NCBI RefSeq assembly: GCF_026571515.1
Contig: NW_026852806.1
Coordinates: 62,001-126,000 of the forward strand
Length of the DNA stretch: 64,000 nt
Direction of reading: 5' to 3'
Origin: Ruditapes philippinarum
Taxonomy: Eukaryota
Position numbers and translations under genes: made by a program. Below the pieces are notes generated by a model, which made no database searches, was not told the DNA's origin, and saw only the letters and a program-made list of their open reading frames with translations. The stretch's first letter is position 1. Each line of letters starts with the position of its first letter. Below, one piece after another: positions 1 to 64,000 of this stretch.

Positions 1-642
1 TTATTAAATTACTTTACTAAGACGACTATTGGTTCCCTGAATTTTTCTAAAGCTCGGTTATGCATGTACAATGTTTATTACATTTTTTTTGGACAAGAAG
101 GGCTGAACATATTTTTTCGAGATTTATGCTCCATATGATGTAGGTCTAGCTTACAATATCTATGCAAAATACAGATCATAAGCTTGCTCTGTTGTGTTTT
201 GTTTTGATTTTTATGACCTAAAACTGAAAAGCCTTGTAACGCTTTTTATTCAGATCGGACTTCGAGTAACTCAAAAATATTAGCTCTCGGAATATTTTTT
301 TAATAATCTTGTGCAAATCTTTATAATTTAAATGCCCCAGCCGATCAATTTAAGAAATTCAAATTTTATGTTTTGAGATTTTTAGAACACAGTGGAGTTT
401 CTTGAAACTAGAAAAAAAACGAAAAAATTGTCACTGACATGTAAAATATACATGTACATCAATTCTTTCAAATGCTATTAAAGATTACAACATAACATAT
501 TATTTATTCGGCATAAAATGTCATAACATGCATAGCCATATCAACATATATTACACAAACATATAAAGTGCAAGTAAATGAACAAAGAAGTCGTTTGTAA
601 AAATATCTCTAACATTTTAACATTTTTGTATGTATGGCATAC

Positions 643-810
643 CTGAAGCTTGATATATAGGACCGTTATCACTCGTTTTGAACTGAACGTCCACCAGTAA
701 CGGCGTCTCATGGAGTCCGTGCAACACTATCTTTACAGTTTCTGTAGAATTCATATCCGGTAACAGATCTAACCAACCTGAGTTGAAGTCTGGCATTTTC
801 AACATTCCAT
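643..810 (-). CDS. Gene B exon 3
   Basis: ttaaag|AT...G|gtatgc; homologous to 52674-52841. Confidence 0.88.
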
Positions 811-3800
811 CTTTAAATATAAGAACTCATGACCTTTAAACTTACAGACTCCTTATGTCAGGACAGAATATTGAAGGAAAACTGTCATTGAATGTCGAGT
901 TTTAGCACTTTTCGTACTAATGCGTTTTCGTATGAAAGTGACGTGCAATTGAAGGTAGATTGTTTAAGTAGACGACAAATAAGGACGTCTTTTTGTTTTC
1001 ATAACTTTGACTTGACAGTCCACCAAATAGAAAAATGTTCATTATTTTCACTTATACAAAAAGAGTTAGAGGTATAAATCATACATAGAAACATACCTGG
1101 ACCCAATAAATAAATTGTGAGTTGGGCAGATTCTTCATAACCATCAAACATAAAGAATTTACATTTTTTACAAATGAATAATAAAAGTTGTACCTATATG
1201 ACTTATCAGTTTATGATTTAAAAACGTATGAGAAAAAAAGGAAATAATTTTATTAACTGACAGTAGCTGTGTATGCGTCACGATTATCCAATCAAAACTG
1301 ACGTTACAAAACGTGCAAAATTATATATCAAATATATTTATGAGCCCTTGATAAAGTACTGTTATGATGTAAATCAGATCAAATGAATTTAGTTATGAGT
1401 AATTTCAAGTTATTTTATTGAAAGAAAGGTTTGATCGATACTACTCGATCCGACTTCCCGATTGCTAAATTTAACAAATAAATTCCAAATATAATTAGAT
1501 TTTTACGTTTTATAAGTATTTACAAAGTAAAGATGACTTACGTGTCACGTGAAGTAAGCCAAAGAGTAATAATCGCCATAGCAATGACCTGAAACGGAAA
1601 ATGAAAATAAAGCATTTTATCGTTAAAAGTACCAGTTTCATTTACCTTAAGAATACATGTAACATAATGATTGCGGGAGATTTATGTTTATTCGGGACAT
1701 CATTAACATTTTACCTGTTTGATATTTACAATGTCTTGCATTGAATTTAGAACAGTCTATTTTAAGTTAAAGGGATTACGATATGTTAATACAAAAAGTA
1801 ATCTATCCACAGTATGGATCCTGGACAGACTGTACATTTGTGTAGGCTGGTCTGGCTCTATACTGGTGGAACATCATTTTGGTCCTTGCAGGTTAAGAGT
1901 TAAAGTTATTTATTGAGAGTAATCTTGAGTGCAAACAATGACATATAAAATATTTGAAAAATAAGATATATTTAATAATTGTCCAAACCGTCCCTTGTTT
2001 AACCTACATAATAATGAATGAGCCCTTGTCAGTGTTCTAGACAAGAGAAATAAATTAGCAAATGAGCATCATTGAGCAAAACATATGATTGTATACACAA
2101 ATCGAGCAACAGAATATGTCAATACTTAAAGAAATGACAAATTTAAAGCAAGATATAGTACACGTTATTTAAGATTGTAACACAATAAGACATTTTGTGA
2201 AATACAATTTGATGCGGTAGAAACAATGGACACAATAAGCAATATATGTGGCATTATGCTCATTTTTTACCGTCGAGCAGACATAAAGTAGCTGGTTAAT
2301 TCACAGGATTATAAATGGGGATTGAACAAAATTTGACAATATTTAGAATAAAAAACAGAATTGTCTAAAATATAAAAAAACTGCCTCACTAATTCTATAA
2401 ATTGAACATTACCGATACTTTCCAAAAGATATGTATAAAGTTATTGGTATCAAATTTAATTGAATTAATTGTAAGCGGAGACGAAAAAGCAGCTAAGCAA
2501 CAAGTTTCATAAGATTTAGTATAGACCAATAACTTGCTTAAAGTTGTCGGCAATAACTTCTAAAGTATTTATAAGACGGCCCTTCATTCATGATTGAGCG
2601 CCATGGAATGTATATTGTCTTTTAATCAAGTCGTATCTTTATTCCTTTCAATTGTTTAATTAATGTGCACTAACTGTACTACACATTAGCCAGCAAAACA
2701 AAATTTAATTGAGTAAAAGAATATGATTTTCAAAACGTCACTGAAATTGAGCATAGATATATTGTTTTTTTGGCTATCTTATATATTTTTTACATTAATA
2801 AACTCCTAATACTCGAGAAAAATGTTTTGTGATTATGGAAAACCTTTAAGTACATGAACTGATAATGAAATGAAATTATCTTCTTTAATATGAAAATCAG
2901 ACTGAAGTACAAACATAGCTTTTGTATCGATGCATCTAAAGTGCAACTACATAACTTGATTCCTTAAACTGATAATATAATGGCTAACTTTAATATAAAG
3001 TCATCAGAAATACGGGACATTCTTACTTGATTTTAACCAAAGCTGTTGGCCTAGACCAAATAGGACACGTACGTATTAGTATTTGTTCTTATACAATAGA
3101 TATCTTCATGAAGGCATTTTCCAAACAAATGGAAGCTAGCAAAATGTTATGCCTCTCTTTAATAGGCGATTCGTCAGATCCATCAAAATATAGACTTATT
3201 GCACTCATAAGCTGCACACGCAAAGTAATGGAAAGAGTAAAGTTCAAACACTTATACAATCATTTCTATATAAACAACTTAATATATCCTTTACAGTCTG
3301 GTTTTCTCCTTGGTCACTCTACAGTTGATCAGCTTATTTACATGTATCACAAAATCGGCGGCTCCTTTGATGAAAGACAATCCCTCTGCATGCCAATTTG
3401 CGACATTTCAAATGCATTAGTTTTGCCTATGTCATTACAACTAAAAGTTTCGTAATTTAATCTGCAGATATTGCTAATTTAAAGAACCTGTATGCTGTAA
3501 TTAAGGTTGTTAACACACAAAAGAGAAATTTCATAGAGACAAGAGACAATTTATTTTCAATCAAATAAGGCTTATAAGCCCATGATGACATAGTTACAGC
3601 ATATTTACATATTAACATTATATATTTATATAATTATGCTTCTAAAACATCGAAGACTATGTAAAATATGAACTGCAAACTTTTGTCCACATTATATGTA
3701 GCCATATATACATTCATTTCTTATTGAAAATTTTGACTTAGACTTTATAGAAAATAAATTTCTAATAACGTCCCTTTATAAACATGAAAAGTAGAATCGG

Positions 3801-6800
3801 TAATATCTTTACAAATAATGCTTTTTAGAACTTACAATATTGATAAATCTTCATTTAAGCATTATATTTATGTTTTAAAACCATTAAAAAAATGAGTTGC
3901 AGGATCATAAATGCAAATTATGGGATCAACGAGGGCCGTGGATCGGTGATGCGGCCATATCAGATCTCAGTGCATCAAACATTAAAATATTAATTGTTTA
4001 TTAACATATAATTATCGTTAAAAAAAGATATTGCCATAAACGACTGAAATCATTAATTTTGTATCGATGTAAATAATTCTATTTCGGCATTGATTAACAC
4101 ATTTTTGTTTTGTAAAATTCTCAACTGGGAAGGGCTTAATATAATGTTGTAAGAACTTGTTGCCCAAGCCATTTGTTTATGTTTTACTGTTCTATTTTTG
4201 ATGGTATATTTGCATGTATATAGGCAATTAAATATGGTTAAACTTAATATCTTTTGAAGATAGAATTCGAAACATTATAAAATAAATGTAGCTTTTGAGT
4301 CCTCCCCAAGAGAAACATCAAAACCCAAAACAGACAAATCAAAACGTCAGCCTATGTTACATTATTGTTTAATTACATGTTTATGGCACCCTAGACAGAA
4401 ACATCTAACTTGCAACGTGAAAAGTGTGAAAAGAGCTGCTTCAAGATATGTATGTAACAATAATGGTTTGCAAAACAGTGTCAGTCAGATGTTAGAAAAT
4501 CTTAACTGCCCCGCTCTCTCTTATCCTCACAATTCAGCATTGTATATGTTGATCATAACCATTTTATCCCAACTAGAAATTTGAACTTTCTGATTCCTGA
4601 TACCTCAGTCCCGTACTCATTACCACCCCATCTCCTACTTTCCTAAAACTGTTATTGGAATAATCATCCAAACCAGGTAAAATCGTGTCCCAGTCTAAAT
4701 ACCTTCCAAGGATAGACTGGTAACAACATCCCTTTTCTAGTCCCTTCAAGCACTCTTGCACTCTTTTATCTGTAAACTTGTATCTTTTTACAAGCATTTT
4801 ACTACTTTTAACATAGTTTTTGTGACAAGCGTCTCCAAGTTATATAGTCAGTCTTGATGGACCTTTCCAGTTTTTTGTAGCGGAACATTTAGCCACACCT
4901 TTTTCATTCGTTGCAAGGTCAACTGCTCACAAACAGTATCACAAACATAACCATGTGTTCTTTTGTGCAAACCAGGTTAACCAGTGCCTATGTATTATCT
5001 CAGAGTAGCAATTGGATAATAAGTTAGCCAATTTACATAAAACTGTAAACACTGGAAAGGTCCATTGCTCAGGAGTATCATGTAGATGTAGAAAATTACT
5101 AAAATGTAGCAACAACTACGTTCGGTCGTGATGCTTTTCAATTATAAAATATATATTGAACTTTTGCTACTTTATTACATTTTTTTACATTTAGCGCTAT
5201 TGTCGTCAGGTACCTGTAACAAGCACCTAACATGCTGTAAACCACTATTTAAACGTAATAAAACTCATGTTTGACGTTCCTAAAGAAGTAAATATTTAAT
5301 CATATCTAAGGCATTATGTGCGTTTTAGTATTTCACATTTATGGGGATATAAAATATAATCTAAAATGAAAATGTGATATCTATTTACATTGAAATGTTG
5401 TTAAAATGCACATTTGTCATACCGATTTTCATAAGAAAAAAGATTTTTTTTACATTTTCTATGCACATGAATGCTGCGACATTATACATAAATTATAATG
5501 TTATCAAACAATGTCATAAAGCAAACAATGATATACAGACTAGGGCAGGTAATAAATGGTAGTTTGCTCTTTCTTTTTTTTCTTCTTTTTTTCTTTTCCC
5601 TTTTGTGCATCCTTTTGTTAAATTTGCATAATATCTCTGTAATTAATTAAACTAGCAGTACGGTGACGAGGCCATGAAATATTTTCTTTTCTAGAAAATA
5701 TAAAGAACAGTTTTATTTAGTACTCAGATTGGAAGCAGCGTTGGATAATGAATATAATGCATTCTGCATAATCTCTTTAAAATATTCATGTTTTGCATAT
5801 GTCTGTAATCAAACAATAAAAGTTATAAAGACAAAGAAAGCGTCTGTTAGACTAGACTTTCATATGTGAGGTAACTAAACATTTTTTTCTTTTCTTCGTG
5901 CATTCTTTCATGCCTTCTAACGCAATTTCAATCAGGCTTTTTTTATTCATTCATCAATTAATTCACTCGCTCGCTCATTCATTCATTCATTCATTCAGGT
6001 CATTTATTCAGTCAGTAAGATCTTTAATCCTCCATTTATTATTCTGTTCGTACATTTCTTTAATTATTCATCCATTTGATATTTGCTTTTATGAATATAA
6101 TTATTTTATTGAACAAAAGGCAAATGCCTGTGAGTACATATATACAATCATATAATGCAAGGTTTTTTTACAAAATAATCAGTGGCAGTCCAATTCTATA
6201 TAAATCATCATAAATGTATTTAACCGTAAAAATATCAATCATCACTGCATGCAATCATTATCATTTTGCAAACTATAAGAGGCAATTGGTGAAACAACAA
6301 TATCAATCAATAAAATATAAATGCTTTTATGTAAATCTTCTCAAATTTTCAAACAGTTATACAACTATTATAGACATCGTCAATACGATTTTGAAGAATA
6401 CAGAAAGTATACGTGAGTATTCAACTTCGCACACGCATGCAAACACACACACACATACACACACGCGCGCACACGCATACAATAATATTATTTAATATAT
6501 CAAAATAGAGTCTTCCACAAAAGAAAAATGTAAAAATATACTATATTGTGGAGAAAAGTGACTCGCGTTTAATTTAAAACTATGCTACGGCGTTCAATGG
6601 CTTTAAATAAGTATATCGCAAGATTGGTATTTATTTGCTTTTGGTCGCTGGAAAGAAGTTCAACAAACTTTGGAATGTTCGGTCTTTTTCGAAAATATTG
6701 TTTTATATATCTAATTCTTAAATCTTTATATACTTCTATTCTAAAAGAAAATGAAATTCGTCTTCTAGTGTGTTACATAAGATACATTTGCGTTCATTTC

Positions 6801-9800
6801 TCGGAATCGGATGCGGTTTATGCCATCTACCGGTTTCTATATACAATCTGTGTGACGATAAACGAAATCTTGTTAAAGCAGCTCGGTAATATAGTGATAT
6901 TGACTTGTTCAAAGTACCGGAAAATTTATATGTGTCGGCCCTGGGTGACGCTTTAACTTCAGACATCCAGGTTTGAATAAAATTATCTTCGAGTCTTTGT
7001 TTGATTTCTGCTATAAAAATGTTTTCATTTCCTACTTCTTGCAATATCCATGCATGATTTAAGCCTAGATTTTCAAGAATTGTTCTTACAGACGTTGCCC
7101 AATTAGTATTTTCATTGTTTCGTTCAATATCTTCAAGCATCAAATTGTATGTTTGTTTAATCAGTTTCACGTTATCGCATTTAATTATCTTTAACCAGAA
7201 TTTTAAAACTTGTATTATTCTTTGTTGTTTTAAAGGCATTCTACCTAAATCGCCGTATACAAATTTAATCTGGGTTTGTAATTTTACCCCCAAAATATTT
7301 TTAAAAAATGTGTGTGTATATTTTCTATTTTATCAGCTTTATTCATGCCCCATATTTCACATCCATAACATAAAATAGGTTTAATTAACTTGTCAAACAA
7401 TTCAATTTTATGTTTGATATCTATATAAGTAAATTTCTGTAAGTATTGTTTCATTTTGAAAATAGCTTTTAATGCTTGACCTGACAATGCATCATATGTG
7501 TGTTCGAAAGATCCCCCACAAGAAAAAACTATACCAAGATATATAAATTTATTCACTATTTCAATTTCAGACCCATTATACATAACCCTAATATTTCTTG
7601 GTAATCGTCCACCCTTTCTGAAAATCATCACTTTTGTTTTATTAATATTTACGGTAAGTTTCCAACGTTCACAATAATCTTTAAAAATATCCATGCTTTT
7701 TTGTAAATCATCTAAACTTTCGGTTATTATCACAATATCGTCTGCGTATAAAAGAAATCCTTCACGTAAAAGTGTATCTTCAATATCGTTTACATAAATT
7801 GAGAAAAGAAAGGGAGATAAGCAATCACCTTGACGGACACCCAAAGAACATAAAAAGCTTTCACTCAATGTGTTGTTTTGAGCTTTCATCCTAGACTTCA
7901 CATTTTGATACATAGATCTTAAAACAGTAAGAATCTTCCCTCGGACACCAATATGAATCAGCTTTAACTAAATATTCTCTCGCACTAATAAGTCAAAAGC
8001 TTTGGTAAAATCTACAAAACATGCGTATATTTTTCTTATTTTCATTTTAAATATGATTAATTAATCCATGTAAAACAAAAACGTTGCCAATTGTGCCCAT
8101 ATGTGACCTAAAGCCTGTTTGTGATTCTATACACACTTGATATTTTTCCGCCCATTTATTTAATCTATTATTCATAACTCTGGTAAAAAGTTTACCCATA
8201 GTACTCAAAAGAGTTATTCCCCTGTAAATTAGGGTCCCCTTTTTTAAATAGCGGAATAATAAAACCTCCCGACCATACAGAAGGAAATGACCAGTGTTCA
8301 GTAACTTATTGAATAACGCTTGTATGTATATGACAAAATAATCGATACCGTATTTAAAAAATTCATTTATGTAAAGATCTGGTCCTCCTTATGAGTTTAA
8401 CTGTTTTATTTTATTTTATTATATATATATATTTTTTTTTTTTTTGTTATTTCATTCATTTTACTTATTTTCATAAAATTTTTAATAATTTTTGTAACAG
8501 TAAACTATTGTGTTGTGAGCAAATAAAGTAAACAACGCATTGCAAACGGCATTTAAAATCCACGTAGGTCAAAATATGCGAAAAAAGCCCTTGTAATTAT
8601 TACGTAAGACACGTCACATACAAGTAGTAGAAATATGATAACTACTTGGAAGTCGGTCATGAATCGCAAGAAACATGTAAATTATAAGTTGTATTCTTGA
8701 ATCTTTTTACTTTTCTTAAAATCCCAGTACATTTTTATTAAGTTTGATTTTCTTGGAATAGTTTGGCTCATCTAGAGGTACGATGCTTTAAAGAATAACA
8801 GATATTTATACGTATTAACCAGCTTGATATTGCTTGCTTTACTTAAATAATTCGCTTTTATAAATACATTAACAGGATTTAAATATCTGCCGTGTGATGC
8901 GGTTCGAACCAGGATATACGTCTCGAGGCTTGCCCATGTGCGGGTACCTGAGGGACGGATGTTTTAGTAAGAACCGCAGATATATTTCTTGTATATTCTA
9001 CCAGTTTTAACACATTTTAAATGCTTTACTTCAATAAATCAATTTTTTCAAGGAAATGAAGTTCTTTTCATCCATGTAAGCGTATGAAAATACAACCTCA
9101 TTCATAACGGTGAAATACTATCATCTCAGACACATTTTCATTTTTGAATGCAATAATGATGTCATTTCAACGCAGTTCATTGTATTTCATTTTTTAAAAT
9201 TGCTAAAGTTGAATAATTTTGAAATATGACAGTCAGTTTGATTCTAATTGCATAGCTCTCGATCTTTCTTATATACAGTCTTAACTGTGATATATTCTAG
9301 TGTAGGTGTTTTAGTCAAAGGATTGCATTGTGAATAGGATAAAGTAAAACATTAACAGACAAAATATGGCATTGATAAGTAAAATGTATCAAATGTTTCA
9401 GCAAAGTATATACCATACCATAAAAAGGATACATTTTAACCCATCCGCTCATGACAAACCTTAAAAAGCAGGCCCTCCATCACAAATACATTCGGCACCA
9501 CATTGGTTAAAAAATGCCATATGACTAAAAGTCCTAATTTTCTGCCAAACTCTTATTCTTAAACCTTCTTTGTGACTTTTATCGTGTTATAACATTATAA
9601 GCGATGTATCATTCTAAATAATATTTGTGTCCGGTAAAAACTTGGTGGATTAATTGAAATATAACATTAAATGGGAGATAAGGGGTTCTGACGTCTGTTT
9701 GCCATACAAAGCTGTAAATACAAAAATAAAAAAGCAGGCAACATGTTCTAAAAGTATAACTAGAAACAACCGTAGATAACATTTCAAACTGAAAGGTCGA

Positions 9801-10350
9801 AAGAAATAGCACAATACGGCCATCATACAATAAACACTATCAATTGATAATGTGACATTAAAACAGTCAAAAGAGGAAAAACCTAGATGTTATGTGACAC
9901 GAAAAAGTATTGTGACCGGGAATAGATAGATATCTTTAAAAAGATCTTTAAATGAAAGATATTAAACAAAAGTTTTACGAATTTGCTTGAAATATTTANN
10001 NNNNNNNNNNNNNNNNNNNNNNNNNNNNNNNNNNNNNNNNNNNNNNNNNNNNNNNNNNNNNNNNNNNNNNNNNNNNNNNNNNNNNNNNNNNNNNNNNNNN
10101 NNNNNNNNNNNNNNNNNNNNNNNNNNNNNNNNNNNNNNNNNNNNNNNNNNNNNNNNNNNNNNACATATATCAATTTATTGGTAAAAAATCTCGTCTAGAT
10201 GTCTTTTAAATATCTATTGTAACAAAGAATAATGAAAAGGCAGTCATTCAATAAAAACATAAAATGCATATTTAGGTGAAAAACAACAAGAAATTATGCA
10301 AGGAAAAGGCTTGAACCAATAAATATAAAAAAAAGAAATCTCACTTACAT
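643..10350 (-). CDS. Gene B: 5' end of a tandem paralog of gene A (exons 10349-10350, 1542-1588, 643-810); continues beyond the window start
   Basis: Spliced product MSLLWRLLLFGLLHVTHGMLKMPDFNSGW...IYQASG; exon lengths 47 and 168 match gene A; 39/55 aa identical in exon 3. Confidence 0.85.
1542..1588 (-). CDS. Gene B exon 2, signal peptide
   Basis: tttcag|G...C|gtaagt; homologous to 53705-53751. Confidence 0.82.
2900..3455 (+). mobile_element. Degenerate LINE reverse-transcriptase fragment
   Basis: YRLIALISC..KVMERV, QSGF..GHSTVDQL, CDISNA resemble RT domains 1-3. Confidence 0.8.
4350..4800 (+). mobile_element. Degenerate 3' end of a LINE ORF2
   Basis: WHP...VKRAASRYVCNN...SVSQMLENLN resembles the post-RT W.P...VQRRAARFV...SV..ML..L motif. 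Confidence 0.6.
5945..6012. repeat. (ATTC)n microsatellite
   Basis: Read directly. Confidence 0.8.
6430..6480. repeat. (CA)n/(CG)n microsatellite
   Basis: Read directly. Confidence 0.85.
6490..8390 (-). mobile_element. 5'-truncated, frameshifted LINE (RT plus C-terminal Cys/His region)
   Basis: GVRQGDCLSPFLF, LLYADD, YLG, RFRLSSHRLYIETGRW...C..C...EDEFHFLLE; frameshift near 7290; CA-rich tract beside the 3' end. Confidence 0.92.
8892..9190 (+). mobile_element. Degenerate non-autonomous DNA element related to 61828-62195
   Basis: Shared blocks gcggttcg...tat.cgtc.cgagg, ttcttg.atattctacca and tcataacggt.aaat. Confidence 0.65.
9999..10162. other. Assembly gap
   Basis: Run of N. Confidence 1.
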
Positions 10351-10594
10351 ATTGAGTATTCCGATGCTTGTTTCTAGTCTATGAACGGCCGAGAGTGTTC
10401 CTGGATGTATAACTTTAAATTTTATTGTCCGCTGACGTAAAACAAGCAGATTATATTTGAATAAAGTATTATTAATTTTGAATTGGAATATAACGCTTCA
10501 ATGGTGTAACCAAGCCTCCTATAAACTATGTATAACAGCACCAGATCAATACATCACGACCAAGCAGCACACAGTTTGTGGTTGTTATTTTTTC

Positions 10595-10645
<51 letters not shown>
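10595..10645. repeat. (TAT)n microsatellite upstream of gene B exon 1
   Basis: Read directly. Confidence 0.95.
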
Positions 10646-10647
<2 letters not shown>

Positions 10648-12869
10648 GTATAATGTGTCCTTCAATGTGATAGATACAAACTAATTGCGTCAAATTAATG
10701 AAATAGATGTCACGCATGCTTGATACTGATCAAGTTTATGTTTTTACAGTTTTTACAAATACTTGTTTGCACGACAAACAAAACGCCGCGAGATCGCAAA
10801 AACATCTGATATTTTTGATGATATGGATACGGAGTTCTTACGGCAATCATGGCGTTGTTACGGAGCTTCCACGGCGTTGTAATGATTACATATGCAAATC
10901 AAAGCATAGAATGCGCTGAGTTTGTTTGGGTCTCAGAATGTCAGAAAGGTGAAGGTTGTGAGATAATAAACCAATTTGTTTTTGTATAGTGCCACCAATG
11001 CTGTTACCAGTGTTATAACTGTAGTAAATTGACTATTAGGCTAATTGCAACACTGATATTCAAGTCAATGATTATTTGGCTTGAAAAATTAAAAAAAACA
11101 AGAGTTGCTTTTTCTGGGCTTTGAGCCCCTGAACGAGCGTGTAACCTCTTAACCACGGGGAATTTATAAGATAACAGCCTGAAGAATATCATATTATTCT
11201 TAATTAGAGTTTGTAACCCTTATTAATTTCAAGATATTTTGTTAACGGTAAACCTTCTGTTTAACACTGATGTAAATAATCATGGAGCTTAATATAAGCA
11301 TGTATATATGTGAAGAATTACACAATATTAGAAATCTTCGACCATTTTGGAACTATTTTTCTTCCCTGAAAAGGCTTAAAAAATTAATGCGCCTGTCATT
11401 TGATAATCTTTACATTGTGACTTCCCAATTTTTCGACTTTAGCTTACTTATAAAGGGAAGTAACCGCTTCTAAGAGTTCGGACTACTTTAGGTTATTGCA
11501 AATAAGTATATCAGGGTCTGAAATTTCGCTACCATTATTTATTTGGTCTGATGACCCAAACAAATAAAAACCTTTCAATGACTTTCCATTTAAAGCGTTT
11601 CCTTGATGTAACTTTGTTTCCTTCTCCAGCAAGAAATACTATTTATCTGATTTAATTAGGTTCAGGTCTTAAATAAACACTTTAGCCAATCACATATAGA
11701 GAATATTAAATGAGTGAGTTCAATAAAATCACCATTGAACCTGTACGAATACAATATTCTATTTATCACATACTCAAAATAAAGACTGATTAAAGTGAAA
11801 AAGAATAATTTTCCATTTAAGCGCTTATAGTGTAACGCAAACATTTAACGCGTCTTTACACTATGCTTGTATAACTCAAATAACGTCGCGTCAAAATTCA
11901 TGCACGGCCGTGCAATACTATATTTACTATATTTTACGTACCTAAATAGGAAAAGTTTTCCTATTGAGGTACGTAAAACATATTGACAGATAGCCGACCC
12001 ATCTGTACTTCAGTACTTTGATTTTCAGCTTCGCACTAGTCACGTGGTGAAGTGTCCTAATAACTGGTAAGACTATAATATATCTATCATTATTACACAA
12101 ATATTTCTTTGTATTTCTATCAACATTTTCCGATGGCAGAAAAAAACGTCCGTTTTATAAAACATCACATTGTTTGTTATATGACATCTTTTGTTAATTT
12201 TCATATTCACCAGAAACAAAAAGCTCAAAACCATATAATATTCTTACTTAGAACATTTGGAAATATGCAAAGCAGAACCGTGAACGACAACAAAAAAATT
12301 CATAAATTATTACAAAAAACTTTTCCGCTGTAACAAGCTATTTATTAACAAAAGATATTCATAATTTATTGCATTTGTATTGTTGTAATTTAAACGGATT
12401 TGATAAATGTAATTTTCAAACTTTGTTTGTTGAAATGAAATTGAAAAGCAGTATTTCAAAAGCTTGTCTGGATTATTCAAATCCGCCTATTTTTTAATAA
12501 TTGGACGTTGATCATCACTTGTATTTTATTATAAATTGCGAAAGTCAATGTTGCCAGGTGAAAGAAACCTATTATTACTTAATTGAAATTTGAAAACATT
12601 GAGCACATATACATTTATGGTGTTGTTTTTTTAAACTGGTTTGATCTTTACGACTTATTATCTCATAACTTGTAATTAAAATAAAAAGAAAAAATATGCA
12701 TGTAATAATAATAATTCACGTTTATAATGCCGCTTTTCAGTGGATAATCGTGACGTTGATAAGTTATAAAGATTTTTGACAAGTTACATTGCCGTATATT
12801 AACGTTTTATAAATATAATTTTTGCGGCGTTCTTGACAATTTATTTTTTGTAAATACCCTAAATGCATC

Positions 12870-13057
12870 AGTTACGTAACTAGTTAACCACTTACCTAAC
12901 TAATTAATTAAGAGGTTAACTAGTTATGTAACTACCTAACTAATTAACCTCTTAACTAACTAGTTAATTAAGAGGTTTACTAGGTACGTTACTAGTTAAT
13001 CTCTTTATTAACTAGTTAGTAATATGGTTATCTGGTGGCACAAATATGCCACCATAG
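12870..13057. repeat. TAACTAGTTA/TTAATTAA palindrome cluster ending in hairpin TGGTGGCA-N6-TGCCACCA; probable end of a non-autonomous element
   Basis: Read directly; element class is inference. Confidence 0.6.
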
Positions 13058-13298
13058 GTACCTTAAGATTTTGGTCTCTTGAAGCTAGAGGTGAAAATAA
13101 AATTTGCATGATTCGGTCTCTTAATATGGCTTTATTGATAAACTATTTATTAAAAAGATACATCTGCTTTGTTTTTAAATTTCAACGACGAAGATAATGG
13201 AATCAATGAACCCGTAAACAAACAAAAGATAAAGAAAACTTCGAGGTATAGATTGATCCACATCCGATATATTTCTAGTTATTTCAGATAGAATTATC

Positions 13299-14131
13299 TT
13301 ACTACTTACTGGCGTTCGCTCTACACGATCACGCCAGTATCCGCGATGAAGGTTGTGGTCCGCCGCAGGTCCTCAACGTCTCCGTACAGCTTCTGCTGGA
13401 GTGTTGCACCTCGGGGCCACGTTGCTCCTCGCTCCTGGTCGTGACTTTTGCATCTTTGGAGGATATACTCTGTAGTCTGGTCCTCTTCTCCACAGGGACA
13501 TATGGGGGACGGCACCAGTTTGTACTTCCTGCACATGTGTGCATTCAGTCTGTTGTGTCCCGAGCGAAGCCTGACCATCACCACTTGTTCTGGTCGGTTT
13601 AGCATGTGGTAGGCATCCGCTTCCTGTCTTGTCTTGGTGAGAGCCTTGATGATGGTGGCTTTCTCTTTGTATGTCACCTGGTTATCTGGTTGCTCCAACT
13701 GGGCTCCTAACCTAGCAAGCTTGTCAGCCTCCTCATTTCCGGGCACTCCACAGTGAGATGGTATCCACTGAAGTGCAACATTACAGGACGACCCAAGCTT
13801 GTTCACGGCTTGCGCTAGTTCAGGGACATTGTTGTTTTGTAGGGCCTCCAGAACTGATCTTGCATCTGTGAGGAAGACTACAGAGGTGATCTCTTCTGGC
13901 GAGTTTTCTATCAAAAAGACTGCCTTCATGAGTGCCTCAGTCTCTGCTCTGTAATTGCTGCAGTGCTTCCAAGTGGCGATGTAATGGGCTGTTTTCTGGC
14001 CTGACGGGTACGTTATGTGAATACCACCGCCTCCATCCTTAACGGCTCTAGTGGCTGACCCATCTGTGTATACATGGGTCCATGTGTCCGAAGGAGAGTC
14101 TGCGTAGATAGCCGCAAGTGTCAGACTACAC
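13299..14131 (-). mobile_element. 5'-truncated RNase H-encoding LINE (I group, Ingi/Nimb-like) with 12-bp TSD
   Basis: VYTDGS...E...TDARS...WIPSHCGVPGNEEAD RNase H, a C-terminal Cys motif, short AGT-rich tail; TSD GATAGAATTATC at 13287-13298 and 14132-14143. Confidence 0.93.
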
Positions 14132-16482
14132 GATAGAATTATCAACCAATGACTTTGTAATTGGACAATGTAATGACTTGAACACTCGGGGTGTTCTAAA
14201 CGGAAATCTATTGAATAAGGTACTCTCACGCTTAATTAAAGTAATGTATTAAAGGTGAGTCGTTCCTTTAAACTTGATATTGAAGCACGTGTCAATATAT
14301 ATTTCATAAACGTTCCTTTTTACGTTTTAGTATGACAAAGCCATCTAATATTTGTAAACTAACCCTTAACATTATGAATGTATGGTGAACAATAGATGTT
14401 TTAAAATTGCTTCACTAGTTTGTAAATATTTGATAAAACAAGACCGAGTAATAATGGCAGTAATGGACCACATATGATTCGGAAATTAAAAAAAAAAGTA
14501 GTCTGCATAATATAATAGATAACTTGAATCAATCATGAAAGCAACACTCGCGATCATTGCATAAATAAATATTAGATTTGTCACGCGTCCACAAAATTGC
14601 AAGGATGGCATAATTTCAAGCATGCCTAAACGGAATAATTTAATCGATTATGAATAGTTACGTGTGCTGTATTCATTCATTGTTTTATTTTATTTATTTT
14701 AAATATGCTGTACGTGATAACCATCTCTAGATACTTATGGCTAATTGTGATCGTAATCACACAAATGAATTTAGACATGGTATAAAAACGATCACTTGCC
14801 CTTATTTAGTTCAACTTCTTTGTGATTGTATTACTGCATATCTAAACTTAAATCGATCATTCATTATTGAACATTTATACACTTTTTAAACACGCATTAT
14901 CTATTTCCTAAATATAGAACCAACTGAATTACGACTTAAACGAATCTTTAGTTTAAAAGGCATCCGACTTAACCACTCGGAACACCGCTAGAATTAATTG
15001 ATACTAAGTTAATGTTGGAAATCTGAACATAACATGTATTTTGTGTTTTCATTCATTCAAATGTCTAAATATTTCTAGATTTCAAATATTATGTAAATTT
15101 CAAAATGTTTGCGCGAATATAATAATACAAGGCAGTTTGTAATGTACGTGTATTAGGACCAAACTTATTATCTTTGAATTTGGTAAAACCATTTCCGTTG
15201 TTTCTACGTATGCTACTATGCCCATCTATGTTGCTATCTCTACATCTTTAAAAAAACATCATAAAAATTACTTTCAAATGTTCCAAATTTAATATATATA
15301 AGTAAATAAGAGCAAGTCATACGTTTTAAGTTAAAAAAACAACAGTAAAGTGATATTCGATTTGGCTAAATTATCGCGATGATGTCAATTTGTCATATCT
15401 CGACCCATTACTTCATTAGCATTTTGTGAAAAATGGCTGTTTTCATTTCGAAGCCTCCTGTTACAAGTTCAAATTGCTATGATAACGTAAAAAGGATTCG
15501 ATACTGTTCAAACTTGAAACACATGTTGACTGTACTATAGCCTTTGTAACCGCATACCCAATATTAAATTTCCTGTTACCATGTCAACGAGGGAACATCT
15601 CAAAATTGCCGACAATAACTACTTTGCGTTGATTTTTTTCACCTTAACTGAAATCAAATTAATGCAACTTCTCAATGGATTGCGACAGAGTCAAATTCTT
15701 TACAGCGTTGGTTACACGTTACCTTAAGGTCGATCTGGGACCATTTTCAGCCTCTCACAAATCTAAATAATTCTTGGAAACAAGGGTCTGTCGACCCCCT
15801 TCAAACCCCTAAACAGAAAGGCGCACATCTGCCCCTGGCACCCCTTTGATGTATTTATTTGATTGGGGATGGCGCCGCAAATGTGATCGCTTTTTCCAAC
15901 ACCATTTATCAAACGAAAACAAGTGTTTGGGATCTAAACCGGGTAAAGCTGAATAGTCGCAAAATGACCTATTCTGTTTTGGTGTAACGCAAACAACCAA
16001 AACTAAAAACTATGTTCGAAACAATATAATACTTCCAGATACTTTCTAAGTAAGCATTTCTTAGAACAATTCTTAAATACCAGAGACAGAGACAGAGTGG
16101 ACATGGACAGATGATTAAGCTAGCTAATAAGAGAGTATTCTAGGTAAACTTAGAAACGATGTTGTTTTTATTTGGAAAACATATGGCACGCTTGTACTAT
16201 GAACGTCATTCAAATAACACATTTTAAAGTAAAAACTAACTACAATATATGCGATAACAGCGTTTGAAAGAATTTATCGACATGATAATGGCAGTTTTAA
16301 GTTATAATTAGAATATAAAACATCAAACTTTAAAGCGCTGCTTCATTAAGAATGTCATAAACACCGCAATGCAAGCGCACATGGATATTAGTATAGGTCT
16401 TTGAATTGCTTGACTGATTGATTTGTTAATTATCGACGTTCTTTGCGATCCTGTCGCTGACACTGGGATGTTAAGACGATGC

Positions 16483-16601
16483 GAGTGTAGGACAAAAGCC
16501 CCCCCCCCCACCAGCTTTTGTCCTATGTGTAACTTTCATGGGGGGCTTTTGTCCACCTTGTCATTTTTAGATGGGGGGGGGGGGGCTTTTGTCCGAATCC
16601 C
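16483..16601. mobile_element. 119-bp MITE with 9-bp TSD (Mutator-like)
   Basis: Inverted ends GGACAAAAGCCCCC / GGGGGCTTTTGTCC; TSD AGACGATGC at 16474-16482 and 16602-16610. Confidence 0.85.
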
Positions 16602-19468
16602 AGACGATGCTTATATAGACCGATTATCCTGTAATCCAATGGCAAAGGGAGAAATGGTTTGTGTCTGAGGGGAAATATTTCAAGAGAGATCATTATCATT
16701 CGTCAATTCTTAAAAAAAATATTATTTAAAGACCGGCGCGACATTTTCCAGGTACTCTGTAAAGTTTATATGACAATCATAACAAGTTTTTTGCATCTAT
16801 CATTTGCATTTAAGTTGTAAGCATATCACCACTTTTTACATGTGAATGAAATACTTGAAACACATATACATTATTATATACATGGACTTAATTTGAGTAA
16901 TTCAAAAAACATACATGAGAATTTAACTGTTTATTTTTTCAGTCAGATTTCGCAGCTCTACGGTCTGGACTGACTCTATATTTCTGCCATAAAAAAGTTA
17001 CTATTGAAAGTTAATAATTGAAATATAACATTACATTTCACACCCAAAAGAATTTAACCAACAAGAATATCATACCGTAACAAATTTTAATCAATTATTT
17101 ACATCATACATCTGTGAAACCGGAGAAACATCAGGAATTTACATTTTTAAAAACGAAATTCAAATAAAAATCAATTTGTTGAAATCGACGATACAATAAT
17201 CAGTTTGTTATGTATAATGTTCATTTAGATAAAGTTCATAATCTATTAATTCATTGATCTCTGTAAAATAATCATAACTTTTTGTGTAAGATTGAATTAG
17301 GTTTTTTTAATTAAAATTTAAATTTCTTTTTAGAAATTATCGTAAGGCAATACAATAACATAACGATATGTAATAACAATGTAAAATATAAAACATTTCA
17401 GTAAATATAAAAAACATCGGGCATGAATATGTCATTTTTACGTTTAGCTGGACATTGGTAGCCATTTGCACTATATAAAATATGCATCTAAAAAAACGGG
17501 AATCGACACCTTTTATAAAATTACTAAAAATTTGGAACGTCTTTTATGATAAAAAAAATTAAAAAGGACTAGGGTATAAATGTGATGTATCAAATTAATA
17601 TATACTGAAATCAACAATCAATACCATTTAAAACTTCTGAAGAGGTGTACTATGTCTAGTGCAGTGACAAAAAATCAATCATAATTAAAATTAAATATCA
17701 AAACTACATATAATTTCCTTTTCTTGTCTGAAATGTCTTCATCAAAACAAAAAACAACAACAACAAACAAACAAACAAGAAACGATTTTACGTCAATTAA
17801 GGCGGTACCGTCTACATGGCAATTAGCGTACATAGCTATGAAATAGGTCAAAATGATTATATTGAGATTTAGAAAAAAAAATTTTTAGTCGATATGAAAT
17901 CAGTTGTAATAAAACCCAATATCACTGATATTACGATTATGATAAAAGGAAAGAAGTGGATGGGGTAAAGATCATTAAGATATATGATGCCTTGTATAAA
18001 AAAAAACGTAAGTTAAAGTCATTATTGATAATATATCATACAATTTCAGCGTAGAAATGAAGCGTAGAAATTATCTAACAGTACTACAATGATACGAGCT
18101 GGATAAATGTATTAATGTGGTGATTCCACCATAATTCTCGTAAAAGTGTATTCAATTAATGTTAAAGTGACATGTTTTCGCTGTCAAGTTGAGTTGAATA
18201 AGTTATATATGTGTCAAGTGATTCACTTTTATAATACTGATTGACAAACAATAATGCAAAGTGTTTAGGATAGAATATAGAAACTTCCTAAAGACTGTCC
18301 CAACCTTTTTGAAAATTAACCATTTACAATGCTTTACGAACAATATTTATCTAAATGTCCGTTGGTCACATGGAATTATTTGTGCATATCAAAAATGTCA
18401 AAATTTCACCAAATTATGGCAAATTGACTTTAACCTGTGCACTCACAATTTTCAATAGGATAGACATAATATCGGTTGGGAAAAAAACTAAAAAAAATCA
18501 TAAATTGAGTGTTTTTTACTTTTCAAATTAATAGCCGTATGATTGATCGTCATCCTTGACCATTGTATTGAAATTGACACCTTTCATTGGTCTTAAGATA
18601 AATAAAAACATGAACAATCAACAGTGAAATATAAACAATACACGTTTACAGCATTTAGATTTAAATAACGGGTGCTTTGGTTGCGAAAACAAGCAAAAAT
18701 TGTCTCTTAATATACGTTTTCACGTCATGTTTAAATGATATTAAATTGGCGATTGAAATAGATCTACATATATTGATAATACAACTATACATAAAAAATA
18801 ATGTAAACGCATTGGTGCCACAAGTTTTCATGCATTTTACATGAGTTTTAGCCTATTTAGATACTCTCAGAGCGGAGGCAATGCAGTGGCCATGTTCTTT
18901 CAGAAATTCAAATCAAAATACGACGCAACATCACTGCAAACGATAAGTTCAACAAATATGATAATAGATTTGGTGGTGGCATTAGAAACAATCTCGTTTG
19001 CAATCAATATCAACGGAAATCAATTAGAAATATTAAAGGAAGTTCTAAAAGCATAAAAACATAAAATTTGAAGTTCTTATATAGATCAGCTGGGGTCCTT
19101 ACAATAGAAGGACACGCAAAAGATAATTTATAAATATACTCAGGAATAAATTGAAATTCGTATTTTTGTGCTATTCTTTTCCCAATTGGAGTGAAAAGTG
19201 TTGTAACACTTCTCAATTAAGGGTCATTTTTCATTGTGAAATGAAAAACGAAGTGAATGTGATCTGAAAAGTTATTGGTCTAGACCTACATCAAAGGAAA
19301 CATAGATATCAAAATATTACCTCCTTTTCTGTCGTGTACAAAAAACCTCTGTGAATTTGTTTTAATATATTTTTTGTATAGGTGTACCACCATAAGAACA
19401 ATGAAAATAAACAAAACAATCATACATAAATGAAAACTTCGACTCGCACGAGATTATGACAGGTGCAT

Positions 19469-19952
19469 TTGGTAGCTGATTTCTGGAATTTCATATCTAC
19501 GTGTTTTTGCCTTTGACTTTTGAGGGCGCCGACACGTAGACACAATATATTTCTGGCGGAATAACTATTTTTAAATAGGCGAAGACACGATATTTTCTGC
19601 AGAATCATCGTGTCGGCGGGAAGAAATCTTTGTATCGGCGCCCTATGCGTCGTGTCGTCGTTTCTTCGCCTAAAAATGCGAAAGGCGAAGATACGGTAAT
19701 TGACCAGTTTACTGTGTCTTCGACTTTTGGGACTCAAAAAATTGGCAAATTTGGGGACTCGATAAATTCTCGTGTCTTTGCCTATTTAAATATCGTTATT
19801 TCGCCATTAAAATATCTCATTTTAGTATCAGCGCCCAAAAAGCCGTAAACAATGACATAATAAGTAAGCATATTATCGTGACTTCGTATTTTCGCCTTCG
19901 AATTTTGAGGGGCGAAGACACGAAATGGTAGAAATCATGATCAGCCACCATA
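19469..19952. mobile_element. MITE-like element built from GGCGAAGACACGA-like modules in both orientations
   Basis: Ends tggtagctgatttc and gaaatc...cagccaccatag; many degenerate internal modules. Confidence 0.65.
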
Positions 19953-20329
19953 GGTGAAACGGTTTTCAAGTGTACATGATACAAAAAGTTGTATATATAT
20001 GCGAGGAATATTTTTGTAACCGTGGTATTTTCTTTTAACAATCATAAAGTTTTAAAATTATAAATATGCAATGTGGTTGATTTTACATTTTTAAATTTTA
20101 CATTTAAAAAAAATGTTCTAATTCTCACACAATTTAAAACAATTTTTGATATCTGAACAACTCATTCTGTAACATATAGTTTTATAATAAACTGTCAACA
20201 TAACAGTTCTGGGACGACTATCCCAAAATATCATTAAACTTATTAAAAAATATAATATAAGTGTGACATGCATGATTCCTCTATGTCATGAACATTCAGT
20301 CTAAAAGTATTTGAGTTATTTTCAGTATT

Positions 20330-21429
20330 TTACTTGTTTGCTGATGTCGGAGCGGTTTTCGCTGTTCTCTCTCGCTGCTTTTTCATGCTTAGTTCTGGTT
20401 TATTTATAAAGTGTTTGATTTTACTTATCATGTATGCTATAAGATCGTGATCCGGACCTGTGCGATTTTGTTGAACCACTTCGTCGATGCTTGCTCCAAG
20501 AATGGCGAGGAAAAGGGTAAGGAAAAAATAAACGACAATCAGAATGTATAACATGAAGAAAACTTTCGCCAGTACGGGGTTTGTTTCATTTATTTCTGTG
20601 AACCTACTCTTTCCAATCATTGCTATATATAATGTTCCCATACACTGGTATACGTTTCTGTACGATTCAAGCTGCGAACCAAAGAGAAGCAATGCCAATC
20701 CGCAAAACCCGACAAAAATCTGGACAAATGTTATGCCATACCAAAACAGATCTTTGCCACATTTTCTGAAGATATCCACGATTGCTTTCAAATGTTTAAG
20801 TGTAGACAGTACCTCGAGCATCCTTATTGTGGCTAGAAATGCTAACACACCTAGAGCCAGCACAAAACCTTGATCCCAAAACACAATATGACTAAAGTTC
20901 ACATAAAGTTTATTATCCTGTTTAAACTTCTTGATCGTTTCAAACGAGAATCGTAGCCGAAAACAAAATAAAATCATGGCTGTCGCTGCAACAAGAAAAA
21001 TGACAAGATCATATACAGTCCAAAATATTTTGAAGTACTCAGATCGTAGTCGGTAAAGTCGCAGACAAATTCGGATGAAGAAACATGTAATATAAAGCAC
21101 AAACAATATTTCACATACAAGTGTCCAAGTTCCTGCAGCCCCATGGTGTGGATAAACACGTAATGGGTATGTGTTATACGTTGTAAATGCACCACCTGTT
21201 TGGGGAAACTCTATCATAAACATATTGTCAACGAACAAGTTTGTAGACGCATCATAAAGTGTAAATTCTACGATCACAGCTCGAGTTTGGCGATCAATCC
21301 ATAGGTTTTTATACAGTTCGTTGATAGTGGCGATAGAATAATTGAGATTAACATGAAGTGATGCTATATAACCTCCGCCACCATATGTTGTATAGTATCC
21401 TGTCAAAGGTAACCCCCAGATACCTAAAG
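20330..21429 (-). CDS. Gene A exon 42, TOP end, TM7-11, pore and stop codon
   Basis: Includes the 358-aa ORF with [24 protein letters not shown] motifs. Confidence 0.95.
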
Positions 21430-24400
21430 CTAGAAAAGGAAATATGTTAAAGCTTGTGCACTATATACATGTTAGATCAATCAAAAATTTATAACCCTGT
21501 TCTTTTTATCTGAATTTGATAAATTACATTACATTATCTCTATCATTTTTAACAACATTCTGATTTTCTTTTTTAAAGATTTTTTTTATAAAAGATCTAA
21601 AGAGAAGTATATTTTTATTGATTGGTGTGATATTGCTGAAGTTGTTTATGATAATGGTTCTTTGAGACTAATAGATGACAGTTGTTTGTCTATTAGTTTC
21701 ATCACAGGCGCATATTTGACTTTCCATGATATTTTTTAAAAGAGATAGAATTTTTTTGCAGTTGTAACCGAGCATGTAGGATAGACGTTTCTCTACTTCT
21801 GACGTTACAGAAAGTTGGACATTATTTAAAAAATGAAAGAATAGATGCGTTATTGATGTTTAACGCTTATTAATTTCAAGCATAGGTTGTTGATGAAGAA
21901 CAAAATTGGAAAAAGGTTTAGAGTTACAGAAGACATGTTTGATATCATTGTGAACGTAGCCAGCCGTCATATTTTTCTAATGAGTCAAAGGTAAGGAAAA
22001 AAAACTGAAAAAACATTAATCAAAGATATGTATTTAACGTATTATGGTTATATGCCAACTGCATTGATGCACTTGTCTGTTGTGAACAAGTTGAAGATGT
22101 GTTTATGCAATATACGTTCAAGGACTTTGTTGGAGGCACTAAGTAGAGAGGTTACTGCCAAATAACTACTTATATATTGCGAACCGTTTTACTTATGAAT
22201 GGCATTATCCTGAGCAATTATGTTTGAACTGTGCGGGAACTTCCCCTGAATGTCAATAGTTGAATATATTGCAGAGAGGAGTAACAGATTCAACAAATAG
22301 TTGTTGCAAGACGAAATTGTTGACATGGTGTAAACTTGTAGCTTTACCGGAATTCTGGAGTATAAGGGCGTCTATTATTTCGGTTTCAGTGACTAAAAGG
22401 GAGTGCAAATGTGGACACCGTGGATCGAGGTGTTTGGATAAACTTTAGTCGTTTCATTCAGTTTGTGCTTGGAAGACATTTTTAGATACGTTTGCCTTGT
22501 ATATGTTTGTATATGTTTGTTTTAAATATCTGATTGTTATGTTGAGGTGTGTAAATTCCTAAGGTGTGATGTTTGATTTTATGAATTGTTGGATAACCGT
22601 TTGATATGTCTGGGCTCCTAATTGTTGTTGTTGTACTAATTTGTTTTACTGTGATTTATTGGCATTGCGTGCAAGTGTTGTGAATGAGTTGTTGCTTGTT
22701 TGAATAATGTCCAATTTTATTTTTATTTTGTTTGTTTAGCTGTATCATATGATTATTTTTGTTTGTTTTTATGTCTTACTTTGGAGCGACTAATCTGCAG
22801 TTATTTGTTTAGTCAAAAATTAATGGAAACTGCTAAGGACATTAGCCTTATTCTTACACGATTGGAATTTCCATGCTGAAGATGTCACATTATAGACAGC
22901 CTCTGTTAAGCTGCATGGGTAGTTTTTCCATCCAATACAGTAGTTTTCGTCATCTTCATTCCATATTTGATATCCACCAAAACAAGATGTCCGGTCGATG
23001 TAAGGTATGTCACAAGTAACTACAGGTAATCATATAATTGTAATAAAATAAAATAAGTAATTATATTGTAATGTAACCTTATAAAATGATCACATGAGAA
23101 AGATGATGTCAAAAGTAAACCTTATTTAAAATAAACGTAGATCAAGGCCTTTTCAATTCACAGGAATTACATATAACTAGTCCAAAATATGCAGGATCTT
23201 TTCTTTCTCCGTTACTTACAAAGTAGTGTTTCAGTGATAAGGTCATATTTTGCATGACGTTTCACATTGAGAATATTGAAAAAAAATCTTAAATTAAAAC
23301 ATATTTTTCCAAAAGTTTGATCTCTTCAAACTTATCTTAATCTTCCGTATATATGTCAATTTAAAGTAGACATAACAAAATCGTTAATCAATCTCTTTGT
23401 ATTCTAATTTTTTATCAGAACTGTTTGGAAGTTTTTCTTTTTTTAAACTCCGAATCATCTCAATTTATACCTTTTAAGAATGCAGATGTATACAAAGAAT
23501 CATGAATTCTAGATACCTTGTTTAGTTCGCAGCTGTCGTAGTCTTGGCGGCCCAAGTCTTAGATGATGATCATATGTGAATTGTCGCTCTGTCCAGTGTA
23601 AGACCATACCGTACTCGTCATGTTCACGGAATAAGTAAGGAATCATTGTGTCATTTATCCACTTAAACAAATCATTTGGTGACTTTATCTTAAAAGTAAT
23701 GAAAATAGAAGACGTATTAAATTTATCGATTTTGCTAAGAAGAATAGAATGGCATCATGTATTTGTGGTTAATTTGTGACTTGAATGTTTACGTGTAATT
23801 TCTGACCTAAGTTTCATTTTATATTAGGTTCCCAAAACATTTGATCAAAACATAGTCACACTAAATATTAGATATCTATATCATGGGCATTTTCAAACGT
23901 TTAATTCATAGCATTTCACATATATATCTTTACGTAAAAAGTGATTATAATACTTTAACAGATTTTACGTAATTCCTAAATAATAAAATTTAATGTACAC
24001 TTCGTTTATGTGAAACGGGTGCAATATGGTAAGTGATCAATTCGAAATTCGTTGATTAACATATTAAAACATAATTATATTAACAATTTTGATATCTACT
24101 TAAGAGAGGGTTAGTTAAAATTGTGAGGGAAAAAACTCCCAAATTAATTTAAATAAGTAAATAATGCGTCTTCTTTAATTTGATTTAGAGTATGCAAAAG
24201 AATTAGTACATAATCTAATTGAAATATACCGAGTTAAACTGTTGGGTATGACGTGGTGTTACAAGTCTATTGCCAAGATGCGTGTGATGTAGAAACGACC
24301 TGACATCTCTGTTGGAATAGCAGATTACTGACACAATGATAATAAAAACAAGGTTTAATTTAATGTCCTTCAAACTTCTATGAAAGTTTATGTATTGCCG

Positions 24401-27400
24401 GTGTTTTTCTTGCGCTTGTTTAAGATTATCTCCCTGAACAGGCGTTGAAACATTTCTAGGTTTTACTGGAAATAAAATCATGTTCTTATTTAGAGCCAAG
24501 CCATTTAACAATCATTTTCATTTTCAAAAGTTATTGTTGTTGTAATTGTTGTTGTAGTAAGTTTTGTACTGATACTTGTAAATCTAAATATTGTGATGAC
24601 ATACGAATCATTATATTTTATTTTCTCATTAAAATATTGTATATAATGGTTTTCCAATGACAAAACAATGTCATTTTCAAACAGACAACTTACATTCAAA
24701 AGACTTAAACTCTGTCACAATAGATTTCAGCACTGTCAAACTCGATGAAACGGTGTCTGTAGTTAAAATAACAATCTTATGATAATGACACAAATGGACA
24801 AGTAAAAACAATCGTAAAAAATAGTAAAGTTTGGTTTATTGGAGATTTCTAATGAAACATTATTGGAAGCAGCTCTGACGGCTGTAAGGACCACATAAAT
24901 ATTTAACACTATGATTTTATGTAATTAAGGTAATGAATTATAAAAAGACAAAATTTTATCAACATTATCATAAACGGTGCAAAGTTAAGATTTTTAACAC
25001 AGCTTATACTTGAATCTTCTTAAAAATGTCAATACAAGTATATGAACATTTCTTTTTGAATATCCATAAATTAATTTATAATATTGAAACAATTTTTGCC
25101 CTGTTTTCAGGTTGAAATATGAAGTATATCAATAAATATTTCTCACTTTCGTCTCCACCGAGACTCTGCCGATATTTGGCGACAGTTTTGGTAGCGCTAG
25201 ATTCCATTCTTAGAGTTCTTGAACGTAGGATGACAGCAAGAATGAGGGAAATGCATATGACCTTGAACATATAAATATTCTAATGACGTGCCAGTATGAC
25301 GTAAAATTATGTTTGGCAACACCAATTACTTCGAGTGAGTTTGGTGGGGGGGAATAATCATAGAGATAACTTGGCTCACTTTTGTATTTTATGACATAAT
25401 AATTATAGAATCGAACAGTTACTTAGGGTCTTAAGTTATTATGAAGCATTTTAATATTCATTTAATTTGAATGTATCTCTGATAATATGGTTACACATTT
25501 TCGTTTTTTAGTAACTTAGTCACAGGCGGATATCTAAGTGGAACCACTGACGTTCCATAATCTAGATAGTTTAGTTCAGTTTCCAAATGACCTGGAGGAA
25601 TTCGAACTTGCAGCATGGAGAAGCAAACGGTTTTGAAGTCAACGACCTAATCTCCATGAAACACATTGTATTTTTAAACTAACCGTAAAGCAATTACATC
25701 AATAACATTTTCAAAATTATTACATTTGGTGTATTTGATTACTGATTACATTCAATAAGTAAATTTAATATGATTACAACTGATTTATCGCAACACTAAC
25801 AAAGCTTTCTTTTTAATAATACTTAACTATCATAATGTGCAATAATTAACAAAATAGTCCTTGTTAACTGGTTTTGAAATACTCAACGTTAGAATTTACG
25901 CACGACAAAAGGGTCTATTAGTAAAATTGATTCCAGTAAAGACATGGTCAATGTTGTCAGCCACTCCTCAGATTTCTGTTTGCCCCATTCCATACTGTAC
26001 AACAGAACAAAAAATGCAGGAGTTATCGTTCCTCCAGCAACAACAAACCACGCTATATATATAAATCTGCAAACAAAAAATAAACATATTTATAGAAAAG
26101 ACAATATTAATAATAATATAGTTATTTCTTTTAATGATAAATTTATAGCAATGAAATAATAAATGAAATAAACTAAACAATAAACTGAGATGCATGAAGT
26201 TATTAAAAATCTAATTCTTTTGAAGTAGCAATGAATGAAATATAGTTATAATAATAAGAAATATATATACTAGTACACAATGTAGTAAATAAACAATGAA
26301 ATAATTCACATTCTATAAATTAAATGTTGTTATAGTGATGAAGAAACAGGAATCAAAATATGTGGACAAATTAGTTGTTTGTAGCCAAATGTGCCGCTTA
26401 TAGTTTGTTATTATTATTATTATCATCATCATCATCGTCATTGTTTATCAAATATCAGTGTAATACCACACCCATGTGGTAGTAGTAAACTGTATTCCGA
26501 CTGTGCTGATTCCATCAGAAACGACGCTAAGTTCAGTAATTGCTCATTCTGTACCTTCTCATTTGTCCTGTATTGATATTTAGCACTATGTTGACAACAA
26601 TGACTTTGAAGGCAACAGCTGCAGCGTATATTGCCAGTTGTTTCCTGTTTTCTCTTTGTTCTTTTAAAAAGTTCGATGAGGAAACATACCGGTATAGTTG
26701 TAAACAAGGCACAGACTATAGATATGTATATCTGAAAATGTACAATACTTAAAAAATAAAATTATTAAACGATTAGCTTTATAGAAATTTTGATTGAAAT
26801 TTATTTCTCAAACAATAGAATAGTGAAATGAGAACCTTCAAGGTTTCAAAACGTGTAAAAATATATTAAATGTTGCAGGCTTATATTAACATTTCAAGTA
26901 TGGTATTGATGTGATGATATCAAGCCATTATCTCAGCACACTAGCTCCACCTTCTTATAGGAAATATTACAATTAAAGGTAGAATATGGCATTAGAATAA
27001 AGTAACTTTATCACAAGTGTTCAGTAAAAAGCAAATAATGTCATGCATGTTGTTTATCTTTATTGTTTTGTTGTCGATGTTTATTTTTATTTTTTAAAAC
27101 TTTCATGAACTTTGATATAAGTGCGATTAACAAATGTTACAAACCTGTTGTGATGTAAATCGGAATGGTCCTATTTGAATCAATGCTGGTGTCTGGTAAT
27201 TAGGCTCCGGGTTGAAATATAATGCGTTTGCTAACACGTTTAGCATTATAAACACGAGCGCACATGACGCACGCTGAACACGTGTAAAAACACTCATTGC
27301 TGGTCGATAAACTATTGATATAAACATATGCCCTTCTGAAAGTCTATGTCTCAAATTACCAAAGAATCTAGATTCCAAATCTAATGGTTGGTTTGTTGGT

Positions 27401-30400
27401 ACCGGCGATAGCTTAGCTTCTAGACATGTTTCAATAGACAGCCAGGTCTCGAAAGGAAAAGAATATCTACAAAGACACATTTTATCAATCAAAACTGAAA
27501 ATAATGTTACAACTTCGTTAACGGAGAAACATAAAGCAAAATATATAGCAAAACGTAGCATTAGTATTGATTGCTTAATGCAAAACTTAGACTAAGAAGA
27601 GAACGACTCTGAGTTTGAAACTATGTAAACGTATTATATCATAATATAGCACAAGAAACGATATTTCTAAATCGGTATTCTCATTCCGTGTATTGGAATT
27701 TGATCCTATTTATCAATAAAAGTCTAATTTTATAAATGTGAAGAAGCAGATGCTTAACTAACGTGTTTTGTCGTTGCAAATCATACACATCAACTTGATT
27801 AAGGTACCATGATGCAAAATTGCCATTTCCACTATTGTCATGCCATATATGAAGACTCTGCAAATCACCAAGATCCTTATACGTCGACATTATAAATGAC
27901 ATTACACTGCCAGTGCTAAACTCCTAGAAGGATTTAAAGGAAAATAGGTATAAGTATTAACTCAACTCAATATGCAAGAATGAGTTGAAACGCAATTGAA
28001 AAAAACATGTTTCAGTATCAGCACAAACGCAATTTATTTGCCAGCAAAGTGGGGTGATGACTTTATTTGGTGATATTTTAAAAGTTCATTTTTTCACTGC
28101 AAATTTCTTTACAATGAATGAATAATTACGATTTGTATTGGAATTTGTATTGGAATTTTTTACAATGCTGATATCATTGACAAAGACATATTTCTTGATA
28201 TACACATAAATTAGAAACTGTAGTTTATAGAAAGATAAATTGTCAGACTTACCTCTCTTATACCATCAAATAATTCTCGATTACCGGATATGTCATATTC
28301 ACCGCTCAAATGAAAAGCAACACGAGACCTTGTACCATCTCCTCTACGCATGCCCGTAAAAACTCTTATTACATAAAAGTTTTGATCAGTGATGTAATTG
28401 TCGCGAAGTGGTGTTATAACCCACTGGAACCAAAAATATATAATAAAAAGGCGGTGAACTTTTTGGGGATAATAGAATGTACTGTTATCTTTCATCTTTG
28501 CATTTAAAATTGTATTCATTGCTTTTATATTTTGTTTCTTTGTCACTGGATTTTGTTTTTTTTTATTTAAGAATGTTTTAGACTTCTTGTGATAATACAT
28601 TATATTAAAAAATAATGTTATGTGACATCAGAATTTTACCCTCTGGTGTAAAATATGATGTTAGGCATAATAATATTTCTCATCGTCTTTTGTTTGGAAC
28701 AAAAGTATTTAAACAGTTTATATGCGGATGTTACTTTTCAAACATCATAACAATGTCAAATTCATGGTAATATAGTTTTATAAAATTACGAAAATTATCT
28801 AAACAAAGGATCATTTAATTTACAGACCTTTAATTTATCTTTTCTGTCAAGTCGAGCAAGAAAAATCACTGAAATTATGTAGATGGTGAAGAGTCCAGCA
28901 AGGGTACCGAGAACAGCAGCTTGGTTTAATGGGGAGAACTTTAGAAAAACGGTTGAAAAATCAATAGCATTTGGAGCAACAAAGAATGAATTTCCAAAAA
29001 CCATATCGGCCAATCCTTGACAAAGACAAACAATTTTGACATCTTCCCGCAACCAATCAATAAGCTTGAATAAAAAAGGATATAAAATAAAGCAAATAAG
29101 ACAAGAATAAGACGATCAATTTCTATCTAATGAATAAAATGTGGTAAGTTTTCATCAATCATCAACAAATCTTTTGGGAATTTAGTGATGAGAATTTAAT
29201 GTAATGATAAGTTATGAGGAACCTGAATCATCCGAGATTTGTGCTTAAAAGTTTTCTTTGTACTGTTTTGTTGGTTTCGCTGGTTTTTATATTACCCAAA
29301 TAATTAACCTTATAGGTATTTACAAAGATGACGTGAAACATTGTTTCCATTATCATTTGGATCATTAGCTTTCAAAACAAATAACTGTTGTGCAATTATG
29401 ATATTTTTCGTACCTGGCACTTCTTTGCATTCCATTGTGATTTTTCCTCTTCCCATGTAAGGCATCCCATTGTTGCTATCGTTATGTTATAATCAAATGT
29501 TTTGTCTGAAAAGAAAAGTAATGAATAATTATATTTAACCTCCCACACAAAACGGGTTTAAAAATTCATCATTTGTTATTACTTTTGCAAAGAAGACAAA
29601 TTTACAGTTTCTTTGAGATAACTGTGACCTAACAGTTATGTTTCACTTGACACAGATATAAATAGCCCTATTATCACACCCGTTAACAGCAGCGAGTAGG
29701 ACAGCTTGATGCAGGCAGAACTTACTACATAAATGTCAATTTTATATCGGAATAAAACTTTTTTTGATATACGTGTTCTTCAATTTCACAAGTAATAATT
29801 TATATATATACCGGAAATCATGGCGAATACAAACAGTCATATGTGTATCTTATAAAAAAATTTCACGGTTATAATGAGAATGTACAATTAGTTCTACAAT
29901 GAAATCACATGTCAGTACCTTCTTCTGGTTCTGAAATGTTCCTTTGTAAGCTCCCTGTGTCAGTTTTGGATACACCTGTAATTATTAAAATAAATGGCAT
30001 ATGAATGCATAGTTCAATGTTTGCAATATATTTAATGTCTTGTTTCACTCTACTTAACATGCCTTTTGTATTTCATCCATTTTTATGACATTTTTTTACA
30101 AATGTTTTACTCTACCATTCATATAGAAACGACCACTTGTCATAGGAAATACTCTATCTCCATTTTTTATGCTAATCAATACTTACAAAAGTTATGCTCA
30201 GTGATCTTTTGACATTTGTCACTCAAACAATGATCATCATTCGTTTACATATATTTTCAAACCTACTTACATCAGAAATGCTTACTCATATACGGAGGCT
30301 GATTCCAAAAATAATCATTAAGCAAGTGTCTCTTAATATAATGAACATGCTACTCACTAATTCCTTGAAAACTTATTGCCAAATAGGTAACTCCAGTGTG

Positions 30401-31673
30401 TCCTTTCATACGATGTGAATCAATGCACGCTTGCCAATTCGTGTTTTCAAACACACGGAATTTGAGATCATAATCAATTAGAGAAGGAGGTTCGCTGAAT
30501 TTTATATAAATAAGATAACTTTTTAGATCCTGATTTCCGAGAGGTTGAACAACGACACAAACACTGTCAGTACTTTTTTGATACAGGAATTTATGGTACA
30601 TAAATTGAGAGGCGTCTTCCTGGTCCACATGAGGTGTGATATGTATTGGTTTTGGAGTAATGACCTTTTGTTCAAAAGTTATATGTTTAGCTGTAACGCG
30701 TTGCTCAGCTGTTTTTACGTCTAATCGTAGCACACTTGAGGTTATAAGACTTGATGTTCCGTCATTATCATACATGTACACATTGTCTTTGAACTCAAAT
30801 GCCTAGAAATATATACTATGAATTACTATCAATAACTTTTTGGCTATGATTAATTGATATACTATCACGCAAAGTATCAAAGTTGTTTGCTCAATAAAGC
30901 ATTATTAAAGTAGATAAAACTTGTCGTTTTTGTTTTTAAATACCTGTAATGTACTTCTTTTAATAAAGCTACTCTAAATTCACGTTTGAATTCTCCTTTT
31001 TGCTAAGAAAAATGTAAAACATTTTATGTGATGCTGGAATTTCTTATTCTTAAAAGTCAAAAAACTTATTCAAAACTTGTAAAATTTTACCGATACTGAT
31101 ACTTGTGTTTGGTCACAACTCTTATTATCATGCAAATCAATACCATCTAGATTGAAGGCGGATGTTTTGGTTTTTGTCATTTCGTTCTTAAGTTTACATG
31201 CATTTGTGTTTTTCAATAACTGCTTATCTGTGCCGGAAGCATGGTTATCACAATCTTGGCATTGTTTTATTCTATCTTGAATATCTTTTGCCAAACTGGC
31301 TGCTGAATGTGCAGCGGCTTTTGCCTGTAGTACAAAATCATTGTAAAATAACAGAACAATTGAAGATCGCACAGAAGGTAGAAAAAAAGAATAAAGATCA
31401 ACAGAATGAACATGTATATTTAACCTAAATGATCACTTATGTTACAAATATTTTGTATTTATACCGAAACTTAATAAATCTAATAATATTTCGTTACAAT
31501 TGTGTACAAATTCAACAAAACAAAAATAAATATTCAATGGAAAACGATAACATCACGATCAAATAATTAGTATATATCTTTCTGTTTCATTTTGACTCAT
31601 TCAAATCTGGCAATAACAATAGAGGTTTTGTATCTATTTTAAATCGTTTATAAGATGCAGTGGTATCAGACGC

Positions 31674-31706
<33 letters not shown>

Positions 31707-34700
31707 CTTCGTCGTCGTCGTTGTTGATGCTGCTGCTGCTGTCGTTCTTGTAATTAAGGCAAACTGAATTAAAGAGCGTATCCAGAAGAAATCAATGTTT
31801 GAAAGTGAAAAAGACATTTCAAACATAAAATATACCGACAACATTTTGTTTTAATTTGTTCAGCAATACTTATATGGAATATTACATTTTCTTTCGCTTC
31901 ATCTATGAACATATAAAGTTGTCGTTGCAATTTCAAGTAAAGTAGTGCTCTTTCTTGCGGGGATAAGGTTGCTGTATAGATATTCAAGTCGTGTCCAACA
32001 ATAGATAGCATGTCGTCAATCTGTGATGAAAATAAAAACATGTACGCAATTGTTAACTACGAGCAAGTTGGTATTTGACCGAGGCCATAGATGATTGGGG
32101 GCCATAGAAGCCGTTGCTGATACCGAGGTCATATTGACCAGGAGATAGCTGGCTGGAGGCACATGGACCGATATGATAACTGATCAATTTCATTCGCTAT
32201 AGAGCCAATTACTGTTTTAATTTACGGAAGTTTATCATGTATCAAAATCTTATAATGTGAACGAAATGAGGAACACAATAGTGGAAAATTAACGCATATT
32301 CTAACGTGAATTTACACTTGATAGAGTTGACAACATTTCAAAATGGCCATCAAAAGCTTTTGGGGGGTGGTGGTGATGGAGGCCAATGACATCAAGTTCA
32401 CAATATCAATTATGTACATTCTGACATATGAAACTGATATTTATACATTTCCATATTATCATATCTGATGCATTGCACTGTGTATATCTTCAGTTGACCG
32501 GTATTGGTCAAGGGAACTGTATACGCTAGCACCAGATACGGTCATCGACATTCTAAAAGTCTCTGAAACAATATATTTAAATGTTTCTGGCCCAATGTTT
32601 TTCAATGTCTCTGAAATAATAATTTTGAATATCTCTGGCAGAAGTGTTTTAAAACTATTTGAAACAATCATTGATATGTCTCTGGGTGAATATATGCGTA
32701 GCTGAATCATTGGTATGCTATATATTGTAAAAATAGGTATGACTAAAACTGTTGTGCAAAATTTCAATGCATTTTATTTTTCTATACTTGCGCATTTAAT
32801 CCATAAAAACACAACTGCACAGAATATTGCTATTTAAATGATTGACAGTAAATAAATGAATGTTTAAAATGTATTGCATCGTAGAGAATCATCAGCCATT
32901 ACGTTAATCTGTTTATAATCAAGCTCTATGGAAATCTATTTCCCAACTATATAAGAAGAGTGAGGGTTCGGTTTGTAAATAGAAAATTAATATGTTCATT
33001 AAAGGATTGTTTCAACGTTTTGTTAACTGTTAGAATAAACTGCGGAATGTTCTTCGTCACTTATCTGATCAGGATTTATAGTGTTAGTATTGCAAATTTT
33101 GTGTTTTGATATCAAAATCCATTCAATTTTGAGTTGAATATTTCAAATGCGCGGCTAATTTTGTCATGCAAATTTACCAGACTAAATTAAAAAAGTAGTT
33201 TGATAACTCTATTGATTTACTAAGTAAATATCGAATCAAAGGCTCTTTAAAAACGTACCCTGTAACATGACAAAAACCTTTTGTAAATGAATGTAAAATG
33301 AATAAATATAAAAGAAGCACAAGTTTACCATCAGTGACTTCTTGAAAATTTTCCGCACTGTCAAGAAATAAATTAATCGATCCAGTGATTTCTACAAGAT
33401 GAGCTAAACGGCCCTGAAATTAAACCATGTTAAATGTATGTTTTATGTTAAAAACAAGAATATAGTACAAATATACATGTATATAAAATAATAGCAACTT
33501 TGAACCAAATACCAAAATTATATAACTCTCGATGACAGTTATCATTTCATTGAAATCGTCTTCATAAAGTTTGTATTTATTCGGCCGGAGGGTTTGTACA
33601 TGTTTAACATAAAATTACATGAACATTTTCCAAGCTAAAATTCGACTTGTTTTGAAACCGAAAACATCGAACCGTTGTGGCTTCATCTAGGAATTCCGCC
33701 CTCGCTGCAAGATTTGAAAATGCGTTTGTTGCAACAGAAAACATCATTCTGTCGGTAATGACCTCTGGGTGTTCTGTTTCTTTCGTAGAAATTTGTGTTA
33801 CAATGTCTGTCATGTTTTTAAGGAACTGAAAATTGAATTATGATATTGTTGACACCTGGCATTTTCAACATAGAGGTGAACATTTGCATGTTCCTGTATT
33901 TCATACAAAGGATTGTTCTCTCTAACCCGGAAAAATATGTTAAATTAACCTAATTGATACATACCTAAATTAAGAATAGATAAATGGTAAAGATGGTAGA
34001 TTATCATACAATCATATCAATTAACATTTTCTTTGAAATGTTGTTAATGTAAACAAACGCTATTTATGTACTGAATACATTACCTAAAACCCCTAAACAT
34101 AACCATTGATCTACAAATTTTTTAATATCTCCTAATTTACTATTCATGTTTACACTACAATGTTACTCCCTGTATGATTATAATAACCTATTTGTATTTT
34201 CATTAAATTTTCATTTTTTACATCCGCCTATATGACTGAAATACTGTTAAGAAAAGGCGTAAAATGAAACAAACAAACAAACATTTTTTACATTTTAAGC
34301 TGGAGACCTATGTTAAATGAGTATATGAATAATGAAATAGGTAAAACATAATTTAAAAATTGATAAGACATATTTACAATTAATACTGGATATTAAGGAC
34401 ATGCTATTACTTAAATTCAAAATAAAAGTTTGTCATCAAAATCGTTCGAACACGTTGCCATTCGCACCAATAGTTTAAATCATAAAAGACATCTCTTTTT
34501 AAATTGATCGTATAAATACAATATAATCAAGAATAAAAGCTATACAAACAGCAGGGGCGTAATTATCTTCCTTAGTTTGCTTACAACACATACAATCTGG
34601 TCGTCTGCAAAATGCAATAGTCAATATATACGTATATGTCATGGATACTTTTTTAAAATATTTTCTAGCATATTGCATTGTTATTATTTGCCGAGTTCAT

Positions 34701-37700
34701 TTTTGGCGCCTATAACACTCAAAACATTTCCTATGAAGTACAAGACAGAAACAACCACTGGAAACAGAAATACGTTTACCTCTTGCAATGTTAATGTTGT
34801 TGGATTCAGTGTTTTGTTCAAGGCCTCCTTCAGCGTGTCTTGCAAATTCGTTATATTACTATTTCCGTATTTTGACAGGTCAAGAATTACGCCATTCCCT
34901 TCCGCGTTTAAAACGCTTTGAACAACAGGCTCTTTTTCCTTTAACTGAAAATTAAAGAAAGATAGTGCCATTTTTTGTTTGTTTGTTTGTTTGTTTCATT
35001 TTACACCTTTTCCCAACAGTATTTCAGTCATATAGGCGGGTAGTTTCCTAACCATCGTTCCTGGAGAGTTACACCAGTACTAGACTACCTTCCTCCGTGC
35101 TAAACTACCAAAGCATCTCCTGGGGATCGAACCCACGCCAGAGAGGTAATTGGATAAGAAGTCATCGGCTCTAACCCCTCGACCACGGAGGTTCCATACT
35201 AATAATATGAAACATAAGTCTATTTGTCTTTAAAATTTATTTGTTTTTCTTATTTAAAACAAATATTGCAATCCACGTAATGCCTCAGAAACAAATTAAA
35301 AAGGGGCAAACACAAATGATAATTTCAATTTGTTAAAAAAATGATTTAAGAGAGTATTACATAGTTGTTACCTGAAGAAAGTAATGGTGAATGAGAAATA
35401 ATTTGTCATGAAAGTAGCAAAATTTGAACAAAGTTGTATTTTGACTTCCATACAAAATATTATTTGCCTTAACCTGTACTAACTGCCAAAAAGCAACAGA
35501 TGAAAAAGGAAATGTTTGGTAATTGGCCAATGAGAAATCTTTTGGATACTATAATAGTTCACCAAAATTAAGTCTTTTGAGAAATAAAATAAAAGCATTT
35601 CTGAGGTATATATGCCATTAATTTAATGACCAAATTCATTCAAGAATTAATATTTGGTATGTGGATGAAAACGAAACTTTCACATGGACACTGGTTGCTA
35701 TGCTTTAAATAATTTGAACTATCCAGTGTGCTTTTATGTGCCTTCACTGGTATGAAATAAAATTTGAGACAACCTTGATTATGATTGGAATTGATATAGG
35801 AATCTAAACGCCCTAACGATATTCTATTTTCGCTATGACTTACCTTTATGAAGTATACATTACTACACACGGCAGAAATGTAATACATTGTGAGAGCAGG
35901 TCTATTTATGGCGGATATCAGAAGGTCCAACACTACAGAATATTTCCCATGGATATAGTCACGAACAACCTGAGCTCCTGATTCCGTTGTATCTATATCT
36001 TTGATATTAAAAACGGGCCTTGACTGAAATAATGGTCAGAACTTAAAATAAGAGACGAAGAGTTAAGCACATATTTATACTAATGTAAAGTTTAAAATTG
36101 TCATAAACTCCGTCAATTAAATCAATATGTTTATTGTTAATATGTATTTATGTACATAAGCCATTTTCTCTGAATATGAAGGAACAAATATGAACAATCT
36201 TAGTTAAGACAACAAACAGATAATTTCGATCTTATTGACTTACCACAATGTTTAGAATGAACACTTCATTGAAGTTGTTGTAAATATCTGCTATACGGAT
36301 GCTGATTGATGTTTCGTAATTTCTTTCCGGGTTTCCTAGTTTTAGTATAACGTATGCCTCCCGTTCACCTATGAATTATATTTCAAACAAAGGTGTTCTG
36401 AATAATGTATTATGCAAATCTATCCACTTGTTTAATATTTGTCTCAGTGACACTTTTATTCTTTTAAGTATATAAGGCTTTTACAAAGCTATGTGATGTA
36501 TACTAGACAAATTGCTGATGATGCGATTTTTTCCGACCGCAACTCAAATCTTTTAACTAAACGATGAATAATGAAAATATCCTTACGTTAAAATATTGGC
36601 CGACCAAGTAGTTCTTTTATAATTATATTCAATCTAACGGGTAAATTACGAGGGGTATATTTTAATTAGTGGCAACGGCAGCGCATTTTGTAATTTGGGT
36701 ATATTGCTTATTAACTGGTAGAGGGCGCTTCCGACGGCACTGAGAGTTTCGAACCGGTAACCGCAAAGGCAAGATTTGATGTATGGATTGAATCAAAAGT
36801 CACAAGGAAAGAGGTCAGGACTATAAGCGGGATGTAGCAAAACGTCAATTCTCTGCTCCTCTAAATAAGCTTGAACCAAAGCTGACCGGTGGCAGGTGCA
36901 TAAGCATGGGGTAATTTTATCTTGCGCACCCTGGACCTTGGGTATTTTGTTGTAAAGTAGTGATTAACTTCGGCAGTGAGTACATGACCACTATAAAATG
37001 TTCAAGTGACACTACCCCTCTGGGGCACAGCGTCACGGGCCACTATTCCATCACTGTCAAAATTCGATAACTCTTTTAAAGCTTCTGCACGTCGAGCAAC
37101 AACTGAGCGATCGCTACTTTTACCTACCCACATTTTATTATGTTTATTGTTAGGCTCAAAAAGAATAACGCCACGTTTCATCCCCTGAGACAATTTCTCA
37201 CAATCGTCGAGGGTCTAGGATCTTTGAACCTCGTCAATAAGACCGAGGCTTTTTCAGCCGGGTCCTTGCGGGTTCCAAAGGGCGCATATTTTCCCTAACT
37301 CTAATTTTTCTATCAAGATGGAAAACACATATGGCGAACTAAGGCCCGATATGTCACTTACCGTCTCCACGGTATACCTTGCATCTTCATCAACTATGTT
37401 TTTGACAGTCCTGATGTTTTTCTCAGAGGTAGCAAAAATTAGCCGCCGAAGGCGGAAATCATCCTTAAAATTAATATTGAAACTTGCCGGCAATAGTACG
37501 ATATGGAAGGACATTTTCTCCATAATCTAAATCTAGATCCGTTATTATTTCTGACGCGCATTTACCTTATAACCTGCGAAGGTCTTTGCTCCTCTCTAAA
37601 ATGATAATTCAACTCCATGTTTATAACCAGTATACAAAAACACATGTATCTAAATGACCTGCTAAAATTTTAATGCACGTGTAAATCGTGCAAAAATAGA

Positions 37701-40700
37701 CTGTTGGTTAGAACAATCATTAATCTTTCCAACATGTACTTTCACGTGCATATCATGGTACCACTGATTAAAATTTGCCCCTCTATGAAAAACACAATAA
37801 CAAAACGCATTCAAATGATAATGGTCTAACTTTTCTTATTATTAACTCATCAGTTTTGAAAGAACATTGACGGGATAAATCGCTCATAATCGTCTTGTAG
37901 TTCAATACTCGGTCCGGGCTTGAGTAAAGTAAAGAAAATAAAGTTTCAGCTATGTGAATTGGTCCTTGACCTACATTTATCATCTACAGGGCATGTGTGA
38001 AGATTCAGAAAATACTTGCTATAGTTGTAGGGACGGAAATAGTATTGACTCAAAGAACTGGTTCACATACAGATTTAGCGCGATTCAGAGACTGTTAATT
38101 TTGTTACGATTTTAACAGCCATTCTGGGATTTTTCATTTTACAGTATCCTATTTGTTCTGTTATTTTTTTCTATTTTCTTGTATATGATTTGTAAACAAA
38201 ATTCTAAGTAGTTAGTATCATATGTTGAATTTTGTATGGTCCTGACTTGAATAAAATATGTCCACAAATAACTAATTTATACCGAAAAGTGTGCCAGGTT
38301 ATAAGTTCCTCTGGGTGTATATTAAACTATTTATAAAAAAACGTGACGTGATACATTAGGATGTCTAACCAAGTTTTGCGTCTAGCTTTCTAAACGAATT
38401 GGTAGTATAATGCAGGATAGAATATAAGGGTAATTTACCTCAATATCTATATTTTATAGCAACACATCAGTATTTTCTTTTGGCGTGAATTGACCTTACG
38501 AAATGACATTACTTCAATTCACGATCAGGGCTGAGAGACTGGTCCTTTGAGGTATAGATTATGAAAATTATTCCGTTTTTGCACACAATCATAACGTTAT
38601 AACAGTGATTACCCCGCTGTGTTATGCGTTCCTTTTCATTATAAGCACCATCTGTTACTTGTAGGACTGTATAAGTAAGTGAAGGGGTTTTATTTATGAT
38701 GTTATTTGTTGTCAACCTTCTACTCCGGGTGCTCCATGACTTACATCGTAATTGTACCAAGTCGAATGCAGACTCCACTATGTAGAAAAAAACAACACTT
38801 TTTTAAGAGTATTTTTAGTAACTTGACTTTATTTTCTATTATCAGCTTTTTGTGTTAACCCTTTGATGATATAAATATATAATTTCCAAACTTTTCAACG
38901 GATGTAAACAATTTATAACAGTTCTGAAACAATAAACTAAAAGTAGCATTGCCATAGCCCCATAAGGCACATTGTCTCACCTGTAGCTATACTGCACACT
39001 GCACATTTCCTTACTAATGTTTATTCAACTATGAAGTTTCGTGATGATATCTCCTATAGTCTTAAAGCTATTTTACAGACTTATTTAAAAAAACAGGCAA
39101 AAGAAAGTTACGTTGTTAGGTATGGTTCCTTTCATGAATAACAATTATGACGTTTGATAATGAAAATACCTCCTTTGAATTTGAGTATTTCTCCTGAGTA
39201 ATAATAGGTCGGCATTAAACGCTATAAGGTAAGATTATTCCAGAATGTATGTTTGTTGGGTCGGAGGGGATATGATGATTAGCGTCAATTTATTCAATTG
39301 TGAAATCCTTAGAACTACACTTCAATGAATGAGCATTATATCATGTTGTTTCATCAGCGAAAATCAACAGGAACTAAAACTTACCATTAGATTTATCAAT
39401 TACGCACGTGCCTCCATGCGGAACATAATCAAAGGTTCTTTTAACAGCAACAGTATTGCTCAACCTCCGATCAGCTGAAGTGACCTTGACCTCGAAAATG
39501 TAAGTATTACCCTCTAATATTTTATCTTTGTGTATTGTCATTGACTGTTCGCCTACAACATAGAGAGAAAAATGTCATACAATGCCAAATACAATGTAAT
39601 CTAAAGCATGCTATAACACAGTGCTACCATGTCTACAGCGATACCTCTGAAATTTAATCGAACTGAGTCTGCAACATGTTCAGTTCTTAGTATTTTGCTA
39701 TGTTAACCATGTAGAACTCCTGCTCAATTCAATCTGCTAACACCAATTGGCAGAAATAATATCGTGAATGTTTTACCTTTAATTATTATGTGCGTATAAG
39801 CAATTTCATTATTCGCAAGAATCTCGGAGAAGAGGCTTTTAAGTGTTTACCTGTTTTATCAATCACTCCCTCAAGCCAGGCAAAAGTGTCATTTATCCAG
39901 GTATAAACATTCCATTGATACTTGAAAAATGTCCAATTAGCGGTCATATTGACCTGTGTATCGAGTGTCAGCATGTCAAAATTGATGAAGCCACCGTGCG
40001 TTGCATTGCAGTTGTATACGCAGCTAAAGAAAAAAACAAAAGTAAAAAGGTAAACATTGCAATTGTAGGTAATGAAGACAACATTACAATCGAAGTTATA
40101 GAATGTACTTCTAACCCCGCGCTCGAACGTACACAACTCATTATTCTTCAAAAATATTACAAAATCACATGAATACACTTGCGAAAAGGAACTACATCAA
40201 TAGAGGCCGATTTAAACTCTACCAAACTTCAAAAAAGTAATAGGTCGCAAAACATATATGATAGTATTTTGAACATCATCAGTTCCACCCAGTTATCTTG
40301 AAAAACCGCAAGAATGTGAATAGAACACGTGCATTTTGCAAAAGTATCGCAGAATTATGCAAATGAATAATGAATGCCATGACGGACATGTGTGAATAGG
40401 TACTATCATGGTTAGCGGACGGTTTACACATAGGGCTGTTGGAACTTTCTTTTTAATGCTCATATTTCCTGCAAAGTCTTTGCTTCTCAAGATCGTTTGT
40501 GAGAATGAAGACCTGGGTATAGCATTGAATACGACTACTTTTCGTCGATAAAGATAATTTTCAAAACTTTTCCTTATCGGTTTACTAGAAATATGACATG
40601 TGCCGAAGAGAATAAGTATGTAATATTATACTGAATTGAAGAATCAAAATGTTATTCAGGCATTTTTTATCAGGTACGTAACCAGATTAATCTCAATTCA

Positions 40701-43700
40701 TTTAGGCAATTTAATTTATTTCTAATAGTGAGAACAATGACAATATCGCTGATTTTTAAGATGACTCTTCATGTGCAATCTTATAATGGTAAGTTCCAGC
40801 TAGAAAAGTTAGGTAAGCCTCGTAAATCTTATCAAGCATTAGTTTATATGAAGTATCTCCTGAAAGAGTATTTTGATTAAAACATTTGCCCGACATTTGA
40901 ATCAATAACAAAGGTTCTTGGAGCAGTACCATATCTTAATTATGTTTTGTAATAATTATCTTACCTTATTGATGCAGGTAGTATATTTTCAACAAACTTT
41001 AAGACTTGAAAGGCTGTTGAAATTCGGCTTCCTTTTGACATCGTAAATACAGCAACACCATAGGAATTGATTGGAAAATATTGTGTAAATATCTCCAGAA
41101 CGTTCACGTTTCCGATTTGAATTTCGTATCTTTTACCTACACTCGATCTTTGGTTGTTTATAAGACTATAAACTGCATCATCAGATGTTTCTGATGAAAT
41201 AAGTTCAAAAGTCCAACTTGTTACTAACTTTGACTCATCAGCATAATTTAAGACACCAACCGTATCACATGAATCGGAAGCATTCACATAAACAATTTCC
41301 CCGTGCGACACGTATAAAAAGTCACCGCCTGGTATAAATGTGTATATTTCTGGCAAGGTAACCTCCATCACAATAAAATCATTGAACCACGATCCATCTA
41401 AAACTACTTCTAGAATGACAACATAAATCCCTGGTCTTAGTGTGCCACTAGGTAGTACTAAGTTTCTCGATTTTGGTTGAATGAAGTCCGTAAATGGCAT
41501 AAGTGTATTTCCAGAGACTTGAACAAACCGCCAATGATACTCGGCACCTACACATGTTCTGTTGATATCATCATAGCTATTGATCTGAAATGACGAAAAA
41601 ACATCAGATTAATAATCATTGAAAAAGAATAAGCTGGGAATTAAATATGTCAAATGACTAAATTAAGAACAATCTGGAGCTTCGGTTACTTCTGCTTGAC
41701 CTTTGCGTGAGACGTTTTACTGAAAACATTAAATTATTGATATAATTAAATATCTGAAAGAAGATTATGTAACCTCACACATAAATGGAAACTAGTTCCA
41801 CATAAAAATGTCATTGATAGTCAAAAAGGCATATAAAAGGAAGAAAAGTTATATACTTCAACTGTTTTGTCAGCTAAAACACGTTTTGGTTTTGTAAAAT
41901 CGTTGTACAAGTCATCCAAGAAATTGTCTGAATCCATGCAGCATTTCTTTTCTGGACAACGAGTGATTGTTCCGTACCCGTCTTTACATTCGGTCTGAAT
42001 TTCATATACCCCATACTTAAAATAATATAAAAGTTGATGTCATTGTAATATAAACAATTCACTTACATACATGTTAATAATTAATATTTGTTAAAATTAT
42101 TTCAGAACAGAAAATCAACTTTTTCAGGGAGTTTTGAATAAATATAAACATGTTTGTATGCGTTGAATAAAAGAAATGGTTTGTTTTTGTATACTAAGCT
42201 AGATACACGCAATTGTTAATTTTATAAAAAAATAAAATAAAAGTTAGACACTTATTGGCCTATATGTGACCTACGCTTACAATGTTATAATACAAAATTA
42301 TCTTAAAACATGACTGAAAAAAATAGATGAACAGATGTATCAATACTCAAATTGTGATTCATAATCTGTCCTTAATTGTCAAATTTCCTAACTGAAAGTC
42401 GTACTAAAATACCGTTGTAATGTAAGGAAGTCAAAAAGTTATTTTAGCAGAAACAGAGCATGGTAAAGCTTTATACTCCTGTCACTAACATGTAGCACTC
42501 GTTGAGTAAAAAGTAACTTACATTTAAATACGTGTGGTTCAGTTGTTCAACTTCATACGAAACGTTCAAGTTGGTTTTGCTTCCATCACCCCAAAGTATT
42601 GAGCAGGATAAAGTTTGTGAATTACAGTTAGTTACTAGCATGTCTACGGTCACAGATACACTTTGGGGTGTGTCCAAACTTTTTATATCAACTGCATGTA
42701 CATACTTTGTGCAAGCATATCCTTAAACAATAAGAAAACTACTTGCAAATGATATGTAAACTGTAAACAAGAAAGTTATACCAACAAAAGCGAGTGGTGT
42801 GATCAGCTAATTTTACGTAATATGTAAATTTTTTCAAAATTATTTGACAGGTTTCAATACAGTGCATAGACAATTATTATGATATAAATATAATCTTGGA
42901 CAAACATTAAAAATAATTAAAATGTTTGCCACATTGTGCAATGGAAATTGAGGTTCGAAAGGTACTTTACATAAAATGGTGTCGTAACATTAGAACTTCA
43001 CTATTTATTAAAATCAAGTTTTATGTATCAAGGTAGTGTAAATTAGCAAGCATTTACACAATAAATTTGGTCAATAGCGTTTTGTATATGTATGATAAGA
43101 TATTAAACAACTACTGTGTCATACGTCTTTGTTTTGGGCTTTTTTAAGCCGATTCACTACAGTTAATGTGTAATGATTCATTTGAAATACTGCAATCTTA
43201 TTGCGCCGCTCTTTACCAATTTAGTTTTGTAAATACATTCTTATGAACACTAACCTAAAATGGATATGTTCTTAATAAATGTGAATAATAATTTAAATTT
43301 TACTTACTTGAGTTGATTATAGAAAAAGTTACTATATCAAATTCACTTGTCCCAAGAATTACAAGACTTTCAGCATTATTGACATCTACAATTTCAACAT
43401 TATTTATTGAATCTTAAACCAAAGCATAGAAAAGTTTCGATCTAAAACGAAAAATGATATCTTTTGAAATATTTGTTATCAAGTTATGCTGGTATGTTAA
43501 TAGCTCTTTCCAAGCAGAAGAGAGTATGAATCGTTTAAAAATATCATGAACACTGTTTATTGTATATACATTATTGATACCGACAAGTAAAGACGTACAA
43601 TCAAAATTCTTAGTGTATGGCGTAGTGTGAAAATCAGTTTTAGCGAACTGTGTAACAATTTCATTAGCATTTAATTTTAAGGAGTATATTTTTTTAAACT

Positions 43701-46700
43701 TAGATGAATTATGCTTTATATAAAGTTTTGTTTCAAATATGTTAATTAAATGAATATATTTACCTATATGTGGTTGATATAGAAGTTAGCATGTCTGAAA
43801 CGAGTCCCATTCCGAGGAATGGGACGGAGGCTAACCTTAAATGTTTCCTCTGTGAAATTCCACAGATGATATGGTTTTATTTTTGTTGTTTTTATTGTTT
43901 TCTAGGGGCGGTTAAATATAAAGAAGTGTTTTAAGCAGGGGGGCAGTAATCCTGACATAAAATGTAAGATCAAACCTTTCTGAACTTTTTTTCTTTCAGC
44001 TTTACCATATTTTTGAAATGTCTGACCATTTTTAGTTTTGATAGTGATATGATTTAAACATTTTTTTATGTAAATATTATTGAATGGAAATCTCGTAATA
44101 AAATAATCTCGCTACAATCTGCAACGTTGTTGTTTGTTTTTTACCAGTTGTTATTTCATTTAATATCTTGATAAGGAATCTATGCATTACGTATTTTCGC
44201 TCCGCAAGTCTCCAGGCGAAAATACAATAACATGATAAAAATCAGCCAGTGTAGCAACAAATAGCTTACTTGTCAAGTACATGCATCAATAAAACACGAA
44301 TTAGTTATTCTCGTGATGACAGTTACTTTACTATTATAATAACAAATTATATCTAGCGAAGTAATAATTAAATATTCATTTAATTCAAGTTCGTTGAAAC
44401 ATATTGCATCGTAAATGAAAATAATTTTATAGATATTGCTACTAATGTGTTTCTATATTGATTAGAGGATCTGGTATTTATTACATATTTATAAATGAAA
44501 TAGTGAGAATGATTAATGGAATAAAATGCGTACTTTCATTTTCATCACAGTAAAAAATATTTAATTTTTTACTTCAGTGAAACATATTTTCATCATCAGA
44601 AATACTTCAGAAACATGCCCCACATCTTTAAAAAAAAACACATTTTTTATTAAATATCGAGTATCGTATGTTTATAATCATTACGAATGATATTTTCACT
44701 TATATGATTTGATAACAGAATCGAGAAAAAATGGAATCCTTAAAGAATGCCCAAACCGACATTATTGAAAATGTTGCAGACTCGATTTAATATTGCCTAT
44801 TTATGAACGGTAGTGGTAAAACATTGTCACATGTATATCATTTGTTTATCCTATTTACCTGTCTCAGTCAAATCAAACCTTTCATCAGTAGATCTGTGTT
44901 CCCTTTCATGTTTACTTGAACCTTAAACGAAAGGAATCGGAACAGGGATTTAAAAAATCATTTATACTTCGGAAGATCCTTGTAGATATTTTTAAAATAT
45001 TTACAAAAGATGCAGCCATGAAAAAAGCAAAATAAAAAGCTGATATAAAACTAATACCTAAAAGATTGAAATAAAGTTAGACGAAGATAACATAATGACA
45101 GATCTAAACTGAAACACATAGTATTTTAGGAATGACTCAAGAAATGGCAGCCATAATACGTGCTATGTGAAAAAGTATTTTCAGGGGATTGTTTAATTTC
45201 ATTGATTTTGGTTATGCTCAAATCATCTACAAATGTACAGTAAGACCTAGCATTGCCAGCGGTAGACGTTTTGAGAAAAATGAATTACAAGAAATGAAAT
45301 ACTTTTCTTTTTAAGAGACTATTTACCTTCTATAGCAAGAACTTTGAAGGGTCTTTCTCCTGTAAATAAAGGAAATAGGTCAAGTATATTATTGTTTAAA
45401 TATAAAAAATAAACAATTATAAAAGCAATTAGTTATTTGAAAATAATCAAGCAAAATGTAATTGAACTTTCTTCAAAGACATGATGAACTGCTTTGTTTT
45501 TACTTGTGGAATTTTAAAATTACAAATACATCGTAAATTTGTATAATGAATAAAAAAAATCTAAACGAAGCAGTTACACAACTTATCGCGGGTCATGTAT
45601 TTTATCATTACAATTATTAAGATAGTAGGACACATTATTTAAGTTTATAAATGACTCATTAATTGTTCATTTTATTATCAAGAATTCAAGACAGAAATTA
45701 ACTTTGCTAATAAATGACTTTTAAAACGCATTACCTAAACTACAGTTCTTGCCAGTCCATCCTGGCTTGCAAACACAAGTATAATCGTTTATTTTATCAA
45801 TACACTGAACAGAATTCATGCACTGTCCAATACAGTCGTTTATATCTGAATAAATAAAACATGTAAACATTGTATAGGCAATAAACAGTAAAATAAAATT
45901 TTGTTAGAGGTTTCCAATGTGCAGTGTTAGAGAGACGATGTTTGAGGACTTGGACATTAACATTTACATAAACACTACCTTCCATAATTAATCTAGTACA
46001 TAAATCTGAACTGATAAATGCGCTGTTAACTGTCTTGAAAGGGTTGATGCACGAAAGATCTTTTGAAATAAGGTTCAATCAAACCGAAACGATTATTTGT
46101 TTGCTTTGGGTGTGCATAGTACTTCATATAACCAAAACCTTTGAAAGTCGGATGTAATCATATAAAGCGTCTGTGTTAGTGAACATTGTCTGTATGGTGA
46201 GCAACCAAAAATAATAATGGCGTCCCTAGCGAGCGTAAACGGTAGAATTCTAAACAATACATTTTTAAGAAAAACATGTAATATTTCTGCCTTGTCAAAT
46301 AATGCATACGATACTACAGCACATTAAGAATGAAATGTATGGTTGCACTCTCAAAGAATTCATGGGACTGTAACAGACCTTTGAATTCGTTTGTTATAGT
46401 CTTGGATGGGCGATTTGTTTCACTGTGATAATTTGGTTTACAAAGGTTTGTCACAGGCCAGCATTAAACTGCCCAGCTATTGAAAATGATTTATGCGGAG
46501 AACATTTACTTGTATACAAACGGATACGAGCAAAAATCAAATCCGATTACAATTGAAAACCTGCCATAGTGTGACTGAAACATTGCATAAACATGGGGTT
46601 TAACTTTACAAAGTAAGAAAATTTAAAAAAAATTACTTTTATGACAATAGTAACCATTCCAGCCGTCTTTGCATGAACACTTAAAAGACTGGGGACGATT

Positions 46701-49700
46701 GGTACATTCTCCACCATGTTTACACGGGCTACTGGCACAGTAATCTTTTTCTGCAAAAAAGAATTGAAGCCATAAAATACCCAGATTTTTGAAACCTGGG
46801 AATTTTATTGTGTATCACGAAGATTCAATCAGTATATATACTAATGTAACGGTCGTAGTATTCTTCCGGAAATTATTTGTGTTTTCGTTGAATTCGACTG
46901 GACATTAATGAAATAAACAAGTTTTACTTTTTTCATCTTTGGTAGTGGGTAGACAGCAGGACGAATTTTGTCTAATTTTTAAAGGGGTATCAAAACGTTT
47001 TAAGACTTCAGTCATACGACCATATCATAATGGAATATCGAGAAGAATATTGCATCACCGGCTTCATCTATCTTTATGAGACTAGTACGAGGGGTATTCC
47101 AAAATTAATGTTACTTGGGTTCTTTCTCGTGGAATTCGTGCAATGTCCATCAAAATAATAAGAACAATAATGTAAAGAAATGACTATGTAAAAGGCATAA
47201 ACATTGAACAATTATTCTTATAAAATAGACATACTTGTTTAAAATCGTTCCTACCTCGTTAGAACGGTTGTTAAAATATACTCTATATTTTCTCTCTTAC
47301 AGCACTGAGCGTGATGTTTGAGGACTTAATCTTTGGTCTTCATTTCGTTCATTAAAATGTTTTTTTTTAGAATAAAGCTAAAATCTATGCATTGTAAATG
47401 GAAAATCATAGAGGATATTTGTTTGTTTGTGTGTAAGATGAAATTTTATTTCTTCGATTGAGCTTTAAAAACAGTATTCTCACGAGTAGCGTCGCCACGA
47501 GTGAGAATACTGTTTTTAAAGTTCACGAGTACAATATGGGGAAAATCTAAAAAAGTAGTTTCGTCATTGAAAAGTGTGAAATTATATTTTGATAATTTTC
47601 ACGGAAAAATCAGTAATCCACTGAGAAGCATAAAATAAATACCTATATTCCATACTTTGGTTATAAAAGTTTGGTTAAAATGAGGTAAATTTATAGTTTC
47701 AGTCTGGCACTGAGTGTCACATTCAGTTGTTTCCTTGCACAGGGTTGAACATTCAGGATATTTGGCAGGATACCAGATCCCGACACCGTCTTGAGTGTAG
47801 CCAGAAACCATACCACCAAAATGGCAAGGCGCTTGCATTACCATGTGTTCATACCATTGTAAGGTACCAGTAACTGTTGTCCGTAAGTCCGTATTCTGTG
47901 TGTCATATGATTGCACCTTCAATATAAATTAAAGATGTAGTTAAGTCTATCTTTCCCTTGGAAGTATTTGGCATACTTGTCGTGGTACTCTATCTTTTAG
48001 CGCATATCGCTTTCAACAGACTAAGCTGCAAACCAAAACTTGTCAAAATTGATGCTTACAAATTAGTGTCATATACGACATGTTACAATTTGAACCAGAA
48101 TTGTTCGAGCTTTTGTAAATCCATTTACCAATAGAAATAAATTTATCAATTAACTATGAAATATTGAATATTTTATTTCTCTTTTTTGTTCCGTCTGGCA
48201 TAAACATAATAAAATATTATCTTTTAAAAGTAAAGTATGGCCGAATCAGTAACAAAAAAGTAGGATAAAATGGACATAAAATGTTCAGAAGAAGAACTGA
48301 CATGACATGAATTTAAAATGATCAACAACATAATATATGATACTTGCAAATTGTTAATAGGACAAAGATTGATATAGAGAAGACATATACATTATACAGT
48401 TTAAAACAGCTTCATTGCCCTAAGGGCTCAATACAAGTGAAAGTGACCTGTTAATACACATGCATGCTTATTTAAGTAATTTATCTTCAACTTATCAATT
48501 TTTATTTCAAATGGTTTAAATTACTTACGAACGTTCTAACTAAGACACTGTCCAAGTCACTAGTTATAAATGGAACGTGATGATCTGGTTGCAATGCTCG
48601 GCTTTTTGTTTCGTCAGATTGTACCAAGATATCAACCAAATTAACTGAATTGCCATGATCATTGATGATATCAGAAATCAGCATGTTTCTGTCAAAATAT
48701 GTCCATACTTTATTTCCAGCCATTTCTAATTCGTGAAGTGTAACTGAACTGTGCAGAACGTCTTTCAAATACATCGATGAGTTCAATAAATCTCCTAGAT
48801 AGACATTTGTACCTATCAGATCTAGAATTTGAACGTCCAAGTCAGTACCGTCCTCAATGATGATATTAGCAAATGTAATTGTATCACCCAACAATATTTC
48901 AACTTTAGTTTTAAGCATATAACAAAGAGAGGAGGACTCTGCAAAGGTTTTGTTAAACTCAACTAAATCTGGAAAGACAGATTTGGTTGATGCCAAGTCA
49001 AACATCTGTTCCAGCATTCCATTAATATCAGAAAAACACTTAAATGTTTCATTCATCAAGTTGCTGACAGTAAAAGTTTCATTAACTATTTTTCTCAAAG
49101 TTTTATTGTCAATGTCTAAGTTTGCAGCCGATTCTCTCATTTGAGGAAACATATTTTGAATTGTATCTAGCTTGTTGGCTATGTCCTCAAGATATTCCAG
49201 TAGTTGAGTTGTTTCATTAAATTGATTGCCGTCGTTAAGAAAAATAATTTTCAAGTTGTGTCCGCTTTCAATTAATTCGTAAACAGAGTTATCAAATTTG
49301 TTTACACTGTCATTAACCGATCTACTCGATTTATATATTTCACGCAATGAGAAAAATATTGAATCATCATTAAAAATATTGTCCAGCTCCATTGACTCGT
49401 CAAATAGTGCAAAATATTCAGATGATTCTTTAACAGAAACGGTTTTATTTATAACTGTGTCAATTTTGATAGAATTATCTATAAATTCATTTAAGAAAAT
49501 TGTATCATTTAACGGAATTTCAGCTTTTAAAGTGGTATTAAGCACTTGAGCGATAGGCAAGTTATTATCAACGCCGTATCCTGTAGACAAACTTGTATCT
49601 AGTAAATTACCAAGAGTCACTGTTCCATCCAAAACAATTCTGATTGATTCTGACATTTCAATAAGCTGTTTAAGGGTAATACTGTCTTCAGATTTGATTA

Positions 49701-52700
49701 TGTCATTAATGTGGGTTGTATTTATAAATTCACCTACTGTCAATGATTCGTTTAAAAATCGACCAAGTGTCATTTCCTTGTGAATCAAATCACTTACAGG
49801 GATTGACTTGTTAATCACAACATCAAAAGCTTGAACAGTGCCATTCAATAATTCAATGAACTTTGTCTGATCATCCATTTTCATTCCTGGTACCGTTGAT
49901 ATTTTTATAGAATCATAATTGAAGAAACTTTTGTCCGTATATGCTTGCAAATCTGTAGAATTCCAGATAAACACCTCTAACAAACCGTCTGTGATAATTG
50001 TCTCTTCACTGTCTGTCCCATCACCAGCAACTAAAACTTCTAAAATGATTGAAAATTGTCATCAGAGCATGGCTTTCTCTTTTGTGTTTGACGTTATAAA
50101 AAGACCTACTAACGCTGTTTATAATCACAAATGAGTATTTGAAAGCAAGACGATTCTTCTTGGGGAAAAAAACCCAACAAAAGTATAGAATATAAATAGT
50201 TTCGAACTGTTATCCGTGCCTCAATTTAGAACAAACTAAGATATCTTACAAACACGATTATAAACAAAATTGGCACAAATAAACAAGTTCTTGCAAAGAT
50301 TCGAGAATAATGGCTTTAATGACGTAGGAATTACACTTGGCTTGTGTGAGTAAGTATAATAAGGTAAAATTAATCAAGGTGTGTGACAAACCAGGTGCTT
50401 TGCTAACATATACATTTTGCTTATCATATTCATAGGCAACATAACCAGTTTTCTCGGGTGAGTCGGCAAGCAACTGAATCGGAGAACCTGAAAAATATAT
50501 TATATCCGGGTTTTTTTTTCAACATTGATATAATTAAGTATTTTTATACAGTATGTATTTAGCATAACATAGCATACCATAGCTGCCTAAAATAGTTTGG
50601 TTTTGACAACGCAAATGCCAAAGTCTTACTTGCTTCTAATCAAAGTAGTAATAGGTCGAAAGAAATCACCTATTCCTTTTTTCACAGCAGCATAAAAACT
50701 AGTAAGTCAATGGTACTAAATGAATGTTATATGCAAAGTGGTATATTATGTTTAATAAACGCTGCAAGGATGCTTTCTGTTCGTTCCACGAACGCTGCAA
50801 ACAACCTACTACATACGCACATGAATGTTTTACAATATATGACCGCTACAAACATAAGGTCATAACTTATCAGAAACCTTACATGTTTAGCATATTATAT
50901 CTCTGTTTTACGTAATAAGAACGCTAAAATCATATGGCGTCAATATTAAGTAGGTTTTTATTAGATGAATATTACAACAAATGACAAACCTATAACGCTG
51001 TTTTTTATGAAAGCTAAAACCAATGCCATCAACATAGTGTTTACTATAAAGTTTTAACCGGCATTTTCTTGCGTTTAAAGGTTACAAATTGCATGATTTT
51101 ATTCGAATTTAATATATTTCATCATGCGGTGAAAACTATTTATGAGCATATTTCAACTGTCTTCAAAAGTTTTGTCACAAATTAAGCATGAGAATATAAC
51201 CTTCTAGTGAAAAAGGCCGTCCTGAAAAAGAAGACTGTAACTATCTATTAGGTTGTTATTTGATTGGCTTGTATTTTATAAATTCATATGATATGTTTGC
51301 TACATACCTATTGAATCTGAGTAACCATTCCGAAAAAAATTACAAATAGAGTTAATATATCTTGTCCTTGATATCACGAGATCGGGATACACTCCAAAAC
51401 CATGCTCGAATTCGATTGTTCTTTGCCCGTTACCCATAGTTGAAGTCTTTGTAACAGATGGTTGAGGCAAACTAGATGACTTCCAAGCCCGAACTCGGAT
51501 TTTCGTCATCAAGCCATCCGGCAACTCAGCTGTAATAAAAGGATTAAAGTCTGTTTTAAGGAAACGGCAGTATGTTATCCAAAAGGTAGTAAGCTTTTAA
51601 GAACTTTAATTTTATGATGAAAATATGACAAAAGACTTATTTTCTTAAATGTGATACTAAGACAAGTTACCCGTGAATTTGCATCTTCCGTAGTCCCTGT
51701 TTTTATTTCTAGCCATCGCTATAACCTTGACAACACGTTCGTTATAAATGTACATTACTCCGTTTTCACTATCTGGTTCGTATTTTCGACATTTACTTTC
51801 CCAACACTCAGATTTACTAATCTTGGACTCTGGTGCTCTTAAATCTCTATTTTGAATTATGTGTCCTAAAACATAAAATATGTACTAGACAGCATTGGTA
51901 CTTTATACCCATTGAAATAGGACATAAGTAAAGTAATTTTAAGATCATGTTCAAATATCTTTATTTATTCAGTTTGGTTTTAATTCCATTGGTTCTTTCA
52001 AGTTCAAACCGTTTCCTAAGTACAGTAACGGGTTAACTCCTATTATAAATCAATACGAGTTAACCCGTTACTGCAAAGTGACATTATGGCGGATTTCAAT
52101 CCTTTACGCTGGTGGAAAACCTCAAGTGCCAAACTATGCAAGCGGGTATCTAACTTGAACCGACTTCTGTAAGCCGGATAGCTTTATGAAAGCAGTCAAT
52201 GTCCCTTGTGGAATTCCTACCCATATATAAGGGAGACAATTCGTTGTACAAATGTATTTGACTTGTACAAATATAATATATTTGAAGCAAGGAGTTGAAT
52301 CTTATGCTATTGAAAAGTGTTTTGATATTTATTATTTAAACCAATATAATTAAATGTCAGACAACAAAATGGTAATAAAAATTAATCATGAGTGTCAAGT
52401 TATTGCCACGTTAGTAAAACAGTATACCGACGCCAAATGTTAGTCGTAATTATCAAAATATAATCCAACGACTTGCACATAATACACGTTTGATGTTTAA
52501 GTATACAATTAAGTCTCACAATGCCTAAAGTTACTTATACCCTTTGCCAGATTTTTCCTTAGATAATGTGGAATATATCAATGAAGCGAATTTCTTAAAA
52601 TAAAAAAGGAATAGGCTATCCACCTAGACACGTTAACTATCCATTAATATTTTAAAAGCTATTCTTATCGTACCTGATGCTTGGTAAATGGTGCCGTAAT

Positions 52701-54863
52701 CATTATCTTTGACCTGGACATCAACCAATAAAGGAGTTTCCTGAAGTCCATGCACCACGATCTTTACAGATTCTGTAGTATTCAACCCGGTCCACAGATC
52801 TATCCAACCTGAGTTGAAGTCCGGGGATTTCAACGTGCCACCTTTTGCAATGATAAAAATTTATGACCACTGAGCTATTGCCATGTTTATAAGACGGACA
52901 ACAACTCCATCTCATGTGTCGGGACAAAGGAAAATACAGGACAAGGGTTATCTTTGCACTTTCGTACTTTTTAATTTTCGCCCCGCCAAAACTGAGTTAC
53001 ATGTAAAGGTTAAGTACGAACGTGAAATGTGAAGAACTAACGTAATGTGTAAAGACGACAAATAATGACTTATAAATCTTCCTGTGTAGCCCTGCATGAA
53101 CTGTTCGTAACATGTTCGTAACATGTACATGTATCAAAGAAGATGGGGGTAAATAGTATACATATAGGAAAATGTACAGAACAGAAAATAATAATTGAAA
53201 CACAAAACTAAAAAACTTCACAACCTTTAAAAGATAGCTTCTTGCTAATGATTAAGAACGAATTGAATAAAATTATATTGCTGCCGTCATATCCAATGAA
53301 ACTTTCATGAAATGACGTTGAAGTCAAAATGACGTCGTGACCAGCGCGGCTTCCACTGTATAGTTCCAAATGTTTATTTTGTATCTCATAAAATGCATGA
53401 AATGGTTCATGTGGGAATTACGTACATTACTTTGAAATAGATATTTTTTTTTAAAGTGTGACGATTTGTTTTTATTTCAAACAATTATTATTCCAACTTT
53501 AGTAGGGACAAACCTCGTATAATTACAATTTGGAATTTACTCTTGTAAATGAAATAGAAAACGGTGTAAAACCCTATTTAAAATACAACAAACTCACTCA
53601 CTATCCCTCATGATCGGTTAAGATTTACGATAAATAATATTCTATTATTTATATAATGAAACATTTTATGGGTTACCAAAAAGCAAAAAGGGGAAATGTC
53701 TTACATGTCACGTGAAATAAACCAAAAAGTAGCAAACGCCTCAGCAATATCCTGAAATGGAAAATACCAAAAAAGCATATTATTTCCTACCTATCTCGTG
53801 TACTTAACCGTAATCTTTGTCTGTGTTAAAATAATTTCATTACACTACAAAACAAAAGAAAAAAATAATACTTTAACATGTTTGACACATGGCCAAGTGA
53901 AAGTGACTGTCATGACATGAAAAATTATCGTTCATCAATGCTAACCAAATACGAATGACTGCTAGATTTGAAAAAAATAATCTTATGACTCGCAATTATC
54001 GTCCAATTTAAACGTACGTTTAATTGTTTTTATTTAAGAATAAAATTATCATAAATAAGATCTCTAAAGTTTTGTGTTGCTTTTTAAATTAAGGGATTAA
54101 AGAAGATCAACTTCGATCTTGAATAAATACACGCTAGACATTAAGGAAAATACTAAGTGGCGGCGTGCCCGAGTGGTTAGGGCGTCGGACTACATGTAGT
54201 AATGTGAGGATTGATGGCCGCATGGGTTCAAACCCTGTCAGTCAAGAAACTTTACACTCATTTCAAGTACTGGTTGGTTCCAGGAACGGATTCGAGAGTG
54301 TTTCAGTATGATTATAGCTTCCAACACAATCGAAATGGGGGGGGGGGCTTAAGGGGATTAATGTTCATTAAAGAGATGGAAAAAAGAAGGAAAATACTTC
54401 ATAAAATCAATAGAAATTGAAACTTTAATAACATCAGATAAAATGTTTTTATTACATCATTCGAAATTTCAAAAACATCAGACGAAATTTCAGTAACATT
54501 AATCGATATTTTAGAAACATCGGCAGAAATGTTAGTAATATCAGCCGAAATTTTGGTTATATCCATTGAAATCTTAGTAACATTAACCGAAATTTAAATA
54601 TAAAAGAAAAACGAAATTGTTGTTATATCAAACGGAATCAGAGGAAAGTTTATTTGCATCAGTGGAAACATTAGTTGCATCAATGACATAAGTCGAAATT
54701 TTAGTTACATTCAAATAAAACTTGAGTAGCATTAATTTGAATTTCAGTAATATAAGTCGAAATCGTTATAAAAATGTTAACATTTACAAAAAAATTGTTA
54801 AAATGTAGTTATTTATTTACAGCCCATGCTCATATTGGCGAAAAATAGAAAAGATTATTTTAA

Positions 54864-54909
<46 letters not shown>

Positions 54910-54968
54910 TAATTTAAACGAAAGTAAAAAGCAAAAATAAATAAATAATTAAAACTTGTAACTTACAT
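20330..54968 (-). CDS. PKD1L: Gene A: polycystin-1-like receptor/channel subunit (PKD1L/PKDREJ family), 42 exons, ~3118 aa
   Basis: Exons joined manually with consistent phases; all junctions GT-AG except one donor at 32464. CDS sums to 9357 nt. Motifs: EGF, PKD (WGDGS...HTY), REJ (PHGGTC), GPS (CLTW...W...C...CLC), PLAT (HIWHDNSG...SWYL), TOP ([10 protein letters not shown]; YGGGGY...[16 protein letters not shown]) and the channel helices. Family is secure; exact orthology is not. Confidence 0.93.
21650..22780 (-). mobile_element. Highly decayed LINE fragment in intron 41
   Basis: Minus-strand EIIDAL...SGKA and [14 protein letters not shown] resemble RT-proximal motifs; limits approximate. 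Confidence 0.55.
22858..23019 (-). CDS. Gene A exon 41, TOP domain ([10 protein letters not shown]...AWKFQS)
   Basis: 162 nt, phase 1-1. Confidence 0.9.
23517..23688 (-). CDS. Gene A exon 40, TOP domain (WINDTMIP...[10 protein letters not shown])
   Basis: Polycystin signature; not in the ORF track. Confidence 0.93.
24230..24465 (-). CDS. Gene A exon 39, TM6 (S1)
   Basis: Phase 1-0; hydrophobic helix then YSNRD. Confidence 0.88.
24694..24756 (-). CDS. Gene A exon 38, 63 nt
   Basis: ctacag|...|gtaagt, phase 1-1. Confidence 0.65.
25147..25261 (-). CDS. Gene A exon 37
   Basis: Phase 0-1, donor gtgaga. Confidence 0.8.
25515..25660 (-). mobile_element. Degenerate tRNA-derived SINE fragment
   Basis: B-box-like GTTCGAATTCC on the minus strand. 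Confidence 0.45.
25904..26066 (-). CDS. Gene A exon 36, TM4-TM5 (FIYIAW...[15 protein letters not shown]...IDP)
   Basis: Conserved PKD1L motif, in a frame different from the ORF track. Confidence 0.92.
26472..26731 (-). CDS. Gene A exon 35, TM3 and cytoplasmic loop (...LLLPHG)
   Basis: Phase 0-2. Confidence 0.82.
27145..27466 (-). CDS. Gene A exon 34, PLAT end and TM2 (FTRVQRASC)
   Basis: Conserved PKD1-family motif, phase 2-0. Confidence 0.93.
27763..27923 (-). CDS. Gene A exon 33, PLAT ([15 protein letters not shown]...SWYL)
   Basis: PLAT motif, phase 0-2. Confidence 0.93.
28253..28423 (-). CDS. Gene A exon 32, PLAT start ([19 protein letters not shown])
   Basis: PLAT motif, phase 0-0. 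Confidence 0.93.
28828..29064 (-). CDS. Gene A exon 31, GPS second half and TM1
   Basis: CLC...[10 protein letters not shown]...hydrophobic helix...ARLDRKD. Confidence 0.93.
29414..29505 (-). CDS. Gene A exon 30, GPS first half ([18 protein letters not shown])
   Basis: C..W......W....C GPS pattern. Confidence 0.92.
29919..29975 (-). CDS. Gene A exon 29, 57-nt linker
   Basis: ttacag|...AAG|gtactg, phase 1-1. Confidence 0.6.
30358..30802 (-). CDS. Gene A exon 28, GAIN region (FKDNVY...[14 protein letters not shown])
   Basis: Typical PKD1L pre-GPS motifs; phase 0-1, donor gtgagt. Confidence 0.9.
31091..31324 (-). CDS. Gene A exon 27
   Basis: 234 nt, phase 0-0. Confidence 0.8.
31672..31748. 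repeat. Compound trinucleotide microsatellite (TTG/TCG/TGC)
   Basis: Read directly. Confidence 0.9.
31886..32020 (-). CDS. Gene A exon 26
   Basis: 135 nt, phase 0-0. Confidence 0.75.
32465..32562 (-). CDS. Gene A exon 25 ([11 protein letters not shown]...IHSAMHQ); boundaries uncertain
   Basis: A phase 1-0 exon is needed here. The best-looking donor reads CAG|ATATGA; several in-frame acceptors exist. Confidence 0.55.
32550..32690 (-). repeat. Degenerate 24-bp minisatellite overlapping the exon 25 acceptor
   Basis: CAGAGA/CAGAAA recurs every 24 nt. Confidence 0.75.
33329..33413 (-). CDS. Gene A exon 24
   Basis: 85 nt, phase 0-1, canonical sites. Confidence 0.7.
33673..33825 (-). CDS. Gene A exon 23
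   Basis: 153 nt, phase 0-0. Confidence 0.75.
34224..34282 (+). mobile_element. 3' fragment of the same SINE family as 34977-35195
   Basis: ccgcctatatgactgaaatactgtt...aaaatgaaacaaac. Confidence 0.85.
34780..34944 (-). CDS. Gene A exon 22
   Basis: 165 nt, phase 0-0. Confidence 0.8.
34977..35195 (-). mobile_element. tRNA-derived SINE with (AAAC)n tail
   Basis: A box TGGTCGAGGGG, B box GTTCGATCC, tail ATGACTGAAATACTGTT...(AAAC)n. Confidence 0.85.
35844..36023 (-). CDS. Gene A exon 21
   Basis: 180 nt, phase 0-0, AAG|gtaagt. Confidence 0.8.
36244..36368 (-). CDS. Gene A exon 20, REJ end ([22 protein letters not shown])
   Basis: REJ-like motif, donor gtaagt, phase 1-0. Confidence 0.85.
36649..37783 (-). 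mobile_element. Decayed Tc1/mariner transposon
   Basis: Imperfect TIRs CGAGGGGTATATTTTAATTAGTGG / CCACTGATTAAAATTTGCCCCTC, TA flanks; [13 protein letters not shown]...[11 protein letters not shown] matches the mariner HTH-to-WVP region. Confidence 0.85.
38613..38777 (-). CDS. Gene A exon 19, REJ (LRCKSW...LTY)
   Basis: 165 nt, phase 1-1. Confidence 0.8.
39385..39552 (-). CDS. Gene A exon 18, REJ (…[13 protein letters not shown])
   Basis: REJ P.GG.C motif; phase 1-1. Confidence 0.88.
39851..40023 (-). CDS. Gene A exon 17, REJ (CVYNC...YQWNVY)
   Basis: Phase 2-1. Confidence 0.85.
40965..41584 (-). CDS. Gene A exon 16, REJ region
   Basis: [13 protein letters not shown]...NASDS motifs; phase 0-2. 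Confidence 0.9.
41857..42015 (-). CDS. Gene A exon 15 ([10 protein letters not shown]...)
   Basis: Completes the PKD motif HTY..G.Y; 159 nt, phase 0-0. Confidence 0.8.
42522..42721 (-). CDS. Gene A exon 14, PKD domain (CSILWGDGS...LNHTY)
   Basis: PKD signature; phase 1-0. Confidence 0.88.
43308..43412 (-). CDS. Gene A exon 13 ([11 protein letters not shown]...FSIINS)
   Basis: 105 nt, donor gtaagt, phase 1-1. Confidence 0.65.
44859..44921 (-). CDS. Gene A exon 12, 63-nt linker exon
   Basis: tttaag|...CAG|gtaaat, open, phase 1-1. Confidence 0.55.
45327..45359 (-). CDS. Gene A exon 11, 33-nt microexon ([11 protein letters not shown])
   Basis: Strong ttacag and gtaaat sites, phase 1-1; skippable, so not required by frame. 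Confidence 0.55.
45735..45845 (-). CDS. Gene A exon 10, Ca-binding-type EGF ([34 protein letters not shown])
   Basis: EGF pattern, phase 1-1, 111 nt. Confidence 0.92.
46637..46750 (-). CDS. Gene A exon 9, EGF domain ([34 protein letters not shown])
   Basis: Six-Cys EGF pattern, phase 1-1; different frame from the ORF track entry. Confidence 0.92.
47462..47522. repeat. ~60-bp palindrome with CGAG/CGAG internal mismatch
   Basis: ctttaaaaacagtattctca CGAG ... CGAG tgagaatactgtttttaaag. Confidence 0.9.
47643..47916 (-). CDS. Gene A exon 8 (…[18 protein letters not shown]…ITKVWNI)
   Basis: 274 nt, phase 0-1. Confidence 0.8.
48529..50039 (-). CDS. Gene A exon 7, 1511-nt exon with cryptic decapeptide repeats
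   Basis: Contains most of the 493-aa ORF; ttttag|AA...TTC|gtaagt, phase 1-0 fits neighbours. Confidence 0.88.
50392..50487 (-). CDS. Gene A exon 6 (SPIQLL...[18 protein letters not shown])
   Basis: Acceptor clear; donor G|GTTTGT chosen for phase. Confidence 0.7.
51308..51529 (-). CDS. Gene A exon 5 (KIRVRAW...[11 protein letters not shown])
   Basis: ttacag|...|gtatgt, 222 nt, phase 1-1. Confidence 0.85.
51671..51865 (-). CDS. Gene A exon 4 (HIIQNRD...[15 protein letters not shown]...CKFT)
   Basis: ttttag|...|gtaact, 195 nt, open, phase 1-1; not in the ORF track. Confidence 0.8.
52023..52073. repeat. Perfect 17-bp inverted repeat with 17-nt spacer
   Basis: cagtaacgggttaactc ... gagttaacccgttactg. 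Confidence 0.9.
52674..52841 (-). CDS. Gene A exon 3, module 1 start ([13 protein letters not shown]...IYQASG)
   Basis: 168 nt, phase 1-1; paralogous to 643-810. Confidence 0.9.
53705..53751 (-). CDS. Gene A exon 2, signal peptide (M)[15 protein letters not shown]
   Basis: tttcag|G...T|gtaag; 47 nt, same length as and homologous to 1542-1588. Confidence 0.85.
54159..54335 (+). mobile_element. tRNA-derived SINE in gene A intron 1
   Basis: A box TGCCCGAGTGG, B box GGTTCAAACC, followed by a non-tRNA body ctggttggttccaggaacggattcgag. Confidence 0.8.
54410..54770. repeat. Degenerate ~21-bp minisatellite
   Basis: Units such as aacatcagacgaaatttcagt and aatatcagccgaaattttggt. Confidence 0.75.
54864..54909. 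repeat. (AAT)n microsatellite near the gene A intron 1 donor
   Basis: Read directly. Confidence 0.95.
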
Positions 54969-55000
54969 ATTGAAATTGTTGACGCTTGTCTAAAATCCAT
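54967..55000 (-). CDS. Gene A exon 1, 3' part (supplies 'AT' of the split start codon; true 5' end unknown)
   Basis: Ends TCAATAT|GTAAGT; the same ending occurs in the paralog at 10349. Confidence 0.7.
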
Positions 55001-55751
55001 AAATTAAAGACATGGTTACTTATTGTCTACATCAACAGACGTGAAACTGACAACTGTTAAGTTTCAATGAAAAATCATCAATTTTAAATTAAAATGATAT
55101 ACTTCAGTAGATGTAATAAGATGGTTCGACTAAACTAAGCATATCGTATTGATTGATTCGACATGGGCAGGCGCTAGATGATTTTGAACATAAGGGCGGG
55201 GAAAGGGGAGGGTTTGAGACCTGTGAGTCTTGCAATAGACAGAGAAAAATCGTAAAGTTAAAGTGTGTTTTTTTCCCTTATGATGTGATAGAAACCATTT
55301 CAATGAATTTACTATGATATTTTCAGTTTTTGTTTATTTATGATTTACAATACGAGTCTATTTTCGAAATTACCAAGGACATTTCAATTTAACGATAATC
55401 AAAACTCATAAAAAAACAGCCACACACAAAGATGAGGTTTGAAAATCAGCTATGACTGTATATTACCACAAACTTAATTAACATGCTTAATCAAACTGAG
55501 TCTGCAACAATTTCATGTTTGGCGTCTTGGGCGTTTTTAAAGGATTTGCTTTTTCACCTATTTAATATTAAGAAAAACACTAAAAACACACACTAAAACT
55601 CTGAAACGAGTGAATAATAAATAAAGATGGCTGAATTACTTTAAGGGATTTTAATTTGGAAGTGTACATTTACAGGGAATTTAAAATGCACCGTTTTTGT
55701 TGGTTTTTCTTATGTTTTGTTTTGTTTCTTGAAGTTATTTTTATTGTTGTT

Positions 55752-55786
<35 letters not shown>

Positions 55787-55846
55787 TTGTCTTTTTGTCG
55801 ATTTCGTTGTGGTTATTTTGTGTGTTCTTCTGCTGCTGTTGTTTTG

Positions 55847-56053
55847 NNNNNNNNNNNNNNNNNNNNNNNNNNNNNNNNNNNNNNNNNNNNNNNNNNNNNN
55901 NNNNNNNNNNNNNNNNNNNNNNNNNNNNNNNNNNNNNNNNNNNNNNNNNNNNNNNNNNNNNNNNNNNNNNNNNNNNNNNNNNNNNNNNNNNNNNNNNNNN
56001 NNNNNNNNNNNNNNNNNNNNNNNNNNNNNNNNNNNNNNNNNNNNNNNNNNNNN
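55847..56053. other. Assembly gap after a T-rich tract
   Basis: Run of N. Confidence 1.
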
Positions 56054-57256
56054 AGGTTCTTTAATGCCTTTTGTAAACCCAGTTATATTTTTGCATTACT
56101 TTTTAATCCCCCCCTCCTCCCCAATCATTTTGTTTCAATTTTCTAACGGAATGTCAGTAAATGATATAATTGTTTATTGTGCTAAATATTGTTGTCACTA
56201 TTTGAAAGAAAATGAATGTCATGCATGCTAAATTTTGATCAAATTGTGAGTCGCAAGGCTAGTCTAATGTCATCTTTTTTAAGGTTTGTTTTTGAGGGTT
56301 TTTCCCCCAAAACTTGGTGCTAGTTGGGTGGTGTAAAGAAGCCTTATCGTTAGTTAGAATATTACTTTGCTTCAATTTCAGTGATATTTTACACGATTAC
56401 TTTTTTTTAAAATAAATTTGCTCTTTAAGAAATGAACAACGTATATGTAATTTATGATATTGTCATTCTATCGCCCATGCGAATACTGTTTTAAAATATA
56501 TTTTAAAACTACGCGAGGCGAACCCCGTTGAATGACAACAATTTATGAATAATTATAATCTATCTTCACAAACGATCAAGTTTTATTGTTCCATTCTTAT
56601 CAAAAATACATGAATTATCTCTACCTTTTTTGCTTAATTTAATTTCATAAAAAAAAAACATTCCTTTATTTCATTGAAACTGTACTTGCTCCTATAAACT
56701 ATTTCATTATAGAAATTTGCTCATTATTTACGATTGCCAGGAAAATAATTATTTGCTATATAATTCATATATAATTGAAAACATTGAATGCATTCAAACA
56801 TCAAAAGATTCTTTGTGAAACTATGTGTTTCAGTTCGATTTTTCCGCTGCAAAAATAATAGTAATTATAGGCCAATTGATACACGTCTTTGTAATAAAAG
56901 GACATTTCATATATACACAATAATTATGTAGCGATCAGAAGCTCTTTCATATATGTATGTACTAGACTAAGTGAAACAGGTACAAGTAATTATAAAGGCA
57001 TTTGATACAAAAGAACCTCGTTACGCGTGTTTCTCTTTAAATCAAACTTGAAATTACATATTTTCCTTATTGATGTAGTGTTTATATAATGAAATATGTT
57101 TTCTTGTTACCATTGTATTTCCAGTGTCTCAAACTGGAAGTCTTCATAGGTTCTTCAGAAATATTTTAATGCCTTCAGCAAATTTATCGTTTTATGAGTC
57201 GTACGTACGTATTAAACCACCCATGGAACATCAAAAGCAAATCGCAACATGCAATA

Positions 57257-58643
57257 AACAAGAGGGCTATGATGGCCCTGAATCGCTCACCAGAAACAAC
57301 TGCTTTTCAGTGTTGGAATGTAAATATATTCTAATATCAAATTTGAGCATAGAATATGTTTAAACAATAATTTGAAGAAATGCCATGACCTGGGGTATTT
57401 AAGCTTTAGCTTAAACGGGGCTCATCAAATTAATTTCTATTTTTAGCTTTTAGCCTTTAGTGGCCCCTACAAGGGGCTAATCAAATCAATATAAGCAAAC
57501 TTGATAAAAGAGTACCCAAGAATGCTACAGACAAAGTTTGGTGATCACCCATCAATTGGTTCAAAAGTAGAAGATGTTTAAAGGTTTTTTTTTTTCTATT
57601 TTTAGCTTTAGCTAAAAGGGGTCAATCAAATTAATATGAGCAAACTCTATAAAAGATTACCCAAAATTGTTACAGACAAAGTTTGGTGACTGTCCATTAA
57701 TTAGTTCTGTAGGAGAAGATGTTTTAACGTATTTCTATTTTTAAATTTTAGTGGCCCTTAAAGGGGTTAATCAAATTAATATGAGCAAACTTAATAAAGA
57801 CTACCCAATAATGCTACAGACAAAGTTTGGTGATCATCCATCAATTAGTTCTATAGAAATAGACATTTAAAGGTATTTCTATTTTTAGCTTAAGCGGCCC
57901 CTAATAGGGGCCTATCATATTCATATGAGCAAACTTGATAAAAGACTACCCAAGAATGCAACAAAGTTTGGTGATCATCCTTCAATTAGTTCTGTAGGAG
58001 AAGATGTTTAAAGGTTTTTTTCTATTTTTAGTCCTAGAGACCCTTAAAAGGCGCCAATCAAAATAATATTAGCAAACTTGATAAAAGACTACCTAAGAGT
58101 GCTACAGACAAAGTTTTGTAATCATCTATCAATTAGTTCTTTAGAAATAGAAGTTTAAAGGTTTTTCTATTTTTAGCTTTAGCGGCCCCTAATAGGGGCC
58201 CATCAAATTAATATGAGCAAACTTGATAAAAGACTACCCAAGAATGCAACAAAGTTTGGTGATCATCCATTAATTAGTTCTGTAGGAGAAGAGGTTTAAA
58301 GGTTTTTCTATTTTTAGCCCTAGAGACCCCTAAAAGAGGCCAATCAAATTAATATGAGCAAACTTGAAAAAAGACTACCCAAGAATGCTACAGACAAAGT
58401 TTGGTGATCATCAACATGTAGACGATGTTTAAAGGTTTTTCTATTTTTAGCTCTGCTGACCCCTAAAAGGGGCCAATTGGAATGACATGAGCAAATTCAA
58501 GAGTGATTGTCACAGGATGCTACAGGCCAAATTTGAAGTAAATCTGCTTAGTAGTTTCAGAGAAGAAGACGATTGTTGACGCATGACGACGGACGCCGGA
58601 GCACCCCCAGCTCATTCTGTGCCTTCGGCTCTGGTGAGCTAAA
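57257..58643 (+). mobile_element. Helentron-associated/pearl-like non-autonomous element with ~144-bp tandem core (about 7-8 units)
   Basis: Starts AACAAGAGGGCTATGATGGCCC...GCTCACC; (GAC)-rich tract; ends GGTGAGCTAAAA; gagcaaact recurs at 57783, 57927 and 58215. Confidence 0.88.
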
Positions 58644-59155
58644 AAAGTACAATGTATCACAAGCGGAATTACATCATTCTCTACTGCATACAATTACGTC
58701 GCTGTAAAGAATGCTGCTTTTCCAAGCACCCGTGCATACACTAGAAAATCCAGTCTGTTGTGCAAGCAAAATTCCATCAAATGTGTTGAAATTATTGATT
58801 TTGATTCATTAGCTTGCTAGTAAACTACTCTTCCCATGCAACACTCGTGTGAGTTATACCGGCCCGTGCAAAATCAAAGTAAGCAATGCACCGGGAATGA
58901 AAAAAGACCATCTAGGCAGCAGAGATTTGCACGTAACCATGTATAATGTCCGTAAAAGAAAGATGTGTGAAGGTGTTGACCACTTAATTTATAAATTTAT
59001 ACTGCTAACATCGATCTGATGTACAGACTATGTGCCAAAGTTAAAGGTTTCGGGCATCCGGATACACAATTTCTACCAATCTCTTTAGGCAATGACCTTT
59101 GAACTGTTATATATGTATTCAAGCTATCCTTATTGAAACCGCCTGAAGGACTATT

Positions 59156-59603
59156 AACAAGAGCTGTCGGGTAGGACAGCAACGCTCCACTATTCTTAGT
59201 GCTTGATAATAAGAAAAAATGCTTGATACAGTTACCTCCTCCTGTTTACAGGTTGGGGTAATGATGGTGAACAAGTGTGCAAAGTTTCAAAGCCATATGT
59301 CAATGAACTTTGAAAATATTTGAGGTATTACAAAAACTTTAACATAAATTCTAAGTCGAAAAAAGGGCATAATTCTGTCAAAATGCTTGATAGAGTTACC
59401 TCCTCCTGTCTACAGGTTGGGGTCATGATGGTGAACAATTGTGCAAAGTTTCAAAGCCATATGTCAATGGACTTTGAAAATATTTGAACTATTACAAAAA
59501 CTTTAACATAAGTGGTTACGCCGACGCAGACGCCGACACTTACGCCGACGCTCAGGTGACTGCAATAGCTCTACTAATTCTTATCGAATAGTCGAGCTAA
59601 AAA
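59156..59603 (+). mobile_element. Second Helentron-like family, ~2 core units
   Basis: AACAAGAGCTGTC...GACAGC head, GACGCC tract, ends GAATAGTCGAGCTAAAA. Confidence 0.85.
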
Positions 59604-59965
59604 TGCAAGTTTTCTGCAAGGTATCTTTCCGCGTGTTAGGTTTCAGGTTTGGAAAGTAGCAACAGTCTGGTCTTGCACAATGTCAGTATGACGTGAAAAC
59701 CAAAGTCATGGTTAAGTTAGCCTTGAGTCAAGATTAAATCATGTGTCGGGGGAGGGTTGGGGGGTTTGAATGAATTCCAAGCGATTTTTTTTTGCCACAT
59801 AAAAATGAGCAAGACTAAAAACAGTTTTGGATTACCACATTAAATTGAGGCCCGCATGGAAGATCGGGAAACTGAATGTGTTAGCCTCATCAAATAACGT
59901 CCTTACCTACTTTACTTTACCTTACTTACTTACAATTTAATACCGTATTCTGTATATCATTAGTT

Positions 59966-60941
59966 ATAAATAGAGAATAACATGCTACTGTCTTTTGATA
60001 TCAATTTTATCAGGCGAGGCTGATATGGGCTAGAAAGGGCGAGGCTTGCCGAGCCCTTTCTGTCCATATCAGCCGAGCCTGATAAAATTGATATCAAAAG
60101 ACAGTAGCATGTTTTTCTATTTATCATGTAACACATAACTGTCAAAATAACAAAATAATCTTCTTTTAAATAGCGAATTTCGTTAAAAAGGGGGATTTTT
60201 GTTCAAAGAAATAATTCTTGAAAACAAATTCCTCCGCCCCTGAAACTGAGAATTTGTAAATGGCGGCCATTTTTTCTTTCGACTTGGATAAAAGATACAA
60301 AAGAATGTAGGCTTAATACGATAAAAATCTTACCTTTAATTTAAACATCGATCCAAAAATCCACTTAGAATCACATGAACTAAACTTTACTGCAATTTTT
60401 GTCTTGAAATGTCAATTTCAAAAGTTCACGATAATTTCAATCAAAGAAATCAAATCGGCAATCAAACACAAGCTACTGTACACAACCATGCGTCTTATTT
60501 TTTAAACGAAACAATTTCTTCACTTTTTAAATTATAATCCGGCGAAATAAAGTAAACATTTACAAGTTCTCAAAGAAAATCGTCTAGTCTGTTTGTTATG
60601 ATTACATGTATAGTGTGACGTGAACATCGATGATGTCATTTGCAATATAAATTATGACGTCACTTCATTTAGTTGGTGCTTAAACTATTCGCTATCTAAT
60701 TTATTCGTAATTGAAATCGAAATAATAAAATGAATAAATATCGCGCCTTGATTCAAGACTTGTAAGGGTATGAGATAACATTGTAGAATTCACATGCTGA
60801 TGAAAATGAGAATATAAGCAATTGAAAAAAGTCCGTTAAAATGGGCGGGGCTTAATTTTGATATCAGGTTACTGACCTGATATCAAAAATAATTATCAGG
60901 CAAGTGTTATCGGGCAGTTACCATAGTAGTTGCATGATAAA
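59966..60941. mobile_element. ~1-kb non-coding element with a ~160-bp terminal palindrome
   Basis: Palindrome 59966-60124; inverted tttatcatgtaac / gttgcatgataaa; internal hairpin near 60857-60888. Confidence 0.7.
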
Positions 60942-61067
60942 GATTGTTGACAGGTTATATGGCCCTATATAAACGGCTATTTGTAAATATAACCAGAGCC
61001 GCTAGGCGAGGGTTATATTGCAAACAGCCGTTTATATACGGCCATATAACCTGCCAACAATCTTTAT
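60937..61067. repeat. ~130-bp palindrome heading an adjacent element (body related to 1265-1320)
   Basis: ataaagattgttg.caggttatatggcc ... ggccatataacctg.caacaatctttat; cgtcacgattatccaat shared with ~1276. Confidence 0.85.
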
Positions 61068-61683
61068 AACGAATTTATAATACAGCAAGCATCATTTTTT
61101 AAAGAAAAAAATAAGATTTTTTCATGAGTCGACAGCAGCCGTGTATATAAAACTATATAAACGTCACGATTATCCAATAAAAAGTGACGTTACAAACGTG
61201 CAGTATTATAATATGCACTTTCCGACTTCACTGATCATGAAAGAAAAATGTACAATCTGCAAAAAAGGGGATATTTATCTACTTTGTGATGACGATCTCT
61301 GCAAGCGTCTCTACACTATGACTTAAATCCCATAAAAATAGACCTGTAAGCCTGTCGAATATTTTCTTTTTGAAAAATGATATTTACTCATTAAATATGC
61401 ATTTTCACAATCCCGTGCGGAGTTATTAGTTACCCTATGTATACGTACGGAACCTATGATAAATGACTAAGTTGATCTCAATTGAATTGCGAGTCTGAAA
61501 TAAACAATTCTTGCCGTGTTCCTAGGTGTCTCTAGGGAAATCTTTATTACAAAAGTTTAATACCGGCTAATGTTTCAGGGAGTGTAAAATAATGGAACAG
61601 TTTCATTAAAATGGCACTATTTTTCACATAAATTATACATATTTTATGAACATTGTTGAAAGGGGAAAATGATATATTTATCT

Positions 61684-62700
61684 AAACAAGAGGGCCATGA
61701 TGACGCTGGATTGCTCACCTGAGACATACTGCTAAAATAAATCTTGTGTCTAAGTCTCAATAATAAGATCACACTGACCTTGTCATTTTTTGCCCAAGCT
61801 GAACATTTTTGATTAATAATATCTGTCATATGTTGCGGTTCGGATCGGAATATCCGTCCCGAGGTGACCCGCCCATTGGGCGGTAACGAGGCTTACCGCA
61901 AACATATGTCAGATATTTTTTCTTGCATATTCTACCATATTCCATTATATTTTAAATTCTTTATCTTTATTTTCAATGAAAATTTATATCATTACAACCG
62001 TAACTACTTTCTTTCAACAGCGTATGAATTGCAAAATCATTCATAACGGTAAAATGACGTCATCTTTATCGTGCCATTGTACAGCACGTGACTCATCTGG
62101 AACCCCCGATGCCAGATGAAATTTCCGGCATGGGTAAAATTTCCGGCATGGGTAAAACTAACGGAAACGCCAGTCTGATATGCAAGAAACACATGTATAG
62201 AGATTTCCGCTACGAAATGCTACAGGACAAATATGTCCAATGCTCTTAGAATTGTAATTTCACTCAATAAGATGCAATATTTCTATGTCCATATAAACTA
62301 AGTGACAAGAATCAGTTCTGACCCGAGGTACAATCACATGTTTTACAGACATTTGAAGAGGTCTACATACTAAATTCTAAGCTCTGGATACCATTGCTTC
62401 TGAAAAGAGCGTAAATGTTGTTTTTTTATGATAAGTTTATATATACTAAGGTGATACTACATGCCAACTATCTAAGCTCTGGGCATTGTAATTTCAGAGA
62501 AAAGGATTACTAAGGCATTTTTACTATACAAGTTTATGTAAACTAAGTGACCCCAGATTACTTCTTTGAAGTTTAGCCAAAATGAATCAAGGGCTTGAGG
62601 AGATGTTTTTCAAGAAATTGTGGATAACTTTAATGACTGAATACAGGCACTGCCATCACAAAATCTCACCTCTGAACCATTTGTGTTCAGGCAAGCTAAA
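61684..62700 (+). mobile_element. Degenerate Helentron-like element with a nested insertion at ~61828-62195
   Basis: AACAAGAGGGCCATGATG...GCTCACC head, CAGGCAAGCTAAA end; nested piece contains inverted ttcttgcatat / atatgcaagaa. Confidence 0.7.
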
Positions 62701-62715
62701 TACAAACATATTAAA

Positions 62716-64000
62716 AACAAGAGCTGTCGGTAGGACAGCAACGCTCGACTATTCTTAGTGCTTGATAGTAAAAAACGCCTTGATTAAAAGGTAAAATTTT
62801 CTCAGTAAAGAAAAAGGCAAAATTTTTCTTTAAATCCATATTTCAGTTATAGGCCTTGGAGAGAATCCTATTATGCTCTCAAAGAAGAGTATAAAATTTC
62901 AACATGTTTCAAAGCCTTATGTCAATGAATTTTGAAAATATTTGAGGTAGTACAAAAACTTTAACGTAAATTCTAAGTCAAAAAAGGGGCATAATTCTGT
63001 CAAAATGCTTGATAGAGTTACCTCCTCCTGTCTACATGTAGGGGTCATGATGGTGAACAAGTGTGCAAAGTTTCAAAGCCATATGTCAATGGACTTTGAA
63101 AATATTTGAGGTATTACAAAAACTTTAACGTAAATTCTAAGTCGAAAAAGGGCATAATTCTGTCAAAATGCTTGATAGAGTTACCTCCTCCTGTCTACAG
63201 GTTGGGTAATGATGGTGAACAAGTGTGCAAAGTTTCAAAGCCATATGTCAATGGACTTTGAAAATATTTGAGTATTACAAAAACTTTAACGTAAATTCTA
63301 AGTCGAACAATGAGCTGTCAGTAGGACAGCAACGCTCGACTATCTTTTAGTGCTTGATTAGTAAAAAAATGCTTTGATACAGTTACCTCCTCCTGTTTAC
63401 AGGTTGGGGTCATGATGTTAGACAAGTCTGCAAAGTTTCAAAGCCATATGTCAATGGACTTTGAAAATATTTGAACTATTACAAAAACTTTAACATAAAT
63501 TCTAAAGCAAAAAAGGGGCATAATTCTGTCAAAATGCTTGATAGAGTTACCAACTCCTGTCTACAGGTTGGGGTCATGATGGTGAACAAGTGTGCAAAGT
63601 TTCAAAGCCATATGTCAATGGACTTTGAAAATATTTGAACTATTACAAAAACTTTAATGTAAGTTCTAAGTCGAAAAAAGGGGCATAATTCTGTCAAAAT
63701 GCTTGATAGAGTTACCTCCTCCTGTCTACAGGTTGGGGTCATGATGTTGAACAAGTGTGCAAAGTTTCAAAGCCATATGTCAATGGACTTTGAAAATATT
63801 TGAACTATTACAAAAAACTTTAACATAAATTCTAAGTCGAAAAAGGGGCATAATTCTGTCAAAATGCTTGATAGAGTTACCAACTCCTGTCTACAGGTTG
63901 GGGTCATGATGGTGAACAAGTGTGCAAAGTTTCAAAGCCATATGTCAATGGACTTTGAAAATATTTGAACTATTACAAAAACTTTAACGTAAATTCTAAG
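62716..64000 (+). repeat. Helentron-like element (same family as 59156) expanded into a ~164-bp satellite array, running off the window
   Basis: caaagccata at 63074, 63236, 63439, 63603, 63768 and 63933; head sequence repeated at ~63306. Confidence 0.92.

Follow-up and report, generated by a model that had tools for sequence, protein, structure and literature searches.

Modules related to a bacterial trimerisation domain at the predicted tip of a polycystin-1-like receptor of Ruditapes philippinarum

Introduction

The stimuli of polycystin-1-type receptors, and the way in which the far N-terminus influences the channel, are still largely open questions, and the clam gene described here is a natural variant of the tip. 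Besides modules of the lectin type, characterised PKD1-family tips include LRR, WSC and SUEL domains. In this receptor the usual lectin-type tip would be replaced by a compact three-module head, which raises the question of what the modules are, how they may be assembled and whether they are spliced to the channel exons. The gene, a polycystin-1-like receptor of the REJ family, lies on the minus strand of a 64,000-nucleotide stretch of Ruditapes philippinarum DNA (the window), from about 53751 to 20333, and its predicted tip comprises the seven 5′ exons (53751-47643). We give a probability of roughly 0.55 to the reading that these seven exons encode the N-terminus of the receptor as a pseudo-trimer head, a putative ligand-recognition or channel-activating element.

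Results

Downstream of the tip, Pfam searches, run on single exons like all searches with the window, found the features of the PKD1/REJ family, namely a REJ domain, a PLAT/LH2 domain and a polycystin (TOP) domain with the PKD-channel transmembrane block; PMC1934368 takes the REJ domain as the defining feature of this family. All body exons are on the minus strand. The first EGF exon (46637..46750; Pfam EGF, E 5.7e-8) opens with a phase-1 acceptor, gcag/AAAAAGAT (the slash marks the splice boundary here and below), in frame with the last tip exon, exon F. Open frames hold the second EGF exon (45724..45903; EGF, E 1e-7), the REJ exon (40964..41608; PF02010, E 9.7e-11) and the PLAT/LH2 exon (27684..27923; PF01477, E 1e-5), and a further REJ piece is present at 39377-39574 (E 0.03). 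The last large exon (20333..21460) encodes the polycystin domain and the PKD-channel transmembrane region (PKD_channel PF08016, E 7.9e-32; Polycystin_dom PF20519, E 8.8e-20; Ion_trans, E 9.9e-15). The original prediction of an EGF-EGF-PKD-REJ-GPS body thus holds for both EGF domains and for REJ, to which Pfam adds PLAT, Polycystin_dom and PKD_channel. For the other two elements Pfam gave no confirmation: single-exon searches gave no PKD-repeat match on 42474-42722 and no GPS match, and the His-Leu-Thr/Ser cleavage triplet of the GPS was not seen. By eye, the frame at 29115-28798 contains a Cys-x-Cys... stretch like the PC1 stalk, with Gly-Leu-Ala in place of His-Leu-Thr.

On the same strand, the tip exons provide a signal peptide followed by a module of ~118 residues in three degenerate copies, with an insert of ~450 residues between copies 2 and 3. 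The signal-peptide exon (53705..53751), assigned by reading the sequence, encodes a hydrophobic leader ending ...FHVT and closes with a phase-1 donor (T/GTAAG); its Met is presumably completed from an exon further upstream, and its phase fits that of exon A, with a Cys codon formed across the splice. The modules were located with a profile of ~118 positions, which was built from database proteins only and run on every open frame of both strands of the window (1,982 in all). Exon A (52674..52841) encodes the first half of copy 1, including the motif PDFNSGW (profile positions 1-52, E 2e-10), and 18 or more exons of the genome are paralogous to it. Exon B (51671..51865) encodes the middle of copy 1 (GVMYIYN...; positions 59-95, E 2e-4), where a Cys-containing insertion is present and the family motif DDD...YGG is degenerate. 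Exon C (51308..51529) comprises the end of copy 1 (IRVRAW, to 51483), a linker and the start of copy 2 (~51428), and matches positions 111-117 for copy 1 and then 14-39 for copy 2 (E 5e-3); its phase-1 donor (ATAG/GTATGT) occupies the same module position as the donor of exon A. Exon D (50392..50487), with the same phases as exon B, encodes the middle of copy 2 (GYVAYEYD) and matches the profile weakly (positions 46-78, E 0.19). Exon E (48529..50039) comprises the end of copy 2 (...LLEVFIW, to 49963), the insert and the start of copy 3 (~48549, SVLVRTF), and has a phase-0 donor (TTC/GTAAGT), and exon F (47643..47916) encodes the remainder of copy 3 (positions 35-83, E 1e-3) and ends with a phase-1 donor (ATAG/GTATTT).

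Matches of this profile, derived from unrelated proteins, to exons A, B, C, D and F in module order confirm the prediction that three degenerate module copies follow the signal peptide. Copies 1 and 2 are each laid out over three exons, and their phase-1 introns fall at equivalent positions, which indicates a duplicated unit. The P..SGW start of the pattern given originally is present in copy 1, whereas copy 2 lacks PDF.SGW. Copy 3 is present as claimed, but its stretch VLVRTFVQ corresponds to the strand after the HGL...P motif and not to that motif. Moreover, about 27 positions are missing from the start of copy 3, as they are in all bivalve triplets, and the tip modules have lost much of the conserved interface motifs of the family (DDD, YGG, DGWGG). 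The insert in exon E has a 10-residue periodicity (hydrophobic autocorrelation of 0.32 at lag 10 and 0.19 at lag 20) and contains 14 of the 15 N-x-S/T sites of the exon; judged from its sequence, it is a glycosylated domain of 10-residue repeats.

The family of the module is a widespread one of extracellular domains, with no Pfam name but a clear structural relative. At E ≤ 1e-3, a database search gave 210 cluster representatives, which come from bacteria and, among animals, from bivalves, a brachiopod, hemichordates and a sponge, with named members in Ruditapes, Mya, Argopecten, Mizuhopecten, Mactra, Mytilus, Lingula, Ptychodera, Glandiceps, Oscarella and Ca. Kentron. No Pfam family was matched by the module on the tip exons, in 47 three-module proteins or in the bacterial members, in agreement with the prediction of a tip different from LRR, WSC, C-type lectin and SUEL. 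The architecture follows a simple and testable rule: bacterial chains have one copy, animal chains three. Exactly three modules are present in 51 of the 65 matched proteins of at least 350 aa, and one protein has two sets of three; in a quick tree, the bivalve and hemichordate copies group by position, with separate clades for copies 1, 2 and 3. In bacterial members the one copy forms the very C-terminal end of collagen- or fibre-like proteins, and animal modules are combined with many adhesion or recognition domains (Sushi, VWD/D8C, cadherin, pentraxin, collagen), mostly at a protein end. The suggested likeness to phage tail fibres was therefore right in spirit, but the leads to phage proteins themselves are weak or below threshold: PHROGs matches were confined to the fibre-like N-termini of bacterial proteins and did not include the module, and phage clusters in the ESM Atlas scored 0.80-0.87, under the 0.9 threshold of the tool, and are a lead only. 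NCBIfam gave only sub-threshold matches of bacterial members to a Bdellovibrio fibre N-terminus. A word-limited search with the VWDE-like triple of Ptychodera returned itself, one family member and one Mytilus protein, with no vertebrate VWDE match, and a literature search for the module motifs found nothing relevant.

Fold comparisons were made on relatives, a bacterial member and a clam paralogue, rather than on the receptor's own spliced modules. The model of a bacterial single module aligned with residues 332-438 of PDB 3h6j at Z 10.6 (rmsd 3.0, 99 aligned residues, 24% identity; next match Z 5.9), and Foldseek matched it to the same pseudaminidase domain at E 3.5e-5; module 2 of the clam paralogue gave Z 5.7 against this solved fold. 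The motif PDFeSdWf...HGL..P..V.V is also shared by the family and the pseudaminidase domain in HMM alignments (E 0.005-0.02). These sequence and model comparisons indicate homology between the tip modules and the trimerisation domain at the C-terminus of the Pseudomonas aeruginosa pseudaminidase. The original term 'uncharacterised' needs to be qualified accordingly, as the module has this solved homologue. Oligomerisation, not ligand binding, is the only experimentally known role of this relative, which is used on its own to trimerise the engineered protein HEX17 (PMC13098229).

Three chains of the bacterial single module were predicted to form a homotrimer with a score of 0.93 (best of three controls, 0.00), with agreement between runs in at least 77% of contacts and a partner pLDDT of at least 87; the mark applied is reached by 21 of 30 solved one-chain pairs and by none of 23 solved single chains, counts that are only rough for three copies. 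The three-module clam paralogue XP_060567802.1 is predicted by AF2 as one compact body (pLDDT 89.8, pTM 0.88). Based on these models of relatives, the clam tip is probably a single-chain pseudo-trimer head. Against this stand the large loss of interface motifs in the tip, the ~450-residue insert that splits copies 2 and 3, and the weakness of the trimer fold matches (Z about 4.5): the whole model of the paralogue aligned with a single-chain TNF-family trimer at Z 4.4 (4zch, 241 residues) and with a C1q trimer at Z 4.6 (5kca), over 217-241 residues and with no sequence relation. Both of these comprise three beta-sandwiches around a pseudo-threefold axis and serve as an analogy only; membership of the C1q/TNF family was rejected at such Z values. 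With the whole three-module model, Foldseek returned nothing at E ≤ 1e-3 in the PDB and one weak phage match in BFVD, so that the pseudaminidase match required the model of a single module.

A trimeric body may also be just that, a structural cap or folding nucleus that descends from a trimerisation domain, is joined to the receptor and has no ligand specificity of its own, with sensing left to EGF, REJ and other parts of the ectodomain. The known role of the one solved relative fits such a cap, the most conserved family motifs map to the predicted inter-module interface and not to the exposed face, and dN/dS among three paralogues, at 0.34-0.38 for the tip and 0.28-0.31 for the body, indicates purifying selection, with the tip slightly above the body and no sign of diversifying selection. 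We nevertheless consider a mere cap unlikely, because the module forms the distal tip of bacterial fibre-like proteins, the usual place for receptor-binding heads, because the company it keeps in animals is that of adhesion and recognition domains, and because a pure spacer needs no three position-specialised copies retained as a unit from bivalves to hemichordates.

A recognition or channel-activating head of the receptor, the reading preferred here, also implies that exon F is spliced to the EGF exon. The phase-1 donor of exon F (47643) and the phase-1 acceptor of the EGF exon (46750) are 887 nt apart. In three paralogues, the donor is conserved in position and phase, the EGF acceptor is likewise conserved, the read-through tails beyond the donor differ and are unrelated, as expected of an intron, the intron is merely 0.5-2.3 kb long, and the exon order A-F, EGF, EGF, REJ... 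is kept. The EGF exon has neither a start codon of its own nor a leader, and dS is similar in tip and body, so that the two were apparently duplicated as one unit. From donor, acceptor, phase and the three paralogues, we infer that this splice joins the tip to the channel exons. These points speak against a separate gene, in which the tip exons would encode a secreted three-module protein and the polycystin-1-like gene would begin at or before the EGF exons, and we hold that arrangement to be quite improbable. It would be in line with the stand-alone proteins of signal peptide and three modules that are common in the Manila clam and other bivalves, with a stop codon reached after 16 mostly hydrophobic residues when exon F is read past its donor, and with protein searches, in which no database protein joined the tip to a PKD body. 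Searches with exons E and F returned only four unspliced ORF-type proteins from short JGI/ENA contigs and no annotated clam protein; these four carry no information on gene structure.

For RNA, four raw runs were mapped, and seven doubtful sets (X1-X7), whose word shares were about those of low-pass DNA for their size, were set aside. Tip exons were covered only by run X19 and by a patch in X21, at a depth of 1-3, and no splice-junction reads above threshold were found at the tip in the four runs (tip-exon coverage 0-3). A depth of 1-3 on exon E against 0 on the EGF exon would favour a separate gene; however, depth was also 0 on exon D and almost everywhere on exon B, which are members of any tip transcript, and thus the lack of reads on the EGF exon is hardly informative. 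The reads are too sparse to confirm or refute the splice from exon F to the EGF exon. A pile of reads at 47408-47640 is an expressed repeat.

Discussion

With tip and body joined, the receptor could work as follows. In bacteria, one module copy per chain would assemble into homotrimers; in animals, the three copies of one chain would pack together into a single-chain pseudo-trimer head, and in the clam gene the putative glycosylated 10-residue-repeat domain would loop out between copies 2 and 3. The head would be located at the far end of the ectodomain, the site of lectin-type modules in other PKD1-family proteins, where it may act as a ligand-recognition or channel-activating element, and its engagement would be relayed via the EGF and REJ domains and the juxtamembrane region to the predicted 11-TM/PLAT/channel body. 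There is a precedent in PC-1, of which a distal N-terminal fragment is an agonist of the polycystin complex (PMC7728438).

That the modules are divergent H-type lectin domains, a likeness also raised originally, and that the receptor senses GalNAc-type glycans is very hard to sustain, for although H-type lectins are likewise trimer-forming beta-sandwiches and phage clusters that include some H_lectin members came up in a features search of the ESM Atlas, those scores (0.80-0.81) are under the threshold given above, the fold matches to Helix pomatia agglutinin (2ccv, Z 4.3-4.5) and discoidin I (2w94, Z 4.6) are within the background of unrelated beta-sandwiches compared with 10.6 for the pseudaminidase domain, and PF09458 matched no exon, none of the family members searched and none of the 47 three-module proteins.

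The C-terminal domain of the P. aeruginosa pseudaminidase PA2794 (PDB 2w38/3h6j, ~330-438) has its beta-sandwich fold in common with the bacterial family member, which is predicted to homotrimerise as that domain does, and its opening motifs, PDFxSxW...HGLxxxPxxVxV, in common with the module family. The pseudaminidase has a single copy per chain that holds the enzyme trimer, whereas in the clam a single chain has three copies that have diverged, located at the predicted N-terminus of a receptor, and these are without part of the conserved motifs and, in copy 3, without the first strands. Collagen- and fibre-like proteins from Ca. Kentron MAGs contain a module ~45-50% identical to some eukaryotic copies (estimated by eye). 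Each chain has one C-terminal copy, which lies distally in a protein that trimerises from three chains; the N-termini of these proteins are weakly like Bdellovibrio mosaic adhesive trimer fibres, below the NCBIfam cut-off.

PKD1/REJ receptors (human PKD1 and PKD1L1-3; urchin SpREJ1-10), as described in PMC1934368, share with the clam gene the REJ domain, PLAT, the TOP domain and the PKD-channel region, and an ectodomain built of phase-1 exons with a recognition-type module at the far end is likewise common to both. The members described there carry C-type lectin domains and PKD repeats; the clam receptor differs from them in its predicted three-module head of pseudaminidase type and its 10-residue-repeat insert. 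Stand-alone three-module proteins of bivalves, secreted or anchored and all annotated as 'uncharacterized' (for example, Ruditapes XP_060567802.1 and Argopecten XP_069112835.1), have a signal peptide followed by the same cassette of copies 1-2-3, and their linker motif after copy 1 and their intron positions are those of the clam receptor. They end after the cassette, or continue into a Ser/Thr stalk and one transmembrane segment, and have neither the EGF-REJ-channel body nor the insert, both of which are present in the clam receptor.

As a tentative proposal, to which we give somewhat less than even odds, a bacterial homotrimeric fibre-tip or trimerisation domain was acquired early in animals and fixed as a three-in-one pseudo-trimer recognition head from sponges to hemichordates; it would later have been shuffled onto a polycystin-1-like receptor in venerid clams, where the diverged heads of three paralogues may tune ligand specificity, for example in recognition of gametes or microbes. 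If true, animals from sponges to hemichordates would use, on many scaffolds, a head for extracellular recognition that has gone unrecognised. The three paralogues, with diverged heads on similar bodies, are a ready-made swap system. Part of a tandem downstream paralogue is also present in the window: its equivalent of exon A (620..826, minus strand; 71% identity, profile E 4e-8) is near the window start, beyond which the remaining gene lies.

The three module copies of the tip

A profile of the ~118-position module was built from database proteins only and searched against all 1,982 open frames found on either strand of the window. On the minus strand, which carries the gene, it matched exon A (52841-52674; profile positions 1-52, E 2e-10), exon B (51865-51671; positions 59-95, E 2e-4), exon C (51529-51308; positions 111-117 and then 14-39, E 5e-3), exon D (50487-50392; positions 46-78, E 0.19) and exon F (47916-47643; positions 35-83, E 1e-3). 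The tip exons, read from the sequence, also include the signal exon (53751-53705) and exon E (50039-48529) on the minus strand. Outside the tip exons, no frame of the 1,982 scored better than E 0.78, except exon A of the tandem paralogue. These matches confirm the three degenerate module copies of the original prediction. AG/GT sites and compatible phases are present at every tip-exon junction. Copy 1 consists of exons A, B and the start of C, and copy 2 of the rest of C, exon D and the start of E; both are split over three exons in the same way, by phase-1 introns at equivalent positions of the module. The first ~27 module positions are missing from copy 3, likewise in all bivalve triplets.

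Between copies 2 and 3, exon E contains an insert of ~450 residues (48590-49960, minus), which is rich in Leu, Ile, Asp, Asn and Ser, shows a 10-residue periodicity (autocorrelation 0.32 at lag 10) and holds 14 of the 15 N-glycosylation sites (N-x-S/T) of the exon. Its identity is 60-65% in both paralogues and 42% in an ORF of an ENA contig (P0161).

Distribution of the module family

The clam genome contains at least 18 equivalents of exon A, and the paralogous exon L007 exactly matches the N-terminus of Ruditapes philippinarum XP_060567802.1, a three-module protein without the channel body. Profile A1, built from 15 of these equivalents, matched 210 cluster representatives among 1.84 billion at E<=1e-3. 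No Pfam family was found on five module-family members; over the module itself, 47 three-module proteins and eight bacterial members likewise matched none, and newer precomputed Pfam tables had no entry on the members P0001 or P0168; the module family is unnamed in Pfam. Annotation of nearly all members is uninformative ('uncharacterized', 'hypothetical' or a name borrowed from another domain). Sources include the bivalves Ruditapes, Mya, Argopecten, Mizuhopecten, Mactra and Mytilus, as well as Lingula, the hemichordates Ptychodera and Glandiceps, the sponge Oscarella and Ca. Kentron bacteria, and partner domains include Sushi, EGF, VWD/D8C, pentraxin, LamG, ILEI, fibrinogen, cadherin/TIG, WSC, PAN, VWA, TSP1 and collagen.

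Exactly three tandem modules were present in 51 of 65 matched proteins of at least 350 aa, and one more had two sets of three. In a quick tree with unresolved deep branches, the three copies sort into clades by their position, both in bivalves and in hemichordates, with copy 1 of the two groups falling in a single clade. Bacterial members have one module at the extreme C-terminus, after collagen repeats, a MAM domain or tail-fibre-like repeats. In P0142 and P0164, from MAGs of the symbiont Ca. Kentron, a MAM domain, a collagen triple helix and fibre-like repeats accompany one terminal module, an animal-like domain mix. Two environmental proteins, P0001 (JGI metagenome contig, 904 aa; with Pro/Thr-rich linkers) and P0003 (ENA, 2278 aa), carry a double set of three modules or three that are almost identical; these modules are much nearer to the bacterial consensus than those of animals.

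Predicted fold and trimer

The clam three-module paralogue is predicted by AF2 to be one compact body (pLDDT 89.8, pTM 0.88). Structure matches of the whole three-module model were weak, and included a single-chain TNF-family trimer and a C1q trimer (217-241 residues aligned, Z 4.4-4.6). For the model of a bacterial single module, the top match was to residues 332-438 of the P. aeruginosa pseudaminidase 3h6j with Z 10.6 (rmsd 3.0, 99 aligned, 24% identity; Foldseek E 3.5e-5), the runner-up being at Z 5.9, and family profiles also matched the 3h6j chain at the sequence level with motifs aligned (E 0.005-0.02). This pseudaminidase domain is a trimerisation domain and has been reused in the engineered hexavalent protein HEX17 (PMC13098229). 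H-type lectins, to which the module had been likened, reached only Z 4.3-4.6 against module models, and that likeness is not borne out.

A trimer of the bacterial module P0127 (residues 64-187) was predicted with a score of 0.93, compared with 0.00 for the best of three controls; runs agreed in at least 77% of contacts, partner pLDDT was at least 87, and the predicted interface covers the motifs that are most conserved in the family. Among proteins solved as pairs of one chain, 21 of 30 reached the mark of this test, against none of 23 solved as single chains; these counts hold only roughly for P0127 because its job had three copies. The model supports, and does not show, binding of the bacterial module to itself as a trimer, and the solved trimer of pseudaminidase may lie behind the pass.

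Probable joining of the tip to the receptor body

The donor of exon F is in phase 1, and the first EGF exon, 887 nt downstream, has an in-frame acceptor of phase 1. Donor and acceptor are both conserved in the tandem paralogue and the third paralogue on contig C2249, the read-through sequences past the exon F donor are unrelated among the three, and the order A-F, EGF, EGF, REJ with open exons is kept in all three. The tip has a dN/dS of 0.34-0.38 and the body one of 0.28-0.31; dS is similar, so tip and body were duplicated together as a unit. In one run, RNA reads covered exons E and C at depth 1-3, with no splice joints over the tip, and depth was 0 on the EGF exon and equally on exon D and almost all of exon B. 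Database protein searches found no protein joining the tip and a PKD body. We put the probability that the tip exons are joined to the receptor body at roughly 80%.

The two further full paralogues with the same tip-plus-body exon order lie at window 620-826 and at G000:C2249:26001-66000 (L023-L026). Identity among paralogues is 87-96% in the membrane-nearest body exons, far above the 57-75% of the tip. Between exon F and the first EGF exon, the intron holds a short interspersed repeat (47408-47640) that includes a small inverted repeat and on which RNA reads piled up to a depth of ~120 per strand direction in one run; since 95-98% of these reads continue into unrelated sequence, they come from other genomic copies.

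Receptor body and proposed role of the tip

Pfam and profile searches of the window were made exon by exon on single open frames. Two EGF exons, REJ and PLAT were confirmed, and Polycystin_dom and PKD_channel are located in the last large exon (21460-20333, minus). The PKD repeat and GPS of the expected EGF-EGF-PKD-REJ-GPS body had no Pfam match on single exons. By eye, the juxtamembrane frame 28798-29115 (minus) contains a PC1 GPS/stalk-like stretch, Cys-x-Cys followed by a ten-residue segment, in which Gly-Leu-Ala replaces the His-Leu-Thr cleavage triplet; because of this replacement, the receptor may not self-cleave.

Most likely, the three modules would form a single-chain pseudo-trimer head that caps the distal end of the ectodomain. 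In a polycystin-type receptor, this head would be the part that recognises a ligand or triggers activation. As a precedent for such a role of the tip, an N-terminal fragment of PC-1 is an activator of the polycystin complex (PMC7728438).

Two stretches of N, at 9999-10162 and 55847-56053, are assembly gaps or masked sequence. Retroelement remnants at 13324-14235 and 7287-7967 (minus), one of RNase H (E 7.8e-14) and the other of reverse transcriptase (E 6.9e-20), sit between the two tandem polycystin-like paralogues.
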